From Candidatus Doudnabacteria bacterium RIFCSPHIGHO2_02_FULL_42_25 (GTDB lineage Bacteria > Patescibacteriota > Doudnabacteria > UBA920 > O2-02-FULL-48-8): a DNA stretch of 64,000 nt. The notes beneath the pieces are model-generated. The model was not told where the DNA came from and ran no database searches. It saw only the letters and a program-made list of their open reading frames with translations. The DNA is taken from the NCBI GenBank assembly GCA_001777665.1, contig MFEQ01000006.1, forward strand, positions 128,880 through 192,879, written 5' to 3'. The position numbers and the translations under genes were made by a program. Position 1 is the stretch's first letter; the number at the start of each line of letters is the position of its first letter. Shown piece by piece: positions 1 to 64,000 of the stretch.

Positions 1-432
1 AAAACACATCCGAGGAACTAAATATTTATCAGCTTGACGCCAGACAGTTTCTGATTGAGGCTCGACTCCCATTTTGCCGTCAAATACTACCACTGCTCCG
101 TCCAATACGCGTAGGGATCGTTCAACTTCAACAGTGAAGTCCACGTGACCTGGAGTATCAATGATGTTGATGCGATGAGTATCTTCTGCTTTTGCTCCAC
201 TCTGGAGAGTCTTAGACCAAAAAGAAGTTGTCGCAGCCGCAGTAATTGTGATTCCGCGTTCACGTTCTTGTTCCATCCAGTCCATGGCAGTGTTACCTTC
301 GTGGACCGCACCAATTTTATGAATTTTTCCTGAGTAATACAAAATCGACTCGGTAGTGGTGGTCTTACCGGCATCGATATGGGCTATGATCCCAATGTTT
401 CTGGTTTTTTCTAAAGAATATTCTCTTGGCAT
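1..432 (-). CDS. fusA: Elongation factor G, N-terminal 144 codons; gene runs off window start
   Basis: Minus-strand ATG at 432 translates [64 protein letters not shown]...[11 protein letters not shown] (G1 AHIDAGKT and G3 DTPGH GTPase motifs). Canonical rpsL-rpsG-fusA order. Missing from the ORF track because it has no stop inside the window. Confidence 0.9.
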
Positions 433-486
433 AAATAGGTCGTATAAGTCTTATAAGTCCTATTGGACCTATTAGACCTATTTTAC

Positions 487-972
487 TTATCGTCTCTGGA
501 ATCGTGCAAAATGAGCAAAGGCTTTGTTAGCTTCTGCCATTTTGTGGACATCTTCTCGTTTCTTTATAGCAGCACCCAATTTGTTGTAGGCTTCCATCAA
601 CTCGGCAGCTAATTTAAAAGCCATGGGTTTGCCTTTTTTATTTCGGGCAGCATCAATAATCCATTTCATACCGAGGGAAGTTTTTCGTGGTTCCTGGACT
701 TCCATCGGGACCTGATAGTTCGCTCCACCAATTCTTCGTCCTTTGACTTCGAGGATCGGTGATACATTTCGGATCGCTTGTTCAAATACTGCTTTCGGAT
801 CAGTCTTCATTTCTTTTTCAATTTGATCAAACGCACCATAAACAAGTTTGGTGGCGACAGTTTTTTTACCGCGCTCCATGATGTAATTTATAAATTTGCC
901 GATTTTAATACTATTGTATTTGTAATCAGCAGCTGCTGGATGTTTTTTATATGACTTAGCTTTACGTGGCAT
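487..972 (-). CDS. rpsG: 30S ribosomal protein S7
   Basis: 161 aa. Motifs GGANYQVPMEV and KKREDVHKMAEANKAFAHF are typical of S7. Sits between rpsL and fusA. Confidence 0.95.
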   Translation of the reverse strand: MPRKAKSYKKHPAAADYKYNSIKIGKFINYIMERGKKTVATKLVYGAFDQIEKEMKTDPKAVFEQAIRNVSPILEVKGRRIGGANYQVPMEVQEPRKTSLGMKWIIDAARNKKGKPMAFKLAAELMEAYNKLGAAIKKREDVHKMAEANKAFAHFARFQRR

Positions 973-974
973 AT

Positions 975-1391
975 TTATTCTCCTCTTTTCGCACCATATT
1001 TACTTCGACCGCGTCGGCGACCTTCAACTCCGCCAGCATCTAATTTGCCGCGGACAATGTGATAACGCACACCCGGCAAATCTTTGACCCTACCGCCACG
1101 AATCATGACCACACTGTGTTCTTGTAAGTTATGTCCGATACCCGGGATGTAGGCTGTGACTTCCATACCATTGGATAGACGGACCCTGGCGATTTTACGC
1201 AACGCAGAGTTTGGTTTTTTCGGAGTCTGTGTCGAAACTTTGATGCAGACACCACGAAGAAATGGGCGACCCTTGGATACATAATAAGGACGGCCTTCCA
1301 ATAGGTTAAATCCACGGTGCAGAGCCGGGGCTTTGAGTTTTGAGGATAATTTAGTTCGTCCTTTACGGACGAGTTGATTGATTGTAGGCAT
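975..1391 (-). CDS. rpsL: 30S ribosomal protein S12
   Basis: 138 aa. [12 protein letters not shown]...[10 protein letters not shown]...[30 protein letters not shown] is a near-universal S12 sequence. Confidence 0.97.
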
Positions 1392-1574
1392 AATTTACGG
1401 ATTTACGAATTGTTACGGACATACGGATGGAGGAACAGGCGTCTTTCGTAAAACTTAACAAATTTAAAGCGGTCTTTTGACCGCGTGCAACTCTAACGCA
1501 GTAAATTAAAGATTTTTTAATAAATTAAGTTTACTGGCAAATATTAACAGGAATCCGAGTATATGTCAACCCCG

Positions 1575-2207
1575 TTAAAAACCCAGCCTTACTCCGCTCC
1601 CGACGAAAAATTCCAAGAAATATTTTACTGGCGGAAAAATTAGTAACTGGACTAAACCAGTATACAAAAATAATATTAGGATAAAAAATCCATAACGCTC
1701 AAGTTCTAGGAACGAATGCATCCAGTTATGATTGATATAACCTAAGATACTTGCGAGAACTTTGGAACCATCCAATGGTGGAATTGGAACTAAATTAAAA
1801 AAACATAAAACTAAATTCAAAATTATGGTTTGGAGCAACAAATATTCTCCCATATCCGATAGATTGGGTGTCAGACGGTAAACTACAGCTGCCAGCAATG
1901 CCAATACAAAATTCGTAGCAACACCAGCCAGAGACACCAAAATCATATCTCGACGGACATTGCGAAAGTTCCTGTAATCCACAGGGACAGGTTTGGCTGA
2001 ACCAAAAATTATCGGGGATCCTATAAAAAGTAAAAAGCCAGGAAGTAAAATTGATCCAAATAAATCGATATGCGGGATGGGGTTAAGCGTCAGTCTACCC
2101 GCAAATCGAGCAGTTGGATCCCCCAACCTTTCGGCCATGATTCCATGTGCCACTTCATGAAAGATCACCGAAAACAACAAAATGATGATAAAAATAAGAA
2201 TTTCCAT
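1575..2207 (-). CDS. Site-2 protease family (peptidase M50) membrane metalloprotease
   Basis: 210 aa, polytopic membrane protein. HEVAH zinc motif lies in the first TM; LDG motif downstream. Confidence 0.75.
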   Translation of the reverse strand: MEILIFIIILLFSVIFHEVAHGIMAERLGDPTARFAGRLTLNPIPHIDLFGSILLPGFLLFIGSPIIFGSAKPVPVDYRNFRNVRRDMILVSLAGVATNFVLALLAAVVYRLTPNLSDMGEYLLLQTIILNLVLCFFNLVPIPPLDGSKVLASILGYINHNWMHSFLELERYGFFILILFLYTGLVQLLIFPPVKYFLEFFVGSGVRLGF

Positions 2208-2313
2208 ACAGGGTTGACCCCGTTAGAAGTTAATCAAATTGGCCAACTTCTAACGGGGTTGACCAAATCAGCAGATTATGCTAAACTTTTTTGGTACATT
2301 AATTGTATCACAT

Positions 2314-2496
2314 ATGAGAAAATGTCAGATCTGTGGCAAAGGCTACCTCAATACTTTTACTCGATCTCACTCGATGCGTAAGACTAAAGTTCGACTCTAC
2401 CCGAATCTTCAATGGTTGAAAATCGAACACGGACGGATCAAAGCTTGTACCAAGTGTATCAAGACTCGAAGTAAAAAGATGGCTCTCGCCGTTTAA
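2314..2496 (+). CDS. rpmB: 50S ribosomal protein L28
   Basis: MRKCQICGKG...RSHSMRKTKVRLYPNLQ matches the L28 consensus (C.ICGK...SHS..KTKRRF.PNLQ). Start taken at the internal ATG at 2314 rather than track ORF 2278. Confidence 0.8.
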   Translation: MRKCQICGKGYLNTFTRSHSMRKTKVRLYPNLQWLKIEHGRIKACTKCIKTRSKKMALAV

Positions 2497-2530
2497 AAAT
2501 CCCTGATGGATCAATCAGGGATTTTTATTA
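2496..2530. terminator. Bidirectional rho-independent terminator between convergent rpmB and mscL
   Basis: aaaaatccctgat-ggatca-atcagggattttt is a perfect 13-bp stem, flanked by A-run and T-run. Confidence 0.65.
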
Positions 2531-2911
2531 TTGCAACTGACTCGTACAATGTGGGCAACGGGTCGATTGTTTAGGGATATCAGTGAAACAAAACGGACAC
2601 TCTTTGGTTTTCCCTTCTTCCTTCGATCGAAACCGATTGATTTGCTTGACCAAAATAAATACCGCAAACGCGACCACTAAAAAATTAATAACTGCATTAA
2701 TAAATGATCCGATGCGCAGGACTCCCGGACCTGGCAGGCCGATCGAAATATTTCGAAATTCTACTAAACCAGTAAAAATGTTTAAGACCGGAGTGAATAT
2801 ATCATTGACTATCGAATTCACAACCGTGGTAAATGCAGCACCAATCACAACTCCTACTGCGAGATCAAGTGCGTTACCTCTAATAGCAAACTTTTTAAAT
2901 TCTTGAAACAT
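2528..2911 (-). CDS. mscL: Large-conductance mechanosensitive channel MscL with C-terminal CxxC...CxxC zinc-ribbon extension
   Basis: MFQEFKKFAIRGNALDLAVGVVIGAAFTTVVNSIVNDI is the MscL N-terminus; two TM helices. C-terminal KECPFCFTDIPKQSTRCPHCTSQLQ. Confidence 0.85.
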   Translation of the reverse strand: MFQEFKKFAIRGNALDLAVGVVIGAAFTTVVNSIVNDIFTPVLNIFTGLVEFRNISIGLPGPGVLRIGSFINAVINFLVVAFAVFILVKQINRFRSKEEGKTKECPFCFTDIPKQSTRCPHCTSQLQ

Positions 2912-3023
2912 ATTATTTTATAGCTCCGTTTTTTTATGCTGCTTAATTGATTCTTCGCCGATGGTCATTGATTTATTGTACCACAAACCCTAACCACCCC
3001 GGACTTGATCCGGGGTCCATGAA

Positions 3024-3066
3024 GTGGATCCCGGATCGCCCGTTGTGGCGTCCGGGATGGGGTTAA
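3024..3066. repeat. GC-rich REP-like hairpin repeat (copy 1), 3' of EamA gene
   Basis: gatcccggatcgcccgttgtggcgtccgggatggggttaaac is a near-identical reverse complement of 4908-4950. Internal hairpin cccgga...tccggg. Confidence 0.6.
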
Positions 3067-4001
3067 ACCGTCCGGGCTTCTGCTTCAACCACTTTCTCGC
3101 TGATTTCTGTTTCGTTGACAATCGTGAGACGAGTAATGGCAAATAACAATATCAAACCTCCGACGATTTGCATGCCCGACAATGTCGCACCCAAAAAAAT
3201 CCAGTTCACGAGTACAGCAGCCAGAGGAAAAGCCAATTCACACAAAGTCGCGACAGATGCTTTCGTCGATTTCAAACCATAGTAATAAATAAGCAGTGAT
3301 ACAAATCCAGCTATAATCGCTGTCATGAACACATAAAACCAATCTTTTGATGATGCAGTCGTGATCTGATTTAAAGTACCATAGTAAATGTTCATGAAAA
3401 ACAAAAATATTAGCGCTGATATAAATCTCAAACTCGTCATCATCTGGAAACTAGCTTTGCGCAAAACATAACGTCCAAACACGGTAGATCCACCCCAGAA
3501 AAATGCTGCACCGAGAGCCAAGACAACACCAATCATGTTTGAATCCCAGGTAAATCCTGTTGGCTTCAAATTTGGGAAAGAAATTACGTATGCCCCAAAA
3601 ATTGCGACTATTGCCCACATCCAAAAATTCTTGGACAATCTTTCACCCAAAACAAAAGTTGCTAACCCAATGGCAATCAAGGGCTGCAATTTTTGAAGGA
3701 GAATCGCAACTGTCGGGTTTAGATAATGAAAACTTTGTGTAAATAAAACAGTAGCCAGTGCCGAACCTCCGAAACCGATAAATAATACCGAGACCCATTC
3801 GCGCCCAGATAAATTTTTCAGTTCAGATACTCTCGGGATGAATAGAAATAATACCAAAACTGCAATCAAAATATGCTCCATCAAAACAATTGCAGTCGAA
3901 GACAAATCTGTAGTTAGAAATTTCCGAAACGGAGCATCTATCGCCCAAAGCACTGCGGCCAGAGTCACAAACCAAGGACCCATATTATTTAATTTATTCA
4001 T
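3063..4001 (-). CDS. EamA/DMT-family transporter (10 TM)
   Basis: 312 aa with two EamA-like halves and ~10 hydrophobic helices. Confidence 0.75.
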   Translation of the reverse strand: MNKLNNMGPWFVTLAAVLWAIDAPFRKFLTTDLSSTAIVLMEHILIAVLVLFLFIPRVSELKNLSGREWVSVLFIGFGGSALATVLFTQSFHYLNPTVAILLQKLQPLIAIGLATFVLGERLSKNFWMWAIVAIFGAYVISFPNLKPTGFTWDSNMIGVVLALGAAFFWGGSTVFGRYVLRKASFQMMTSLRFISALIFLFFMNIYYGTLNQITTASSKDWFYVFMTAIIAGFVSLLIYYYGLKSTKASVATLCELAFPLAAVLVNWIFLGATLSGMQIVGGLILLFAITRLTIVNETEISEKVVEAEARTV

Positions 4002-4238
4002 AAAAAATAAAATGCCTTATTTCAGGGCATTGGCAAAAAACACAAGCCTTCTTTCATCCAGACTATACTGTCGCCCCCGGAATTACACCGGATCATGTCC
4101 CGAATCGGGACTCGCGGGGTTTACCGCCGGTGGGGACATTCTCCCCGCCCTGAAGGTTACTTATTGCTTTTATTATATTTAGTAAATAGTAATTAGTAAA
4201 GAGTAATAAGAATTCTAGCTCTTATTACTAATTACTTC

Positions 4239-4589
4239 TTACTTATTACTCTTAAAGAACTCTCGAGCCATCTTTTCGTCTTCTTTCATCTGCTCTATCA
4301 ACTCTTCTTTGGTTTTGAATTTTATACTCGGCCGTGTTTTTTTGATCAGCTCCACTTCTAGCTCTCGATCATATAAGTTGCCTTCAAAGTCCAAAATATA
4401 CACTTCCACTTTCTGCTTTATTTCTCCAAAAGTTTCTGCGGCCCCGACAAAAACCAAAGAGGGTTTAGTATCGGCCAGCCCGAAATACAATCCGTTCTCA
4501 ATTTCGACAGGAATTTTTAAATTCGCTGTCGGAAAACCCATCTCTTTTCCCCGCCCTTTACCTTTTAACACTTTGCCTTTAAATTTCAT
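4239..4589 (-). CDS. Riboflavin kinase (monofunctional, bacterial RibF C-domain type)
   Basis: GKGRGKEMGFPTANL (PTAN motif) and EVYILDFEGNLYDRELEVEL, the riboflavin-kinase core. Overlaps the upstream gene by 11 nt. Confidence 0.85.
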   Translation of the reverse strand: MKFKGKVLKGKGRGKEMGFPTANLKIPVEIENGLYFGLADTKPSLVFVGAAETFGEIKQKVEVYILDFEGNLYDRELEVELIKKTRPSIKFKTKEELIEQMKEDEKMAREFFKSNK

Positions 4590-4896
4590 GGAGCTTTGTT
4601 ACATTAATTACGGGTTCCTCGTATGGATGCGCCGCTCTGACTCTCTCAATTAAATCTTTAAGATATGCCTCACCGACCACTGTTTCAATCCGCTCTTCTT
4701 CAACTTCTTCCAGCTTCCCGACTTCTCCAATTGTAGGGTTTGCTCCAGCTAGCGGTCGAAATCGTCCGACACCGCGCACAGAAAATGAACAAAAATCATA
4801 ATTCCCGATTTTACCACCACCCGCTTCTCCCATGACTTGCCGAATCTTATCAGCTTCCTCCACTGGAACATAAACGATAACTTTGTACTTACTCAT
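4579..4896 (-). CDS. Small PII-like fold protein (NIF3-insert / COG3323-like)
   Basis: 105 aa. MSKYKVIVYVPVEEADKIRQVMGEAGGGKIGNYDFCSFSVRGVGRFRPLAGANPTIGEVGKLEEVEE...AHPYEEPVINV resembles the PII-like insert domain of NIF3/YqfO proteins. Family assignment is from memory only. Confidence 0.5.
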   Translation of the reverse strand: MSKYKVIVYVPVEEADKIRQVMGEAGGGKIGNYDFCSFSVRGVGRFRPLAGANPTIGEVGKLEEVEEERIETVVGEAYLKDLIERVRAAHPYEEPVINVTKLHEI

Positions 4897-4907
4897 TTGT
4901 GCAATTC

Positions 4908-4950
4908 TCCGTTAACCCATCCCGGACACCACGAAGGGTGATCCGGGATC
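4908..4950. repeat. GC-rich REP-like hairpin repeat (copy 2, inverted), between ribL stop and next start
   Basis: Reverse complement reads gatcccggatcacccttcgtggtgtccgggatgggttaac; compare 3024-3066. Confidence 0.6.
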
Positions 4951-4967
4951 TATTACATCAATTAATA

Positions 4968-5381
4968 CTAATTGTTTCTCTTCTTTCTCATTATACTGCT
5001 CTTAAACCTATCTGGTCTAAACGCCTTCAGTCTCACCACTTTAGTCTTTAATCCATTTCTATGCAATTGAACCTTCAAATTTTTTATGTAGTCTCGTTGG
5101 TCGTAGCCTAATGCTATAACGTCTGGCTTTTCTTTTTGAATATGATCCATCGGATTTTTTAATGCTCCCAGTATTACTTTTTTGGCAATTTTCAAATCTT
5201 TCACATGCTTCAATCGTAACTTTTCACTAAAGACCGGACTAAATCCTTTTGTCTTTTTGACATTCACGTCTCGCGCTATTGAAACAATCAAATAATTTCC
5301 AAGCTTCTTCGCTTGTTTCAAAAATGAAATATGACCAGGATGTAATAAATCAAAAACCCCAAACACCATTACCTTTTTCAT
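4968..5381 (-). CDS. ribL: Archaeal-type FMN adenylyltransferase (RibL-like cytidylyltransferase-fold FAD synthetase)
   Basis: MKKVMVFGVFDLLHPGHISFLKQAKKLGNYLIVSIARDVNVKKTKG...ALGYDQ is collinear with M. jannaschii RibL ([41 protein letters not shown]...LGPDQ) as recalled. H.GH nucleotidyltransferase motif. Sits in an operon with the riboflavin kinase. Confidence 0.7.
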   Translation of the reverse strand: MKKVMVFGVFDLLHPGHISFLKQAKKLGNYLIVSIARDVNVKKTKGFSPVFSEKLRLKHVKDLKIAKKVILGALKNPMDHIQKEKPDVIALGYDQRDYIKNLKVQLHRNGLKTKVVRLKAFRPDRFKSSIMRKKRNN

Positions 5382-5455
5382 CTTGACAAGTCTCCAAAAT
5401 CTGTTATAATAGTATCAATCACGATGAGCGGGCACACCTAAGGTTCGTCCGAAGG

Positions 5456-5950
5456 TTACTCCCGCTCTTTTAATTTGCTTAGCTTATTTTCTAAATTTGA
5501 AACAAAAATAAAATATCTTCGAAACCTTCTTAGCAGAGCCGAGAATTTTCTCGAATTTGGTATGAATAATTTTAATAGTTTTTCCTGCTTCTCTAAATAT
5601 TCAATTAAACAGTGGAAATCGCCATCACCAGTAACAATAATTGCCTTATCATAATTAGGGTATTCAATCATAGAGTGAAGAACTAGCTCAGCATCAACAT
5701 TTCCTTTCGTGAATCTTTCACCTTCCTTTTTGTATTCCAAAGTTGGCTTGAAAACTAACACGTATCCAATTTTTTGCAAATAAGTATACAGTGCTTCGTT
5801 CCCAGCAACGTATCCTATAAATAAAAAGGTTTTGCTGACTTTATATTTATCTTTTAAATAAATGAAAAATCTACTGAAATCCAAGGTCCAGCCGCTATCT
5901 TTAATTGCTAAATTTAAATTTTGACTATCAATGAACGCGTAGATTTTCAT
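5456..5950 (-). CDS. NYN/LabA-like PIN-fold domain protein
   Basis: 164 aa. MKIYAFIDSQNL...AIIVTGDGDF pattern of NYN (LabA) domains. Confidence 0.65.
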   Translation of the reverse strand: MKIYAFIDSQNLNLAIKDSGWTLDFSRFFIYLKDKYKVSKTFLFIGYVAGNEALYTYLQKIGYVLVFKPTLEYKKEGERFTKGNVDAELVLHSMIEYPNYDKAIIVTGDGDFHCLIEYLEKQEKLLKLFIPNSRKFSALLRRFRRYFIFVSNLENKLSKLKERE

Positions 5951-6180
5951 ATACTCTTTTTACGCTTTCAAATTCTCGTAAGGATACTATTTCTTTTGCT
6001 TTCCAACGCAAACTCCAACCCATTTTATTTGGCTTACATAAAGCACAGGAATGTTTTTTGATTTTATACCGCTTCCGCATTAATTAACTATAGACAATTA
6101 TCCAACAACAATCAACACTTTTAGAAATTAGGTCCAATTAGCCTGCCCGCCAAAGCTTCAGCGACGACGGGATTAATTAG

Positions 6181-6232
6181 AAATTTTTCTTACTATCCCC
6201 TTATTCGCATCGACTTCGATCAGATCACGTGT
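6181..6232 (-). pseudogene. 3'-terminal stub of a ninth phosphohistidine-swivel paralog
   Basis: Minus strand reads ...DLIEVDANKGIVRKISN*, the conserved C-terminus of the array paralogs. Compare 15150-15200. Homology stops abruptly at the cassette-1 promoter. Confidence 0.6.
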
Positions 6233-6249
6233 TTTAGAAGGGCTTAGTA

Positions 6250-6278
6250 TTGACAAAAGTACGAAAATAAGCTATCAT
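6250..6278 (+). promoter_or_regulatory. sigma70-type promoter of GC-rich cassette 1
   Basis: TTGACA(6250-6255), 17 bp spacer, TATCAT(6273-6278). ~90 nt leader to the ATG at 6371. Confidence 0.6.
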
Positions 6279-6370
6279 ATTTAGTTCATATTGCACATTC
6301 CAAATTTCGGCAACACTGGCAATCATAGCAATTCAGACATTCACACTTTTGCCTGGGAGGGCAAATTAGC

Positions 6371-6850
6371 ATGCTCAAGGCTTACATTGTCACACACGGT
6401 AAACGGTACGATGGTGCCAATCCTCGCATGACACCGGAAGGGTTCGCGAAAGTCGCGAGCCAGCGTTCCAAGCTTCCGGCTACACCCTCTGAAGTCGTCG
6501 TCGGAACGGGCGATCGGCATATCGAGGTTTGCGATGCGGTCGATCTCGAACCGACCCGATACTCGGCTGTCATCGGTGGTGCCGAAGCACTCGACTCCGT
6601 GAAGCACGACGGCGAGGATATGATCGTTCTGCCCGGTGGCAAGATGATTCCCTACCACATGGACACAACCGAGAAGGATTTGGGTCCGTCCATGAGAGCG
6701 CTTGTCCTCGGGCTGAAAGACGACGCGGTCTTGTGCTCGGGTCGTCTCAGTGTGATCGCCCTCGGGCTGACGCTCGAAGAATCGAAATCGGGTGTCGTCT
6801 ATCTCGTCGAGCACGACGGGGTACAGATCTTCACTATCAGTGAAGTCTAG
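6371..6850 (+). CDS. GC-rich histidine-phosphatase (PGAM/SixA-like) family protein, divergent
   Basis: 159 aa. N-terminal YIVTHGKRYDG corresponds to the RHG catalytic-His motif (R replaced by T). Homologous in layout to 9619 and 16454 genes. Strongly GC-rich versus flanks; all other frames also open. Confidence 0.5.
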   Translation: MLKAYIVTHGKRYDGANPRMTPEGFAKVASQRSKLPATPSEVVVGTGDRHIEVCDAVDLEPTRYSAVIGGAEALDSVKHDGEDMIVLPGGKMIPYHMDTTEKDLGPSMRALVLGLKDDAVLCSGRLSVIALGLTLEESKSGVVYLVEHDGVQIFTISEV

Positions 6851-6857
6851 CATGCAG

Positions 6858-6925
6858 AAAGGCGAGTTGGTTCAACCCCCGAGGATTTATATCCTCGACT
6901 GGTTGCCACTCGCCTTTTGCTTTTG
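6858..6925. terminator. Bidirectional terminator after cassette 1 / paralog A
   Basis: aaaggcgagttgg...ccactcgccttttgcttttg with inner hairpin cgaggatttatatcctcg. The 3' tail cgccttttgcttttgtctaaattttt is identical to that at 10311-10336. Confidence 0.55.
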
Positions 6926-6926
6926 T

Positions 6927-8384
6927 CTAAATTTTTTTGACTATTCCCTTGTTTGTATCTAACTCAACTAAATCTCCATCCTTAAAAATCGACGTTGCTA
7001 TTCTTGTTCCTATTATCGAACTGATGCCTAACTCACGGCTTACTATGGCCGCGTGACAAGTCAATCCACCTTCATCTGTCACAACAGCCGCGGCCTTACG
7101 CATTGCTGGCACGAAATCTGGTGAAGTCATTGCCGTCAAAAGAATTTCTCCTTTTTTCATTTTAGATGCTTCTGCAGCGGTTAACATTCTTCTAATCCTA
7201 CCTTTCAGTATAGATTTGCTACCGACGCTCCCCACGATCCCTTTCACTTCATTAGCTTTGCTGATCTTTTCTGTATATTTTGAAAGATGCTGTTTCGCTT
7301 TCTTTCCAATTATAACTTCCAATATTTTTCCATTTTTTGAATTTACAAAAATAACGTTGTTAATCCGTTTTCTGGCCAAATCTTTTAAAATATTCATTTT
7401 CTTTTTCTTTGTTAAAAGATTAATTTCAACCAAATCCAGATATTTTAATTCTTTTAAAGTTAGCTGAGTCTGCTTTGAAATATTTCTCAATAACAAATCT
7501 ACGGCATAGTGAATTCGGAAATGAACACTTTTTCTCTCGTCAGCAGTTGTGATAAGAGTCTGGACAGTATTAATCAATCTTCTATATTTATTTAACTCAT
7601 ATTCATTAATTGTATTTTTTTGTTCTTTGGCTAACTCAAAGTTTTCCAAAAGTATTTTATCAATTTTCGATTTCAACCATTTTTTGTTTTTAACTTCCAA
7701 TGATGTGAGCGTGTCCTCAAAATACTGATTGTCCCAGTATAATGGGCCATCGTAACCAAACGGAATCCATCCAAATTTATCAGATAAATTTCGAGCTAAT
7801 TTTTTCTTATTCTTTCCAGATTTGACGGCAAGAGCTGATTTGTAACGCGCAAGCTCCTCCTGAGTGGTTAAAGAAAGAGTTCTGGGAAGAAATAGTCGAA
7901 CAATTTTTACTCTAGGAATATTCAGTTTTTCCAATTCCAAATATAAATAGTCTTTTAAAGCTTCTGCTCCCACAAACCATGGCAAGGTGTTTATTCGATC
8001 ATATTTAAACCAAAGTTTTTGTAAATAAAACAAAGACTTGATAGATTTCGTTAATGTAAAATTTCCAGTTTTTAATTGTTCAAGAAATGTTAAGACGGCT
8101 TTTTCTAATGCTTGTCCTGTTTTTAACTGGTCCCTATGTATTCGAGAAAAGTAGTTCGGATGATGAATAAAATATCTTAATAAGTGTTGAGCTATTTTAT
8201 TCCACTCCTTTTGTTCATAAATCCAAATCCCCTTACCATCTTCAAAGAATAAGACATCGCAGTTAAATTTAATCCCGTGAATTTTTAGCATCTCGGGATG
8301 ATTTTTAGAAATAGTATTCCAGACCGAGGGGAGATAATCTATATTTCTCGCTCGAGGAATTAAATATCCTTTTTTGGGTAGCAT
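6927..8384 (-). CDS. Swivel-domain paralog A: divergent N-terminal domain + PEP-utilizing-enzyme mobile (phosphohistidine) domain
   Basis: 485 aa. C-terminus GEILLTAMTSPDFVPAMRKAAAVVTDEGGLTCHAAIVSRELGISSIIGTRIATSIFKDGDLVELDTNKGIVKKI matches PF00391 (GG.TSHAAI.ARE.G.P...G). Confidence 0.8.
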   Translation of the reverse strand: MLPKKGYLIPRARNIDYLPSVWNTISKNHPEMLKIHGIKFNCDVLFFEDGKGIWIYEQKEWNKIAQHLLRYFIHHPNYFSRIHRDQLKTGQALEKAVLTFLEQLKTGNFTLTKSIKSLFYLQKLWFKYDRINTLPWFVGAEALKDYLYLELEKLNIPRVKIVRLFLPRTLSLTTQEELARYKSALAVKSGKNKKKLARNLSDKFGWIPFGYDGPLYWDNQYFEDTLTSLEVKNKKWLKSKIDKILLENFELAKEQKNTINEYELNKYRRLINTVQTLITTADERKSVHFRIHYAVDLLLRNISKQTQLTLKELKYLDLVEINLLTKKKKMNILKDLARKRINNVIFVNSKNGKILEVIIGKKAKQHLSKYTEKISKANEVKGIVGSVGSKSILKGRIRRMLTAAEASKMKKGEILLTAMTSPDFVPAMRKAAAVVTDEGGLTCHAAIVSRELGISSIIGTRIATSIFKDGDLVELDTNKGIVKKI

Positions 8385-8385
8385 A

Positions 8386-9486
8386 CTATTTTATCTTCCT
8401 CACAATCCCCTTATTTGCATCAACTTCAATAAAATCTCCATCTTTAAAAACTTTTGTAGCAATTTGTGTTCCAATTACACAAGGTTTCTTCATTTCACGA
8501 GCTGTAATCGCAGCATGAGATAAAATCCCACCTGCATCAGTTACAAATGCTGCCGCCTTATGCATGATCGGCAAAAACTCTGGTCTGGTCGCCCCTGTAA
8601 CCAGAATACTTCCTGGTTTAAAATCTTTAACTTTACTTGGATCTAATACAATTCTTACTTTTCCCGTAACTTTTCCCGGGAAGGCTATTGCCCCTTTAAG
8701 TTCTGATTTTTTCGAGGTTTGTTTTAGTAATCTTTCTATTTTAGAAATATCTGGACCAATTAGGAACTGAAACGAATCTTTTTCTCTTATTAAAACTGCT
8801 CCTGCGTCTCTTTTCTTCAGTTCGAGTTTGTTGGGTAATTTCCTTTTATTAAAATAATCATTTACTTCTTCTTTAATTAAACAAAGTAACAACTGATAAG
8901 AATACTTAGTTTCTTTACTCAGTAGTTTAACAAATCGAATCATAAAATCTTCTGTGCGGTTCAAAACTGGCTCAGCAGTTAGTCTGGCTTCTTGTAAACT
9001 TGGTAAATACTGTTTCAAGAGATCTGGATGCAAATAATCAACAACATACTTCACATTGATATGGGGATGATAGTATGCCAATACTCTTTTCCAAAATTCA
9101 TCATATAACGTTTTTGTAATTAGTCTGCCTTCGTATTGATCTATGAATTTCAAAATACCTTTAGCTTGAAATTTTAATTTATTCGCAATAACCTTAGCCT
9201 CCTTAGGATTCTTTACAATTCTTTGCGCTAGATAATTTCCCAATCGATCGCGATCAGATTGTCTCATCCATCCATTACTGCGCCCGTGAGATATAAAAAT
9301 GATTGATTGGGATTTGAATGGTTTTCCGCCAAACAAAAGTTCTTTGGTGTATTGTTGGATAAAATGCGTGCTCGTTAAAAAACTCCACCGACCATCGTAG
9401 ATTTTAGTCCAATCCTCGTGTTTAAACGATTTGATATTCATGCTACTAATTATGCCAGATAGCGCTATTATTGACAAAAGCGCCAA
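8386..9486 (-). CDS. Swivel-domain paralog B (short class)
   Basis: 366 aa. ...VTDAGGILSHAAITAREMKKPCVIGTQIATKVFKDGDFIEVDANKGIVRKIK. N-terminal region homologous to paralogs C and F. True start may be the internal ATG at 9441. Confidence 0.8.
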   Translation of the reverse strand: MALLSIIALSGIISSMNIKSFKHEDWTKIYDGRWSFLTSTHFIQQYTKELLFGGKPFKSQSIIFISHGRSNGWMRQSDRDRLGNYLAQRIVKNPKEAKVIANKLKFQAKGILKFIDQYEGRLITKTLYDEFWKRVLAYYHPHINVKYVVDYLHPDLLKQYLPSLQEARLTAEPVLNRTEDFMIRFVKLLSKETKYSYQLLLCLIKEEVNDYFNKRKLPNKLELKKRDAGAVLIREKDSFQFLIGPDISKIERLLKQTSKKSELKGAIAFPGKVTGKVRIVLDPSKVKDFKPGSILVTGATRPEFLPIMHKAAAFVTDAGGILSHAAITAREMKKPCVIGTQIATKVFKDGDFIEVDANKGIVRKIK

Positions 9487-9499
9487 ATTGTGCTATTAT
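9471..9499 (+). promoter_or_regulatory. sigma70-type promoter of GC-rich cassette 2
   Basis: TTGACA(9471-9476), 17 bp, TATTAT(9494-9499). Same tattgacaaaag context as cassette 1. ~120 nt leader. Confidence 0.6.
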
Positions 9500-9618
9500 G
9501 GATAGTTTATAATAGTTCTTTTTAAGGTATGAGTCTGTGTTTGGCTTTAATTTTTTAAAACTAGTCTCGGGCTCATACCAATAACTCACCTAACAGTTCA
9601 ACCTCGAATCAGGAGACG

Positions 9619-10233
9619 ATGATGAGAACAGTGACGTTTTATTGTATGCGGCATGGCCACCGACTCAAGGGTGGCGACGAACTCAGTAAACTGGGCTACA
9701 AGCAGGTCGAGGCATCGGCGAAGGAGCACCTCAGCGGCATCAACTTCGTCGCTACCTTCAGCAGTGGGATGCATCGAGCAAACCAAAGCGCGGCCCTGAT
9801 CCTCGGAGCGCTAGGAATTACTGAGCTGTATGTGCAGCGCGAAGAAGGTTTCAGCTTTGAATGGTTCTGGTCTGATCCTAACATGCCGAAGGTCGAGATG
9901 CTGAACTACGCGACGATCGGCGAGTACTTCGACAACATGTTTCCGCTGGCGTTTGCGACCAGAGGTCGCGTGATGCAGACGCTGTTGCATCTGGCGTCCA
10001 GCATCGTGGCCTGGTCCGGTGCCGACCGTGAAGGTCCTCTCAATGTTCTCGTCGTTTCCCATTCCCCGACGATCGACACGGCAGTACCGGAGCCGAAGGG
10101 CTTCCCGCGACTGAAGGAAGCAGACATCTGCGTCTATAACGTCTCCGTCGACGACCAGGGTCACTCAACCATCGAAAGCGCTCGCTACCTCTCGGCGCCG
10201 AAAGTCGAAGAGAACGATACAGCGAAGGTCTAG
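9619..10233 (+). CDS. GC-rich histidine-phosphatase (PGAM/SixA-like) family protein
   Basis: 204 aa. FYCMRHGHRLKGG (RHG catalytic motif), SSGMHRANQSAALI (second Arg region), VLVVSHSPTID (C-terminal His). GC-rich. Confidence 0.7.
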   Translation: MMRTVTFYCMRHGHRLKGGDELSKLGYKQVEASAKEHLSGINFVATFSSGMHRANQSAALILGALGITELYVQREEGFSFEWFWSDPNMPKVEMLNYATIGEYFDNMFPLAFATRGRVMQTLLHLASSIVAWSGADREGPLNVLVVSHSPTIDTAVPEPKGFPRLKEADICVYNVSVDDQGHSTIESARYLSAPKVEENDTAKV

Positions 10234-10270
10234 TCGAACGTGAGTCACACTCAAGGAGGGTGTGCGAATC

Positions 10271-10326
10271 AAAAAGGCGATCGGCCGAATTCCATTGTGG
10301 AATTCCCGCTCGCCTTTTGCTTTTGT
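10271..10326. terminator. Bidirectional terminator after cassette 2 / paralog C
   Basis: aaaaaggcga...(gaattccattgtggaattc)...tcgccttttgcttttg. Confidence 0.55.
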
Positions 10327-11364
10327 CTAAATTTTTCTAACTGTGCCCTTATTCGCATCTACTTCTACCGAATCTCCGTCTTTTAGAACTCTAGTAGCAT
10401 ACTTAGTTCCTACTATACATGGTTTCTTCAACTCACGGGCAGAAATTGCAGCATGTGAAAGCATACCTCCCGCATCTGTTACAAAAGCGGCAGCTTTTCT
10501 CATTAGCGGCAAAAATTCTGGCCTCGTCATTCCGGTGACTAAAATATCTCCTTTTTTAAACCCTTTTGATTCTTTAGGATCAAGTATAACTAAAGCCTTA
10601 CCCTTTACTAATCCTGGAAATGCTGGTTGACCCTTTATCTCCTCTCCTGTTTTTTCTATGCTTTTTTCAAATTTATCTGAATCTCTGCCCACTTTAAGCT
10701 GAACTAATCCATTCCTGTAAATAATAGCGCACGACTTATATCTACTCGCCAATTCCTTTTTTGCTGGAAGGTTCCCAGTTTTCCAGTACTGATCAATCTC
10801 CTCACGCGTGACATATAAAACATGTTCTTTCTTGTAGCGAGTCTTTGTTGCGATTTGCTTTGCCATTAATTCCATGAATTTTTCTGTTTCGGCAAAAACA
10901 GGTTCTGCATATAACCGCGCCTTTTGAAGCTGCGGCAAGAATTCTTTATACTTAGCGGGAGGCAAACTATCAACAACCACCTTCACTACACGATGTGGGA
11001 CGCAGTACTCATAAAGATATTTAACAAATTTATTATAGTCTTCAGCATCTATAGTTTTCTTTCTTGAAGTGACATTGATAAAATTTAGAATCTGATCGGT
11101 TTTAGCAATTAAATCCTGGGTCCAATGCAGTAGTTGTCGTTTATTCGTTACAATTTTATCAGCCAAATACTGACTGAATTTTTTATAGTTACCCGCGTTG
11201 AGATAACAAGTACTGTAACCAGAATGAGAAATGAATATCGCTCTATCAAAACCATACCCCAAAGACTTTTTGAGTAGTTTAGTATATTGATAACCGAGAT
11301 GGGAGTTATTAAGTAATTTCCAATGCCCAGCCCAATGTTTTATCCATTCTTCTCGATTACTCAT
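10327..11364 (-). CDS. Swivel-domain paralog C (short class)
   Basis: 345 aa. ...VTDAGGMLSHAAISARELKKPCIVGTKYATRVLKDGDSVEVDANKGTVRKI. N-terminus aligns with B along its length. Confidence 0.8.
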   Translation of the reverse strand: MSNREEWIKHWAGHWKLLNNSHLGYQYTKLLKKSLGYGFDRAIFISHSGYSTCYLNAGNYKKFSQYLADKIVTNKRQLLHWTQDLIAKTDQILNFINVTSRKKTIDAEDYNKFVKYLYEYCVPHRVVKVVVDSLPPAKYKEFLPQLQKARLYAEPVFAETEKFMELMAKQIATKTRYKKEHVLYVTREEIDQYWKTGNLPAKKELASRYKSCAIIYRNGLVQLKVGRDSDKFEKSIEKTGEEIKGQPAFPGLVKGKALVILDPKESKGFKKGDILVTGMTRPEFLPLMRKAAAFVTDAGGMLSHAAISARELKKPCIVGTKYATRVLKDGDSVEVDANKGTVRKI

Positions 11365-11367
11365 TTT

Positions 11368-12246
11368 TTATGTCAGGTCTAATGCTTCTTTATCTTTAAT
11401 TATTTCATCAATCAATTCCGGAGTTAGCTCCCACTGTTGATCTTTATATTTCAAGACTATATCAGTGCCTGTTTCATCCCCAACCAAATCAAGACTAAAC
11501 CCTTCGCTGAATCCAAACCCATTTTTATCTGGTAAGGACTCTATAAATTTCATAACATCGTCTCGCCCCTTTGTCTTTTCGATGACTTTCATTAAAAAAC
11601 TTTCAGTGACCGTAGCATGAGAACCCAAAAATCGTTGTAATTCATTTTGAAATTTAAGATATTTATCTGGATTGTCAGCAACTAACCGCTGAAAGTTAGG
11701 TAAAATTTCTAAATATCTCCTTACTATCTCTGCAATTCCTGCCGCTTGTCTGCTATAACTGGTGGAGGAATGATCTTTAAGTTTTCGAACAAGATCGTCG
11801 CTTTCTTCTACAGCAAATAATAAATAATCTTTTTTATTTACATAATGATCCATAGCTGCATCTTTAAATTCACCCTCCCAAACAAAATTCAATCTTTCGT
11901 CTACCATGTCCTTTCTTCCAACTTTCACCGATCCGGCCACCAACTCTTTGATGTCTTCAAGAGTTGTATCTTCTCCGATTTCGGGTTGGTCAGCCAACAT
12001 CTGGCGCATCGCGGTTTCCACAGAACGTTCACGGGAGGATCCGAATGCCACAGCCACTTCAGGATTGGGATTTTTTTCTTTGCCTACTTCGGATGCATGT
12101 TTTCTTCCTTTTTCTGTTAAACGCACTGTGGTATCGGGTTGCCCTTCTGCAGCCTTAGCTTTATCATCATGCCTAAAAAATTCCAAATGAATCGAAGCTT
12201 TGGGTAATGACTCTCGACTTTCACGACCTAAATCTCTTGTTTCCAT
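11368..12246 (-). CDS. AT-rich, in-line histidine-phosphatase-like protein (divergent)
   Basis: 292 aa. EFFRHDDKAKAAEG (RH. motif), VAFGSSRERSVETA (second Arg). Native codon usage, same strand as the array. Confidence 0.45.
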   Translation of the reverse strand: METRDLGRESRESLPKASIHLEFFRHDDKAKAAEGQPDTTVRLTEKGRKHASEVGKEKNPNPEVAVAFGSSRERSVETAMRQMLADQPEIGEDTTLEDIKELVAGSVKVGRKDMVDERLNFVWEGEFKDAAMDHYVNKKDYLLFAVEESDDLVRKLKDHSSTSYSRQAAGIAEIVRRYLEILPNFQRLVADNPDKYLKFQNELQRFLGSHATVTESFLMKVIEKTKGRDDVMKFIESLPDKNGFGFSEGFSLDLVGDETGTDIVLKYKDQQWELTPELIDEIIKDKEALDLT

Positions 12247-12259
12247 ATATTTTTATTAA

Positions 12260-13744
12260 TTATCTTAATTTTCGCACAATTCCATTGTTCGCGTCCACCT
12301 CCACCATATCGCCATCTTTAAAAACTCGAGTTGCCACTTTAGTTCCTATAATGCAGGGAATTTTTAGTTCCCTTGAAATAATTGCAGCATGTGAGGTAAT
12401 TCCACCTTCATCGGTAACAATAGCCGAGGCCTTATTCATGGCGGAAATCATTTCTGGTCTAGTCATAGAAGCTATAATTATGTTTCCCTTTTTCATCTTT
12501 TTCATATCTTGAAAAGTAAGAATGACCTTTACTGTCCCTTTTGCGATACCAGTTGAAGCCACCATCCCGGAAATCTTTTCTAATGAATTCGAAGTTTTGG
12601 GATAAATTAACTTCTTTAATTTTTTAGCATCTGGTCCTTCATAAACAAAAATACCTGAACCACGAGTAGCCACTACTGCACTTGCTTGTTTGCGCTTTTT
12701 AATCAAAACTTTCAATTTTACTTTATCGAGAGATATTAATTGAGGTAATTCATCAATATAGGTATATTTCATCTCCTCAAAAGAAATTTTTAAACGAGAT
12801 GAATATTCTTTCATAAATAAACCGATTATATTGTTAGACATCATTGAGTACTTTTTTCTTTCGTCCTGCATATAAGCAAACGCTTCTACCACTCTTATTA
12901 AAGTCTTTGACCAGCTATCTAGCTTGAGCTTTTTAATTAGGTCTTTTTTCTTTGTACCACTCTTTCTAAGTTGATATTGAGTATTTTCAATTGCCACCTT
13001 AGCCTTTTGAAGAGTTAATTTATTCAGTTGTTGACCAAAGTAAGTCGCATCCAACCAAGGAATATATGCATAATTACTATGAATCCAAAAATATTTCTTA
13101 GAATGCTCTTTGAGTAGTGATTGTTTGAGTTTTGGGTCTGTTTTTTTTAATTTTATTTTTGCTAAGTCAAGGGCTTCTGCTTTAACAAAAGATAAGTTCA
13201 CCGGCTGGATAAGAATAGTATAAAGCTCTATAAAACGATTTTTGTAGCCAAGCGAAGAAATTACTTTATCAAAATGAGGAACCAAAAATTCCTCGGTTGT
13301 CATCGTAAATGGGTCCTGGATGGCTATTCCATAACTAAATTCTTCTCCGTAAGCATCATCAAATTTTTTGTAAAATTCAAATAATTCTTGATTTGAAAGC
13401 TTTTTTAAATCTATACGAATTACCCTCGCAATAACCCTATCTAAGATTATTACTTTCTCTTCCCAAATATCGACTAATTTGTCTAAATATTTAGGATTTG
13501 CCTTCAACTTTCTTATAAACAAATCTCTTATTCTAACCGAATCCTCATAACACCAACTCCATTCTCCATGTTCCTTACTATCAAAAAAATCCATAATTAC
13601 ATTATGGGAAGTACCAAAAAACTTACGAAACTCGAAAGCCGCTCTATGCACTGGATAGTGGAAATGTAAAACACCGTGATAACCTTTTCTAAACCAGTTT
13701 AGTTTGTTTAACCCATATTTCTTAACTAATTGTGCCGGCTTCAT
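12260..13744 (-). CDS. Swivel-domain paralog D (long class)
   Basis: 494 aa. ...VTDEGGITSHAAIISRELKIPCIIGTKVATRVFKDGDMVEVDANNGIVRKLR. Overlaps E by 4 nt. Confidence 0.8.
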   Translation of the reverse strand: MKPAQLVKKYGLNKLNWFRKGYHGVLHFHYPVHRAAFEFRKFFGTSHNVIMDFFDSKEHGEWSWCYEDSVRIRDLFIRKLKANPKYLDKLVDIWEEKVIILDRVIARVIRIDLKKLSNQELFEFYKKFDDAYGEEFSYGIAIQDPFTMTTEEFLVPHFDKVISSLGYKNRFIELYTILIQPVNLSFVKAEALDLAKIKLKKTDPKLKQSLLKEHSKKYFWIHSNYAYIPWLDATYFGQQLNKLTLQKAKVAIENTQYQLRKSGTKKKDLIKKLKLDSWSKTLIRVVEAFAYMQDERKKYSMMSNNIIGLFMKEYSSRLKISFEEMKYTYIDELPQLISLDKVKLKVLIKKRKQASAVVATRGSGIFVYEGPDAKKLKKLIYPKTSNSLEKISGMVASTGIAKGTVKVILTFQDMKKMKKGNIIIASMTRPEMISAMNKASAIVTDEGGITSHAAIISRELKIPCIIGTKVATRVFKDGDMVEVDANNGIVRKLR

Positions 13745-15138
13745 TTAATTTTCCTTACCATTCCTTTACTTGTATCTACTTCGATCCTGTCACCATTTTT
13801 AAAAATTGTGGTAGCAATTTTGGTTCCAACTATACATGGCACGCCTAGCTCTCTGGAAACTACCGCGGCATGGGACATTAATCCGCCAACGTCAGTAACA
13901 ATCGCTTTGGCTTTACGCATGAGTACAATATAATCCGGTTCAGTCATGGTAGTAATAAGAACTTCACCAGCTTTCATTTTTTCAGGATTACGAGCTGATA
14001 ACATAATTCTGGCCCGACCTATCACTAAAGGTCCTCGGCTGACGGTAATTCCTGTGACACTACCCTGATTCACGTTATTTCGAGTTTGATACTTTTTGGC
14101 GATTTTCGCTGCTGCTCTACCGGTCAGAATCTTGTATTCTTTATTCTTCATCGAGATAACACAAAGTTTTTTTCTCTGATTTATTTCATCATTAGAAAGT
14201 TTTTTTCCAGTGGTATCCAGATCCACCCATTCTTCAGCAGTGTAATATTGTAAATCATTAAGAGATATTCGATATTTTCGGCTAGTCAGCCGAAGCAAGT
14301 TATCAATCTTGTAAAGCGTTCGCCAAACTTCCGCCTTACGATCATCCTGCCACCAGATAGAAAAAGATAAAATCTCTGCCTGATTGATCACAGATTTAGG
14401 TAACTTAAATTTCTTAATAATGTCAGCTTTTCTTTTCTTAACACTCTTTATGTAATTTTCAATTTTTTGTATTTCGAATTTTAACCGTTTTTTATTCAGG
14501 CCTTTCAATCTCTGATAAAAGTCATTTCTAGTCAGTCTTCTGGTTTCGTAATAACTATTTTCAATCCATCCCCAGTTTTGACTATGTTTTTCTAATAATG
14601 TCGTCAGACTTTTTTTATTTCTGGCTCTTAGTCCAGCTTTAAATAATTCTAAATCTGATTCCTGATGGAAGCTCGGTCGATCCAAAGCTAAGAGCGCTTC
14701 CAATACTTCATCCAAATTGTTTTTCGGAACAAATTTACGGATTTGATTTCTTAGAAATACTGGAGCGCTATAATTGGCAGTTTCTGGGATTAATGCAATA
14801 TTCCAAAATTGTATGAATTTATCATAAAGTTCCTTAACAGATTCAGATTGGAACTGATTTAATTCTTTTTTTGCTTTCATATAAACTTTCCAAACTTGTC
14901 TTCTTATCTGTGCAGGTAACAGCCATCTTTTAATAATCTGCAATCCGTGACGTTCGACAGCTACTTTATCCCAACGATAAGTTAATCGATCATGATCTAA
15001 TATTCCAAAGGTCCCTGGCCAAAAAATATCATAAGAGTTCAATTTTCCTGCCCAAGGCAATATAAAAAAAGAATGATACAAAATCTTTGAATCAATCGGC
15101 CCCCACTGTTCCAGTTCTTTCGAAATTGCTCTACTCAT
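13741..15138 (-). CDS. Swivel-domain paralog E (long class)
   Basis: 465 aa. ...VTDVGGLMSHAAVVSRELGVPCIVGTKIATTIFKNGDRIEVDTSKGMVRKIK. Confidence 0.8.
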   Translation of the reverse strand: MSRAISKELEQWGPIDSKILYHSFFILPWAGKLNSYDIFWPGTFGILDHDRLTYRWDKVAVERHGLQIIKRWLLPAQIRRQVWKVYMKAKKELNQFQSESVKELYDKFIQFWNIALIPETANYSAPVFLRNQIRKFVPKNNLDEVLEALLALDRPSFHQESDLELFKAGLRARNKKSLTTLLEKHSQNWGWIENSYYETRRLTRNDFYQRLKGLNKKRLKFEIQKIENYIKSVKKRKADIIKKFKLPKSVINQAEILSFSIWWQDDRKAEVWRTLYKIDNLLRLTSRKYRISLNDLQYYTAEEWVDLDTTGKKLSNDEINQRKKLCVISMKNKEYKILTGRAAAKIAKKYQTRNNVNQGSVTGITVSRGPLVIGRARIMLSARNPEKMKAGEVLITTMTEPDYIVLMRKAKAIVTDVGGLMSHAAVVSRELGVPCIVGTKIATTIFKNGDRIEVDTSKGMVRKIK

Positions 15139-15141
15139 TAT

Positions 15142-16275
15142 TTATTTAATCTTTCTCACTATCCCCTTATTCGCATCTACTTCGACTCTGTCGCCGTCTT
15201 TTAAAAGCTTAGAAGCTAATTTGGTTCCAGTAATACAAGGTATTTTCAGCTCGCGGGAAACAATCGCTGCATGACACGTAATACCCCCTTCATCAGTAAT
15301 GACAGCTTTTGCTTTTTTCATTATCGGAACAAAAAAAGGATTGGTCATTACTGTGACTAAGATATTGCCAGGTTTGAAATTATTAATTTCTTCATTTTTC
15401 AAAATGATCGAAACTGTTCCTTTAATCGAAGCTGGCCCTCGAGATGAGACAGATCCTACAATTTGGTTATGGGTAGTGCCTTTTTCGGGCAAATATTCAA
15501 AACCTTTCTTTTTAAAGAAGGTTTCTCTGGAGACTCCGGTAAAAACTGCTTTGCCAAAAAATATATAACCTTTTAATCTTGAGTGAAGCTCTTTTCGATT
15601 AGGAGAGAATGTTTGATCCGTAAGCATTTTCTCCAATTCTTTGAATGTAATGAAAGCAGAATACTTTGTCGATAAATTTCTCTTTTGCAAAAGCTCATGT
15701 CCTATACTCCGCCAATATTCAACAAGCTCCTCAATGACTCCTTCAGAGACATGTCTTGCATGTATCAATCTTTTCAAAATTTCTTTGGCTTGTTTTGGAT
15801 ATTTCTTATGAATTTCTGGAGCCCATTGATCTTGGGGTAGTAAATAACTCGCAGTATACCACGGATACATTTCTGCGACATAAATTTTTAATTTTTTGAA
15901 CCTTCCATGATCTTTAAAATTTTTATCCTTGTTCGCATTTTGAAGTAACTTTCTAATTTGTTTCGTAAGAAAGATATATCTTTTAATTCTTTGCTCGCTT
16001 AGCACACTAAGTTTGGAGTTAGCCACAGCTTTTATAAACGCTTTGGACTCTTTCGTCAATCGATAAGTTTCTAGCAATCGTCCATTGTAAACCGAAAGTT
16101 GATTTGGAACACCAGTGCCAAAAACTTCAATAAGCCTAGGATTCATATGGACTGACCACCATTCTGCCCACGCTAGTGTAAAATCACGCGTCCAAGCTAA
16201 TTTAATTTCCTTTTTCATGGTTTTATTATGACAAATAACCCCACCTATTGACAAATTGGCTAAAATGGTGTACAA
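15142..16275 (-). CDS. Swivel-domain paralog F (short class)
   Basis: 377 aa. ...ITDEGGITCHAAIVSRELKIPCITGTKLASKLLKDGDRVEVDANKGIVRKIK. By homology to B/C, the start is probably MKKEIKLAW at 16218. Confidence 0.8.
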   Translation of the reverse strand: MYTILANLSIGGVICHNKTMKKEIKLAWTRDFTLAWAEWWSVHMNPRLIEVFGTGVPNQLSVYNGRLLETYRLTKESKAFIKAVANSKLSVLSEQRIKRYIFLTKQIRKLLQNANKDKNFKDHGRFKKLKIYVAEMYPWYTASYLLPQDQWAPEIHKKYPKQAKEILKRLIHARHVSEGVIEELVEYWRSIGHELLQKRNLSTKYSAFITFKELEKMLTDQTFSPNRKELHSRLKGYIFFGKAVFTGVSRETFFKKKGFEYLPEKGTTHNQIVGSVSSRGPASIKGTVSIILKNEEINNFKPGNILVTVMTNPFFVPIMKKAKAVITDEGGITCHAAIVSRELKIPCITGTKLASKLLKDGDRVEVDANKGIVRKIK

Positions 16276-16276
16276 T
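16248..16276 (+). promoter_or_regulatory. sigma70-type promoter of GC-rich cassette 3
   Basis: TTGACA(16248-16253), 17 bp, TACAAT(16271-16276). ~175 nt leader to ATG 16454. Confidence 0.55.
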
Positions 16277-16453
16277 TGATCGTTATAATTAAGTATTTAT
16301 AAATGCCGCAAGGCGTGAATAAATCGATTGTAACTTGTGTACCTTACAATCTAATGGTATGGGTTTATGCCTCAAGTTCTCAAGAGGACTTTGGACACGA
16401 ACCCATACCAAGATCTCAACTACTCACGTTCCACTTTCGTTCTGGAGAGCGAC

Positions 16454-17047
16454 ATGAAAACTCTGACCTATCGGCGCCATTCTTTGAAGGATGGCCACTA
16501 CATCAGCAAGGCTGGCATCGAACTGGCTCGGGATGAAGCTGAGGTGTACGAGAGCAGGCCGGACGCCGTGGAATTCAGCTGCGTTTTCCACGGACCATTC
16601 GTTCGTACTGCTCAGACCGCCCTCGCCTTCTGCTGCGCACTGACAGTGACGCCGCCGGACGCAATGCCGATCATCGAAGAAATCGGCAACGACGCGATCG
16701 TCGCTCTCATCGTCAACGATGCATTCAAGGCTGCGGTCGCCAAGGGCGAGTCCAACTATCAGGCGACCGTCTCGTCCCACAGTGCAACGGAGCTCAGCGA
16801 CCTCTCACGGACGGCGATGGCAGCGGTGACCAAGATGTTCGATGCGATGAAAGACAAGAACGACGTCGGAATCGCGTTTGGTCACAGCCCGATCATCGAG
16901 CTGGCTGTATGCAACATGTCCGGCCTGCCCGACGGCTGGAATGAGCTCAATGAGATGGATGGGCTGGTCCTCGAACAGGATGACGCCGGTCAGATTCGCG
17001 TCGTGGAGCTCATCCGCGCGAACCGCGAGCAGCCGGCGACGGCGTAG
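16454..17047 (+). CDS. GC-rich histidine-phosphatase (PGAM/SixA-like) family protein
   Basis: MKTLTYRRHSLKDGHY (RHS), HGPFVRTAQTALAF, IAFGHSPIIEL. Start moved from track ORF 16367 to the ATG at 16454, which has a ggagag SD; the GC shift begins here. Confidence 0.65.
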   Translation: MKTLTYRRHSLKDGHYISKAGIELARDEAEVYESRPDAVEFSCVFHGPFVRTAQTALAFCCALTVTPPDAMPIIEEIGNDAIVALIVNDAFKAAVAKGESNYQATVSSHSATELSDLSRTAMAAVTKMFDAMKDKNDVGIAFGHSPIIELAVCNMSGLPDGWNELNEMDGLVLEQDDAGQIRVVELIRANREQPATA

Positions 17048-17078
17048 TAGAGATCACCCCCGTAAGGGGCACAACCGC

Positions 17079-17127
17079 AAAAGGCGGGCATTTCCAGGTC
17101 AATATGACTGGACTGCCCGCCTTTTTT
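17079..17127. terminator. Bidirectional terminator after cassette 3 / paralog G
   Basis: aaaaggcgggca...tgcccgcctttttt. Confidence 0.6.
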
Positions 17128-17147
17128 CATTGTTATGTTTTTATCGT

Positions 17148-18644
17148 TTATAACTTTCGAACGATACCCTTATTTGCATCCACTTCGACTTTGTCACCAT
17201 CTTTTAAAACCTTCGTTGCTATTTTGGTACCAATAATGCACGGGGTGCCTAGCTCGCGAGAAACAATTGCTGCATGAGAAGTAATGCCGCCTTGTTCAGT
17301 AATAATTGCCGCAGCTTTTTTCATCGCAGGTACTACATCAACATCTGTAGCGATACTAACCAAAATATCGCCTTGTTTCATCTTCGGCATGTCCTTTGCC
17401 CTGATGATTATTTTCACGGTTCCTTTTGCATAACCAGGTTGAACGGTTTGGCCTGTAAATTCTTTTACATTTTTATTGATCTTCGTGGCTACCATTGATC
17501 TCAACTTTTTTTCCATTGCTCCCATGTATACAGTTTCAAAACCCTCTTCAGTATAAAGGACACAATGTTTTAATCTTATAGACAAAATATTTTTATCTAT
17601 CCTGCCATTTAATAAAGCATCTTTGACTTCTGCTTGAAGCATAAATTGGAGTTGATACCTAGAAATTCCAAGACGTTTTGCAATTTCCTTGAGTAATGTT
17701 TTATGAACAAAATATAAATTTAAAAGCTGGGCGTTTCTGCGAATTAGTTTTGACAACGCAAAATCTTTGGCGTTTTCGAAAAGCCTTTTATATTGCACAG
17801 AGACTTTTAATTTTTTATAGATCTTTTTCTGCTTCTCTCTAGCGGTTTTCAAGTATTGTTCTTGCTTTGCCAATATTTTCTTGGTATTGATTCCTGTTTT
17901 CGCTAATTCGAATAATTCTTTGAGATAGTGATCCACTCCAAAGGGATCAACATTCCCAGCGTAAATGTAGCCGAGATGACCCCATTTTTGCGCATGCTTA
18001 GTTAGGGCATCTTTCAAATGCTGAGGTATAGTTCTCGCTTTAAGAAATTTTTTGTATTTCTCATGAATAACTAGGAAATCTTTCCGCTCATCGGCGACGA
18101 TAGTTTTCCTTGAGGGCGTAGTTAAAACAACAAATGCCTGTTCTGCCTCTTCTTTACTGTTACTAACTGCGTATAAATAGCTCTTTAATTTATTCGTGAA
18201 ATTATTATGAAATAAGTCTGCGGCAACCGGTATCCACCCATAGGTATAAAGTTTGGTCTGAAGCTTATCGGTATCCTTGTACAATTTCCAAAGCTGCTTA
18301 TTATTATATTTCTCAAGCGGTAACTTATCTAATTTCTTGGAAAACAAAATTAACTTATGGGACCAAGAAATAATGTTTCTATCCAGTTCTTTACCGAATT
18401 TAGGTCTTTCTAGCAATGCTCTTATAATTGATTCAGCAACTTCATTGGAGTCTTTTTCTCCAACATAAAAATCCAAAGTAAAACCTTTGTATAGTCCCAA
18501 GAACTTTTTGTATCTTTTTATAAAATCGTAACTCCAATCAGAAGCAAAACAAGAGGCCGGGACTTGGAAAAAATAAATATCGCAATCCGGAATATTTTCT
18601 CCAAAAAGCCACTTGTCCTTATCAAACAATAACTTCGGCTTCAT
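17148..18644 (-). CDS. Swivel-domain paralog G (long class)
   Basis: 498 aa. ...ITEQGGITSHAAIVSRELGTPCIIGTKIATKVLKDGDKVEVDANKGIVRKL. Overlaps H by 4 nt. Confidence 0.8.
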   Translation of the reverse strand: MKPKLLFDKDKWLFGENIPDCDIYFFQVPASCFASDWSYDFIKRYKKFLGLYKGFTLDFYVGEKDSNEVAESIIRALLERPKFGKELDRNIISWSHKLILFSKKLDKLPLEKYNNKQLWKLYKDTDKLQTKLYTYGWIPVAADLFHNNFTNKLKSYLYAVSNSKEEAEQAFVVLTTPSRKTIVADERKDFLVIHEKYKKFLKARTIPQHLKDALTKHAQKWGHLGYIYAGNVDPFGVDHYLKELFELAKTGINTKKILAKQEQYLKTAREKQKKIYKKLKVSVQYKRLFENAKDFALSKLIRRNAQLLNLYFVHKTLLKEIAKRLGISRYQLQFMLQAEVKDALLNGRIDKNILSIRLKHCVLYTEEGFETVYMGAMEKKLRSMVATKINKNVKEFTGQTVQPGYAKGTVKIIIRAKDMPKMKQGDILVSIATDVDVVPAMKKAAAIITEQGGITSHAAIVSRELGTPCIIGTKIATKVLKDGDKVEVDANKGIVRKL

Positions 18645-20107
18645 ACTTTTCTTACGATTCCTTTGTCTGCATCCACTTCAATCATATCCCCATCTTTAAA
18701 AAGCTTAGTTGCGAATTTAGTACCAATGACACACGGTTTCTTCATCTCGCGAGCAACAATTGCAGCATGAGATGTGATGCCTCCACTATCGGTAACGAAC
18801 CCACGCGCTCTGCCCATTGCGGGTAAAACATCTGGAGTTGTAGTAACCGCAACGAGAATATCGTCGTGGGTAACTTTTTGTAGATCTGGAATCCCAAACA
18901 CTAATTTCGCCCGTCCTCGTGCTTTGCCCGGGAATGCAGATTGACCCTCGATGTAATCTTGTTTAATCTCAATGGCTTTTTCAAGAATTCTACCCAAGGT
19001 CGCATCGATTTTATTTGCAGGAATAAACTTAATTTTTCTATTCGAAACAATTTTAAGCACTCGGTGCCTTCTCCTTAAAATTTCAACCGTATCTATTTTT
19101 TTACCTGAAACGAAATCTAAAATCTCGTTCCTTAGTGCATAGCGAAAAAAGTAAACAGGGACCGCATGTTTTTTTGCTAATTGAAGAAATACTGTCTCTA
19201 AAGCATATTGAATGACATGTCGAACATTTAGCCGATAGGCTTTCGTAAACATAAGCGTACGCGCTTGATCAAACATATAAATTTCGTGGTCGGATAACCC
19301 AAGATCTTTTTCTATTCTCCTTTGTTCTTTTTCTAAATTTCTGAAGTAGTTTCTATGTTCATTCAACTGCTCTTGAGCAGTTTTTTCATTCTTGAGAATT
19401 TTCCTCACTCTCTGAATAAAATCTTCATCTGTCCAAAGTGGACCTTGATAACCAAAATTTAACCACTTGTACTTTTTAGCATGGGCTTTAAATTTCTTGG
19501 AAACAACTATTTTATTGAGAGTTTTATACTGCTTTATTATTTCTAATAGTCTCAATAGCTCTGCCCAATTTAAATCAGGTTGATCGGGACTAATCAATAT
19601 TGCCAAATACTTCTGCGTGGGATTCTTGGGAGTACTATATTTCTCTAAAATTCCTGCGAGACGATTGCTGAAAAAATTGTGATCATAATCACTTACAACA
19701 GCTAAGCAGCCCAATCCGTTTAACTCAACGTAATGTTTGAACACTTGTTTTAGCCACGAAAGATATTTCTTATCATTCCACCTTCTCAAATCTTGATCAA
19801 TGACTTGATGAGCAAGTTTAAAGACAATTTGGCCATGATAAATATGCTCTTCTAAATTGCCGTGAGCATCTAGTTTTCCTTTGGTCAATCTATCTTGGAT
19901 TTTTTGGCCGAGTCTATTCCACAATTTAATATCTACACCCCATTGACCTTCATCCTGACTGACATGCATTACGGTGTTACTAAAATAGTCACCGACAAAT
20001 CGCTTTACAGATGGTGAGAACAGAAACCCATCCTCAATCATTGTCCATGAAAACAAGTTCATATTTGTTTCCATTATTAAGTTTTTTATCGAGTGCGGTT
20101 TAATCAT
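18641..20107 (-). CDS. Swivel-domain paralog H (long class)
   Basis: 488 aa. ...VTDSGGITSHAAIVAREMKKPCVIGTKFATKLFKDGDMIEVDADKGIVRKV. Overlaps the ATP-grasp gene by 4 nt. Confidence 0.8.
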   Translation of the reverse strand: MIKPHSIKNLIMETNMNLFSWTMIEDGFLFSPSVKRFVGDYFSNTVMHVSQDEGQWGVDIKLWNRLGQKIQDRLTKGKLDAHGNLEEHIYHGQIVFKLAHQVIDQDLRRWNDKKYLSWLKQVFKHYVELNGLGCLAVVSDYDHNFFSNRLAGILEKYSTPKNPTQKYLAILISPDQPDLNWAELLRLLEIIKQYKTLNKIVVSKKFKAHAKKYKWLNFGYQGPLWTDEDFIQRVRKILKNEKTAQEQLNEHRNYFRNLEKEQRRIEKDLGLSDHEIYMFDQARTLMFTKAYRLNVRHVIQYALETVFLQLAKKHAVPVYFFRYALRNEILDFVSGKKIDTVEILRRRHRVLKIVSNRKIKFIPANKIDATLGRILEKAIEIKQDYIEGQSAFPGKARGRAKLVFGIPDLQKVTHDDILVAVTTTPDVLPAMGRARGFVTDSGGITSHAAIVAREMKKPCVIGTKFATKLFKDGDMIEVDADKGIVRKV

Positions 20108-21039
20108 AGTGTTGTTATTGGTCTGCTTTGAGTAATGTAAAACTTACCCTTAACATAAGCCCACTCGATGTCTTGAGGATGTTTGTAATGTTTTTCAATA
20201 TTTTTTGCAATTTTAGCAAACTCTACAATTTGTTTACCAGTCAGTTTCTGTTTGCCACCGGCTCTTGGTGATAATTTTTTGTGCAAATTCTTATTCCCGG
20301 ATTTTACTATCATCATGCTTTGCTCCGAGACATTGATATCGAGAATAGAAAAATCATCTTTATGAACGATATATGTATCCGGAGTTACCGATCCTGAAAC
20401 AATCGCCTCGCCCAAACCAAAACCAGCTTCAATCACCATTTGATTATAATCTTTGGTCACTGGGTGTACCGTAAAGCAAATTCCAGAAACTTCGGATTGG
20501 ACCATGGTTTGGACGACTACTGCCACAGAAACAAATTTTTTGTGGAGTTTTTTCTCAAACCGATAAAAAATAGCTCGTGGAGTAAATAGTGATGACCAGC
20601 ATTTCTGGACATTTTTCAGCAAATCTTTTTCAGTAGTATTGAGGTAAGTTTCCAGCTGCCCTGCCCATGCATCAGTTGAGCTGTCTTCTGCGGTTGCCGA
20701 TGAACGCACAGCAACAAAACGACTTTTCAAAAGTTTGAAGTGCTTTTTAATTTTCTCGGCTATGTCCCTCGGCATTTTTGCACCAGCTATTAATGCTCTG
20801 ATTTTTTCCGAAGCCCGCTCGACACTATTGATATCTTTGTGATTAACTTTTTTCAAAATCGATTCAATCTCCACATCCAAATCAGTTTCTTTTAGAAACT
20901 GCTCAAAAGAAGATGCCAGCACGACGAAACCTGGCGGTACTGGAATTCGAGCATTCGTCATTTCACCAAGCGAAGCCCCTTTACCACCGGCTTCAGAAAC
21001 ACTCTTCTTATTTAGTTGTTTGAAAGATTTGATAAACAT
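20104..21039 (-). CDS. Stand-alone PEP-synthase/PPDK-type ATP-grasp nucleotide-binding domain protein (PPDK_N)
   Basis: 311 aa. SEAGGKGASLGEMTNARIPVPPGFVV (GGKGANLGEM...VP.GF signature) ... FVAVRSSATAEDS ... EIEWAYVKGKFYITQSRPIT (PPDK_N domain end). No swivel or TIM-barrel domain in this gene. Confidence 0.8.
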   Translation of the reverse strand: MFIKSFKQLNKKSVSEAGGKGASLGEMTNARIPVPPGFVVLASSFEQFLKETDLDVEIESILKKVNHKDINSVERASEKIRALIAGAKMPRDIAEKIKKHFKLLKSRFVAVRSSATAEDSSTDAWAGQLETYLNTTEKDLLKNVQKCWSSLFTPRAIFYRFEKKLHKKFVSVAVVVQTMVQSEVSGICFTVHPVTKDYNQMVIEAGFGLGEAIVSGSVTPDTYIVHKDDFSILDINVSEQSMMIVKSGNKNLHKKLSPRAGGKQKLTGKQIVEFAKIAKNIEKHYKHPQDIEWAYVKGKFYITQSRPITTL

Positions 21040-21163
21040 AATCTATAGGAATCATAGCTAATTTTGAGGTATTCGAAAAGGTCAACTCCGACGCACGAAG
21101 TGGTCGGAGTTCCGACATCGACTTCGTCGATCGTCGGAAAAAAAGAAGCCCCGATGACTGGAG

Positions 21164-21547
21164 CTAATGGATGACTTGTACCAGGGACCGAATAGTGGGC
21201 TTGCCCGATTTCGGCCAAATAGTGACCAATGGTTGATAGTCGTTGTCGGTATCGTATCCCGGTGGGTAGACGTGAGTAACTTCTGCGATCCTGCCTTCCT
21301 TATTGCGACGGATGATGCCGAAGGAAAGCTGATGAACCATGACGTTTGCGATGTGTATGCCGTACGTGTCTTCGCAATAGATGACACGTTCATCTTCGCA
21401 ATCACAGTCTTCGATAAATTCGATCAGGGAGTTGGTGTCCACTGGATCGAAGTTATAAGGCTTGACCTTGACGTCATCACCGTGAATGAGAATAAGGATC
21501 CGCGCGTCGTCGCGATTGATCGTTTTGGTGGGCAGAAAGACTTTCAT
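21164..21547 (-). CDS. Hypothetical protein, moderately GC-rich
   Basis: 127 aa ORF with no recognisable motif. Followed on the minus strand by hairpin aactccga...tcggagtt. Confidence 0.35.
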   Translation of the reverse strand: MKVFLPTKTINRDDARILILIHGDDVKVKPYNFDPVDTNSLIEFIEDCDCEDERVIYCEDTYGIHIANVMVHQLSFGIIRRNKEGRIAEVTHVYPPGYDTDNDYQPLVTIWPKSGKPTIRSLVQVIH

Positions 21548-21655
21548 CGGTTCCTCCGATGTGGTTGGGGAAACTTGTTAACCCCAGCATAACAGAATTT
21601 GTAATTACTTACTAGTGTTATATACTTATGTTAGACAATTAAAAAAATAAATTAC

Positions 21656-22225
21656 ATGAAAGATAAACTTTTGTTTGGAGTTGTGGGTTTGGTCTTAGGC
21701 ATTGTGGTTGTGCAATTCCTTCGTCCGTCCACGCCGATGATGATGGATAGTTCTAGTATGGATTATCAATTTATAAATCAAATGATCCCGCATCACGAAG
21801 ATGCCATCACGATGTCTGAATTGGCTTTGGAAAAAGCCGAACATGAGGAGATAAAAACTCTGGCCCAAAGCATTATCACCTCTCAATCCAAAGAAATTGA
21901 GCAGATGCAAGGATGGCAAAAAGATTGGTTTAGTAGCTTGTTTATTTCAAAAGCTTTAGCTCACGGCACGTCGCACGGGCTAAATATGGGTCTGATGGGT
22001 AATGAGAGTGACCTTGAAGAATTAGGAAACGCCCAACCGTTTGATAAAAAGTTTATCGAAGAAATGATCCCGCATCACCAGATGGCGGTAATGATGGCAC
22101 AAATGGTTTGGAACACTACAAATCGAGAGGAAATGAAACAATTAGCAAAAAATATTGTCACTGCGCAAAATCAAGAAATTGATCAAATGAGAAATTGGTA
22201 TAATCAGTGGTACAAATCAAATTAA
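21656..22225 (+). CDS. DUF305-family protein (duplicated four-helix metal-binding repeat), N-terminal TM/signal
   Basis: Two repeats of MIPHH(E/Q).A..M. ... QEI.QM. .W. Typical DUF305. Confidence 0.7.
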   Translation: MKDKLLFGVVGLVLGIVVVQFLRPSTPMMMDSSSMDYQFINQMIPHHEDAITMSELALEKAEHEEIKTLAQSIITSQSKEIEQMQGWQKDWFSSLFISKALAHGTSHGLNMGLMGNESDLEELGNAQPFDKKFIEEMIPHHQMAVMMAQMVWNTTNREEMKQLAKNIVTAQNQEIDQMRNWYNQWYKSN

Positions 22226-22360
22226 CTTGTAGCGAGGATTAAATTTTTGGACGCTTTGCGTATTTCTTCAGAAATCGCAACGCGAGTAAAAATCTACTCT
22301 GAAGTACATAACAGTTGCAGATTTTTACGTTCACAAAAATTTCAATCCGAGCGTTCTTGG

Positions 22361-22431
22361 TCGGGGTGCCGGGAATTGAACCCGGTCTACACCCACCCCA
22401 TGGGCGCGTACTACCGGTATACTACACCCCG
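22361..22431 (-). tRNA. tRNA-Pro (anticodon GGG)
   Basis: Hand-folded. Acceptor CGGGGTG/CACCCCG, anticodon stem CGCCC/GGGTG, loop ATGGGGT (U33, GGG, G37), T-arm CCGGG-TTCAATT-CCCGG, discriminator A. 71 nt, no encoded CCA. Confidence 0.8.
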
Positions 22432-23614
22432 TTCTTCGCAGACTCTATTATAGTTAATTTTTAGAGATAAAAAAAGAGGTCCAACTAGTTGCTAGTTGTA
22501 ACCTCGGTCCTCTTCGTGAGGATCGTCCTCGTCGCCAGGATCAGGACCGCTCTCGAAATCTGGCGGGGATTTCGAGTCAGACTCAGTCTGCTCAGGTACC
22601 AATGGTTCGGGACTCGACATACTCATCTTCTCTCTACTGTTTCAAACCGGGCGGCCAATCGTCGACCAAATCGGTCAAAGCGCGCCCCAACATTCACCTG
22701 AAGCTCGAAGGACTGGCTCGGCAGTTGTCGCTGCGGACAACACCTCCGATTGTGACCCGGCTGCCGGCATAGTGCACAAATCTTCTTTCTTCGTCCCTGG
22801 ATGTTCGACATGGACACTCCTATGTCTGGGTCTTGGGTTTGCAGGGTTGGATCGTAATGGGCATTCCCTTCTGACACCGACCACAGATTTTTCCTTCACG
22901 ACCAGCCTCGTCGTGAGATGGGTCAGGCTCATATCCGGCATTGCGTTCGAGTGTTGTGGGCGCCATGTTCACCTGCCTATCCGGCGTAGCGTTCGTTGAC
23001 GATGTCTTCATCCGGATCAACGTATTGAACCGGAGGGTGCCTTAGTTCTTCCTCCTGTGGAGTCATTCGTTCATCGTTCGACTGCTGGTGTGCGTCCATA
23101 ACCTGGCCTTCCTCCAGTATCAGCTGGGACATATGTTTCCTCCGTGACCTTGGTCTTGCTGTCTAGTGTAGTGTTGCTGAATTCACATCTCATGTTCCTA
23201 TTTTTCATAAAATCTGAATTCAGACTTGGCCAACAAAAATCCGACCACTTCGGTCGGTTCATTCAGCTTGATCTTTGATCGTTGTTACGTGATCATTGAC
23301 GCTTATCTGAACCGACTCGAACTGGGACTTGGTCAACCTTAATAATCCCCAAAACGATTTGGGCGATAGAGGAGATCAAGTTGTGGATAGTTAGTCGATT
23401 CATCCCGTTAGAAATAATGATTAGTTGCTTGATAATAATCGTTTATAATTGCCACACTAGATTATATTTTAACAATAGCTTTTTACTATGTCAAAATTTC
23501 TAACGGTATTCATAAACTTAGTAATATTATATAGCAGCAAAAAAACTAAGTCAACAAAGCCTATCACAATAGTTACCTATTTGCCCCATATGGGGCAAAT
23601 AGGTACTCACCGGA

Positions 23615-23645
23615 AAAGAAAAAAGGTCAAGAACGGGTCTTGACC
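23615..23645 (-). terminator. Rho-independent terminator (minus) after ORF 23662-23946; adjacent perfect palindrome 23576-23603
   Basis: ggtcaaga-acggg-tcttgacc stem with a T-run on the minus strand. Neighbouring cctatttgcccca-tat-ggggcaaatagg 12-bp stem. Confidence 0.5.
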
Positions 23646-23661
23646 TAAGGACTGAATCAGG

Positions 23662-23946
23662 TTACAGCCAGAGTGACAGCGGAGTGGGCTGCCATGTGCG
23701 ATTGAAGGCACGATGGCGCCTAGCCACCTCGGCGCGTTCACGTCTGACGTCGTTGAGGTACGTCAGATGGGTGATCTGCGTTTGTGCAGCTCTCAGCTGA
23801 TCTTCCTCAAGCCTCGTCCGCTCCGGCTTGGATTCAAAGCGTCGGACCTTTCTTAGCAGCGTTCTGATTTCCTTCTGACGACCGCTGATCGTGCGTAGGA
23901 GCGGATCCCGCATTGCAATGCCCGGTGTTTTCACAAACATTAGCAT
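23662..23946 (-). CDS. Hypothetical Arg-rich small protein in GC-rich island
   Basis: 94 aa ORF followed by a terminator. No motif. Coding status uncertain. Confidence 0.3.
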   Translation of the reverse strand: MLMFVKTPGIAMRDPLLRTISGRQKEIRTLLRKVRRFESKPERTRLEEDQLRAAQTQITHLTYLNDVRRERAEVARRHRAFNRTWQPTPLSLWL

Positions 23947-24663
23947 CTCCTCTACGACATAAACTCTGACGCTTTGCTTCCGGGTGGGGTCGAACCGACA
24001 TCGATGGGTCTTGCCGTTTTGCGACTGCCCGTCGGTGACGGGACAGCCTTGGGCTGCTTACCCTCTACAGCTGGATCGGGATCCACAGGACGGGTAACCT
24101 GCTCGGGTTTCAACGACATATTGTTATTCCCCCTTAAAGCTACGGCAGATAAAAAAAACACCAGCCGGATGGCTGGGTTCGGTTTGCGAAAATTTCTATG
24201 CAAACTCAACCAACCACCTCGGGATGGCTAAACCAAAAATAGAAATTCGGTCTGATTGATTGCATAACAAAAGTATTATAATGCCTAGGAACCAGAGAGT
24301 CAAGGCATAAAAAAGGACCCAGGCACCCTGAGAAGGGTGCACTGGGCTCAAGACGTACGACGCTAATTCCTCGGCGTCTTACGTCGATCGACTTTAGGCC
24401 GCAATCCAAGGAAACATGTCTGGTCCGATAACGCCTTTGGTGTCGTCCCGCTAGATACGCAGGCACAACTCAGGACGTCGACTCCCGCTTGCCTGATGAC
24501 GGTGACCTCTTTGTGATCACCAACTTCGATGAATTTTGCGGCAGTTTCTTCAGCTCTGGCCAATCAATCCTCCTATCAAGCAAACAAAAACACCGGCCAA
24601 CTGGGTCAGTGTTTGCATTTGCAAACCTTGAGTAAGTTTACATGTAGTTTAGCTTTGTGTCAA

Positions 24664-24755
24664 TAGGCGCGTCTGGCGTTATTCGTCGGCGCCACGCGTA
24701 TCGTCTGACGGTTACCGATACGCGCTGCGCTGCCGTACAATCATTAACGCATTTT
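24664..24755. repeat. GC-rich palindromic repeat element (copy 1) immediately 3' of parB
   Basis: cgttattcgtcg-gcgccacgcgtatcg-tctgacggttac-cgatacgcgctgcgc...ttaacgcatttt. Second, inverted copy at 52971-53040. Confidence 0.6.
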
Positions 24756-24756
24756 A

Positions 24757-25689
24757 TTACTCTTGAAGTCTCTTCACTTTGTCCAAGAAATTTTGGAGTT
24801 CTTCTTGGGAGAAAAATTCAATAGTGATTTTTCCGGCTTGGCCGCTTTTTTGAACCTTGACTTTGGTCCCAAATTTGCTGCGTAGATCACTTTCCAAAGC
24901 TGCAGACTCAGGATCAACTGGGCCTCGAGGCGCTTTGACCTGTTTCGGACGTTCCAGCATTTCTCGAACTTTGTCTTCGACTTGGCGCACAGTCATTTGT
25001 TGCAGGACGATCATATCGTACAAAGCCAACTGCTTCTCCATTCCTGGTAAAGCCAGGATAGACCGCGCATGCCCTTCAGTGATTTTACCTTCGGCGAGAG
25101 CATTTTGAATTTTCAGTGGCAAATTCAAAAGTCGCAACATATTCGTCACAGTTGTGCGACCCTTACCCACTTTCTTCGCAACTTCTTCTTGAGTCAGTTT
25201 GTACTGATCAATCAATTGTTTATAAGCCAGGGCTTCTTCGATCGGGTCTAGGTTATGACGCTGAATGTTTTCAATCAAAGCCAATTCCAATTTGTTCTGC
25301 TCTTCCAGATAATCGCGAATCACCACAGGGACTTTCGCCAACCCGGCCATTTTTGAAGCACGGAGTCTGCGTTCCCCGACGATCAACTGAAAAGTGCCAT
25401 CAGGAAGTGGAACCACAACCAACGGTTGCAGGATGCCGTGTTCTTTGATGGAAGCAGATAATTCAGCTAACTTTTCATCGTCAAAGACTCTTCGCGGCTG
25501 CCAGGGATTGGGTTTGATAATCTCGACTGGAATTTCCGCCATGCTGACCATGGGCAGATTCTCCGGTACGGCTTCCTTCACCGGTTCGGCCAGAGGCTCG
25601 GCCAATTCCATGGGGCTAGCAGGTGGCAGCTCTGGTGTTTCTACAATTTGAGAAATTGGTTCTAAAGGTTGTTGTGCTGGTTCATCCAT
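24757..25689 (-). CDS. parB: ParB/Spo0J partition protein with Pro/Glu-rich N-terminal extension
   Basis: QPRRVFDDEKLAELSASIKEHGILQPLVV...GERRLRA (ParB box II) ... HTH KVGKGRTTVTNMLRLL. No parA adjacent in this window. Confidence 0.85.
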   Translation of the reverse strand: MDEPAQQPLEPISQIVETPELPPASPMELAEPLAEPVKEAVPENLPMVSMAEIPVEIIKPNPWQPRRVFDDEKLAELSASIKEHGILQPLVVVPLPDGTFQLIVGERRLRASKMAGLAKVPVVIRDYLEEQNKLELALIENIQRHNLDPIEEALAYKQLIDQYKLTQEEVAKKVGKGRTTVTNMLRLLNLPLKIQNALAEGKITEGHARSILALPGMEKQLALYDMIVLQQMTVRQVEDKVREMLERPKQVKAPRGPVDPESAALESDLRSKFGTKVKVQKSGQAGKITIEFFSQEELQNFLDKVKRLQE

Positions 25690-25798
25690 TCGTTTGTTTC
25701 TTGATTACAAAATATTACGTAACGATTATAGCATAAAGTTTAAAAAACTATAAGCTTTTCAAAAGCCTTGATTTAAGTTAGAATATATTGCGAGTTAG

Positions 25799-25883
25799 GC
25801 CGGTGTGGCGGAATGGCAGACGCACACGACTCAAAATCGTGCGAGGTTTCCTCATGTGGGTTCGACTCCCTCCACCGGCACCA
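25799..25883 (+). tRNA. tRNA-Leu (anticodon CAA), CCA encoded
   Basis: Acceptor GCCGGTG/CACCGGC, anticodon stem CACGA/TCGTG, loop CTCAAAA, long variable arm (GAGG-TTT-CCTC), T-loop TTCGACT, 3' ACCA. One T-stem mismatch in my hand fold. Confidence 0.7.
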
Positions 25884-25905
25884 AAAAGACCCAAAAGGGG
25901 CCTTT

Positions 25906-26418
25906 TTATTTTTGTTGAAATTTAATTTTATGTAATTTAAGCAGAACCAAACTCACCGCGGCTCCGATAATAGCGCCGACCAAAATATCAGATGGGTAAT
26001 GCACTCCGACAAAAATCCTAACAATGGATCCTAAAGTTGCGATTATGAACATTGGCCAGAACCAGCGTGTTCCCCAGAACGCAAATGCTATACTGAAAAA
26101 AATGACAGTGTGGCCGGATGGAAAAGATTTACCACTCCCTTCATCCACTAGCAACTGATGGACATCCAGGACTTCAAATGGTCTCGGTCGATCGATTAAT
26201 CTTTTAATAATTTCAACAAGTATGACACGCGAGATCAAAGCAGAAATAAAAGCGATGTAGACACGTTTGCGAAGGTTCCATTGTTTATTTGCTAACAACC
26301 CCCCGATGAAACCTAAGAAAATAAAAATCAAAACTGTTGCTAGAAAAATCCCGAAGCCATCGAGAAAAGAAGATTTTCCAGCTAGCCCATTGATTGCTTC
26401 AAATATAGCGTAGTCCAT
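25906..26418 (-). CDS. PAP2-family membrane phosphatase (undecaprenyl-diphosphatase-like)
   Basis: KRLIDRPRP ... PSGH ... VGVHYPSD, the three PAP2 motifs. 170 aa, 4-5 TM. Confidence 0.8.
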   Translation of the reverse strand: MDYAIFEAINGLAGKSSFLDGFGIFLATVLIFIFLGFIGGLLANKQWNLRKRVYIAFISALISRVILVEIIKRLIDRPRPFEVLDVHQLLVDEGSGKSFPSGHTVIFFSIAFAFWGTRWFWPMFIIATLGSIVRIFVGVHYPSDILVGAIIGAAVSLVLLKLHKIKFQQK

Positions 26419-27653
26419 TATAGTCCAGGTGCGGGGAAGTTTTTAGTGAACTTTTTGATTTCGTCTTTAACTTTTGGCGCGACTAAAGGTTCAGTAATTA
26501 CTGCTGTAATCCACGATGCAATTTTACTCATATCTTTTTCTTTCATACCGCGTGAAGTAACTGCTGGTGTCCCAATTCGTATACCAGATGGATCCCATGG
26601 TTTTCGTGTATCAAATGGGATCATGCTACGGTTCGTAACAATCCCAGCACTATCAAGTAAATCTTGGGCTTGTTTACCCCCAATATTTTTGTTCGTCAAA
26701 TCCATAATCAACATATGATTATCCGAACCTCCTGAAACTAATTTAAATCCAAAATCCATCAAGGATTTTGCCAATGCTTTCGAATTTTTTACCACCTGCT
26801 CTGCATATTTACGAAAAGCAGCGGTATTCACTTCCTTCATCGCTACGGCCATGGAAGCAATAGCGTTTTCATGTGGGCCGCCCTGCATCCCAGGAAACAC
26901 CGCTTTATCGATGGCAACTGCATGTTTTTCTTTACACATGATCAAACCGCCTCGTGGACCTCGCAATGTTTTGTGGGTAGTAGTAGTGACGACATCGAAA
27001 AATGGAATGGGTGAAGCATGTACCCCGGCTGCCACTAACCCACCGATGTGAGAAATGTCTGCCATGGAAACAGCGTTGACATCTTGGGCGATTTCTTTAA
27101 ATCGTTTAAAATCAATTTCGCGAGGGTAAGCGGTAAAACCGGAAAGAATTAATTTCGGTCGAACTTTGTCAGCCATTTTGGCAATCTCTTCATAATCCAA
27201 TTTATGACTTTTCGGCGAAACCCCGTAGTGAACAAATTTATACTGTTTGCCAGAAAAATTCACAGGACTGCCGTGAGTGAGATGTCCGCCATGGTCCAAA
27301 TTCATAGCCATGACAGTATCCCCAGGACTAAGTAGTGCTGCATAGACTTCCAAATTCATCGGACTTCCCGAATATGGCTGGACGTTTACATGCCAATCAT
27401 CGGGTAAATGAAATGCGGCCTTGGTGCGGGCAATGGCCAAATCTTCGATTTGATCGACTATTTCATTACCGGCGTAATATCGTTTGTGCGGATAACCTTC
27501 GGCGTATTTGTTCGTTAACACTGATCCCAGAGCTTCGAGAACTTCGTCGGAAACATAATTTTCAGAAGCAATCAATTCCAAAACATCCGCTTGCCTTTTG
27601 CGTTCTTGTAAAATCAAACTATGCAGTTCGGAATCGTTTTGCTTAAGAGACAT
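26418..27653 (-). CDS. glyA: Serine hydroxymethyltransferase
   Basis: 411 aa. ...NLDHGGHLTHGSPVNFSGK..., PLP-lysine region TTTTHKTLRGPRGG. Confidence 0.95.
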   Translation of the reverse strand: MSLKQNDSELHSLILQERKRQADVLELIASENYVSDEVLEALGSVLTNKYAEGYPHKRYYAGNEIVDQIEDLAIARTKAAFHLPDDWHVNVQPYSGSPMNLEVYAALLSPGDTVMAMNLDHGGHLTHGSPVNFSGKQYKFVHYGVSPKSHKLDYEEIAKMADKVRPKLILSGFTAYPREIDFKRFKEIAQDVNAVSMADISHIGGLVAAGVHASPIPFFDVVTTTTHKTLRGPRGGLIMCKEKHAVAIDKAVFPGMQGGPHENAIASMAVAMKEVNTAAFRKYAEQVVKNSKALAKSLMDFGFKLVSGGSDNHMLIMDLTNKNIGGKQAQDLLDSAGIVTNRSMIPFDTRKPWDPSGIRIGTPAVTSRGMKEKDMSKIASWITAVITEPLVAPKVKDEIKKFTKNFPAPGL

Positions 27654-27654
27654 A

Positions 27655-28815
27655 TTATTTTTTAATTAAACTATATAACATTGTCAGAGCGCCGACAGCA
27701 ATAAAAACTTCGATGATTGACCCATTTGAGGTAAGAATCCAAATCGCCAACAATGCCGTGACGACTTTTCCGATAGCCAGACTAAACTCAAAAAATACCC
27801 CGTAGGCGATGGCAAAATCTGGTCCTCTGGCTCCTGCGATTTGAAAAGTCCGATGCAAAAGTGGTACGCCTATAAAGGCCTTGCCGACTCTGGTGAGGAC
27901 ATCGAAGATCACGACCCCACTAAACGAATTGGCGAAAATCCGGAAGACCCAAGTTAGTCCATAGAATACCGCAGCTGTTGGCAGTAAATTCAGTTTCTGG
28001 TATCGATCGAGTATCCGTCCTAAATATAACATTAACATGACTGCAATCACACTGGCAAACGTCACGATAATCCCAATTGATGAAAATTTCGGAACAATTG
28101 TAAAAATAAAAATCGGCCACAAAGTCATGAGCATTAAATCTTCAGCATAACCCCAGTACCCAAAAAAGTTCCGTGGATATAACCTGAAAATTCGCCAAAA
28201 ATTTTTAAATCGAAATTCGTGCCTGGTATAAATTTCTGGAGAAAGAAAAAGCGGATATACAGAAATCACAGTCAGAGTGGCCGCGCATACAAACAAAATC
28301 AGAAAACCAAATTGATACGAAATAAATCCCCCCAATATCGGTCCGAGGATCGCTGCGAATTCAATCACTGAAAATAATACGCCGACTTCCCGCCCTCGTT
28401 GAATTTTTACATTGTTCAAGGCAACATCAGCATTGTAAGGCGGCCAGAACAAAGATTTCTGGAATGCAAATAAAATCGGGGCGACATAAAACAACAAAGG
28501 TTCGGATTCTATACCATATAGCGTTAACCAATAAGTGATTTGAAAAATCGCGGCATAAAGCATAGCGTGCTTATAGCCAATGATGCTCGTGACTTTTGTA
28601 ATTGGAATAACAAACAACGCATACGCCACATAAACCATCAAATAAAAATACATTATATCGACCACCGAATAGCCCAAAGTAATTAGGTAAATTGGTTCGA
28701 AGATATATGCCAAATTTATGGCCAAATTAAAAAGACCGGTATTCCAGTAAAGTTCTTTTACTTCACGATTTAGTTCATGGGAAAAGTAATGATATCTTCT
28801 GGGTATTAAGAGCAT
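27655..28815 (-). CDS. MFS-type transporter
   Basis: 386 aa, ~11-12 TM. MFS motif A LGRILDRYQK. Confidence 0.65.
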   Translation of the reverse strand: MLLIPRRYHYFSHELNREVKELYWNTGLFNLAINLAYIFEPIYLITLGYSVVDIMYFYLMVYVAYALFVIPITKVTSIIGYKHAMLYAAIFQITYWLTLYGIESEPLLFYVAPILFAFQKSLFWPPYNADVALNNVKIQRGREVGVLFSVIEFAAILGPILGGFISYQFGFLILFVCAATLTVISVYPLFLSPEIYTRHEFRFKNFWRIFRLYPRNFFGYWGYAEDLMLMTLWPIFIFTIVPKFSSIGIIVTFASVIAVMLMLYLGRILDRYQKLNLLPTAAVFYGLTWVFRIFANSFSGVVIFDVLTRVGKAFIGVPLLHRTFQIAGARGPDFAIAYGVFFEFSLAIGKVVTALLAIWILTSNGSIIEVFIAVGALTMLYSLIKK

Positions 28816-29476
28816 TTGCTATTTGTTTCTCTGTTATCGGGCCTACTCTTAATATTTTAGCATCTTTAATCATAGAAACCACTGTGGATGGTTTAGTTTT
28901 CCGGAGTTTGCCACCATCTAGGTAGAAATCGGGCTTTCCGCCAGCTGGCGGATTTGAACTTTGAAATTGCTTTTTTACTTGCTCCACCGAATAAGTATTG
29001 GGTTGTCCAGAAACATTGGCGGATGTCGTGGTGATCGGTTTACCGAACTTTTTCACGAGTTCTAATGCAATTTTGTTCTTCGGCCAACGGATGCCCAGTG
29101 TTCCAGTTCCGGCTGATAATTTTTTCCAAGACTTCCCTTTTGCCTTAAGTGGCAAAACAATCGTCAAGGGGCCTGGCCAAAACTTTCGGATTAACTTCTT
29201 CGCATCAGGAGTTACCTTCACAATCCGACTTAGCCATTTACTACCATACTCTGTAGTATGATAGTATTCGCCAGGGATTATTACATGAGTTGGCTTTCGA
29301 AAGTGACGGCCCTTGAGTCGATAAAGTTTGGCCACTGCTTCTGGATTTGTCGCATCAACAGCCAAACCATAAGCGGTGTCAGTTGGGTAAACGACGATAC
29401 CACCAGCTTTGAGGATTTTTACAGCGAAAATTATTTCCGCTATTCTTCTCCCCTTGCGGGAGAAGATGTCAGCCAT
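28775..29476 (-). CDS. tsaC: L-threonylcarbamoyladenylate synthase (TsaC/YrdC/Sua5 family)
   Basis: VYPTDTAYGLAVDATNPEAVAKLYRLKGR...KPITTTSAN YrdC motifs. Start taken at MADIFSRKG (29476), not track ORF 29566. Confidence 0.8.
   Translation of the reverse strand: MADIFSRKGRRIAEIIFAVKILKAGGIVVYPTDTAYGLAVDATNPEAVAKLYRLKGRHFRKPTHVIIPGEYYHTTEYGSKWLSRIVKVTPDAKKLIRKFWPGPLTIVLPLKAKGKSWKKLSAGTGTLGIRWPKNKIALELVKKFGKPITTTSANVSGQPNTYSVEQVKKQFQSSNPPAGGKPDFYLDGGKLRKTKPSTVVSMIKDAKILRVGPITEKQIANALNTQKISLLFP
29443..29468. repeat. 25-nt hairpin-containing direct repeat, copy 1 (inside tsaC 5' codons), flanking DUF559 gene
   Basis: tcttctccc-cttgc-gggagaagatg; copy 2 at 29888-29913 is catcttctccc-gtcaa-gggagaagatg. 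Confidence 0.6.
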
Positions 29477-29840
29477 TTCGGCTTTTGACAAGCCGGCTGA
29501 CAGATGAGGGGGAGTTGAGGTAGTCTTTGATTTTATTAATAAGCTGTTTTTCATGTTTAAGTTCACTATTCCAAAACCTAAGAACGATAAAACCTTGAGA
29601 TTCTAAATGCTTACCCCTTGTTGTATCTTTTATTTTTGCTTCAGCTTGACGGTGAGGATTACCGTCCAGCTCAATAATTAACCTTTTTTCAAAACAACAA
29701 AAATCAACTATGTAATTATCTATCCAAACCTGTCTTCTGAACTTATACCCCAGCTGACGATCTTTAATTAAAAACCAGAGTCTCTTCTCTTCAGGTGTTT
29801 GTTGCTTTCGTAATTCTTTTGATAACTTAGCCTTTGGCAT
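29469..29840 (-). CDS. DUF559 / Vsr-like endonuclease-domain protein
   Basis: 123 aa. ...FKFRRQ..IDNYIVDFCCFEKRLIIELDG..H... typical of DUF559 (very-short-patch-repair-endonuclease fold). Stop overlaps the tsaC start. Confidence 0.65.
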   Translation of the reverse strand: MPKAKLSKELRKQQTPEEKRLWFLIKDRQLGYKFRRQVWIDNYIVDFCCFEKRLIIELDGNPHRQAEAKIKDTTRGKHLESQGFIVLRFWNSELKHEKQLINKIKDYLNSPSSVSRLVKSRNG

Positions 29841-29887
29841 ATAACACCCTCATCTGTCCGAGCACAAATATATTCTTACAATCGGAC

Positions 29888-29913
29888 ATCTTCTCCCGTC
29901 AAGGGAGAAGATG
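29888..29913. repeat. 25-nt hairpin direct repeat, copy 2
   Basis: See 29443-29468. Confidence 0.6.
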
Positions 29914-29922
29914 ATTTGTAAT

Positions 29923-32829
29923 TTACTTAACCACGAAATTTATCAATTTATCCTGAACGAAAATCTCTTTGACTATTTGTTTGCCTTCCAGGTGACGCTT
30001 GACGTTTGGATCTACTATCACTTTTAATCGAACTTCGTCTTGGGAGGTGCCTACAGGAAAATCCAAAGTCGCCCGAACCCGGCCCAAAACTTGTACAACT
30101 ATTTTTACGTTTTTATCTTCAGTCATTTTTTCATCAAACTTTGGCCAGGGTTGTGTATGGATAGAATCTGTCTGCCCAAGTTGGCTCCATAATTCCTCTG
30201 TGATGTGGGGAGCGAAAGGTGCTAGTAAAATCAAAAATGTTTCCCAGTTTGCTTTCGACATCTGTTTATTTTCATTCAGGAATTCCATAAACGCCGCAAT
30301 TGATGTGTTGAATTTAAAATTCGGAATATCTGAAGTGATTTTTTTGATGAGTTTGTGTAACCCCATCTCGACCGACGGGAGAGATCGCTCTTGAGAGGGA
30401 TTTCTCACTTCGTTCGAAATGGTTCTAAAAACCTTATCTAAGAACCTTCTAGCGCCGATTAGACCTTTGGTATTCCAAGGCTGACCATCTTCAAACGGTC
30501 CCATGAACATTTCATATATACGCATGGAATCAGCACCCACACTTTCCACCACTTCGTCAGGATTGACTACATTACCCCTACTCTTACTCATTTTCTGACC
30601 ATCCGCCCCTTGGATCAATCCGAGATGACGAAGTTTATTAAAGGGTTCTGCAACTTTCACAAATCCAGCGTCAAACAAAAATTTTGTTAAAAACCGGGAA
30701 TAAAGTAAGTGAAGTGTTGCGTGTTCGGGTCCGATGACATAAAGATCCACTGGCATCCAATGATCGACTTTTGACTGTTCAAAAATTTCTTGGTCATTAT
30801 GCGGATCAGTATATCGCAAATAATACCAAGAAGAATCAAAGAAAGTATCGAGAGTCTCTGGTTCTCTTTTGGCAGGTCCGCCACAATTCGGACAACTAAC
30901 ATTTAAGAATTGTTCTGAACTGGCGAGCGGAGGCATTCCTTTGGGGCGAAAATCGACATCGTCCGGCAGAACCACTGGTAAATCTTTTTCAGGGACTGGA
31001 TGAATTCCACATTTTTCGCAATTGATCATCGGGATGGGCACGCCCCAATATCGCTGCCTGGAGATAGACCAATCACGGAGTCGATACTGAACTTTAGGTG
31101 TACCGAAATCTTTAGCCATTTGAGATCTAATCGTCGAGGAACTAACATCATTGTATTTCCCAGAATTCATAATCCGACCTTCGCGAGTATAAGGTAGTCT
31201 GCGATCACCTTCATCATTCACCACCCGAACAATTGGCAATTCAAATTTTTTCGCAAATTCAAAGTCACGCTCATCGTGTGCCGGGACAGCCATAATCGCT
31301 CCTGATCCATAAGTCGACAACACATAATCCGCAACCCAGATTTGAATTTTATCTTTCGTTGCCGGGTTAATCGCAAAAGCCCCAGTGAATACTCCGGTTT
31401 TATCTTTTTCTAGAGCAGTGCGTTCTAGTTCAGTTTTCTTAGCTGCACTTTCTACGTAGTTAACTACGTAGTTTTTCTGTTCTTTGGTCGTAATCTGGCT
31501 AACTAGAGGATGTTCTGGAGCCAAAACCATATACGTCGCACCAAAAATTGTATCCGGCCGGGTCGTGAAAACTTTTATTTTTGGTAAAACAACTTTGAGC
31601 AACTCTGGTTCTTGTAGATCAGTAAAATGTTGTTTAGACGCAGTAGTTTCAAAAAACCCTGAACCAAGCTTCTCTTTTAAGAATTTTAAATACTCTCCCC
31701 GTTTCTTGTCCTCTAACAAATCAGATACCACGGTTCGAAATTTCGTTAACTCTTTTACTTTCTCATAATCGATATCCCAACTAAAGTTTTTCCAAAACGG
31801 TCGTTCTATAGAGCCTGGGAATGTTTTATCAGTAGCAGAAGCAATCAAAATTAATCCCATAATACGACTGTTGTGTCTCATTAGCACTTTTTGCGCGACA
31901 ACACAACCTAAACTATGACCAACGATAATTGTATTCTTATCAATTTTACAATTTTGTAAAACAAAATTAACTTGCTCTTCCTCTTTAGGATCATTGCTAT
32001 TTGGCATTTCAGGAGCTTGAACTTTATACCCTTTACTCTCAATTTCTTGCTTCAACCAAGGAATAAAATTTTTGCCTGGCAAACCAGTATAGCCGTGCAG
32101 AATCAAAAAATTTGGCTCGGATTCAAAGTCAACTTTGAAATCAATATCAGCACCTTCAGACCGGCCGATCCAGTTCTTTTGCATTTGCTTCGTGGCTTCC
32201 GGCCAGTCCAGTCCGTCTAAGTCCGCGAGCAGTCTGTCCGCATAGTCCGTGATTTTGAGAAACCACTGTTCCATTTCTTTCTGGATGACCACTGTACCAC
32301 AACGATCGCACTTACCATCTATTACCTGTTCATTAGCCAGAACTGTTTGATCGTTTGGACACCAGTTGATTTTGGCTTTGGCGCGATAAGCTAACCCTTT
32401 CTTATAGAGCTGGATAAATAACCACTGAGTCCATTTGTAATAATCCGGGCTCGATGTATTGATTTCTCGATCCCAATCATAAGACAGTCCAAACATCTGG
32501 ACTTGGCGTTTGAAATTGGCAATATTTTCCGCTGCAACTTCTTTTGGATTCTTCCCGACCTTGATCGCATAATTTTCTGTAGGCAACCCAAAAGCATCCC
32601 AACCCATGGTGTAGAGCACTTCTTTACCATTGGCACGCGTAAATCTAGCATGAATGTCTTCCGCGATATAACCTTTCGGATGCCCGACATGAAGACCTGC
32701 TGCTGATGGGTAAGGGAAAGTTTCTAATTGATAGAACTTGGGCTTCTTTGAATCATCCTTGGCTTGATAAAGTTTATTATCTGCCCAAAATTTTTGCCAT
32801 TTTGATTCTATTTCTTTGTGGTTATACAT
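29923..32829 (-). CDS. leuS: Leucyl-tRNA synthetase with inserted alpha/beta serine-hydrolase domain
   Basis: HIGH (LHVGHP), KMSKS (KMSKSRGN), editing-domain motifs FTTRPDT and AVPAHDERD. Extra ~185 aa between NWIGRSEG and the CP1 domain carries LILHGYTG...IIVGHSLGCV (GxSxG). Start taken at MYNHKEIESKWQKFW (32829). Confidence 0.9.
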   Translation of the reverse strand: MYNHKEIESKWQKFWADNKLYQAKDDSKKPKFYQLETFPYPSAAGLHVGHPKGYIAEDIHARFTRANGKEVLYTMGWDAFGLPTENYAIKVGKNPKEVAAENIANFKRQVQMFGLSYDWDREINTSSPDYYKWTQWLFIQLYKKGLAYRAKAKINWCPNDQTVLANEQVIDGKCDRCGTVVIQKEMEQWFLKITDYADRLLADLDGLDWPEATKQMQKNWIGRSEGADIDFKVDFESEPNFLILHGYTGLPGKNFIPWLKQEIESKGYKVQAPEMPNSNDPKEEEQVNFVLQNCKIDKNTIIVGHSLGCVVAQKVLMRHNSRIMGLILIASATDKTFPGSIERPFWKNFSWDIDYEKVKELTKFRTVVSDLLEDKKRGEYLKFLKEKLGSGFFETTASKQHFTDLQEPELLKVVLPKIKVFTTRPDTIFGATYMVLAPEHPLVSQITTKEQKNYVVNYVESAAKKTELERTALEKDKTGVFTGAFAINPATKDKIQIWVADYVLSTYGSGAIMAVPAHDERDFEFAKKFELPIVRVVNDEGDRRLPYTREGRIMNSGKYNDVSSSTIRSQMAKDFGTPKVQYRLRDWSISRQRYWGVPIPMINCEKCGIHPVPEKDLPVVLPDDVDFRPKGMPPLASSEQFLNVSCPNCGGPAKREPETLDTFFDSSWYYLRYTDPHNDQEIFEQSKVDHWMPVDLYVIGPEHATLHLLYSRFLTKFLFDAGFVKVAEPFNKLRHLGLIQGADGQKMSKSRGNVVNPDEVVESVGADSMRIYEMFMGPFEDGQPWNTKGLIGARRFLDKVFRTISNEVRNPSQERSLPSVEMGLHKLIKKITSDIPNFKFNTSIAAFMEFLNENKQMSKANWETFLILLAPFAPHITEELWSQLGQTDSIHTQPWPKFDEKMTEDKNVKIVVQVLGRVRATLDFPVGTSQDEVRLKVIVDPNVKRHLEGKQIVKEIFVQDKLINFVVK

Positions 32830-32837
32830 GAATTCTC

Positions 32838-32912
32838 CTGCCCGCCCGCAACGCCTGAGCAAGACCGCAAGCAAAAAAATCAGGCTTGCGATGGCGGGCG
32901 GGCCATTTCTTT
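32838..32912. repeat. GC-rich long hairpin repeat (copy 1) in leuS 5' region
   Basis: cccgcccgcaacgcctgagcaaga...tcaggcttgcgatggcgggcggg. Reverse complement of 63058-63122 has the same arms with a different loop. Confidence 0.65.
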
Positions 32913-32942
32913 TCTATTTCTTTGTGATTATAAGCTTCCATA

Positions 32943-33764
32943 CTATCTTATATTAAACAATTTCTTCGCATTTGAGAATGTCTGGAATGCGACCTCTTCA
33001 GGTTCAACCTTATTTAGCTCTGCAATTTTTTCGACAATATACCTCACATAACTCGGCTCGTTGCGTTTTCCACGGTATGGCGGAGGTGTTAAATATGGCG
33101 CGTCAGTCTCTGTCAGTAATCTATCAGCCGGCGTGTTCGCTACCACTTCTGCAAGTTTCCCGGTTTTATCAAAGGTCAAAATGCCATTCAGAGCGATGTA
33201 AAATCCTAAATCCAAAAACTTTTTAGCTATTTCCCAAGTATCCGTAAATGAATGTGCCACACCTTGCAATCCTGCATATTCACTTTTCAAAATTTCTAAC
33301 AAATCGGCATAGGCGTCTCTGCAATGAATAATCACTGGTAGTTTGTGCTTTTTCGCAAAGTGTAATTGTTTTACAAATTCCTCTTTCTGTTTTTTGATAA
33401 CAGATTCTCGATCACTATCTGAAGGCAATCGAAAATAATCCAATCCACACTCACCTACTGCAACAACTTTTTCTGTCAGCATCTGCTCGTAGTCCGACTC
33501 AACGAAAACTTCTGTTCGGGATTGAAAATGACTTTCTTCTTCGTCCAACATCTGCTGATAAGTATGCACTGGGTGTAGACCAATCGCAGCAAAAACTCCT
33601 TCCGGATAAATTTTCGCCACTTCAACTGCTAATTTAGATGTATCAGTTTGCGTGCCGACATTGATCATCCAAGTATTTCCATCTAGTGCTCGTTTGATAG
33701 TTTCGGATTGATCATCTTTAAATGCTGCGAAGTTGACGTGGGTATGGGTGTCAAAGTATTTCAT
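32943..33764 (-). CDS. tatD: TatD-family metal-dependent DNase/hydrolase
   Basis: MKYFDTHTHVNF ... GLHPV ... GECGLDY ... IHCRDA, TatD motifs. Start at 33764. Confidence 0.85.
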   Translation of the reverse strand: MKYFDTHTHVNFAAFKDDQSETIKRALDGNTWMINVGTQTDTSKLAVEVAKIYPEGVFAAIGLHPVHTYQQMLDEEESHFQSRTEVFVESDYEQMLTEKVVAVGECGLDYFRLPSDSDRESVIKKQKEEFVKQLHFAKKHKLPVIIHCRDAYADLLEILKSEYAGLQGVAHSFTDTWEIAKKFLDLGFYIALNGILTFDKTGKLAEVVANTPADRLLTETDAPYLTPPPYRGKRNEPSYVRYIVEKIAELNKVEPEEVAFQTFSNAKKLFNIR

Positions 33765-33946
33765 GAGGTTTATCGAGTTATTCCCCCTCTTAGGATAAGA
33801 GATGCTCACTCCCTCATCAACCGCCGGGGGCTGGGATAGGGGGAGTTACGGTCAGAGCGTTAAACTGCAGCCTAACCCTTATAGATAACCCCTCCTAACC
33901 TCCCCTTATATTAAGGGGAGGAACAACTGCTGCGTTTTTCAAATCT
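33765..33946. repeat. GC-rich hairpin-dense intergenic element between metG and tatD
   Basis: cctcccctta-tat-taaggggagg perfect 10-bp stem, ctcttaggataagag, and ccgccgggggctggg in an otherwise AT-rich genome. Confidence 0.5.
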
Positions 33947-35392
33947 TTATTCAATCTTTTGGAACAACGGCTCTGGTTTCTTTATATCTCCACTTTCCAA
34001 AACTGCTTTAATTTTTTGGGCGGTCTCGGGTAGAACTGGTGCGAGCTTGAGTGCTATGTCATAAAGCAGTGCGGCCAAATTCAAAAGCAACTCTTTGACT
34101 TTGTCTGGGTGTTCTTTGACCAACTCCCACGGTTTGGCTTTATCGATCAATTGATTGGCCCAAGCAATCTCTTCCCAAATCCGAATTAATCCCCCGGCAA
34201 AATCAGAATTATAAAAAGCATCAGACGCAGCGGACAGATCCTTCGGTGACGCTACAAACTCTTCGATGTGACCATCCAGATATTTTTCTATCATGTTTGT
34301 GGTACGAGAAAACAAATTTCCTAGGCCATTGGCCAAATCGCCATTGAAACGAGCTTTCAATTTCTCTTCACTGACATCGCCGTCAGCTCCAAATGGAATT
34401 TCCCGCAACATAAAGTATCGCACTGCCTCGCTCCCGTATTTCGCCACCCAATCATTCGGGTCGATGGCATTGTCCAAACTTTTCGACATCTTCTCACCAT
34501 TGATCGTAAAAAATCCATGCGCAAAAACTCTTTTTGGTGTATCGAGTCCTATCGCCAAAAGTAGTGCTGGCCAGATAATACAGTGGAACTTGATAATATC
34601 TTTCCCCACTATATGTAAATCCGCTGGCCAAAATTTCGCAAAATTTTCAGGATCTGATCCAAACCCGACACCAGAGCAATAATTGAATAACGCTTCCACC
34701 CAAACATACACAGTTTGGTTCTTATCCCAGGGAATCGGAATTCCCCATTTGACGTTCGGTCGGGAAATCGCAATATCTTCGAGGCCTTGTTTGATAAACG
34801 ACAAGACTTCGTTCTTTCGGGAGAATGGACGAATTTCTAATTGATCTGAATCAATCAATTCTACAAGTTGTTTCTGGTAATCAGACAGTTTAAAAAACCA
34901 ATTTTTTTCTTTTAACTTCTCCGGTTTAGTTTTATGATCTGGACAAAGTCCGTTTACTAATTCTGATTCTTTAATATACGCCTCGTGCCCGACACAATAC
35001 AATCCTTCGTATTCGCCTTCATAAATTTTTCCCGAAGCTTTGAGTTGATGTAAAAAAATCTCCACTGCCGCTTCATGTTCTGGGTCTGTGGTACGGATAA
35101 ACTTATCTGGGGCTATGCCGAGTTGGTCAAAAGCCAAAGAAAATTGTGCGGCAACGGTGTCAGCAAATTCCTTTGGTGCCTTACCGGCTTTTTTAGCAGC
35201 GGCTTCAATTTTTGCGCCGTGTTCGTCTGTGCCAGTTTGAAAAAATACTTCTTCACCTAATTGGCGATGCAGACGAGCCAAAACATCCGCCGCAATCGCC
35301 GGATAAGCTGACCCGATATGTGGTTTATCATTCACATAAAATATCGGGGTCGTGACATAGAATTTTTTCTGCTCGTTTTCCATAGTTTTCAA
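33947..35392 (-). CDS. metG: Methionyl-tRNA synthetase (short form)
   Basis: PIFYVNDKPHIGSAY (HIGH-class), KMSKSLDN, zinc-knuckle region. 481 aa. Confidence 0.9.
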   Translation of the reverse strand: MKTMENEQKKFYVTTPIFYVNDKPHIGSAYPAIAADVLARLHRQLGEEVFFQTGTDEHGAKIEAAAKKAGKAPKEFADTVAAQFSLAFDQLGIAPDKFIRTTDPEHEAAVEIFLHQLKASGKIYEGEYEGLYCVGHEAYIKESELVNGLCPDHKTKPEKLKEKNWFFKLSDYQKQLVELIDSDQLEIRPFSRKNEVLSFIKQGLEDIAISRPNVKWGIPIPWDKNQTVYVWVEALFNYCSGVGFGSDPENFAKFWPADLHIVGKDIIKFHCIIWPALLLAIGLDTPKRVFAHGFFTINGEKMSKSLDNAIDPNDWVAKYGSEAVRYFMLREIPFGADGDVSEEKLKARFNGDLANGLGNLFSRTTNMIEKYLDGHIEEFVASPKDLSAASDAFYNSDFAGGLIRIWEEIAWANQLIDKAKPWELVKEHPDKVKELLLNLAALLYDIALKLAPVLPETAQKIKAVLESGDIKKPEPLFQKIE

Positions 35393-35445
35393 TCAAAAAA
35401 GCCTTATTCAGGCCTGTTTATTATAGCAATTAATTCCAAACTTAA

Positions 35446-36477
35446 CTAGTCTGTGGATTCGGGGTTTTGCTGATTATCTTCCATCATATCAACGACAAAT
35501 ACTGAAATTCCAGAAATAATCGGAATGGCGATAATCGCGCCCATGATTCCACCCAAAGTGCCACCAATCAAAACTCCCAAAATAACTATCACTGGATTTA
35601 AGCCTACACTCCGACTCATAACCACAGGTACGATGACGTGATTTTCTAATTGTTGAACCACGACATAGAGAATCAGCACTGCTAAGGCCAAAGCTGGGCT
35701 TTGCAAAAAAGCGAAAAATATCGCCGGGATCGCCGCGATCACAGGACCGATAAATGGAATAACTTCTAACAAGCCGGCAATTAGGGCGAGCAACAACGCA
35801 AATTCAATTTTTAGAAATGTTAATCCCGCAAAAGTTAAACCAAAAATCACAGTGGATAAAATCAGCTGTCCCAAAACCCAAGCGCCCATTTTCCTTTGAA
35901 TTTTGTTAACAAGTTTCAATACATAAGCTTGGTGCTTAAACGGAGTCAGGTGCTTCACGAAATTTTTCATACCGTTTTCTTCTGCCGTGAGATAGAACGA
36001 AACGGCCAAGACCGTAATTACTGAAACAAACCCACTAAAGACACCTTTGGTGGTTTGAAACAATGTCCCAGCGAAACTGCCAGCCAAGCCTTTTATACTA
36101 TTCGAAATTTCTCTGCCGATCCCAGTTGAGTTCAGTGAGTCGCGATAGATACCGACTTTCTCTGTGAATTTCTGATAAAAATCTTGCTGACTTAATTCTT
36201 GAAATTGTTGATTGATCGGCGGCACCATCAGGTAGACTACCAATACAACCACTCCGACGAATAGCGCATAAACAACCAAGACGCTCAAGCCTCGAGGAAT
36301 TTTATTGCGTTGTAAAAAATCTGCGAGCGGGTCGATAGCGGAGGCAATAATAATGGAAATTATCAGGAGTAAAACGATTTCACGAATCTCGAACAAAAAC
36401 CATATGAATAGCAAAATCAGCGCTACTTTTAGTATCGTTAAAGTCGAGATATTTACTGTATTATTCCGCTCTGACAT
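35446..36477 (-). CDS. AI-2E family (UPF0118/PerM) transporter
   Basis: 343 aa, 8 TM, typical AI-2E topology and Gly-rich C-terminal helices. Confidence 0.75.
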   Translation of the reverse strand: MSERNNTVNISTLTILKVALILLFIWFLFEIREIVLLLIISIIIASAIDPLADFLQRNKIPRGLSVLVVYALFVGVVVLVVYLMVPPINQQFQELSQQDFYQKFTEKVGIYRDSLNSTGIGREISNSIKGLAGSFAGTLFQTTKGVFSGFVSVITVLAVSFYLTAEENGMKNFVKHLTPFKHQAYVLKLVNKIQRKMGAWVLGQLILSTVIFGLTFAGLTFLKIEFALLLALIAGLLEVIPFIGPVIAAIPAIFFAFLQSPALALAVLILYVVVQQLENHVIVPVVMSRSVGLNPVIVILGVLIGGTLGGIMGAIIAIPIISGISVFVVDMMEDNQQNPESTD

Positions 36478-36489
36478 ACCACAAGTATA

Positions 36490-37326
36490 TCAAAGCTTCT
36501 GTAAAATAGCTATATTCCTCGGGTCATCTTTTGGAGTATCTTTTGGCGTTTCTAAAATCCAATCCAGCTTACTCAAAGCCTTATGATTAACTAGAGCTTT
36601 AAACCCGTCTAACCCGATGTGACCATCACCAATATGCTGGTGCCGGTCGAGATGCTTACCTAATTCAGCCAAGGAATCATTGGCGTGAATCATCACTAAT
36701 TTCTCAAGACCAATTACTTTATCAAATTGTTTAAGGGTTGCATCAACGTCTTTTTTTGTCCGCAAATCATAACCAGAAGCAAACGCATGGCAAGTATCAA
36801 AACAAATCCCAATATTATATTTTTTGAGAAGTTTATGTTCTAAAATCGCCGCAATCTCTTCGAATGTATCGCCAACAATCCGTCCAGCGCCGGCGGAAAT
36901 TTCGAGGAGTAATTGAGTGGATCCCTCATATCTCTCCATGGTTTTTGAAATCGATTTGGCGACTATTTCTATCCCTTCTTTGTCAGTTAATTCTCCAAAG
37001 CTGCCCAAATGCGTCATGACCGCGCGACAACTAAGCAGCGAGCCACGGTCCAATTCCTGACGAACGACGCTTATGGATCCGTATCGAATATTATTTTTCG
37101 TAGAGGCAAAATTAATAAAGTATGGGGTGTGAATATAAAAAGTATCAAGCTTCTGTTTTTTCATTTCAGCTTGAAATTCTTTGACCACATCTGGTGTGAT
37201 TGGTTTGAAAGGACCTCCGTGAGGAGATCTGGAAAAAATTTGAAAAACTTCCGCCCCAACTTTCGCCGCATTTGCAGGTGCTTTCCAAATCCCTCCGGCT
37301 ATTGATACATGTGAACCAATTCGCAT
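36490..37326 (-). CDS. nfo: Endonuclease IV (AP endonuclease, Nfo)
   Basis: MRIGSHVSIAGG...IHTPYFINFAS...HANDS. TIM-barrel Nfo motifs. Confidence 0.9.
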   Translation of the reverse strand: MRIGSHVSIAGGIWKAPANAAKVGAEVFQIFSRSPHGGPFKPITPDVVKEFQAEMKKQKLDTFYIHTPYFINFASTKNNIRYGSISVVRQELDRGSLLSCRAVMTHLGSFGELTDKEGIEIVAKSISKTMERYEGSTQLLLEISAGAGRIVGDTFEEIAAILEHKLLKKYNIGICFDTCHAFASGYDLRTKKDVDATLKQFDKVIGLEKLVMIHANDSLAELGKHLDRHQHIGDGHIGLDGFKALVNHKALSKLDWILETPKDTPKDDPRNIAILQKL

Positions 37327-38606
37327 TAGAGTTTTAATTTTTTTTCAAAAACTGTTTTGTCGGCAAATGGACCAACGATAGCCATATTTAGATTCTCGTT
37401 TGACATCAAATCTTTCGTCACGACTTCTACCTGTTCCACAGTAACCTTATCTAATTCTTCAAATGCTTGTTTGATCGTTCGGATGCGCCCTGTAAACGCT
37501 TCTTGACCCAAGTACCATTCCAGTTTTTCATGTGGGTCTTCCATAGCCAAAGCAATTTTACCTTTGATGTATTCTTGCGCTTTTTTCAGTTCTTTCGTGG
37601 TGATCCCAGAAGTTTGAACTTTTCGCAACTCATCCAAAATAATTTCTAATGCTGTAGGGGCCGAAGCGACTTTTAATCCTGACTGCACAAAAAAATCACC
37701 AGTGTCTAAATAATTATTAAATGATGTCGAAACATAATATGCTAACCCCATCCGTTCGCGGATCCGAATAAACAGCCGACTACTCATGCCGCCGCCTAAA
37801 ATGGTTGATAAAATTCGGAGCGGATAATTATGTTTGTGTCGGTACGGATATGCTCCAAAACCGACGATCATGTGCGCTTGTTCTGTAACTTTGTTTTGAA
37901 CAGAAAGTCTGGGCTTGGATTGTTTTTCGAATGCAGCTTTAAAGCCATTGGTTTTTTTATTCGGTTGGACTGACCAATGTTCCTCGATCAAATCTTCAAA
38001 TTGTTTTTGGTCAAAATTTCCGGAAATCGCAATGATAATGTTTGATGGTTGATAAAAGCGATTACGGTACTTCAAAATATCTTCGCGTGTAATCGATCGA
38101 ATGACATCAGCGGTGCCGGCGATATCCCGACCCAATGATTGCTCCGGCCATAACGTTTCCTCAAACAAAGATTCGACATGAATTTGGGGGTTATCTTTGT
38201 ACATGTTGATCTCTTCGATGATCACACCCTTTTCCCGTTGCATTTCTTTTTCGTCAAACAGAGGATTCTGCAACATATCTGTCAGCACCCCGAAAACTAG
38301 AGGCAGATGCTCATATGCCGACCGGATAAAATATTGGGTGTGCTCTTTTCCAGTATTGGCGTTAAATTCGCCGCCAATGCCATCTATGGTTTCGGATAAT
38401 TTTTTCGCTGTCGGATATTTTTTCGTGCCTTTGAAATGTAAATGTTCCAAAAAGTGGGAAATGCCGTTGATTGGTTTTTCTTCGTAACGACTTCCGGCTT
38501 TGACGAATATCGACATTGTGATTGAAGACGCATCTTCGATCGGGACCATGAGAACCGTTAACCCATTTTTTAGAATTTTTTTCTCGTAGACTGAATGTAT
38601 AGACAT
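37326..38606 (-). CDS. M16-family (insulinase/pitrilysin-like) zinc peptidase
   Basis: GISHFLEHLHFKGT (inverted HxxEH zinc motif), 426 aa. Confidence 0.8.
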   Translation of the reverse strand: MSIHSVYEKKILKNGLTVLMVPIEDASSITMSIFVKAGSRYEEKPINGISHFLEHLHFKGTKKYPTAKKLSETIDGIGGEFNANTGKEHTQYFIRSAYEHLPLVFGVLTDMLQNPLFDEKEMQREKGVIIEEINMYKDNPQIHVESLFEETLWPEQSLGRDIAGTADVIRSITREDILKYRNRFYQPSNIIIAISGNFDQKQFEDLIEEHWSVQPNKKTNGFKAAFEKQSKPRLSVQNKVTEQAHMIVGFGAYPYRHKHNYPLRILSTILGGGMSSRLFIRIRERMGLAYYVSTSFNNYLDTGDFFVQSGLKVASAPTALEIILDELRKVQTSGITTKELKKAQEYIKGKIALAMEDPHEKLEWYLGQEAFTGRIRTIKQAFEELDKVTVEQVEVVTKDLMSNENLNMAIVGPFADKTVFEKKLKL

Positions 38607-38612
38607 GTTAAC

Positions 38613-39962
38613 TTAACAATCTTGCAACTTATTTTTGAAATAATCAAGCAATTCACTGACCTTTACTCGATCTTGCTCCATCGTGTCACGATCTCGAACT
38701 GTCACTGACTGATCTTTTTCAGTATCGAAGTCCACAGTAATACAGTATGGCGTGCCTATCTCGTCTTGTCGACGATATCTTTTGCCAATAGATCCAGTTT
38801 CGTCGTACTGGCACATCCAGTTCTTGTTCAAGCTGTGTAAAATTTCTTCAGCTTGGCGGGTCAACGGTTCTTTCTTAGATAAGGGCAAGATAGCAATTTT
38901 AATTGGCGCTAAAACTTTTGGTAATTTCAAAGTGACTTCCATCTCATGCACAGCATCTTCTTTCCCAGACCTGGCTTCGGATTCAGAGTAAGCATCAACT
39001 AAGACAGCTAGCATAATGCGATCCATCCCAAATGTTGGTTCGACGACATAAGGAATAAATTCTTCGTTAGACTTTTCGTCTTTGACTCGAAGATTGGCAC
39101 CCGAAAGTTCGATGTGATTTTTTAAATCATAATCGGTTCTGTTTGCAATCCCCGCAATTTCATCCCAGCCGAACGGAAACTGATAATAAGTATCAACGGT
39201 TCGTTTCGAATAATGAGCCAACTCATCCTTCGGTAATTCAACTTTTTTGATGTTCTCTGCTTTCAAACCGAGATCTTTAATAAAAAAATCTTGTTGATAA
39301 TTTAACCAATCCTCAAATGAGGCATCATCTTCACCCGGTTTCACAAAATATTCGAGCTCGGCAATTGTAAATTCTTTCATTCGAAAGGTTAAATTACCCG
39401 TAGTTATTTCATTGCGAAAAGAACGACCAATCTGGGCAATACCAAATGGTAGCTTGCGTCGCATGGTTTCCATGACCAACTTAAAATCAGTAAACATAGT
39501 TTGAGCAGTTTCGCCTCTTAGATAAACCGTGGATTTGTTATCTTCAGTGGTTCCAATAAAGGTTTTAAATAAGAGATTGAAATTTTTGGGTTCAGTCCAT
39601 TCGACTTTCTTGCCGTCATGGGTTCGTTCATGCTCTTCGATATCTTTCGCTTTATCCGCACGCATGCGGGTATGACAAATTTTACATTCCACTAAAGGAT
39701 CAGTGAAATTTTTGACATGGCCTGACGCTTCCCATACTTTGGCATTCATAATAATCGGACCGCGGATCCCGACCATATCGGGTCGTTCTTGAACTATTTT
39801 CTTCCACCAAAGGTTTCTGATGTTGTTGAACAGTTCAGCGCCCAAGGGTCCATAATCATAACTATTCGCCAAACCGCCGTAAATTTCTGAACCGGGAAAT
39901 ATAAAACCTCGCCTTTTACTAAGCGAGATTATCTTCTCCATCAAATCATGTTGTTGCTTCAT
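38613..39962 (-). CDS. glyQS: Glycyl-tRNA synthetase (alpha2 dimeric type)
   Basis: MKQQHDLMEKIISLSKRRGFIFPGSEIYGGLANSYDYGPLGAEL..., class II motifs, anticodon-binding C-terminus. Confidence 0.9.
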   Translation of the reverse strand: MKQQHDLMEKIISLSKRRGFIFPGSEIYGGLANSYDYGPLGAELFNNIRNLWWKKIVQERPDMVGIRGPIIMNAKVWEASGHVKNFTDPLVECKICHTRMRADKAKDIEEHERTHDGKKVEWTEPKNFNLLFKTFIGTTEDNKSTVYLRGETAQTMFTDFKLVMETMRRKLPFGIAQIGRSFRNEITTGNLTFRMKEFTIAELEYFVKPGEDDASFEDWLNYQQDFFIKDLGLKAENIKKVELPKDELAHYSKRTVDTYYQFPFGWDEIAGIANRTDYDLKNHIELSGANLRVKDEKSNEEFIPYVVEPTFGMDRIMLAVLVDAYSESEARSGKEDAVHEMEVTLKLPKVLAPIKIAILPLSKKEPLTRQAEEILHSLNKNWMCQYDETGSIGKRYRRQDEIGTPYCITVDFDTEKDQSVTVRDRDTMEQDRVKVSELLDYFKNKLQDC

Positions 39963-40050
39963 GTTATTTTATGCGTCGCTGGATGGCATTGTCTGACAAT
40001 ACCTGGCTGCGCCGCCCTTTCTTTCATTCATACTAGCACAGATTTCAGCC

Positions 40051-40090
40051 AAAAAAAAGTCCCCTCAGCAGAAAAGGTTACCTAGGGGAC
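40051..40090 (-). terminator. Rho-independent terminator after ORF 40082-40471
   Basis: gtcccctcagcagaaaaggttacctaggggac with a T-run on the minus strand. Confidence 0.5.
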
Positions 40091-40471
40091 GGACAGTTTT
40101 CGTTCAAAGTCGAAAATGTCGTATTCGTTTGTCCTTACATAGAGATAAGAGCCCTTTTGTTCTTTACAACGCGTCGTCTTCTCGAAGTTGAGGCGATGAA
40201 AGATCAAAACAGGATTCTTGTGTTTGGTCTTGCCCACCAGCCAAATCGCGTAGTGGTTGGCTTCGTTGACGCGGACAGTGGTTTGCTTTTCCTTCTCGAG
40301 AAAAACTTGAAGCTCTTTCTGATCACGGAAGCAGCCGATGCGATTACTGACCCGGGGTCCTTGAGATTTTTTCTGGGTTCCAGAAACTGTCGCTCCCTGG
40401 AGTGACAGAAACACCGCGATGACAGCAAATAGAAGCACCAGCCACGACCTCCGTTTCGCTTTTTGTTTCAT
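40082..40471 (-). CDS. Hypothetical secreted protein (signal peptide)
   Basis: MKQKAKRRSWLVLLFAVIAVFLSLQGA signal peptide. No other motif. Confidence 0.45.
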   Translation of the reverse strand: MKQKAKRRSWLVLLFAVIAVFLSLQGATVSGTQKKSQGPRVSNRIGCFRDQKELQVFLEKEKQTTVRVNEANHYAIWLVGKTKHKNPVLIFHRLNFEKTTRCKEQKGSYLYVRTNEYDIFDFERKLSVP

Positions 40472-40568
40472 GACCCCACACCTCCTCATACCGATATGAT
40501 TCTAGAAACAAAAAACTCGCATGTCAAAAATTAACCACTTCGCATACGATCGTGGGGTAAGTGGTTAA

Positions 40569-42058
<1,490 letters not shown>

Positions 42059-42248
42059 ATATGTCCTTTCTCAATCAATTATAGCAATTACCCTTAACGT
42101 TTAATAGCATGGGGTACATAAAAGTACGATCGGACTAAATATGTCCAACTGCGATAATTTTCCCATTTCGGCACATATGTGAAAAATTGGGAAACAAAAA
42201 CACCCCGGGCTAAGCCGGGATGCTCTATAATTTTTATAGTGAGGATAG

Positions 42249-42332
42249 TTGTAAAATTAACTCGCGCAGGTCGACGGACCGAGCGCGTAGGCCAAAAATT
42301 CAGCAGAATTTTATGGCCGATAATTTTACAAC
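42249..42332. repeat. Structured intergenic element bounded by 12-bp inverted repeat gttgtaaaatta / taattttacaac
   Basis: Seen directly. GC-rich core actcgcgcaggtcgacggaccgagcgcgtaggcc. Confidence 0.4.
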
Positions 42333-42343
42333 CTGCCCGAGCG

Positions 42344-43105
42344 TCATTGAGCCCAAATGATATGGGTGATGACTGCGTTACCGTTGCCTAAATCTTTGAC
42401 GAACAGAGACGGCTTGCCATCCGATGAGGTTCGGATCGAACGACCCCAGTCCGAAGCTTCTTCGCCGAATTCTTGTCCTCTAGAATTAAGTATGGATGAA
42501 CCGATAGTTGTAGTGCTGTCCAGATGCGCATAAATTAATTCCAGCTCTTCATAATCATGGGCATTTGGATGTTGGTTTGTCGAAGGGTTGCTAGTGTAGT
42601 CCATGCAAGTATTCATATTTGGGTTATCAAAATTCTCATCTTGGTGATCCAACCCAAATGTATGACCGACTTCCTGGCAGACCACAAATTGTTTCCAGGC
42701 AGGAGTGTTGTATCGAGAAGTGTTGAAATAAGTATCATTCATTTTCACGGTGCCGGCAGTAATATGAGATCCAGAAATCCAAATTGAAGCAATGCCGAGC
42801 CAGCCGTTGTTGCCGTATCGGCTGTTACAAACTTGCACCTGACCAGACACAGCCTTACAGTTTTTTGGATTGGCACTGCCCGGAACCACTGTGGTGTCCA
42901 AAACTGTAGACTGACTCCAATCGGCTGAAGCTACATTCAAATAGCTGTCCCAGCTAGTGCTAAGATTATCGCCTAGTTTAAGCGTAAAAGGATTGGAAGT
43001 TCTGGCCCAATGGTAGCCACCCCAAGCATGGTTAGCAGAAGCCAAGTTAATGTTAAAAGCTAATGCAAAAAGGCCAAACAGAGACAAAATACGAAATAGT
43101 TTCAT
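42344..43105 (-). CDS. Secreted metzincin-like protease with variant QExxHxxGxxH motif
   Basis: Signal peptide MKLFRILSLFGLFALAFNINLASA. CQEVGHTFGLDHQDE fits HExxHxxGxxH except first H is Q. Met-turn candidate NTCMDY. Confidence 0.6.
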   Translation of the reverse strand: MKLFRILSLFGLFALAFNINLASANHAWGGYHWARTSNPFTLKLGDNLSTSWDSYLNVASADWSQSTVLDTTVVPGSANPKNCKAVSGQVQVCNSRYGNNGWLGIASIWISGSHITAGTVKMNDTYFNTSRYNTPAWKQFVVCQEVGHTFGLDHQDENFDNPNMNTCMDYTSNPSTNQHPNAHDYEELELIYAHLDSTTTIGSSILNSRGQEFGEEASDWGRSIRTSSDGKPSLFVKDLGNGNAVITHIIWAQ

Positions 43106-43174
43106 GTTTTTTCTTTAAGATTAATTGCTTCTTTTATTATATTGCTATAGCAATTTACTGGCAAGCAATAATTA

Positions 43175-43217
43175 AATTGCTACCTATTTTATACAAATGT
43201 AAAAAATAGAGTAAAAT
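43175..43217. promoter_or_regulatory. Palindromic operator-like motif, copy 1 (upstream of protease gene)
   Basis: aattgctacctattttatacaaatgtaaaaaatagagtaaaat. Shared with 44037-44080 and 44753-44793. Confidence 0.55.
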
Positions 43218-43229
43218 TATTCTAAATCA

Positions 43230-43985
43230 TCAAGTTTGTCCATAAATTTTTAATGCTTTTTGATGAAGCGTCTCTAATCGATCCATAAGCTCTCGTTTAA
43301 TCTGAAGCCCGGTTGATATATATTCACCAAAGTTAAAAATAATTTTATTTTCATTCTCTAACTTTGATAAGGATTCTAAACATCGATTCAAAAAAGTTAA
43401 AGATAGTGTATAGCCGACCCATGAAATATTCCAAGCCAAATCATTAAAATTTTCAATTACATCTTCAAAATCATAATCGTTCGAGGCATAAACAATTTTG
43501 GACGCTACATAATTGCAATTTTTTAAGATTCTAAATAAATGAATAAACTTGTGCCTCTCATACAAATCACAGCTCCTTTTTAGCATGTCAATGCTCCAAA
43601 CTTTAGCGATTTTGTATAACTTATCATCTTTCCATTTCTCGCGTCGTTCTTGAAACCGCATTTCTGATTCTAATGAAAAATTATGGTCTGAAAATAACTC
43701 ATCCTCAATTAAAGCCATTTCTCGCCGAAATTTAAGATACTCAAAGTCCTCAATCATTTTTTTCCTAACAATTTCTTCTAACTCTTTAGACCGTTGCTGC
43801 TCTCTCTGATTCCAATATTCCTCATCCAAGGTTCCTTTAAAATACTCTTCAAAATTATCATGCCACATGGCACGAAAACCGAGGTTATATTTAAATAACT
43901 CCTGCTCCAGTTCTTTTACAACTTCCAGTTCCTCTTGCGAATAATTGTTTCCAGCGTTCCACATATAATAAATAAAACGGCTCAA
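43230..43985 (-). CDS. Hypothetical protein
   Basis: 251 aa ORF preceded by operator motif copy 2. Confidence 0.5.
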   Translation of the reverse strand: MSRFIYYMWNAGNNYSQEELEVVKELEQELFKYNLGFRAMWHDNFEEYFKGTLDEEYWNQREQQRSKELEEIVRKKMIEDFEYLKFRREMALIEDELFSDHNFSLESEMRFQERREKWKDDKLYKIAKVWSIDMLKRSCDLYERHKFIHLFRILKNCNYVASKIVYASNDYDFEDVIENFNDLAWNISWVGYTLSLTFLNRCLESLSKLENENKIIFNFGEYISTGLQIKRELMDRLETLHQKALKIYGQT

Positions 43986-44036
43986 TCCGCCGCTTTTATT
44001 AATATAAACCCAAAGCTCGGGTTTGTCAATTTGAAG

Positions 44037-44080
44037 AATTGCTACCTATTTTATACAAATGTAAAAAATGAGTAGCAATT
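44037..44080. promoter_or_regulatory. Palindromic operator-like motif, copy 2
   Basis: aattgctacctattttatacaaatgtaaaaaatgagtagcaatt. Confidence 0.55.
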
Positions 44081-44083
44081 TTC

Positions 44084-44749
44084 TTAAATTAAATTTTTCT
44101 TCTTGAAAAAATTCTTCAAAACCTTTTCGTCTTCAATATCCATGCGATTTATCTCCATCAAAGTCACATATCGCGATATGTAATAATAACTGGCCACATA
44201 TTCTACTACCTTACGGGGATCATAAGGATAAAACCACAAAGTTCTCTGTAATGGGTAGAAACCTAACTCCTTCAATTTTCTTCGTAATAAATCAGCACTT
44301 TGTCTATACTGCTTGGTGGGAATATCAGCTGCTACTTGCCACCATTTACCATCCCAAAATTTTTGTTTTTCGATTTCTGCCGTCGCGATATTAATTTTTT
44401 GTGCTCGCTTTTTTCCTTCATCAGTTATAAATGCAAAAATTTCCTTGTTTGTTTTTTTAAATTTAACTAGTCCAGATTTTTTCAAATAGAAAAATGATCT
44501 GGTAATTTGATCGGCTTTTTCTTTTTTCGTCCACTTTTTTCCAGGATATTTATTCTTATTTAATCGACCAACCGCTGAGAATAAATTTGGAGCAACAACC
44601 GCGACTGCGACAATCCCAGTAATCGCGACTGACGCAAGGACAATATTCCTAATTGTTTTCATCTTCTCAATTTGAGCAGGAGTGAAAACTGACTGCTTAT
44701 CTTCGGGAATAGCTTGCGAAATGGCTTTATTTATTTTGAAATATGTCAT
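44084..44749 (-). CDS. Hypothetical single-TM protein, weak PaaX_C-like motif (candidate membrane-anchored regulator)
   Basis: TM helix IRNIVLASVAITGIVAVAVVAPNLF. C-terminal LKELGFYPLQRTLWFYPYD resembles the PaaX C-domain; weak. Confidence 0.4.
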   Translation of the reverse strand: MTYFKINKAISQAIPEDKQSVFTPAQIEKMKTIRNIVLASVAITGIVAVAVVAPNLFSAVGRLNKNKYPGKKWTKKEKADQITRSFFYLKKSGLVKFKKTNKEIFAFITDEGKKRAQKINIATAEIEKQKFWDGKWWQVAADIPTKQYRQSADLLRRKLKELGFYPLQRTLWFYPYDPRKVVEYVASYYYISRYVTLMEINRMDIEDEKVLKNFFKKKNLI

Positions 44750-44752
44750 ATA

Positions 44753-44793
44753 AATTGCTACCTATTTTATACATTTGGATAAAATAGGGTAGA
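44753..44793. promoter_or_regulatory. Palindromic operator-like motif, copy 3 (best palindrome), 4 nt upstream of start of 44084-44749
   Basis: aattgctacctattttatacatttggataaaatagggtag: arms ctacctattttat / ataaaatagggtag. Confidence 0.55.
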
Positions 44794-44861
44794 ATTTTTA
44801 AAGTATATTATTGCTTAAGGATTATTGTCAAGATTTTTATTGTCAAATGGCTGACAAATAA

Positions 44862-45455
44862 TCAGCGTGTAGAAATTGGCTTGGGGATTTTTTGGCGGCG
44901 GATCAGACAAATTACGGCGACCGTCAGATTGCTTACTATAACCATTAGCACGTAGGGTAAAGTTAAAGCATTGTAAGCTTGTAACGAAAGAAGCGCAAAA
45001 CACATCGCGATGAAAAATCCAATCCATGATTTTACGGTTTCGCTCCATGGTTCTTGCCAGGATTTTCTATACGTGGGGAAGTAACCGACAAAATCGATAA
45101 CGGTAACCATGATCACTGCAATCAGTGGCTGATCAAGTTGCCACCAGACGACTATCGCTGCTAGTGCTCCAATTAAAATAATTGTATCGCTTTTGGTAAT
45201 ATTTTTCGTGCCGTACTTGAGAGCAAGTAAAAAAACTAGAGTGTTTACAGTCGCGGCCATAAACATTCCGCCAGCTCCCCAACCACCTCCGCCAGCAAGA
45301 GATGCGAATGCCGCAGTGTACTGGGTGATTGCCCAAATCAGCCATGTATAAAGATGGGGCTGGGTTCGCTTTTTAAAAATATCTACAAAATAGGGAATAC
45401 TAAACCCCAATCCGAAGATTGAGGCTAGTATAAAGAAAAATAATTTGATGTCCAT
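44862..45455 (-). CDS. Hypothetical 6-TM membrane protein
   Basis: 197 aa, hydrophobic helices, Gly-rich GGGGWGAGG loop. Confidence 0.5.
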   Translation of the reverse strand: MDIKLFFFILASIFGLGFSIPYFVDIFKKRTQPHLYTWLIWAITQYTAAFASLAGGGGWGAGGMFMAATVNTLVFLLALKYGTKNITKSDTIILIGALAAIVVWWQLDQPLIAVIMVTVIDFVGYFPTYRKSWQEPWSETVKSWIGFFIAMCFALLSLQAYNALTLPYVLMVIVSNLTVAVICLIRRQKIPKPISTR

Positions 45456-45465
45456 TTAAGAACTT

Positions 45466-47679
45466 TTAGTGCCTGGCGAGGTGTCTACCGCCACCGTTAT
45501 GTCTCGGACCCCCATGACCATTATCTCTTGGAGGTCTTGGGCGATCGTCAAATGTTCCGCCTTCTGGTTTCGACAATAAAATTTTCCGTGAAAGATTAAC
45601 TCTGCCCATGTGATCAATTTCGATAACTTTAACTTCAATTTCATCCCCGACATTGACCACATCTTCCACTCGGCCTACTCGATGCCATTCCAATTCTGAA
45701 ATATGCACCAAACCTTCATGACCCGGCACGAGTTCGACGAAAGCGCCGAAATCCATGATCCTGGAAACCTTGCCTTTAAAAACTTCACCAACTTTAATTT
45801 CCCGAGTGAGATCCTCAATCCATTTCAGAGCTTTTTTCATTCCTTCTGCGTCATTAGATGCAACCATAACTAATCCAGAATCTTCAATATCAATCTTCAC
45901 TCCAGTTTCAGCAATGATTTTGTTGATGATTTTGCCGCCAGTACCGATGACATCGCGAATTTTATCTGGATTAATCTGCATAGTCACGATTCGTGGAGCC
46001 AGTGGTGACATTTCTGTCCTTGGTTCAGCGATAGCGCTCTTCATCACAGATATAATATGCATCCGGCCTTCTTTGGCCTGGATTAAGGCTTTCTCCATGA
46101 TCTCCACGGTTAAGCCTTTGGCTTTGATGTCCATTTGCAGTGCGGTAATTCCTTTTTCTGATCCAGTGACTTTAAAATCCATATCACCGTTGGCATCTTC
46201 GATACCCTGGATATCAGTCAGGACTTTAAAGTTGCCTGATTCTTTATCCAAAACCAAACCCATGGCTACACCGCCAATAATTGCTTCGATCGGGACTCCA
46301 GCATCCATCAGCGCCAAGGTCGACCCACATGTCGAGGCCATAGAGGTCGAGCCATTGGATGACAAAACTTCGGATACTAATCGCAAGGTGTAGGGGAACT
46401 TTTCTTTTTCCGGTATCACGACTTCGACGGCTCGTTCAGCTAAAGCACCATGTCCGACTTCACGTCGGCCAGGGCCACGGATGGGAGCAACTTCTCCCAC
46501 AGAAAAACCTGGGAAATTGTAATGATGAATATAACGTTTGGTCGTACCCTCTGCATTGAAATCTTCCATCCCGTCTAGAATCTGGGCATCGCCTGCTGAA
46601 CCGAGGGTCACAGTAGTCAGGACTTGAGTCTCGCCACGATTAAACAGGGCAGAGCCATGAGTTCGAGGAAGGACTCCGACTTGAGCCGAGACTTCCCGAG
46701 TTTTATTTAAGGGGCGCATATCGACCCGTTTTTCATGATCGAGAATATTTTTACGGATAATTTTTTTCAATAACTTTTCGAAGGCTAACAAAATATGTTT
46801 CGCCGCATCAAGTTCAGTATTCCCGGCAAATGCTTCGGCTACTTCTTTTTCAATTTGTTCTCGGACAGTGTCCAGGTTTGTTTCGCGTTGTTCTTTGGGA
46901 AAGGTGCCATAAAGTGCGGTTTCGATTTTTTCAGTGTAGCCTTCTACTTTTTTCATAACCCCTGCATCGACAGCTAGCAAAACAACTTCGGCTTTCGCTT
47001 CACCCACTTGTTTCTGCAAATTGTTTTGTAAATCAATCAGAGCCTTAAGATGTGGCATAGCGAACTTCAAAGCCTCGGTCATATCTTCTTCCGTCACTTG
47101 TCCGGCGCCAGCTTCCACCATCATGATGTGCTCTCCAGTTCCAGAGACTACCAAATCCAAATCCCCATTCTTACGTTCGTCGTAAGACGGGTTGATTACA
47201 AACTCATTATTTACTCGTCCAACACGGACTGCAGCTATCGGCCCTTCAAACGGGATGTTTGAAATAGATAAAGCAGTAGAAGCTGCGTTGATAGCTAGAA
47301 TATCTGGGTCATTAATTTCATCTACTGACAATATCGTTGCGACGACTTGCACTTCATTCCGCATGCCATCTGGAAAGAGGGGACGGATAGAACGGTCGAT
47401 GAGGCGGCCTGACAAAATCGCTTCGTCAGTCGCGCGCCCTTCTCTTTTTATAAATCTCGAGCCTTTAATTTTACCAGCAGCGTACAATCTTTCCTCGTAA
47501 TCAACCATCAGCGGGAAATAATCCATTCCGTCCTTAATTTTTCCCATGACTGCTGTAGCCAGTACGACAGTATCGCCCAATTTTGCGAGCACCGAACCAT
47601 TGGCTTGTTTCGCCAAAACACCAGTCTCCAGAGAAAGTTTCTTCCCTGAGATATCACTTTCTACTTTTCCTATACCCAT
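45466..47679 (-). CDS. pnp: Polynucleotide phosphorylase with C-terminal Arg/Gly-rich tail
   Basis: Two RNase PH domains (GRLIDRSIRPLF), KH and S1 domains, tail DDRPRPPRDNGHGGPRHNGGGRHLARH. Start at MGIGKVESD (47679). Confidence 0.95.
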   Translation of the reverse strand: MGIGKVESDISGKKLSLETGVLAKQANGSVLAKLGDTVVLATAVMGKIKDGMDYFPLMVDYEERLYAAGKIKGSRFIKREGRATDEAILSGRLIDRSIRPLFPDGMRNEVQVVATILSVDEINDPDILAINAASTALSISNIPFEGPIAAVRVGRVNNEFVINPSYDERKNGDLDLVVSGTGEHIMMVEAGAGQVTEEDMTEALKFAMPHLKALIDLQNNLQKQVGEAKAEVVLLAVDAGVMKKVEGYTEKIETALYGTFPKEQRETNLDTVREQIEKEVAEAFAGNTELDAAKHILLAFEKLLKKIIRKNILDHEKRVDMRPLNKTREVSAQVGVLPRTHGSALFNRGETQVLTTVTLGSAGDAQILDGMEDFNAEGTTKRYIHHYNFPGFSVGEVAPIRGPGRREVGHGALAERAVEVVIPEKEKFPYTLRLVSEVLSSNGSTSMASTCGSTLALMDAGVPIEAIIGGVAMGLVLDKESGNFKVLTDIQGIEDANGDMDFKVTGSEKGITALQMDIKAKGLTVEIMEKALIQAKEGRMHIISVMKSAIAEPRTEMSPLAPRIVTMQINPDKIRDVIGTGGKIINKIIAETGVKIDIEDSGLVMVASNDAEGMKKALKWIEDLTREIKVGEVFKGKVSRIMDFGAFVELVPGHEGLVHISELEWHRVGRVEDVVNVGDEIEVKVIEIDHMGRVNLSRKILLSKPEGGTFDDRPRPPRDNGHGGPRHNGGGRHLARH

Positions 47680-47900
47680 GTATACCCTTTTTGTTTCCGC
47701 ATTTGTGCAAAGCACAGAAGTTGTAACAGTTGGTCAATATTTGGCCAACTAATACAGCCTCTTTGCTATCAGCACTCTACGGAATTAATTATTATTACTT
47801 CTACGAAAGTACGAATTCTCGAATTACGAACTGTTCGCCCGCCTGCCATGACGGCATGTCGGGCAGGTAGTTTCGCAATTTCGTATTTCGTAGAAGACAA

Positions 47901-48167
47901 CTACTTGTTTAACTTGAGCTTGTCCGTCAGCTTATCCCAGCGCTTTTCATCTTCGACTTTCAAATAGCGAAGCAGTCTACGACGATTGCCGACCATTTTC
48001 AGAAGACCTCGACGAGAGTGGTTGTCTTTTTTGTGCTCATTGAGATGCTCGGAAACTTTTTCAATTTCTCGAGTCAAAATCGCAACCTGTACTTCTGGAC
48101 TCCCAGTGTCGTCTTTGTGAACCTGGAATTTCTTAATAATTTGCTCTTTCTCTTTAGGAGTTAACAT
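47901..48167 (-). CDS. rpsO: 30S ribosomal protein S15
   Basis: [35 protein letters not shown]...[29 protein letters not shown]. Confidence 0.95.
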
Positions 48168-48260
48168 CTAGTTCCTTTCTGCACGAGTCAGCCAGAGATT
48201 AGCTAACCGTGGATTAATTCTCATTGATTCTAACATAATCAGTTTGTTTTGACAAGATAG

Positions 48261-49357
48261 TGTCCTGGTTCATATGATACCCTGCAATTGACTGGAAGAA
48301 ATTATGAGGGGCAGATACTCTGGTAGGACTATGACAACATATGGATATATCCTTCCTGGAGCAAGTAAGATTGCAAGATTAGCAACTAGTCTAAGCTCCA
48401 AAGCCAAACATCGAATTAAAGTCATTGACTGGTATAGAGCTCATGGCAAGAACAAAAGCTTAACAGCTAGGTATTTTGGAATGAACCGAGAGACATTGGA
48501 TATCTGGCTTGATCGGTTCAAGCTTCAAGGCATCAAAGGCTTGGAGGATCGATCGCATAGACCTAAACATTTAAGAACTACGAGCACGCCTTTGCCAGTC
48601 CAAGATGAAGTAGTCAAACTCAGAAAAGCTTTCCCGTATTACTCTAAATACAAAATCGTTCATTTGCTCTCAACGAAAATTAGTTCATCAACTGTCGGTA
48701 GGATATTAAAAAAGAAAGATTTAATTAATCCCAAAGTATCTAGAAAGAAAATTAAAGCAGCTAAGCACCCCAAGAAGCGATTTCCAAGGGAGTTAGTCGT
48801 AAATATGCCAGGAAAACTAATCCAAATTGATACTAAGCATCTGAGAACCTTTCAGGGAGTAAAGATCTACCAGTTCACGGCTATTGATGTTTTAACCAAA
48901 GTTCGAGTGCTTTGGGTGAGTACACATTTATCATCTGTCATGGCTGCAAAGTTCTTAAGGCACTGTGTTAGAAGTTTCCCCTTTAAGATCGAGAATATTC
49001 AAACAGACAATGGTTCAGAATTTAACAAACATTTTGACCGTTTGTGCCAGAAGCTTGGAAACACCCATTATTACATCGAGGCACACAGTCCCCAGCAGAA
49101 CAGCTACGTCGAACGCTCACACTTAACTGATGAGCTTGAGTTTTATCAGCAAGGTAACATGCATAATACTTTGGGCCAATTGCTTCCAAGGCTTAAGGCT
49201 TGGGAACATCAGTACAATCACCAAAGACCACATCAATCGCTCAACTACTTAACACCGATTCAGTATTTAAAAAAGTATCAAACTGAAACTTTAGCCACTA
49301 AAGATTACGTTGCATTACAAACTAACTAACTGTCGGATATCTATCTGAACCTAGACA
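48261..49357 (+). mobile_element. IS481-family-like insertion sequence with ~22-bp imperfect terminal IRs and 5-bp TSD (gatag)
   Basis: IRL tgtcctggttcatatgatacc (48261-) versus rc of IRR tgtctaggttcagatagatatcc (-49357). gatag at 48256-48260 and 49358-49362. Confidence 0.7.
48304..49329 (+). CDS. DDE transposase (HTH + rve integrase core)
   Basis: N-terminal HTH. Catalytic core IQIDTKHL...FTAIDVLTK...IQTDNGSEF...SPQQNSYVERSH (D, D, 35, E). Confidence 0.85.
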   Translation: MRGRYSGRTMTTYGYILPGASKIARLATSLSSKAKHRIKVIDWYRAHGKNKSLTARYFGMNRETLDIWLDRFKLQGIKGLEDRSHRPKHLRTTSTPLPVQDEVVKLRKAFPYYSKYKIVHLLSTKISSSTVGRILKKKDLINPKVSRKKIKAAKHPKKRFPRELVVNMPGKLIQIDTKHLRTFQGVKIYQFTAIDVLTKVRVLWVSTHLSSVMAAKFLRHCVRSFPFKIENIQTDNGSEFNKHFDRLCQKLGNTHYYIEAHSPQQNSYVERSHLTDELEFYQQGNMHNTLGQLLPRLKAWEHQYNHQRPHQSLNYLTPIQYLKKYQTETLATKDYVALQTN

Positions 49358-49416
49358 GATAGCTTTTCAAAACAAAATAAGCTATGCTTACGGCTCAGAA
49401 CAGAGGAGGAGTCACC

Positions 49417-50337
49417 GTGAAAAAGCTGGTCCTGCTTGTACTGCTAACGACTGCTGTGGGTACTGCGCACGCACAGCTCATTCAACCCCGGACGATTACC
49501 AACATAGAGGACTTATCACGAATCGGCGCCGAGATGCCGACCAACACCGAAACCTACGACGTTTACAAGGTCGGGGGCCGCTACCAAATCTACTACTTTC
49601 AAGTATCCTCTTTCAGTACGATGCTGGATTACCTGGGCCGGGTATTGCTCTGGAGCGATCTCCAAACTACCCAACTCAAGGGTCTGGGGGACGGCGTCAT
49701 CAACCAGCTCGACGACTACAACCATGATGGCAAGCTGGACGAAAAGGATGTCCTCTACGCCGTACTCGTTATATGGGGCGCTCGAGGACAAGCCGCTGGA
49801 GTCACCTACGATCTTGCGCATACCATGAAAGCGTTCAATGCTTACCTCGCGGCAGGAAGGACACTCCAGGTCTCTATGAGTCGAGCAGAAAGGTCGTTTC
49901 TCTCTGACCTCGAACGCTTCGGTTTGATCAAAGAGATCAGTGGTCAGTACGAAGTCCTGAAGCCGGCGTCGATAGTCATGGTCCAGCCACTCAATTTTTT
50001 CCGCGATCTGGATCCGAAGTCGGTCATTCTCCACGAGCTGAATCATGCAGTGGTTTTCCAAGAGCCGCGGTTCCGTCAGGCCGTAGCCGAAATATGGAAA
50101 ACCATGTTGCCGGCCGAGCAGGCTGCTATCAAAGAGCGCCTAGGTCGTATCGGACTCAATGTCGAGAACTTTGAACTGCTGACTGAGGAATTCGCTGCCT
50201 ATGCGGAAGAGGGGTTTACTGACTCTGTTCTCAATTCGTTCGGAGAACTAAACCTCATAGTGCCTTCGGCAACCCTGACACGTTTACAGGGAGCAGTAGT
50301 ACAGGCACTTAAGACCTTCAACGCCTTCGGTCAATAA
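49417..50337 (+). CDS. GC-rich secreted protein with HExxH zinc-peptidase motif
   Basis: GTG start with gaggagga SD. Signal peptide VKKLVLLVLLTTAVGTAHA. VILHELNHAV motif. GC-rich codon usage. Confidence 0.55.
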   Translation: MKKLVLLVLLTTAVGTAHAQLIQPRTITNIEDLSRIGAEMPTNTETYDVYKVGGRYQIYYFQVSSFSTMLDYLGRVLLWSDLQTTQLKGLGDGVINQLDDYNHDGKLDEKDVLYAVLVIWGARGQAAGVTYDLAHTMKAFNAYLAAGRTLQVSMSRAERSFLSDLERFGLIKEISGQYEVLKPASIVMVQPLNFFRDLDPKSVILHELNHAVVFQEPRFRQAVAEIWKTMLPAEQAAIKERLGRIGLNVENFELLTEEFAAYAEEGFTDSVLNSFGELNLIVPSATLTRLQGAVVQALKTFNAFGQ

Positions 50338-50456
50338 CGGATCTGCGTCTGAAAAATTCCTAGCCTGGATTCTTCGGACGTTTTTTTATTACTATTTTTC
50401 TGTTATACTTATGTCGTACAATATTGAGTTTTTCGTGATGTGCGAACATCTACTTT

Positions 50457-51422
50457 ATGCCAGAAACCAAATCAAAACTCCAAAGATATTACCAACAATT
50501 CCTGGAATATTTAGAAATCGAACGCAATCGATCGAAATTAACTTTGCGTAATTACGATCATTATCTGAAGCGCTTCGTAGATTTTTGCGCATCGCGCGGT
50601 GTAAATGATCCTGAAGATGTAGATTTAGAATTAGTTCGATCATTTCGACTTTTTTTAAACCGGATGACTGCCAAAGATAAGAATCTAAAAATCATTACCC
50701 AAAATTATCATCTCATTGCCCTACGCAGTTTTTTGAAATATTTAGCCAGACGTGATGTAAAATCTTTAACTGCCGAAAAAATTGAGTTACCTAAAACACC
50801 AGGCCGTACTGTGGAATTTCTGGATATCGATGACGTCGAGCGGCTCATCAAATCTACAGATGAAGAAAAAAGCAAACTCACTCGCCTACGCGACCGCGCA
50901 ATTTTGGAAATGCTTTTTTCCACCGGTCTTCGAATTTCCGAGCTAGTCAGCATTAAGAAAGACGGTTTGAACCTGAAAAGGGGGGAGTTTGCCGTCCGCG
51001 GCAAAGGCGACAAAATGCGTCTGGTCTTTCTCTCTCACAAGGCCATCGAATCACTGAATCAATACCTAAAAGAAAGAAAAGATAACTCAAAAGCCTTGTT
51101 TATCCGCCATGATGCCAAAGAATCAGTGGATAAACAAATGGAGTCAATGTCCGAATCCGCCAGCTGGCGGACTGGCTTAACACCCAGATCGATCCAGCGA
51201 ATTATAAAAAAATATGCGAAACTCGCTGGTATTACGAAAAAAATTACACCACATACTTTAAGACATTCCTTTGCGACAGATTTGCTAACCAATGGCGCTG
51301 ACCTGCGCTCGGTTCAAGAATTACTTGGCCACTCGTCTATTTCTACCACACAAATTTATACTCACCTTACAAATAAGCGTCTCCGCGACGTCTATGAAAA
51401 CTTCCACCGATTAGGCAAGTAG
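50457..51422 (+). CDS. Tyrosine site-specific recombinase (XerC/XerD-like)
   Basis: N-terminal SAM-like domain. Catalytic R...LRHSFATDLL...HSSISTTQIYTHL (R-H-R-H-Y). Confidence 0.85.
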   Translation: MPETKSKLQRYYQQFLEYLEIERNRSKLTLRNYDHYLKRFVDFCASRGVNDPEDVDLELVRSFRLFLNRMTAKDKNLKIITQNYHLIALRSFLKYLARRDVKSLTAEKIELPKTPGRTVEFLDIDDVERLIKSTDEEKSKLTRLRDRAILEMLFSTGLRISELVSIKKDGLNLKRGEFAVRGKGDKMRLVFLSHKAIESLNQYLKERKDNSKALFIRHDAKESVDKQMESMSESASWRTGLTPRSIQRIIKKYAKLAGITKKITPHTLRHSFATDLLTNGADLRSVQELLGHSSISTTQIYTHLTNKRLRDVYENFHRLGK

Positions 51423-51473
51423 GCTATACTGAAACCTACAAGACCTCACCCGAGGTCATTCACGGAGGCACTC

Positions 51474-51854
51474 ATGGTCGACACTCCCAGCGTCAGTCGC
51501 GCGGCAGCCGTGCAAAAAGTCGTGATCGTCAACGGCAACACCGAAGTGCTTGGAATGGTTGAGCCCATTCTGGAAGCCGGTCGCTACGACATGGTGTTCG
51601 TGGAAACCGATGAACATGCCTATTCGCAGATCAAAAAACAGCTACCGAGTCTCGTCATCCTCTGCACCCGCATCGAGCACCTCGACGGTTTCCAGCTCCT
51701 GACTATGCTCAAACTCGATCCTGCGACTAAGGACATCCCAGTTCTGACCTGCACCACCGAGCATGAGGGCCAGGACTTCGACACCGCCATTAGCCAACTG
51801 GCTGACGAAGAGGAAGACACAATCCCGAGTCAGCCAGCGCTGCGAATGAATTAG
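51474..51854 (+). CDS. GC-rich receiver-like (pseudo-receiver) domain protein
   Basis: CheY-like layout KVVIVNGN...VFVET...LVILCTRIEHLDGFQLLTMLK, but the phospho-acceptor Asp position is Cys and the acidic pocket is degenerate. Confidence 0.45.
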   Translation: MVDTPSVSRAAAVQKVVIVNGNTEVLGMVEPILEAGRYDMVFVETDEHAYSQIKKQLPSLVILCTRIEHLDGFQLLTMLKLDPATKDIPVLTCTTEHEGQDFDTAISQLADEEEDTIPSQPALRMN

Positions 51855-52084
51855 GGGGCCTATGAGACCCCAACCACAAGCCAGCTGGGCACTTTTCTGC
51901 CCACTGGCTATTCTTTTGGACTTTCAACCACTAATTTATAATATATAGGTAAGATAATTTGTAATATGAAAGGCTACAAAATGAGGGCAATTTGTCTTTC
52001 TTGCCACGTCCAAAAATTAACCATTTGTTCACGATCGTATATTAATGGTTAAAAACCAGAATACTCCGACGCTACGGATCGGAG

Positions 52085-52267
52085 TTATTTTTGCTTCGCA
52101 AAAATAACAAAAGCGCCGGGGACTATGCTGGGAAGAATAGTCCTCGAATTTTGGCCGCGTCGCTGAAAAGGACGAATAGCTTCTACGACTTTGTCACGCG
52201 AGATTTCGATGTCATCGAGATGGGTATTAGGAAACGCCGACTCGAGTACATGTGTCCAATCAGCCAT
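52085..52267 (-). CDS. Hypothetical small protein
   Basis: 60 aa ORF followed on the minus strand by hairpin ctccga..tcggag + T-run. Weak. Confidence 0.25.
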   Translation of the reverse strand: MADWTHVLESAFPNTHLDDIEISRDKVVEAIRPFQRRGQNSRTILPSIVPGAFVIFAKQK

Positions 52268-52349
52268 GGTATTCCTCCTTTTGGACTGATTCCTTATAAA
52301 AGTCTAGTACCAGATTGAAACCTTGTCTAGGGTCAGTTACAATAATGGC

Positions 52350-52994
52350 ATGAGTTTAAAAACTTATCACAAAAAACGAAAATTTAACGAGACACCGGAA
52401 CCAAAAGGTAGAGCTGTTAAAACAGCAAAGGCTTTACACTTTGTAATCCAAAAACACGAAGCAACTCGGCTGCATTATGATTTTCGGCTCGAGCACCGAG
52501 GCGTACTTTTGAGTTGGGCCGTACCGAAAGGTCCAGCTTTAAGAGTAGAGGATAAAAGATTGGCTATGATGGTCGAGGATCATCCGGTCGACTATATGAA
52601 ATTTGAAGGCACGATTCCAGAAGGGAATTATGGCGCTGGGACCGTCATGGTTTGGGATTTTGGGAATTATTTAGCGCTTGGAGCGGATTCATTAGCAGAA
52701 AGCGAAAAATTGATCAAAGCCGGGCTGAAAAAAGGAGAATTGAAATTTATATTGAATGGCAAAAAACTTCAGGGCGGATTTGCATTGATCAAAACTAAAT
52801 TTGGCGGAGCCAAAAATTCTTGGCTCCTGATCAAAGAAAAAGATCAGTATGTCAAAAATGTTGATGTGACAAAGAAAGCTAGGTCAGCACTAACTGGGAA
52901 ATCTATGACGCAGATATCTAAAGGCGATAGAATCTGGAAAAGCAATAAGAAAAAGCGTCTTAAGTTTATCGGCAGCGCCACGCGTATCGGTTAA
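52350..52994 (+). CDS. LigD 3'-phosphoesterase (PE) domain protein, stand-alone
   Basis: KRKFNETPEP...HFVIQKHEATRLHYDFRLE..GVLLSWAVPKGP LigD_N/PE signature. Start at 52350. Confidence 0.8.
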   Translation: MSLKTYHKKRKFNETPEPKGRAVKTAKALHFVIQKHEATRLHYDFRLEHRGVLLSWAVPKGPALRVEDKRLAMMVEDHPVDYMKFEGTIPEGNYGAGTVMVWDFGNYLALGADSLAESEKLIKAGLKKGELKFILNGKKLQGGFALIKTKFGGAKNSWLLIKEKDQYVKNVDVTKKARSALTGKSMTQISKGDRIWKSNKKKRLKFIGSATRIG

Positions 52995-53040
52995 CGTAAG
53001 ACGATACGCGCAGCGCCGACGAATAACGATTAACGCATTT
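52971..53040. repeat. GC-rich palindromic repeat element (copy 2) spanning PE stop to ligase start
   Basis: ggcagcgccacgcgtatcg-gttaacgtaaga-cgatacgcgcagcgc-cgacgaataacg-attaacgcattt. Inverted relative to 24664-24755. Confidence 0.6.
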
Positions 53041-53961
53041 ATGCGATATATCAAACCCATGCTAGCAACTTTAGTCAAAGAACCCTTCAATCGTGAGGGG
53101 TGGATTTTTGAGATCAAATGGGATGGCTTCCGTGCAGTTGCTGATATTAATCGCTCCGAAGTTCGGCTTTATTCCAGAAATTTTTTAAATTTTAACGAAA
53201 AGTTTCAGCCAATTGTCCAAGCTTTGCAAAAACTCAAACTCCAGGCAATTTTTGACGGTGAAGTTGTCGTCCTCGACAAACGCGGCAAATCGCATTTCCA
53301 GCTGCTTCAAAATTTTCAGGAAACAGGGGAGGGACAACTAACCTATTACGTCTTTGACATTTTAAGCTTGAATGGTAAAAATCTGATGACCACTCCCCTC
53401 CTGGAACGAAAAAAAATTTTGAAGAAAATTTTGCCCAAAAATAAGCTAATTAAGTACTCGGATCACATAGAAAAAAACGGGATTAATTTTTTCAAAATTG
53501 CGAAGAAAAGTGGGTTGGAAGGAATCATAGCCAAAGAAGCTTCAAGTCCCTATCGACCTGGAAAACGAACCCTAGAATGGCAAAAAATCAAGGTTCACAT
53601 GCAGCAAGAAGCTGTTATAGCTGGCTTTACCGAACCCCGGGGTGGTCGCAAAAAATTCGGAGCTCTAGTTTTAGGAGTTTATAACAGAGACAAATTAGTT
53701 TATATCGGTCATACTGGTGGTGGCTTTAATGAAGAAAGTTTAAATCTGATTTACAATAAGCTGAAACCGATAGTGCAGAAGCGATCCCCTTTTGATGTAG
53801 CTCCCAAAACCAATACCCCGGTAACCTGGGTCAAACCCAAATTAGTCTGTGAGATTACTTTCAGTGAATGGACCTCTGATGGGCACATGCGACAACCGAT
53901 TTTCCTCGGGATTCGACCAGATAAAAGTCCAAAAGAAGTAAAACGAGAAAGACCAATATGA
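53041..53961 (+). CDS. ATP-dependent DNA ligase (LigD ligase-domain type)
   Basis: Motif I EIKWDGFR (KxDG), ...YVFDIL..., OB domain. 306 aa. Confidence 0.85.
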   Translation: MRYIKPMLATLVKEPFNREGWIFEIKWDGFRAVADINRSEVRLYSRNFLNFNEKFQPIVQALQKLKLQAIFDGEVVVLDKRGKSHFQLLQNFQETGEGQLTYYVFDILSLNGKNLMTTPLLERKKILKKILPKNKLIKYSDHIEKNGINFFKIAKKSGLEGIIAKEASSPYRPGKRTLEWQKIKVHMQQEAVIAGFTEPRGGRKKFGALVLGVYNRDKLVYIGHTGGGFNEESLNLIYNKLKPIVQKRSPFDVAPKTNTPVTWVKPKLVCEITFSEWTSDGHMRQPIFLGIRPDKSPKEVKRERPI

Positions 53962-54845
53962 AAAAAGAAGTAAAATTATCCAATCTTAAGAAAATTTTTT
54001 GGCCAAAAGAAAAAATTACTAAGGGTGATGTGATTAATTATTATGAAAAAATATCTCCTTACATCCTCCCCTACCTCAAAGACCGACCAGAGTCCCTAAA
54101 TCGTCATCCAAATGGAATTAATGGAGGAAGTTTTTTTCAAAAAGACGTAGACCACATGCCACCGGCTTGGGTTAAAACCCAAAAGGTGTTTTCAGAGTCC
54201 ACAGATTCCGATATTAATTATCTGGTCTGCAATGATAAAGAAACCTTACTTTACATGGCCAATTTGGGTTGCATCGAAATCAATCCCTGGTTTTCTACAA
54301 CCAAACATTTAGAAAAACCGGATTATGCAGTGCTAGATTTAGACCCGGAAGAAATTGGGTTCGACAAAGTTATCGAGGTCGCACAGGCCACGCATAATAT
54401 TTTAGAAAAGTTAAAAGTCCTCAATTATTGCAAAACGTCAGGAGCCACTGGACTTCATATCTATATTCCACTGGGTGCGAAATATTCTTATGAACAAGCA
54501 AAACACTTCATCCAACTAATCGCAGCCCTCGTAAATAAAAAACTACCGGACATTACCAGTTTGGAGCGAAGGCCAGCTAACCGAAAGAAGAAAATCTATT
54601 TGGATTATTTACAGAATCGTAAAGGACAAACATTAGCAGCTCCTTATAGCTTGCGCCCGAAGCCTGGTGCTCCTGTGGCTACTCCCTTAGAATGGAGGGA
54701 AGTCAAAAAAGGATTGAAGCCCACAGATTTTCATATCAAAAATATTTTTACTCGATTAAACAAAAAAGGTGATCTGTTCAAGCCTGTGCTGGGCAAAGGC
54801 ATTGACCTATCGACCACCCTTAAGCGAATAGAGAAACTAAGCTAG
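53958..54845 (+). CDS. LigD polymerase/primase (PrimPol) domain protein, stand-alone
   Basis: ...LNRHPNGINGGSFFQKD..., LDLDP catalytic motif, ...SGATGLHIYIPL.... 4-nt overlap with the ligase gene. Confidence 0.8.
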   Translation: MKKEVKLSNLKKIFWPKEKITKGDVINYYEKISPYILPYLKDRPESLNRHPNGINGGSFFQKDVDHMPPAWVKTQKVFSESTDSDINYLVCNDKETLLYMANLGCIEINPWFSTTKHLEKPDYAVLDLDPEEIGFDKVIEVAQATHNILEKLKVLNYCKTSGATGLHIYIPLGAKYSYEQAKHFIQLIAALVNKKLPDITSLERRPANRKKKIYLDYLQNRKGQTLAAPYSLRPKPGAPVATPLEWREVKKGLKPTDFHIKNIFTRLNKKGDLFKPVLGKGIDLSTTLKRIEKLS

Positions 54846-54846
54846 A

Positions 54847-55866
54847 TTACTGTACGGTGACTTTTATACTATAGTTTTTAGATGATTGGTTTGCAACCGA
54901 ATACGGAGTAAACACAAACGATTGATCTGCTTTAAACGAGATCGTTTTGCTGTTGCCTGGAGCGACAAGACCTGAATTCACTACCGAGCTTCTGAAATCC
55001 AATCCCGAGCTCATACTCTCATGAACTTTGAAAGTAACTTGTACTATCGCATCTTTCGTTACGGTAATTTCACCAGGATTAGAAGCCACATCATCAGCTG
55101 TGATGGTAAAACTCTGAATCGCTGGTGGCGGTGGAGTAGTGGTTGTAGTCGTGGTCGTTATACTCGCCGCTTGAACAGAAGAGCTAGCTTCAGCTTTTGA
55201 GAATTTGAAAGTTGAGAGAATCCCGACAAAATCTGTAGCGGCTGTGAGCTCGCCATAATTTGCTCCACCGTAACCTTTCGAATAACCGTCAACGAATACA
55301 TCATAGTTTGCTCCAGCGATATATGCATACTTCGCAGGACCGCCTTCACCATTACACGAAACAGCTCTCACGCTTACGACATCAGGATTTGTCACTGTCT
55401 CGAGTTTGCACTCTACCGCAACTTCTATCCCCTGTTGGGCCGGTTGTGGGTTACTGGCAGCTGTGTAAACGCCGTTGAAATAATCTTGCGCGTCTTTTTT
55501 GATTGTCGCGTCTTTCAAAACTACGAGCACTAATGGTCCGACATGGAAACCATGAACTGGTGCTTGAAAGGTTCCAAGTACAGAATTATCAGAAATAGCT
55601 CCGGCTTGTAAATTGGTCGGGTGTCGAAGACTGAAAACGTGCTTCTCATTCTCGTAAACTTTCCAACCTGTGGTAGAAACTGCAGGCGCTTCTTCCTCCT
55701 GTACTGGAGGAGTTGGTGGAGGTGTTGTAGGCGAATTTAGAGTTTGGGTATTATCTTGCTCCACTTGCAGCGGTTCGACTCTTTGATTTAAAATATAAAA
55801 TCCAAAACCCAAAGCTAACGCAGCAACCACTAACATAGTTAGTAAAACCTTGGTTCCTTTTTTCAT
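54847..55866 (-). CDS. Membrane-anchored surface protein with Thr/Pro-rich linker
   Basis: TM anchor KVLLTMLVVAALALGFGFYIL. TTTTTTTTPPPP and TPPPTPP linkers, beta-rich C-terminus. Start at MKKGTKV (55866). Confidence 0.5.
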   Translation of the reverse strand: MKKGTKVLLTMLVVAALALGFGFYILNQRVEPLQVEQDNTQTLNSPTTPPPTPPVQEEEAPAVSTTGWKVYENEKHVFSLRHPTNLQAGAISDNSVLGTFQAPVHGFHVGPLVLVVLKDATIKKDAQDYFNGVYTAASNPQPAQQGIEVAVECKLETVTNPDVVSVRAVSCNGEGGPAKYAYIAGANYDVFVDGYSKGYGGANYGELTAATDFVGILSTFKFSKAEASSSVQAASITTTTTTTTPPPPAIQSFTITADDVASNPGEITVTKDAIVQVTFKVHESMSSGLDFRSSVVNSGLVAPGNSKTISFKADQSFVFTPYSVANQSSKNYSIKVTVQ

Positions 55867-56009
55867 AGTAGATGATGGTCTTAATGGTGTATCTAAAATC
55901 CTATTTTGTATCTTTGTAGGGACTTTTCTAGGCATTTTATTTTAGCGAAACTCTAATATTATTGTTACTTCCAGATATTAGCACAAAAAAAACCACCAAG
56001 CCATTGCTC

Positions 56010-56153
56010 TTAGTGGTATTGTCGACTTGTGCCTATTCGTCCGCAATTGTCACAGACGTATAACCCCAATACTATTCGATACCAGGGCCGTCCGTTGCCA
56101 CAACGCGGACACTTCTTCGGCTTGTCGTCCTTAACCATACAGTGCTCTCCCAT
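56010..56153 (-). CDS. Small 4-Cys zinc-ribbon protein (47 aa)
   Basis: ggagg SD + ATG. MGEHCMVKDDKPKKCPRCGNGRPWYRIVLGLYVCDNCGRIGTSRQYH. A minus-strand terminator hairpin accac..gtggt + T8 overlaps the stop. Confidence 0.35.
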   Translation of the reverse strand: MGEHCMVKDDKPKKCPRCGNGRPWYRIVLGLYVCDNCGRIGTSRQYH

Positions 56154-56161
56154 CACGCCTC

Positions 56162-56437
56162 CTACAAAGGTTCAATCCGTTGGATTATGAATTCCTCGTA
56201 CACGGGGTTGGCCAGCAGCTTTCTGGCTAGAACAGGCGCTCGCCCCTTGGCTTGGCGGAGGGTCACGTTTTCAAGATCGACTTGGAAGTACTTTCCTGTC
56301 GTGACTGATGTGACAGGGAGCCCTAGATCGCAAAGCTGTTCCTTCTTCGCAGCTCCTTCCGGGTTCGGTATGTGTCCTTTGTGCTTGACGAGTATTTCTA
56401 CTCGCACCTTCGCGAACTTCTGAGCATTGATCCGCAT
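56162..56437 (-). CDS. purS: Phosphoribosylformylglycinamidine synthase subunit PurS
   Basis: 91 aa. GKYFQVDLE and ARKLLANPVYEEFII match the PurS C-terminus. GC-rich. Confidence 0.7.
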   Translation of the reverse strand: MRINAQKFAKVRVEILVKHKGHIPNPEGAAKKEQLCDLGLPVTSVTTGKYFQVDLENVTLRQAKGRAPVLARKLLANPVYEEFIIQRIEPL

Positions 56438-56515
56438 GGTTCCTCCCGGTTTTGGTTTTCATAGCAGTATAACAAAAAACTCCCCTTTCGGGGAGTGCTT
56501 TGAAATGCCCAAAAA

Positions 56516-56758
56516 TTACATACTTGCCGAGTGATCGTGGCCCATGTGACTCATTTCACCACGACATTCTTTACAGCGCATACCATGAGTAGCAATTTCA
56601 TAAATCGCTGATAGTGCCACCAGCGCATAAACAGTTCGAACTAAACCAGACGGTAGACCCCATTGGGCGACATCCCAGTTAAAAAGATACAGTCCCCAAT
56701 TCAAAGCTCCGATCATTGCTAAGGTAAAAGTCACGGTATGTAAACCTCGAATATGCAT
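56516..56758 (-). CDS. DUF378-family small membrane protein
   Basis: LAMIGALNWGLYLFNWDV is the DUF378 signature; His-rich C-terminus. Confidence 0.65.
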   Translation of the reverse strand: MHIRGLHTVTFTLAMIGALNWGLYLFNWDVAQWGLPSGLVRTVYALVALSAIYEIATHGMRCKECRGEMSHMGHDHSASM

Positions 56759-56883
56759 ATTTTATTCCTTTATTTAATGCTTAACGTAAGCATATGCCTA
56801 AAAAATTCGTTTGTAAAATACCCGAGTAATTGGTAATCTATAAGGCTTGGTTCCCTTCACTTTCAACTCGGAGGAGTTTAAAA

Positions 56884-57492
56884 ATGGCTAATAAGAAGCG
56901 GCTGGGTATTCTGATCTCTGGTCGCGGGAGCAACATGGTTAACATCGCTCGGAAAGTTGAGTCCGGCATCATTGATGCCAAAGTCTCTATCGTCATCTCA
57001 GACGTCGCTGAAGCTCCAGGGCTTGATCTGGCAAAAGGGTTGGGTCTCAAAACCCTCCACCTCTCCCCGAAAGGCATGCCAAAACTCGACTACGACAATC
57101 TACTCGCCGGCACACTTCTCGAGTATGAAGTGAATATCGTGATCCTTGCCGGCTTCATGCGCTTGGTCAAAGAACCGTTGCTGGCGGCTTTTCGCAACGA
57201 CATCTTGAACATCCACCCTTCTCTACTTCCGTCGTTTCCAGGACTGCACGCTCATCGCGACGTTCTCGCACACGGTGCGAAAGTCTCCGGGTGCACAGTT
57301 CATCTGGTCAACAACAAGACTGATGACGGTCCGATCATCGTCCAGCGCACCTGTCCGGTATGGGACACTGACACGGAAGAAACTTTGGCAGCGCGGGTAC
57401 TGGAACAGGAACACATTGCCTTTCCAGAGGCAATCAACATTCATCTCGCTGGCAAATGGATGATCAACGGCCGGCGTTTCGTGAGAGGATAA
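56884..57492 (+). CDS. purN: Phosphoribosylglycinamide formyltransferase
   Basis: ggagga SD. MANKKRLGILISGRGSNM..., NIHPSLLPSFPG. GC-rich. Confidence 0.85.
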   Translation: MANKKRLGILISGRGSNMVNIARKVESGIIDAKVSIVISDVAEAPGLDLAKGLGLKTLHLSPKGMPKLDYDNLLAGTLLEYEVNIVILAGFMRLVKEPLLAAFRNDILNIHPSLLPSFPGLHAHRDVLAHGAKVSGCTVHLVNNKTDDGPIIVQRTCPVWDTDTEETLAARVLEQEHIAFPEAINIHLAGKWMINGRRFVRG

Positions 57493-57497
57493 ACGAC

Positions 57498-58823
57498 ATG
57501 CGAATTTGGCTACTAGGAACTGAGGGTCGGCTGGCCAAGATGGCACGACATCTCAACAAGTTCGGACACGACGTGTTCTTTTCCGGGCCCGGTTGTCCTG
57601 GAACTGAACGACATGCTTCGCGCATCAAATTCGATCTCAAGGAACTGGACTTCCAGAAGATGCGGCAACTCGCATCGGACCACGCGATCGATTTGGCTGT
57701 TCCAGGTTCCGAGGACCTACTCGATCAAGGAATCGTCAACGAGTTCGAAGGAGTTTGCCGGGTATTCGGTCCGACGCGTGAAGCGGTCAAACTCGAAACC
57801 GACAAACGGTTCTCCTACGAAATCATGACGAATGTCAAAATCCCACAGGCCTTCACCCGATGGTACGAGAACTTCCATATCGCTTACGGGGATCTCAAAT
57901 CCCACTTCGATAACTTCGACCTGCCGCTCGTAATCAAGCCACAAGGTCCCACTGCCGGGAAAGGTGTTATCGTCGCACACGATCTGGCAACTGGCAAAAA
58001 AGCCTTGAAGGACATGCTGGTTGATCATAAGTACAAAGAAGCCAGCCGCATGATCGGACTCGCTGACTACCTGACAGGCTCGGAGTGCACTGTATTCGTC
58101 CTCAGCGACGGGCACGAAGACTCGATCCGATTTTTTGCAGCGGCACGTGACTGCAAAGCCGCCTGGCCAGCCAAGGATGGCAAGCCTGCAGGACCGAACA
58201 CGGGTGGCATGTGGGGACTTTCAAGCATCCCAGAATGGGATGAGTTCCTTTACGAAGAAGTAATGGGCTATGCACGAAACGTTATCAGACTCATGCGTCG
58301 AATGCGGCATCCTTTCCGAGGGTGCCTCTATATCTCGCTGAAGCTCGTACCCATGGAAGATCTCCCACGACTTGTGACACCTACGGTGGTCGAATTCAAC
58401 GGCAGATTCGGTGATCCGGAAGCGCAAGCCACGTTCGAGCGACTCGAAAGTGACCTCGCTCCGATTCTCTGGGCTTGCACGGAATCAGGCAAGCTCAATT
58501 CAGTCGAAATCAAGATGAGCGATCGCGTCGGTGGTTGTCTCGTCATTGCCGCCCCGGGTTATCCGGAATCCTCTCAGAAGGGAGGAAAGATCACTGGGAC
58601 CGAGGAAGCCGAAGCCCTAGGTGTGGAAGTCGAACATTGCGGCACCAAACTCAACGACGCCAACGAACTAGTCGTCGACGGCGGCAGGGTTCTCAACCTC
58701 AATGCTTCTGATGCTAACGTTGAGGCACTCCGCGACAAACTGAACAGAGCAGCGGCCTGCATCCACTTCGAAGGAGGTCAGCACTGGCGCAACGACTTCG
58801 GTGATCCCTCAGTAGCGTCATAG
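57498..58823 (+). CDS. purD: Phosphoribosylamine--glycine ligase
   Basis: MRIWLLGTEGR..., ATP-grasp LVIKPQGPTAGKGVIVA. GC-rich. Confidence 0.85.
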   Translation: MRIWLLGTEGRLAKMARHLNKFGHDVFFSGPGCPGTERHASRIKFDLKELDFQKMRQLASDHAIDLAVPGSEDLLDQGIVNEFEGVCRVFGPTREAVKLETDKRFSYEIMTNVKIPQAFTRWYENFHIAYGDLKSHFDNFDLPLVIKPQGPTAGKGVIVAHDLATGKKALKDMLVDHKYKEASRMIGLADYLTGSECTVFVLSDGHEDSIRFFAAARDCKAAWPAKDGKPAGPNTGGMWGLSSIPEWDEFLYEEVMGYARNVIRLMRRMRHPFRGCLYISLKLVPMEDLPRLVTPTVVEFNGRFGDPEAQATFERLESDLAPILWACTESGKLNSVEIKMSDRVGGCLVIAAPGYPESSQKGGKITGTEEAEALGVEVEHCGTKLNDANELVVDGGRVLNLNASDANVEALRDKLNRAAACIHFEGGQHWRNDFGDPSVAS

Positions 58824-58865
58824 TCTGCAAGCATCAAGCGAGCAATTCGCTTGGTGTTCTTTTTT

Positions 58866-60080
58866 TTAAAATTTATATTGGCCATTGGTGTAGATAATCT
58901 TTGATCGGCCATTGTTCCAATGCGCAGTGATTGTTCGAGGTGTAGTCGTAACCACATCAGTGTGCACAGTGGATTCGTTGTATCCCAATTTTAATTTATC
59001 AGCTTTCGTAAGTTTAGCTGGGTTACCTACGTAGGTATCTACGTAGGAAGCGCCCAGGGCAACGTGAGAGTTGCCATATTCGCCTCCGATATTTTCATCA
59101 AACAAAGTCTCGGCCATGAATTTATCAATTTTCGAAAACCGGCGATCAGTCATGGAGAATTCCCCTAGCTTATTTGCGTTCGGGGTAGCGATCATGTGTT
59201 TGAGGAGAGCTTCATTTTTTTTCGCAGTCGCTTTGGTCACCAGTCCGTTTTTGAATTCTAGATAGATTCCAGTGACTATATTCCCATATCGATACAGCGG
59301 TTGATTGAATCGCATCCAACCATTCGTCCCTCGCCAGTCTGGAGAAGTAAAAATCTCAAAGCTCGGAATATTCCGGCCACTTCCACCCAGCCAATTCCGG
59401 GTTTTACCTATCGTCACCCACAAATTCGCATCAGAGCCAGTGACATGCACTTTATCAATTTTCATTTTATTCAATTTCAATCGGTAAGACTCCAACTGAT
59501 TGGCAACCGATTTCCATTTGGCAATCGGATTTTTTTCATTGAGAAAACAAGCTTTGATAATCTGATTCCAGTACTCTTTCAAACTCAGCCCAGCTTCATG
59601 AGCCATGGCTTCTGTCCCATAGAGTGCTAGGGTCCAAGTAAATTTTCCTTTGTGCTCTTTGGCATTGCGCCACTCGATGTATGGTTTATGTGATTCACCT
59701 CTCGCCATAATTTTCTGTGGATCGACACCGTGGAGAGCCCTGACATCTGTCTCACTTAATACATAAATCGAATGATCAATCTCATCCACTATCCCCTTCA
59801 TGTATTTGCTCGGAAAAAATTTGATCTGATGATCCTGGGCATTCACGAAAAATTCTTTTTCAAAGTTATACGGATGATGTTGATCTGGTCGATAAGATGA
59901 GATAACATGACCACCTGCTTTGAGTACAGCTCGGTATAATTCCAAATACAGGGGTTTGGCCGATTCATGACAAATAAGCATGACTACATCACCATGCTGA
60001 ATACCCTTGCCGCCGTTGAGGGCGTAATTGACTAAGACATTGGCGTAGTTTTTCAAAATCTTCTGGGATGGTGTATACAT
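58866..60080 (-). CDS. M29-family aminopeptidase (AmpS/PepS-like)
   Basis: 404 aa. N-terminal KNYANVLVNYALNGGKGIQHGDVVMLI and overall M29 (thermophilic aminopeptidase) layout. Confidence 0.75.
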   Translation of the reverse strand: MYTPSQKILKNYANVLVNYALNGGKGIQHGDVVMLICHESAKPLYLELYRAVLKAGGHVISSYRPDQHHPYNFEKEFFVNAQDHQIKFFPSKYMKGIVDEIDHSIYVLSETDVRALHGVDPQKIMARGESHKPYIEWRNAKEHKGKFTWTLALYGTEAMAHEAGLSLKEYWNQIIKACFLNEKNPIAKWKSVANQLESYRLKLNKMKIDKVHVTGSDANLWVTIGKTRNWLGGSGRNIPSFEIFTSPDWRGTNGWMRFNQPLYRYGNIVTGIYLEFKNGLVTKATAKKNEALLKHMIATPNANKLGEFSMTDRRFSKIDKFMAETLFDENIGGEYGNSHVALGASYVDTYVGNPAKLTKADKLKLGYNESTVHTDVVTTTPRTITAHWNNGRSKIIYTNGQYKF

Positions 60081-60137
60081 AGGGTTACTTTATGGTATAA
60101 TAAGACAAAGATCAACCTTAAAAAGGATACAAAAAAT

Positions 60138-61280
60138 ATGAAAATTGAGCAAAAACGCTGGACGAAGGATGGAGGCTGGGAGAATCTTTCCACTCAAGCT
60201 GGAATTAATCCCCAATTAGTTTTGGCATTTGGCGAACGGACGCTTATCGAAGACCCCAATAATTTTCAACAGATCAAAAGCTTTTACCCAAGCGCGAACA
60301 TTATCGTCTGCTCCACGGCTGGTGAAATTTTAGGGGATAAAGTTACGGATAATTCTATCGTGGTCAGTGCTATCGAATTCGAAAAAACTCAACTCCAGTT
60401 CCAACAAGCAGTGATCGGACAAGCCGATGACAGTAAAAAAGTTGGTAACCAGTTAGCAGAAACTTTGCCGAAAGAAGGATTGGTTCACGCCATGGTGTTT
60501 TCCGATGGCTTGAAAGTCAACGGCACGGCCCTAGTCAATGGGCTAAATGAAAAACTTCCGCCAACGGTATCAGTGACAGGAGGCTTGGTCGGCGATGGGG
60601 CGAATTTCAAAAAAACTTCACTGGGACTAAATGAACCTGGTCAGGAAGGTAAGGTTATTTTAGTCGGCTTTTATGGAACCAATCTCAAAATTGGTTATGG
60701 GTCCCTTGGAGGTTGGGATGCGTTTGGTGTAGAACGTGTAATTACCAAAGCTAAAAATAATATCCTATATGAATTGGATGGCCAGCCAGCCCTAAAACTT
60801 TATAAAGAATATCTGGGCGACCAAGCTGCAGGACTGCCTTCGACCGGCCTCCTCTTTCCTCTACGCTTACGTTTAAATGACGGCAAACAGACCGAAGTTG
60901 TCCGAACGATTCTAGCAGTGGATGAAAAAGAACAAAGTATGACATTTGCCGGGGACATGCCCGAAGGCACACCAGCGGCACTAATGAAGGCAAATTTCGA
61001 ACGCTTAATCGATGGAGCTTCTGGCGCTGGCAACATGAGTGTCGAACAACTAGGCAAACAAGAACCAGAACTAGCGGTCCTGATTAGTTGTGTCGGCCGG
61101 AAACTGGTGCTGAAAGAACGAATCGATGAAGAAATCGAAGCGGTTCGCACAGCGATTGGTAAAAATTCAGCCATCACTGGGTTCTATTCTTATGGAGAAC
61201 TCTGTCCCACCGCAGCCACGGAAAAACAATGCCAGCTCCACAACCAAACCATGACCATCACGACATTTCGCGAAGTCTAA
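60138..61280 (+). CDS. FIST (FIST_N + FIST_C) sensory domain protein
   Basis: 380 aa. Layout and motifs (IVCSTAGEILG ... VTGGLVGDG ... GFYSYGE) typical of FIST domains. Confidence 0.65.
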   Translation: MKIEQKRWTKDGGWENLSTQAGINPQLVLAFGERTLIEDPNNFQQIKSFYPSANIIVCSTAGEILGDKVTDNSIVVSAIEFEKTQLQFQQAVIGQADDSKKVGNQLAETLPKEGLVHAMVFSDGLKVNGTALVNGLNEKLPPTVSVTGGLVGDGANFKKTSLGLNEPGQEGKVILVGFYGTNLKIGYGSLGGWDAFGVERVITKAKNNILYELDGQPALKLYKEYLGDQAAGLPSTGLLFPLRLRLNDGKQTEVVRTILAVDEKEQSMTFAGDMPEGTPAALMKANFERLIDGASGAGNMSVEQLGKQEPELAVLISCVGRKLVLKERIDEEIEAVRTAIGKNSAITGFYSYGELCPTAATEKQCQLHNQTMTITTFREV

Positions 61281-61286
61281 TCATAA

Positions 61287-62657
61287 ATGCATCGAATCCT
61301 CAAAAGACAAGTTGAACGAACCTTCGAAGATGTCTCAAAACTGACGCCGGAGGTTAAATCATTACTCGATCTGGTCAGTAACACTTACGACCATTTCGAC
61401 GAAGATCGGAAATTACTCGATCGGTCTTTGAGTTTGAGTTCTCAAGAATTTTTGGAGAAAAGTAAAAATTTAGTCGAAGCTAAAACGAAAATTGAAGAAA
61501 TCGTCCATGAACGGACCCAAGAACTTCGCAAAACCCAGGCACGACTAATCGCTTCCATCGAAAGTTTGTCTCTCGGGTTTTTGATTTTAGATGAAAAGGG
61601 TAAGGTTTTTTTGGGCAACCGAATGTTCAACGAAATTCTGGGGGTAAGTGCTGATAATTCAGTGGAACAAATTGACGATCAGCTCGGTGACAAAATCAAT
61701 CTCAAATCAATGTTTGACGATGCGATTACCAATCGAAAAACTCTGTCTGCAAAAATTCCTTACGGCCAGAAATCATTGACCGTTTTTGTCAGCCCGATTG
61801 CCCTCAATCCTGCCAAAAGTATTGGCGCTGTGCTGGTGATCGAGGATATCACCAAAGAACAACAAATCGACCGGGCGAAAACCGAATTCGTGAGTATGGC
61901 CAGCCACCAGCTGCGCACTCCCCTGACCATCGTCAAATGGCACATCGAAGCCATGCGGCTAAAGCTGCTCAATCATCCCTACGAACGAGTGATTAAAAAA
62001 AACCTCGATCATATCGACGAGGGAACGAAACGGATGATTGCTTTGGTCAAGGCCTTACTCAACGCCTCCAGAGTTGAACTCGGGAAAATGTCAGTCATCC
62101 CAGAACCGCTCGATTTTTTGGAACAATGCAAAAACGTCATGGAAGAACTAACTGAAGAAATTAAAGTTAAAAATCTCCATGTCGTGGAAACGTTTGATCC
62201 GAATTTGCCTGAAATGACCGCGGACCAGAATATTTTAACTATGATTATCCAAAACTTATTAACCAACTCTGTGAAATACACTCCTCCAGATGGCAACATC
62301 CTCATAACAGCCAACCTTGCTGAAAACAACATGATCTTGTTTAAAATCACAGACAGTGGTTATGGTATCCCGAAAGAAGCGCAGAACAAAATTTACACAA
62401 AACTCTTCCGGGCTGATAACGTTAAACTCCTGAAACTCGGCGGTACGGGATTGGGTTTATACATCACCAAAGCCATCGTCGAAGCCGCCGGTGGAAAAAT
62501 ATGGTTTGAATCACCAGCAGCCATGCCCGCAGGAGTATTCAATACTACTCCGGAACAACCTGGAACCGCCTTCTCTGTCCTCCTTCCCATTAAATGGAAA
62601 CCGAAAGAAGAAGGAGTCTCACTGACTGCTGACGATAGTGATTTGCTTTATACATAA
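61287..62657 (+). CDS. Sensor histidine kinase (cytoplasmic; coiled-coil/PAS-like N-term + HisKA + HATPase_c)
   Basis: H-box EFVSMASHQLRTPLT, N-box NLLTNSVKYT, G-boxes DSGYGIP / GGTGLGL. Confidence 0.85.
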   Translation: MHRILKRQVERTFEDVSKLTPEVKSLLDLVSNTYDHFDEDRKLLDRSLSLSSQEFLEKSKNLVEAKTKIEEIVHERTQELRKTQARLIASIESLSLGFLILDEKGKVFLGNRMFNEILGVSADNSVEQIDDQLGDKINLKSMFDDAITNRKTLSAKIPYGQKSLTVFVSPIALNPAKSIGAVLVIEDITKEQQIDRAKTEFVSMASHQLRTPLTIVKWHIEAMRLKLLNHPYERVIKKNLDHIDEGTKRMIALVKALLNASRVELGKMSVIPEPLDFLEQCKNVMEELTEEIKVKNLHVVETFDPNLPEMTADQNILTMIIQNLLTNSVKYTPPDGNILITANLAENNMILFKITDSGYGIPKEAQNKIYTKLFRADNVKLLKLGGTGLGLYITKAIVEAAGGKIWFESPAAMPAGVFNTTPEQPGTAFSVLLPIKWKPKEEGVSLTADDSDLLYT

Positions 62658-62668
62658 TTAATTTTTTC

Positions 62669-63079
62669 ATGGCTAGTACTTTTGGGGACAAATTAATACT
62701 AATTGTTGAAGACGAAGACGCCTTAGCCGAGGTTTTGGCTGATACTTTAGAGATCGAAGGATTCAAAGTCAAAGTTTGCGGCAATGGTGAAGAAGGTCTG
62801 AAGTATGCGTTAGAAAGCCATCCGGACTTGATACTTTTGGATATGCTGATGCCGAAAATGAATGGTATGACCATGCTCACCGAACTTCGCAAACAGCAAA
62901 AATCCCCCATCAGTCCCGTGATTTTCTTTACCAATCTCAACCAGCTGGACAAAATCGCCAGCGCCGTCGAAGAAGGTGCTGAAGGCTACATGATCAAAGC
63001 CGAAACCTCACTCGAAGAAATAGTCAAAAAAGTTATAGATTTTTTCGAAAAAAAGGCCCGCCCGCCATCGCAAGCCTGA
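62669..63079 (+). CDS. Stand-alone CheY-like response regulator receiver
   Basis: LILIVEDEDAL...DLILLDMLMPKMNG...MIKAE. Intact acidic pocket and conserved K. Confidence 0.85.
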   Translation: MASTFGDKLILIVEDEDALAEVLADTLEIEGFKVKVCGNGEEGLKYALESHPDLILLDMLMPKMNGMTMLTELRKQQKSPISPVIFFTNLNQLDKIASAVEEGAEGYMIKAETSLEEIVKKVIDFFEKKARPPSQA

Positions 63080-63122
63080 TAGTATTGCTTTAATTCTTGC
63101 TCAGGCGTTGCGGGCGGGAAGC
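63058..63122. repeat. GC-rich long hairpin repeat (copy 2, inverted), overlapping RR stop
   Basis: cccgcccgccatcgcaagcctga...tcaggcgttgcgggcggg. See 32838-32912. Confidence 0.65.
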
Positions 63123-63153
63123 TACCAGTAAAGCTAAGCCAAGCGTTTAAATC

Positions 63154-63888
63154 CTAGTCTGAAACCAAGATATTCCCGGTCATGGTCGAGGCATGGGCGC
63201 TGCAATGGTATGGATAAATTCCATTAGTTGTAAAAAGAATGGTATAACTTTCCCCGGTCTTCAATGCCTGGGAATTTTGAGCTGGATAATAAGTATGATC
63301 GGGGTGGGAGTCAGTGTTTACATAGTGCTCGACGACCTCATCGTTAACCCAAGTCACTTTGGTTCCGGGTTTGATTTTTATATCCCTTGGCTTAAACATT
63401 AATTCAGACATTTTTATAGTTACTTCGTTTTCGTTAATTTCCTGATAGTTAAGCGCAAGGAAATGATCAATCGCAAATTCAAAGTGACCCTCATGGCAGG
63501 ATCGGTCTGGCCAGCAAGCCGTATAATTAACTTTATATAGTCCATTTGGTGCTGCTGGATTAAAATTTCTCCGCATCGCTAATTTATCGGAATCAATTTG
63601 AAGATCCCCGACACCATACTCCACGTCGTCTTTGATGATGGAAATCGACGACGGCGGGGCCAGATCAAAATTAAAATCAATAACAATATTTATTGGGGCA
63701 GCGGCTAAAACCGATCCGTGTGCCGGTGTGTTAGTTTCATAATGCGCACTTTTCTTTGGTGTGTTAAAAGAAATTGGGTTACTTTCAGTCTTTAAGTTAG
63801 TCGGCTCACTATTGGTATTATCGAGAAATAACCAAATTCCTAGAGCAATTACAACCAAAATAACCGGCAAAATAATTTTTTTTGACAT
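63154..63888 (-). CDS. Secreted CopC-domain + cupredoxin (plastocyanin/azurin-like) fusion protein
   Basis: Signal/TM at N-terminus. TPAHGSVL (CopC H.GS motif). C-terminal YPYHCSAHASTMTGNILV (Cys-x2-His-x4-Met type-1 copper ligands). Confidence 0.6.
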   Translation of the reverse strand: MSKKIILPVILVVIALGIWLFLDNTNSEPTNLKTESNPISFNTPKKSAHYETNTPAHGSVLAAAPINIVIDFNFDLAPPSSISIIKDDVEYGVGDLQIDSDKLAMRRNFNPAAPNGLYKVNYTACWPDRSCHEGHFEFAIDHFLALNYQEINENEVTIKMSELMFKPRDIKIKPGTKVTWVNDEVVEHYVNTDSHPDHTYYPAQNSQALKTGESYTILFTTNGIYPYHCSAHASTMTGNILVSD

Positions 63889-64000
63889 AATTTTTTTATT
63901 AATGACGATAATTAGAATAAATCAAACTCAATATTTTTGCTAAATTGATTACAATCAAGCCCGTCAACAGCCAATAATCTAAATTGTGAGTAAATAATTG

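Follow-up and report, generated by a model that had tools for sequence, protein, structure and literature searches.

A probable three-gene LigD-type repair operon with ku deleted from its locus in a Doudnabacteria-related Patescibacteria chromosome

The window analysed here, a 64,000-nucleotide stretch of the chromosome of a Doudnabacteria-related groundwater member of the Patescibacteria (CPR), probably carries a real repair operon of the LigD type (archaeo-prokaryotic NHEJ) made up of three genes, PE, LIG and POL in that order, at which ku has been deleted and for which we infer a Ku-independent mechanism. The sequence-only reading of this DNA had proposed that each LigD module is its own gene in this order, and the ORF calls and domain profile matches agree with it. 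Judged from the genes alone, their adjacent and co-oriented arrangement is that of operonic split AP-NHEJ of the Methanocella type. The features of the locus are collected in Table 1.

Table 1. Features of the LigD-type locus and of related elements in the window
Feature	Position	Strand	Basis or remark
Palindromic repeat element, second copy	24670..24756	.	Same orientation as first copy; 2 nt from stop of minus-strand gene 24757-25689
IS with rve transposase	48304-49329		Upstream of module, 3 kb away; strain-specific
xerC-like tyrosine recombinase gene	50457-51422		Upstream of module
Response-regulator receiver gene, left syntenic anchor	51474..51854	+	Pfam Response_reg; 70% identical to L009 ortholog, E 1e-51
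Putative deletion/replacement scar, 495 bp	51855..52349	.	Slot of ABC transporter (+/- GDE_C, glycosyltransferase genes) and ku in closest relatives
Terminator-like hairpin after orphan ORF	52063-52085		Prediction
Orphan 60-aa ORF in gap, possible gene	52085..52267	-	ORF call; no homolog in L007, L009, L172
Promoter-like site TTGAAA-17-TACAAT	52315..52343	+	Consensus match only, 10/12; ends 7 nt before PE ATG
PE, stand-alone LigD-type 3'-phosphoesterase, 214 aa	52350..52994	+	Pfam, NCBIfam, PDB matches
Palindromic repeat element (REP/MITE-like), ~85 nt	52956..53040	.	Hairpin spans PE stop codon
LIG, stand-alone NHEJ-type ATP-dependent DNA ligase, 306 aa	53041..53961	+	Adenylation and OB domains
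POL, stand-alone LigD-type primase-polymerase (Prim-PolD), 295 aa	53958..54845	+	Start overlaps LIG stop (ATGA)

PE matched LigD_N in Pfam (5e-41; PF13298, 139.6 bits against a cut-off of 31.1) and TIGR02777 in NCBIfam (211.6 bits against a curated cut-off of 144), and its PDB matches were 2LJ6 (8.5e-48) and 5DMP (1.8e-45). The catalytic residues H36, H42, D44, R46, H78 and Y82 are present, are invariant in a six-sequence alignment and align to the metal- and phosphate-binding H42, H48, D50, R52, H84 and Y88 of Pseudomonas aeruginosa; as a minor difference, P. aeruginosa D15 corresponds to K11 in PE, both here and across the clade. The start used for PE is the ATG chosen by the gene callers, and a TTG at 52323 is also possible. 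LIG matched DNA_ligase_A_M (2e-36) and DNA_ligase_A_C (2.5e-29) in Pfam and TIGR02779 in NCBIfam (322.1 bits against a curated cut-off of 227.75), and aligned end to end with PDB 1VS0, the ligase domain of M. tuberculosis LigD (4.6e-51), with the motif I lysine K26 lying within EIKWDG. The LIG ATG has no clear Shine-Dalgarno sequence upstream. POL matched LigD_Prim-Pol (2.8e-92; PF21686, 309 bits) and TIGR02778 (256.7 bits against a curated cut-off of 214.7), its PDB matches were the Methanocella NHEJ Pol 5DMU (6.5e-51) and 2FAO (4e-36), and D127 and D129 (DLD), D216, S161-G162...H167 and F59-F60 are all present. The cut-offs of the full-length LigD equivalogs were not reached (TIGR02776, 283-286 against 373; NF004628, 233-309 against 895) because each protein is one domain only. 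These profile and structure matches show each gene to be predicted to encode one complete LigD domain with its catalytic residues intact.

In the four closest relatives (L172, L009, the P0005 contig and L010), ku-PE-LIG-POL is found at the same syntenic site, within the shared order pnp-rpsO-xerC-RR-ABC..., and in L172 ku is only 2 nt from PE. Identity to these relatives is 74-81% for PE, 75-76% for LIG and 81-83% for POL. Their response-regulator gene is followed by an ABC transporter gene on the minus strand and then, ahead of PE, by ku. Here the same interval is a 495-bp gap in which tblastn detected no ABC or ku remnant (all E>0.1), and which has no nucleotide similarity to the ku region of the relatives. 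In a neighbour-joining tree of Pol the window is nested among Ku-positive relatives, and a second Ku-less lineage, L007 (GCA_037200925.1), falls in a different subclade beside Ku-positive members; this is a simple tree of one protein, in which the Ku state of many tips is taken from Pol and Ku occurring on contigs of equal size and not from inspected loci. Because the closest relatives have ku and the window nests among them, ku and the ABC transporter gene were in all likelihood deleted here. The segment that held both, between the response-regulator gene and PE, would have been replaced by the 495 bp of unrelated sequence. Judged from these comparisons, the loss of ku at the locus is a derived deletion that left no detectable trace, and the position of L007 shows what appears to be an independent loss from the same locus.

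The earlier reading had noted the absence of ku from the vicinity and had named a ku gene just outside the window as the finding that would speak against it. Its observation is borne out: tblastn with the closest CPR Ku gave only E>1 in the 64-kb window, and the 10 kb flanking it on each side likewise contained no Ku; the inspected sequence amounts to 84 kb, and the contig itself measures 355-412 kb or more. Ku may nevertheless lie elsewhere in the genome, only the linkage being lost, in which case the trio would join double-strand breaks by canonical NHEJ in its non-conventional (split) form. This is the most serious alternative, and is considered possible though rather unlikely. In ~25% of genomes with conventional NHEJ, ku lies further than 10 kb from ligD (PMC7719229), at many GTDB loci with LigD of this type ku is either missing from the surrounding 10 kb or sits ~7 kb off, the module itself is intact and not accelerated, and the part of the genome inspected is 84 kb. 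In the Ignavibacteria loci L025-L031 a divergent Ku type, 37-39% identical to CPR Ku, is encoded ~7 kb downstream of the module; a divergent ku, or one on another contig, would not have shown up among the best 120 matches listed. Against this, the position that ku holds in the relatives is vacant here, with no remnant, and no Ku at least ~61% identical to that of the clade was found, among the matches listed, either on contigs of 412,798, 354,944, 344,722 or 964,444 bp or with the JGI, Logan and ENA multi-sample signature of this organism. For ~20 relatives, Ku and Pol could easily be matched through contigs of equal size, and the 964-kb contig of L007 also has no paired Ku among the matches listed. 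One Ku, P0203, was the sole Ku on many contigs among the matches listed, and was rejected as that of this organism as it comes from different samples and adjoins a fused LigD; it belongs to a different organism. A CPR Ku profile scan of JGI contigs relied on patterns too generic to be informative, and its listed matches were ~45-56% identical and missed known CPR Ku genes.

That the genome truly has no Ku is judged moderately probable, and the locus is consistent with the 'LigD only' state (LIG present, genome without Ku). With regard to non-conventional NHEJ as used by Sharda et al., the LigD domains are on separate proteins and Ku is absent from the 84 kb inspected.

The spacer between PE and LIG was described in the earlier reading as occupied by a palindromic repeat, and computation of the hairpin confirmed this, giving a core stem of 9 bp and a loop that contains the PE stop codon (dG -33.5 kcal/mol, z -2.5). 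The two copies of the element are 88% identical over 59 nt and share an identical ATTAACGCATTT tail, with 0 matches expected by chance; they are the only two in the 64 kb, and each is located at the 3' end of a gene. No further copies were found in the extra 20 kb flanking the window or in the relatives, and an Rfam search returned no family, only sub-threshold miRNA-hairpin noise. PE and LIG abut or overlap in the relatives, where the palindromic insert is absent. The last 12 residues of PE, RLKFIGSATRIG, are encoded by the inserted element and this tail is missing in the relatives. From its sequence, the palindrome is most readily classed as a two-copy REP/MITE-like insertion. The ~85 nt would have been inserted between PE and LIG later than, or independently of, the ku deletion, adding 12 codons to PE and breaking the stop/start coupling seen in the relatives. 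A small palindrome in an operon junction may in this way have rewritten a protein C-terminus, which would represent REP/MITE-like remodelling of genes in a CPR genome.

In a three-taxon relative-rate test the rate on the window branch was 0.85x for PE, 1.16x for LIG and 0.73x for POL, with controls at 0.62-0.77x. The strain variant L173 differs by 0-1 substitutions per gene, which gives no power for dN/dS. Divergence of the module tracks that of housekeeping genes, therefore vertical inheritance is indicated, and the module shows no sign of decay in its sequence. If the ku deletion is recent, as it may be, this lack of decay says little on function without Ku. The module could be a functionless relic, in which ku was deleted recently, PE, LIG and POL await decay and the palindrome insertion was the first step; we regard this as improbable. 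The REP-like insertion did change the PE C-terminus and remove the translational coupling of the relatives, LIG is preceded by no clear Shine-Dalgarno sequence, and the near identity of the strain variant points to a young population. However, none of the three ORFs is truncated and each catalytic residue that was checked is intact, the window branch is not lengthened relative to the Ku-positive sisters, the catalytic core of PE (residues 1-202) is untouched by the insertion, and the independent Ku-less lineage L007 also keeps the three genes intact.

The sequence-only reading had also linked the module to neighbouring mobile elements, a suggestion that found no support. Under it, the module would heal ends made by the IS with its rve transposase or by the tyrosine recombinase; both are indeed encoded upstream, but this role is very improbable, as the xerC-like gene keeps its syntenic place near the module in every relative examined, the two being part of a block of housekeeping genes (pnp, rpsO ... 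purS, purD), as the strain-specific IS, 3 kb off, is absent from L007, L009, L172 and L175, as no joint mobilisation of the module with the IS or the recombinase was observed in other genomes, and as the divergence of the module, tracking that of housekeeping genes, indicates vertical inheritance.

The three genes are separate, complete ORFs, all on the plus strand, in different frames and with stops in between. PE ends at an in-frame stop and is followed by a 46-nt spacer that lies inside the palindrome, while the LIG/POL junction reads ...CCA ATA TGA / ATG AAA..., so that the 4-nt overlap reported earlier (ATGA) can be read directly. A leaderless or near-leaderless operon transcript could begin from the promoter-like site ahead of PE. 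The same three-gene layout with identical junctions occurs in 24 contigs from JGI, ENA and Logan assemblies, and the layout is also present in the strain variant L173, which is 99.8% identical; the split is therefore not a sequencing error. A more distant CPR relative, L175, has one fused 833-aa LigD at the same syntenic locus, with ku (a fused ku-ligD locus), and the window proteins are collinear on it (PE 1-203 to 1-210, LIG 4-303 to 225-524 and POL 5-294 to 545-831), the gene boundaries falling exactly in its two inter-domain linkers. Thus, the possibility that the ORFs are pieces of a single LigD gene, split by frameshift errors in sequencing or assembly, which had been named as a test of the split and which might draw on the existence of relatives with fused PE-LIG-POL genes and on some long-read MAG loci (L010, L044, L064) with extra, error-like breaks, is already effectively refuted and carries next to no weight, given the same junctions in the 24 independently assembled contigs and the variant strain, the in-frame stop with its spacer and the clean ATGA overlap, a complete domain in every ORF, and the three-gene form of the CPR relatives L007, L009 and L172, whose junction details differ.

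A census of fusion state across 80 GTDB loci and the fetched CPR loci counted 16 three-gene loci (the window included), 30 of the two-gene PE | LIG-POL type and 20 that are fully fused. Nearly all of the best 120 Pol homologues are stand-alone proteins of ~300 aa. The three-gene LigD is, as far as sequences indicate, the usual form in the Doudnabacteria-like clade. The earlier reading overstated the rarity of a fully split LigD, given the 16 census loci, the common stand-alone Pol homologues and a literature in which operons with LigD split into separate genes are already described (PMC4797286) and in which Sharda et al. define the 'non-conventional NHEJ' and 'LigD only' classes (PMC7719229). 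The split is ordinary for the clade and is no new architecture.

How the trio might act without Ku can be outlined from the established biochemistry of the three families. POL would bind the 5'-phosphate at a gap or break and add a few nucleotides, preferably from rNTPs, PE would trim excess 3'-ribonucleotides or a 3'-phosphate to leave one 3'-OH ribonucleotide, and LIG would seal the nick. Without Ku, the substrates of the module would be nicks, short gaps and simple breaks, with Pol-mediated synapsis in place of Ku bridging, and the mycobacterial LigC/Prim-PolC excision-repair pair would serve as its working model. By analogy with that pair we infer Ku-independent nick, gap or simple-break repair. 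Bacterial NHEJ is described as relying on Ku and LigD together (PMC9638933), and Ku-independent repair by the LigD family has been described (PMC5663958, PMC4770248). Counting against a role like that of LigC/Prim-PolC, POL is without Loop 3, which adapts Prim-PolC to short gaps. It is tentatively suggested, as a reading somewhat short of probable, that selection can act on a role of the LigD trio without Ku in ultra-small CPR genomes, such as ribonucleotide-patch repair of nicks, gaps or simple breaks at limited dNTP supply. If true, such a role would account for the retention of the three intact enzymes in at least two lineages (the window and L007) after ku was lost from an ancestral ku-PE-LIG-POL operon.

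Among Doudnabacteria-like Patescibacteria, with genomes of only ~1 Mb, the complete NHEJ toolkit (ku with PE, LIG and POL) occurs widely and is passed on vertically at a single conserved locus. NHEJ has been associated with large genomes by Sharda et al. (PMC7719229), and a search of the available literature for NHEJ or LigD in Patescibacteria/CPR found nothing relevant. The occurrence at one locus of fused, two-gene-type and three-gene forms, together with two apparently independent losses of ku in which the enzymes were kept, offers a natural experiment on the usefulness of LigD activities without Ku.

Of the known systems, the AP-NHEJ of Methanocella paludicola resembles this locus in having an operon that encodes Pol, Lig and PE as separate proteins (PMC4797286), and its structures are among the closest, the Mpa Pol (5DMU, 6.5e-51) being the best PDB match of POL and PE matching the Mpa PE (5DMP) at 1.8e-45. 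It differs in being archaeal and in that the reconstituted pathway uses Ku, whereas here the host is a CPR bacterium with ku deleted at the locus and none detected in the rest of the 84 kb inspected or among the matches listed. The LigD of P. aeruginosa shares the domain order PE-LIG-POL and all catalytic residues, and its structures are the best or second-best PDB matches for PE (2LJ6, 3N9B) and POL (2FAO), but it is a single polypeptide that acts with Ku. The closest CPR relatives (L172, L009, the P0005 contig and L010) have three separate genes at the same locus; unlike the window, they carry ku directly upstream together with the ABC transporter gene and have no palindrome between PE and LIG, and in L175 the three domains are fused.

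The mycobacterial LigC/Prim-PolC pair is not known to depend on Ku and, like the window, combines an ATP-dependent ligase with a LigD-like primase-polymerase. These enzymes fill 1-3-nt gaps with ribonucleotides and then seal them (PMC5663958, PMC7442782). Membership of this group was rejected for both proteins: LIG scores 134.5 against the LigC equivalog NF006078 cut-off of 296, and POL (295 aa) is without the C-terminal Loop 3 (residues 313-333) that defines Prim-PolC, aligning to 5OP0/6SA0 only as far as chain residue 273-278, with ~30 residues beyond and no Loop 3 match. The window differs further in having a PE gene in addition. Genomes with a LigD ligase and no Ku ('LigD only') are a common evolutionary intermediate, and 90% of them are without POL and PE domains (PMC7719229). 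Unlike these, the window keeps all three predicted activities, and appears to have reached this state through loss of ku and not as a step towards gaining NHEJ.

The sequence-only reading described the three LigD modules as separate ORFs in the order PE-LIG-POL, and this was confirmed at the positions claimed. The products matched Pfam LigD_N (PE; 5e-41), DNA_ligase_A_M and DNA_ligase_A_C (LIG) and LigD_Prim-Pol (POL; 2.8e-92), and each passed its NCBIfam equivalog: TIGR02777 for PE (211.6 against a cut-off of 144), TIGR02779 for LIG (322.1 against 227.75) and TIGR02778 for POL (256.7 against 214.7). All three fell below the cut-offs of the full-length LigD equivalogs in NCBIfam, as each is a single domain. 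Each ORF also aligned end to end with solved single domains: PE with those of P. aeruginosa (2LJ6/3N9B) and Methanocella (5DMP), LIG with M. tuberculosis LigD 1VS0, and POL with the NHEJ Pol of Methanocella (5DMU) and with P. aeruginosa 2FAO. The ORFs are all intact and catalytic residues are kept (H36, H42, D44, R46, H78 and Y82 in PE; K26 of KxDG in LIG; D127, D129, D216 and the SGxxGxH motif in POL). The LIG stop and POL start share an ATGA, the 4-nt overlap reported previously. Sequencing-error frameshifts of one gene can be dismissed as the source of the split, since the ORFs match solved single domains and the same layout occurs in a 99.8% identical strain variant and on all 24 examined contigs with an identical POL protein (41 index blocks; JGI, ENA and Logan assemblies).

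Features of the LigD locus and of other parts of the window
Feature	Position	Strand	Remarks
PE	52350-52994	+	ATG start picked by every gene caller; alternative TTG at 52323 possible
LIG	53041-53961	+	separate ORF
POL	53958-54845	+	separate ORF
Palindromic repeat, copy 1	~52956-53040		~85-nt imperfect palindrome; last 12 PE codons rewritten
Palindromic repeat, copy 2	24670-24756		orientation as copy 1; 2 nt from end of another gene
Promoter-like site	52315-52343		TTGAAA-17-TACAAT, consensus match only; ends 7 nt ahead of PE ATG
Terminator-like hairpin	52063-52085		consensus match only
IS element, rve-family transposase	48304-49329		between rpsO and xerC-like gene
Stretch from rve IS to xerC	49384-50337		varies among strain assemblies (L003, L173)
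GC-richer stretch (~0.47)	~22440-24760		~2.3 kb, short ORFs only; right edge is palindrome copy 2
tRNA-Pro(ggg)	22358-22431	-	flanks GC-richer stretch
Flanking gene	24757-25689	-	flanks GC-richer stretch
PPDK_N (ATP-binding) gene	20104-21039	-	3e-98
PPDK_N gene and paralog array	6927-21039	-	eight paralogs of 345-498 aa; interrupted by three unrelated genes
FMN riboswitch	4042-4161	-	98 bits, cut-off 66
EamA-type transporter gene	3063-4001		downstream of riboswitch

A fully split LigD had been considered unusual, which did not hold. The window has a GC content of ~41% and gene content typical of CPR, and the named homologues come from Candidatus Doudnabacteria, Yanofskybacteria, Paceibacterota and Parcubacteria; Ignavibacteria and Bacteroidota come next, with 60-68% identity. 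Among the best 120 Pol homologues nearly all stand alone, at ~300 aa. When 80 GTDB loci and the CPR loci were classified, 20 had a fused PE-LIG-POL, 30 a two-gene form (PE and LIG-POL) and 16, including the window, three genes. Genomes of 'non-conventional NHEJ' and of 'LigD only' type have already been defined (PMC7719229), and split LigD as such is therefore neither novel nor out of the ordinary. In loci with full flanks ku adjoined upstream in 25, lay within 10 kb in seven and was absent within 10 kb in ~20; three-gene loci without ku in that range numbered five (the window, L007, L012, L016 and L032). In L175, a more distant CPR relative (8001-11292, Logan SRR30502244), the xerC-response regulator-ABC synteny is kept and ku is followed by one fused 833-aa LigD. 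The window's PE, LIG and POL are collinear with it, their boundaries falling at its two inter-domain linkers, and LigD has therefore undergone fission or fusion at a single conserved locus in this CPR group. Candidatus Doudnabacteria NC_groundwater_1147 has a LigD-type Pol that stands alone (L047:6404-7240; 63% identical); PE, LIG and ku all went undetected across the 17 kb of that locus.

The closest relatives with usable context (L009, L172, the P0005 contig and L010, with Pol identities of 83%, 81%, 79% and 79%) share the order pnp - rpsO - xerC-like - response regulator - ABC transporter (minus strand) - (GDE_C, glycosyltransferase) - ku - PE - LIG - POL, with 2 nt between ku and PE in L172. 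In the window, the response regulator (70% identical to that of L009) lies just 495 bp from PE; this gap holds a 60-aa orphan ORF, and no ABC or ku remnant was detected in it. An NJ tree of Pol nests the window among the Ku-positive members P0002, P0003, P0005 and P0006. L007, a Doudnabacteria MAG with the three-gene module on a 964-kb contig, likewise lacks ku at the locus and falls in another subclade next to Ku-positive members. The parsimonious reading is that an ancestral ku-(PE-LIG-POL) locus lost ku twice independently. Ignavibacteria/Bacteroidota MAGs (L025-L031) carry another Ku type, which diverges from CPR Ku (37-39% identity) and lies ~7 kb downstream of POL in a two-gene module, not directly upstream; ku near this LigD type is therefore not always of one lineage.

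The absence of a nearby ku, noted from sequence alone, was upheld by tblastn, which gave only E>1 matches in the 64-kb window, and no ku was found in the 10 kb past either edge, where a gene just outside might have lain. When the clade's Ku was used as query, the matches listed included many Ku proteins from CPR (74-86% identical), and in ~20 relatives Pol and Ku sit on contigs of identical length. The representatives and cluster members listed, down to ~61% identity, included no Ku on contigs of 412,798, 354,944 and 344,722 bp or on L007's 964,444-bp contig, and none listed carried the window organism's JGI+Logan+ENA multi-sample signature. P0203, the sole Ku on many contigs among those listed, was rejected as this organism's Ku and belongs to another. 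A ku on another contig of this genome, or a divergent one of the 37-39% type found in some Ignavibacteria, could be missed; nevertheless, true absence from the genome is somewhat the likelier state, the circumstantial evidence being good if not proof.

In a three-taxon relative-rate test (window, L009 and L172, the latter two Ku-positive), the window branch evolved at 0.85x (PE), 1.16x (LIG) and 0.73x (POL) the mean of its sisters, compared with 0.77x for the xerC-like gene and 0.62x for an M29 peptidase as housekeeping controls. There is thus no clear acceleration, LIG being slightly above the controls; the strain variant is too similar for dN/dS within the Ku-less population. Module divergence tracks that of neighbouring housekeeping genes, which fits vertical inheritance. 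The suggestion that the module serves neighbouring mobile elements gained no support, as the xerC-like neighbour is conserved across all the relatives examined and the rve IS is strain-specific (present in the window strain and variant L173, absent from L007, L009, L172 and L175).

The promoter-like and hairpin matches are consistent with PE-LIG-POL being its own putative transcription unit, and the position of the -10 element hints that the PE mRNA is leaderless or nearly so. The palindrome reported between PE and LIG was found, the 46-nt spacer lying within it; its hairpin has a 9-bp core stem and a loop that contains the PE stop codon (dG -33.5 kcal/mol, z = -2.5). In relatives, where no palindrome was found at the locus, PE and LIG abut or overlap and PE ends in ...WKSNKKK; the window PE carries 12 additional C-terminal residues, RLKFIGSATRIG. 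Copy 2 is 88% identical to copy 1 over 59 nt and has an identical ATTAACGCATTT tail, and both copies are at gene 3' ends. Without a T-run the palindrome is not a canonical intrinsic terminator, and it matched no Rfam family; the best reading is a REP/MITE-like insertion by which PE/LIG translational coupling was broken. The GC-richer stretch ending at copy 2, also without an Rfam match, may represent either the decayed remains of an insert or non-coding sequence that lacks annotation.

Elsewhere in the window, the eight paralogs following the PPDK_N gene form an unusual array, each with a C-terminal PEP-utilizers swivel domain (PF00391, 1e-22 to 1e-26) and 270-420 N-terminal residues without a Pfam match. 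The FMN riboswitch and EamA-type transporter gene, beside a flavokinase-like gene, look like a standard riboflavin-uptake arrangement.

Taken together, the sequence-only observation stands and its interpretation is supported in part. The locus is a split AP-NHEJ/LigD operon in a CPR bacterium, with its own ku lost. Three points deserve to be kept: an NHEJ locus is conserved in CPR genomes of ~1 Mb, ku has been lost repeatedly with the enzymes retained, and a palindromic repeat has inserted where two genes of an operon meet. On the established biochemistry of these enzyme families (PMC4797286, PMC8656161, PMC5663958, PMC7442782, PMC4770248), POL would bind the 5'-phosphate of a gap or break, adding a few nucleotides, preferably ribonucleotides; PE would remove surplus 3'-ribonucleotides or a 3'-phosphate, and LIG would seal a nick bearing a 3'-OH monoribonucleotide. 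With Ku present this would be canonical split NHEJ; without it, the likeliest role would be to mend nicks, short gaps and simple breaks. The latter would resemble in function the mycobacterial LigC/Prim-PolC excision-repair pair. The window proteins are not members of that pair: the LigC equivalog score is 134.5 (cut-off 296), and Loop 3 is missing from the window Pol.
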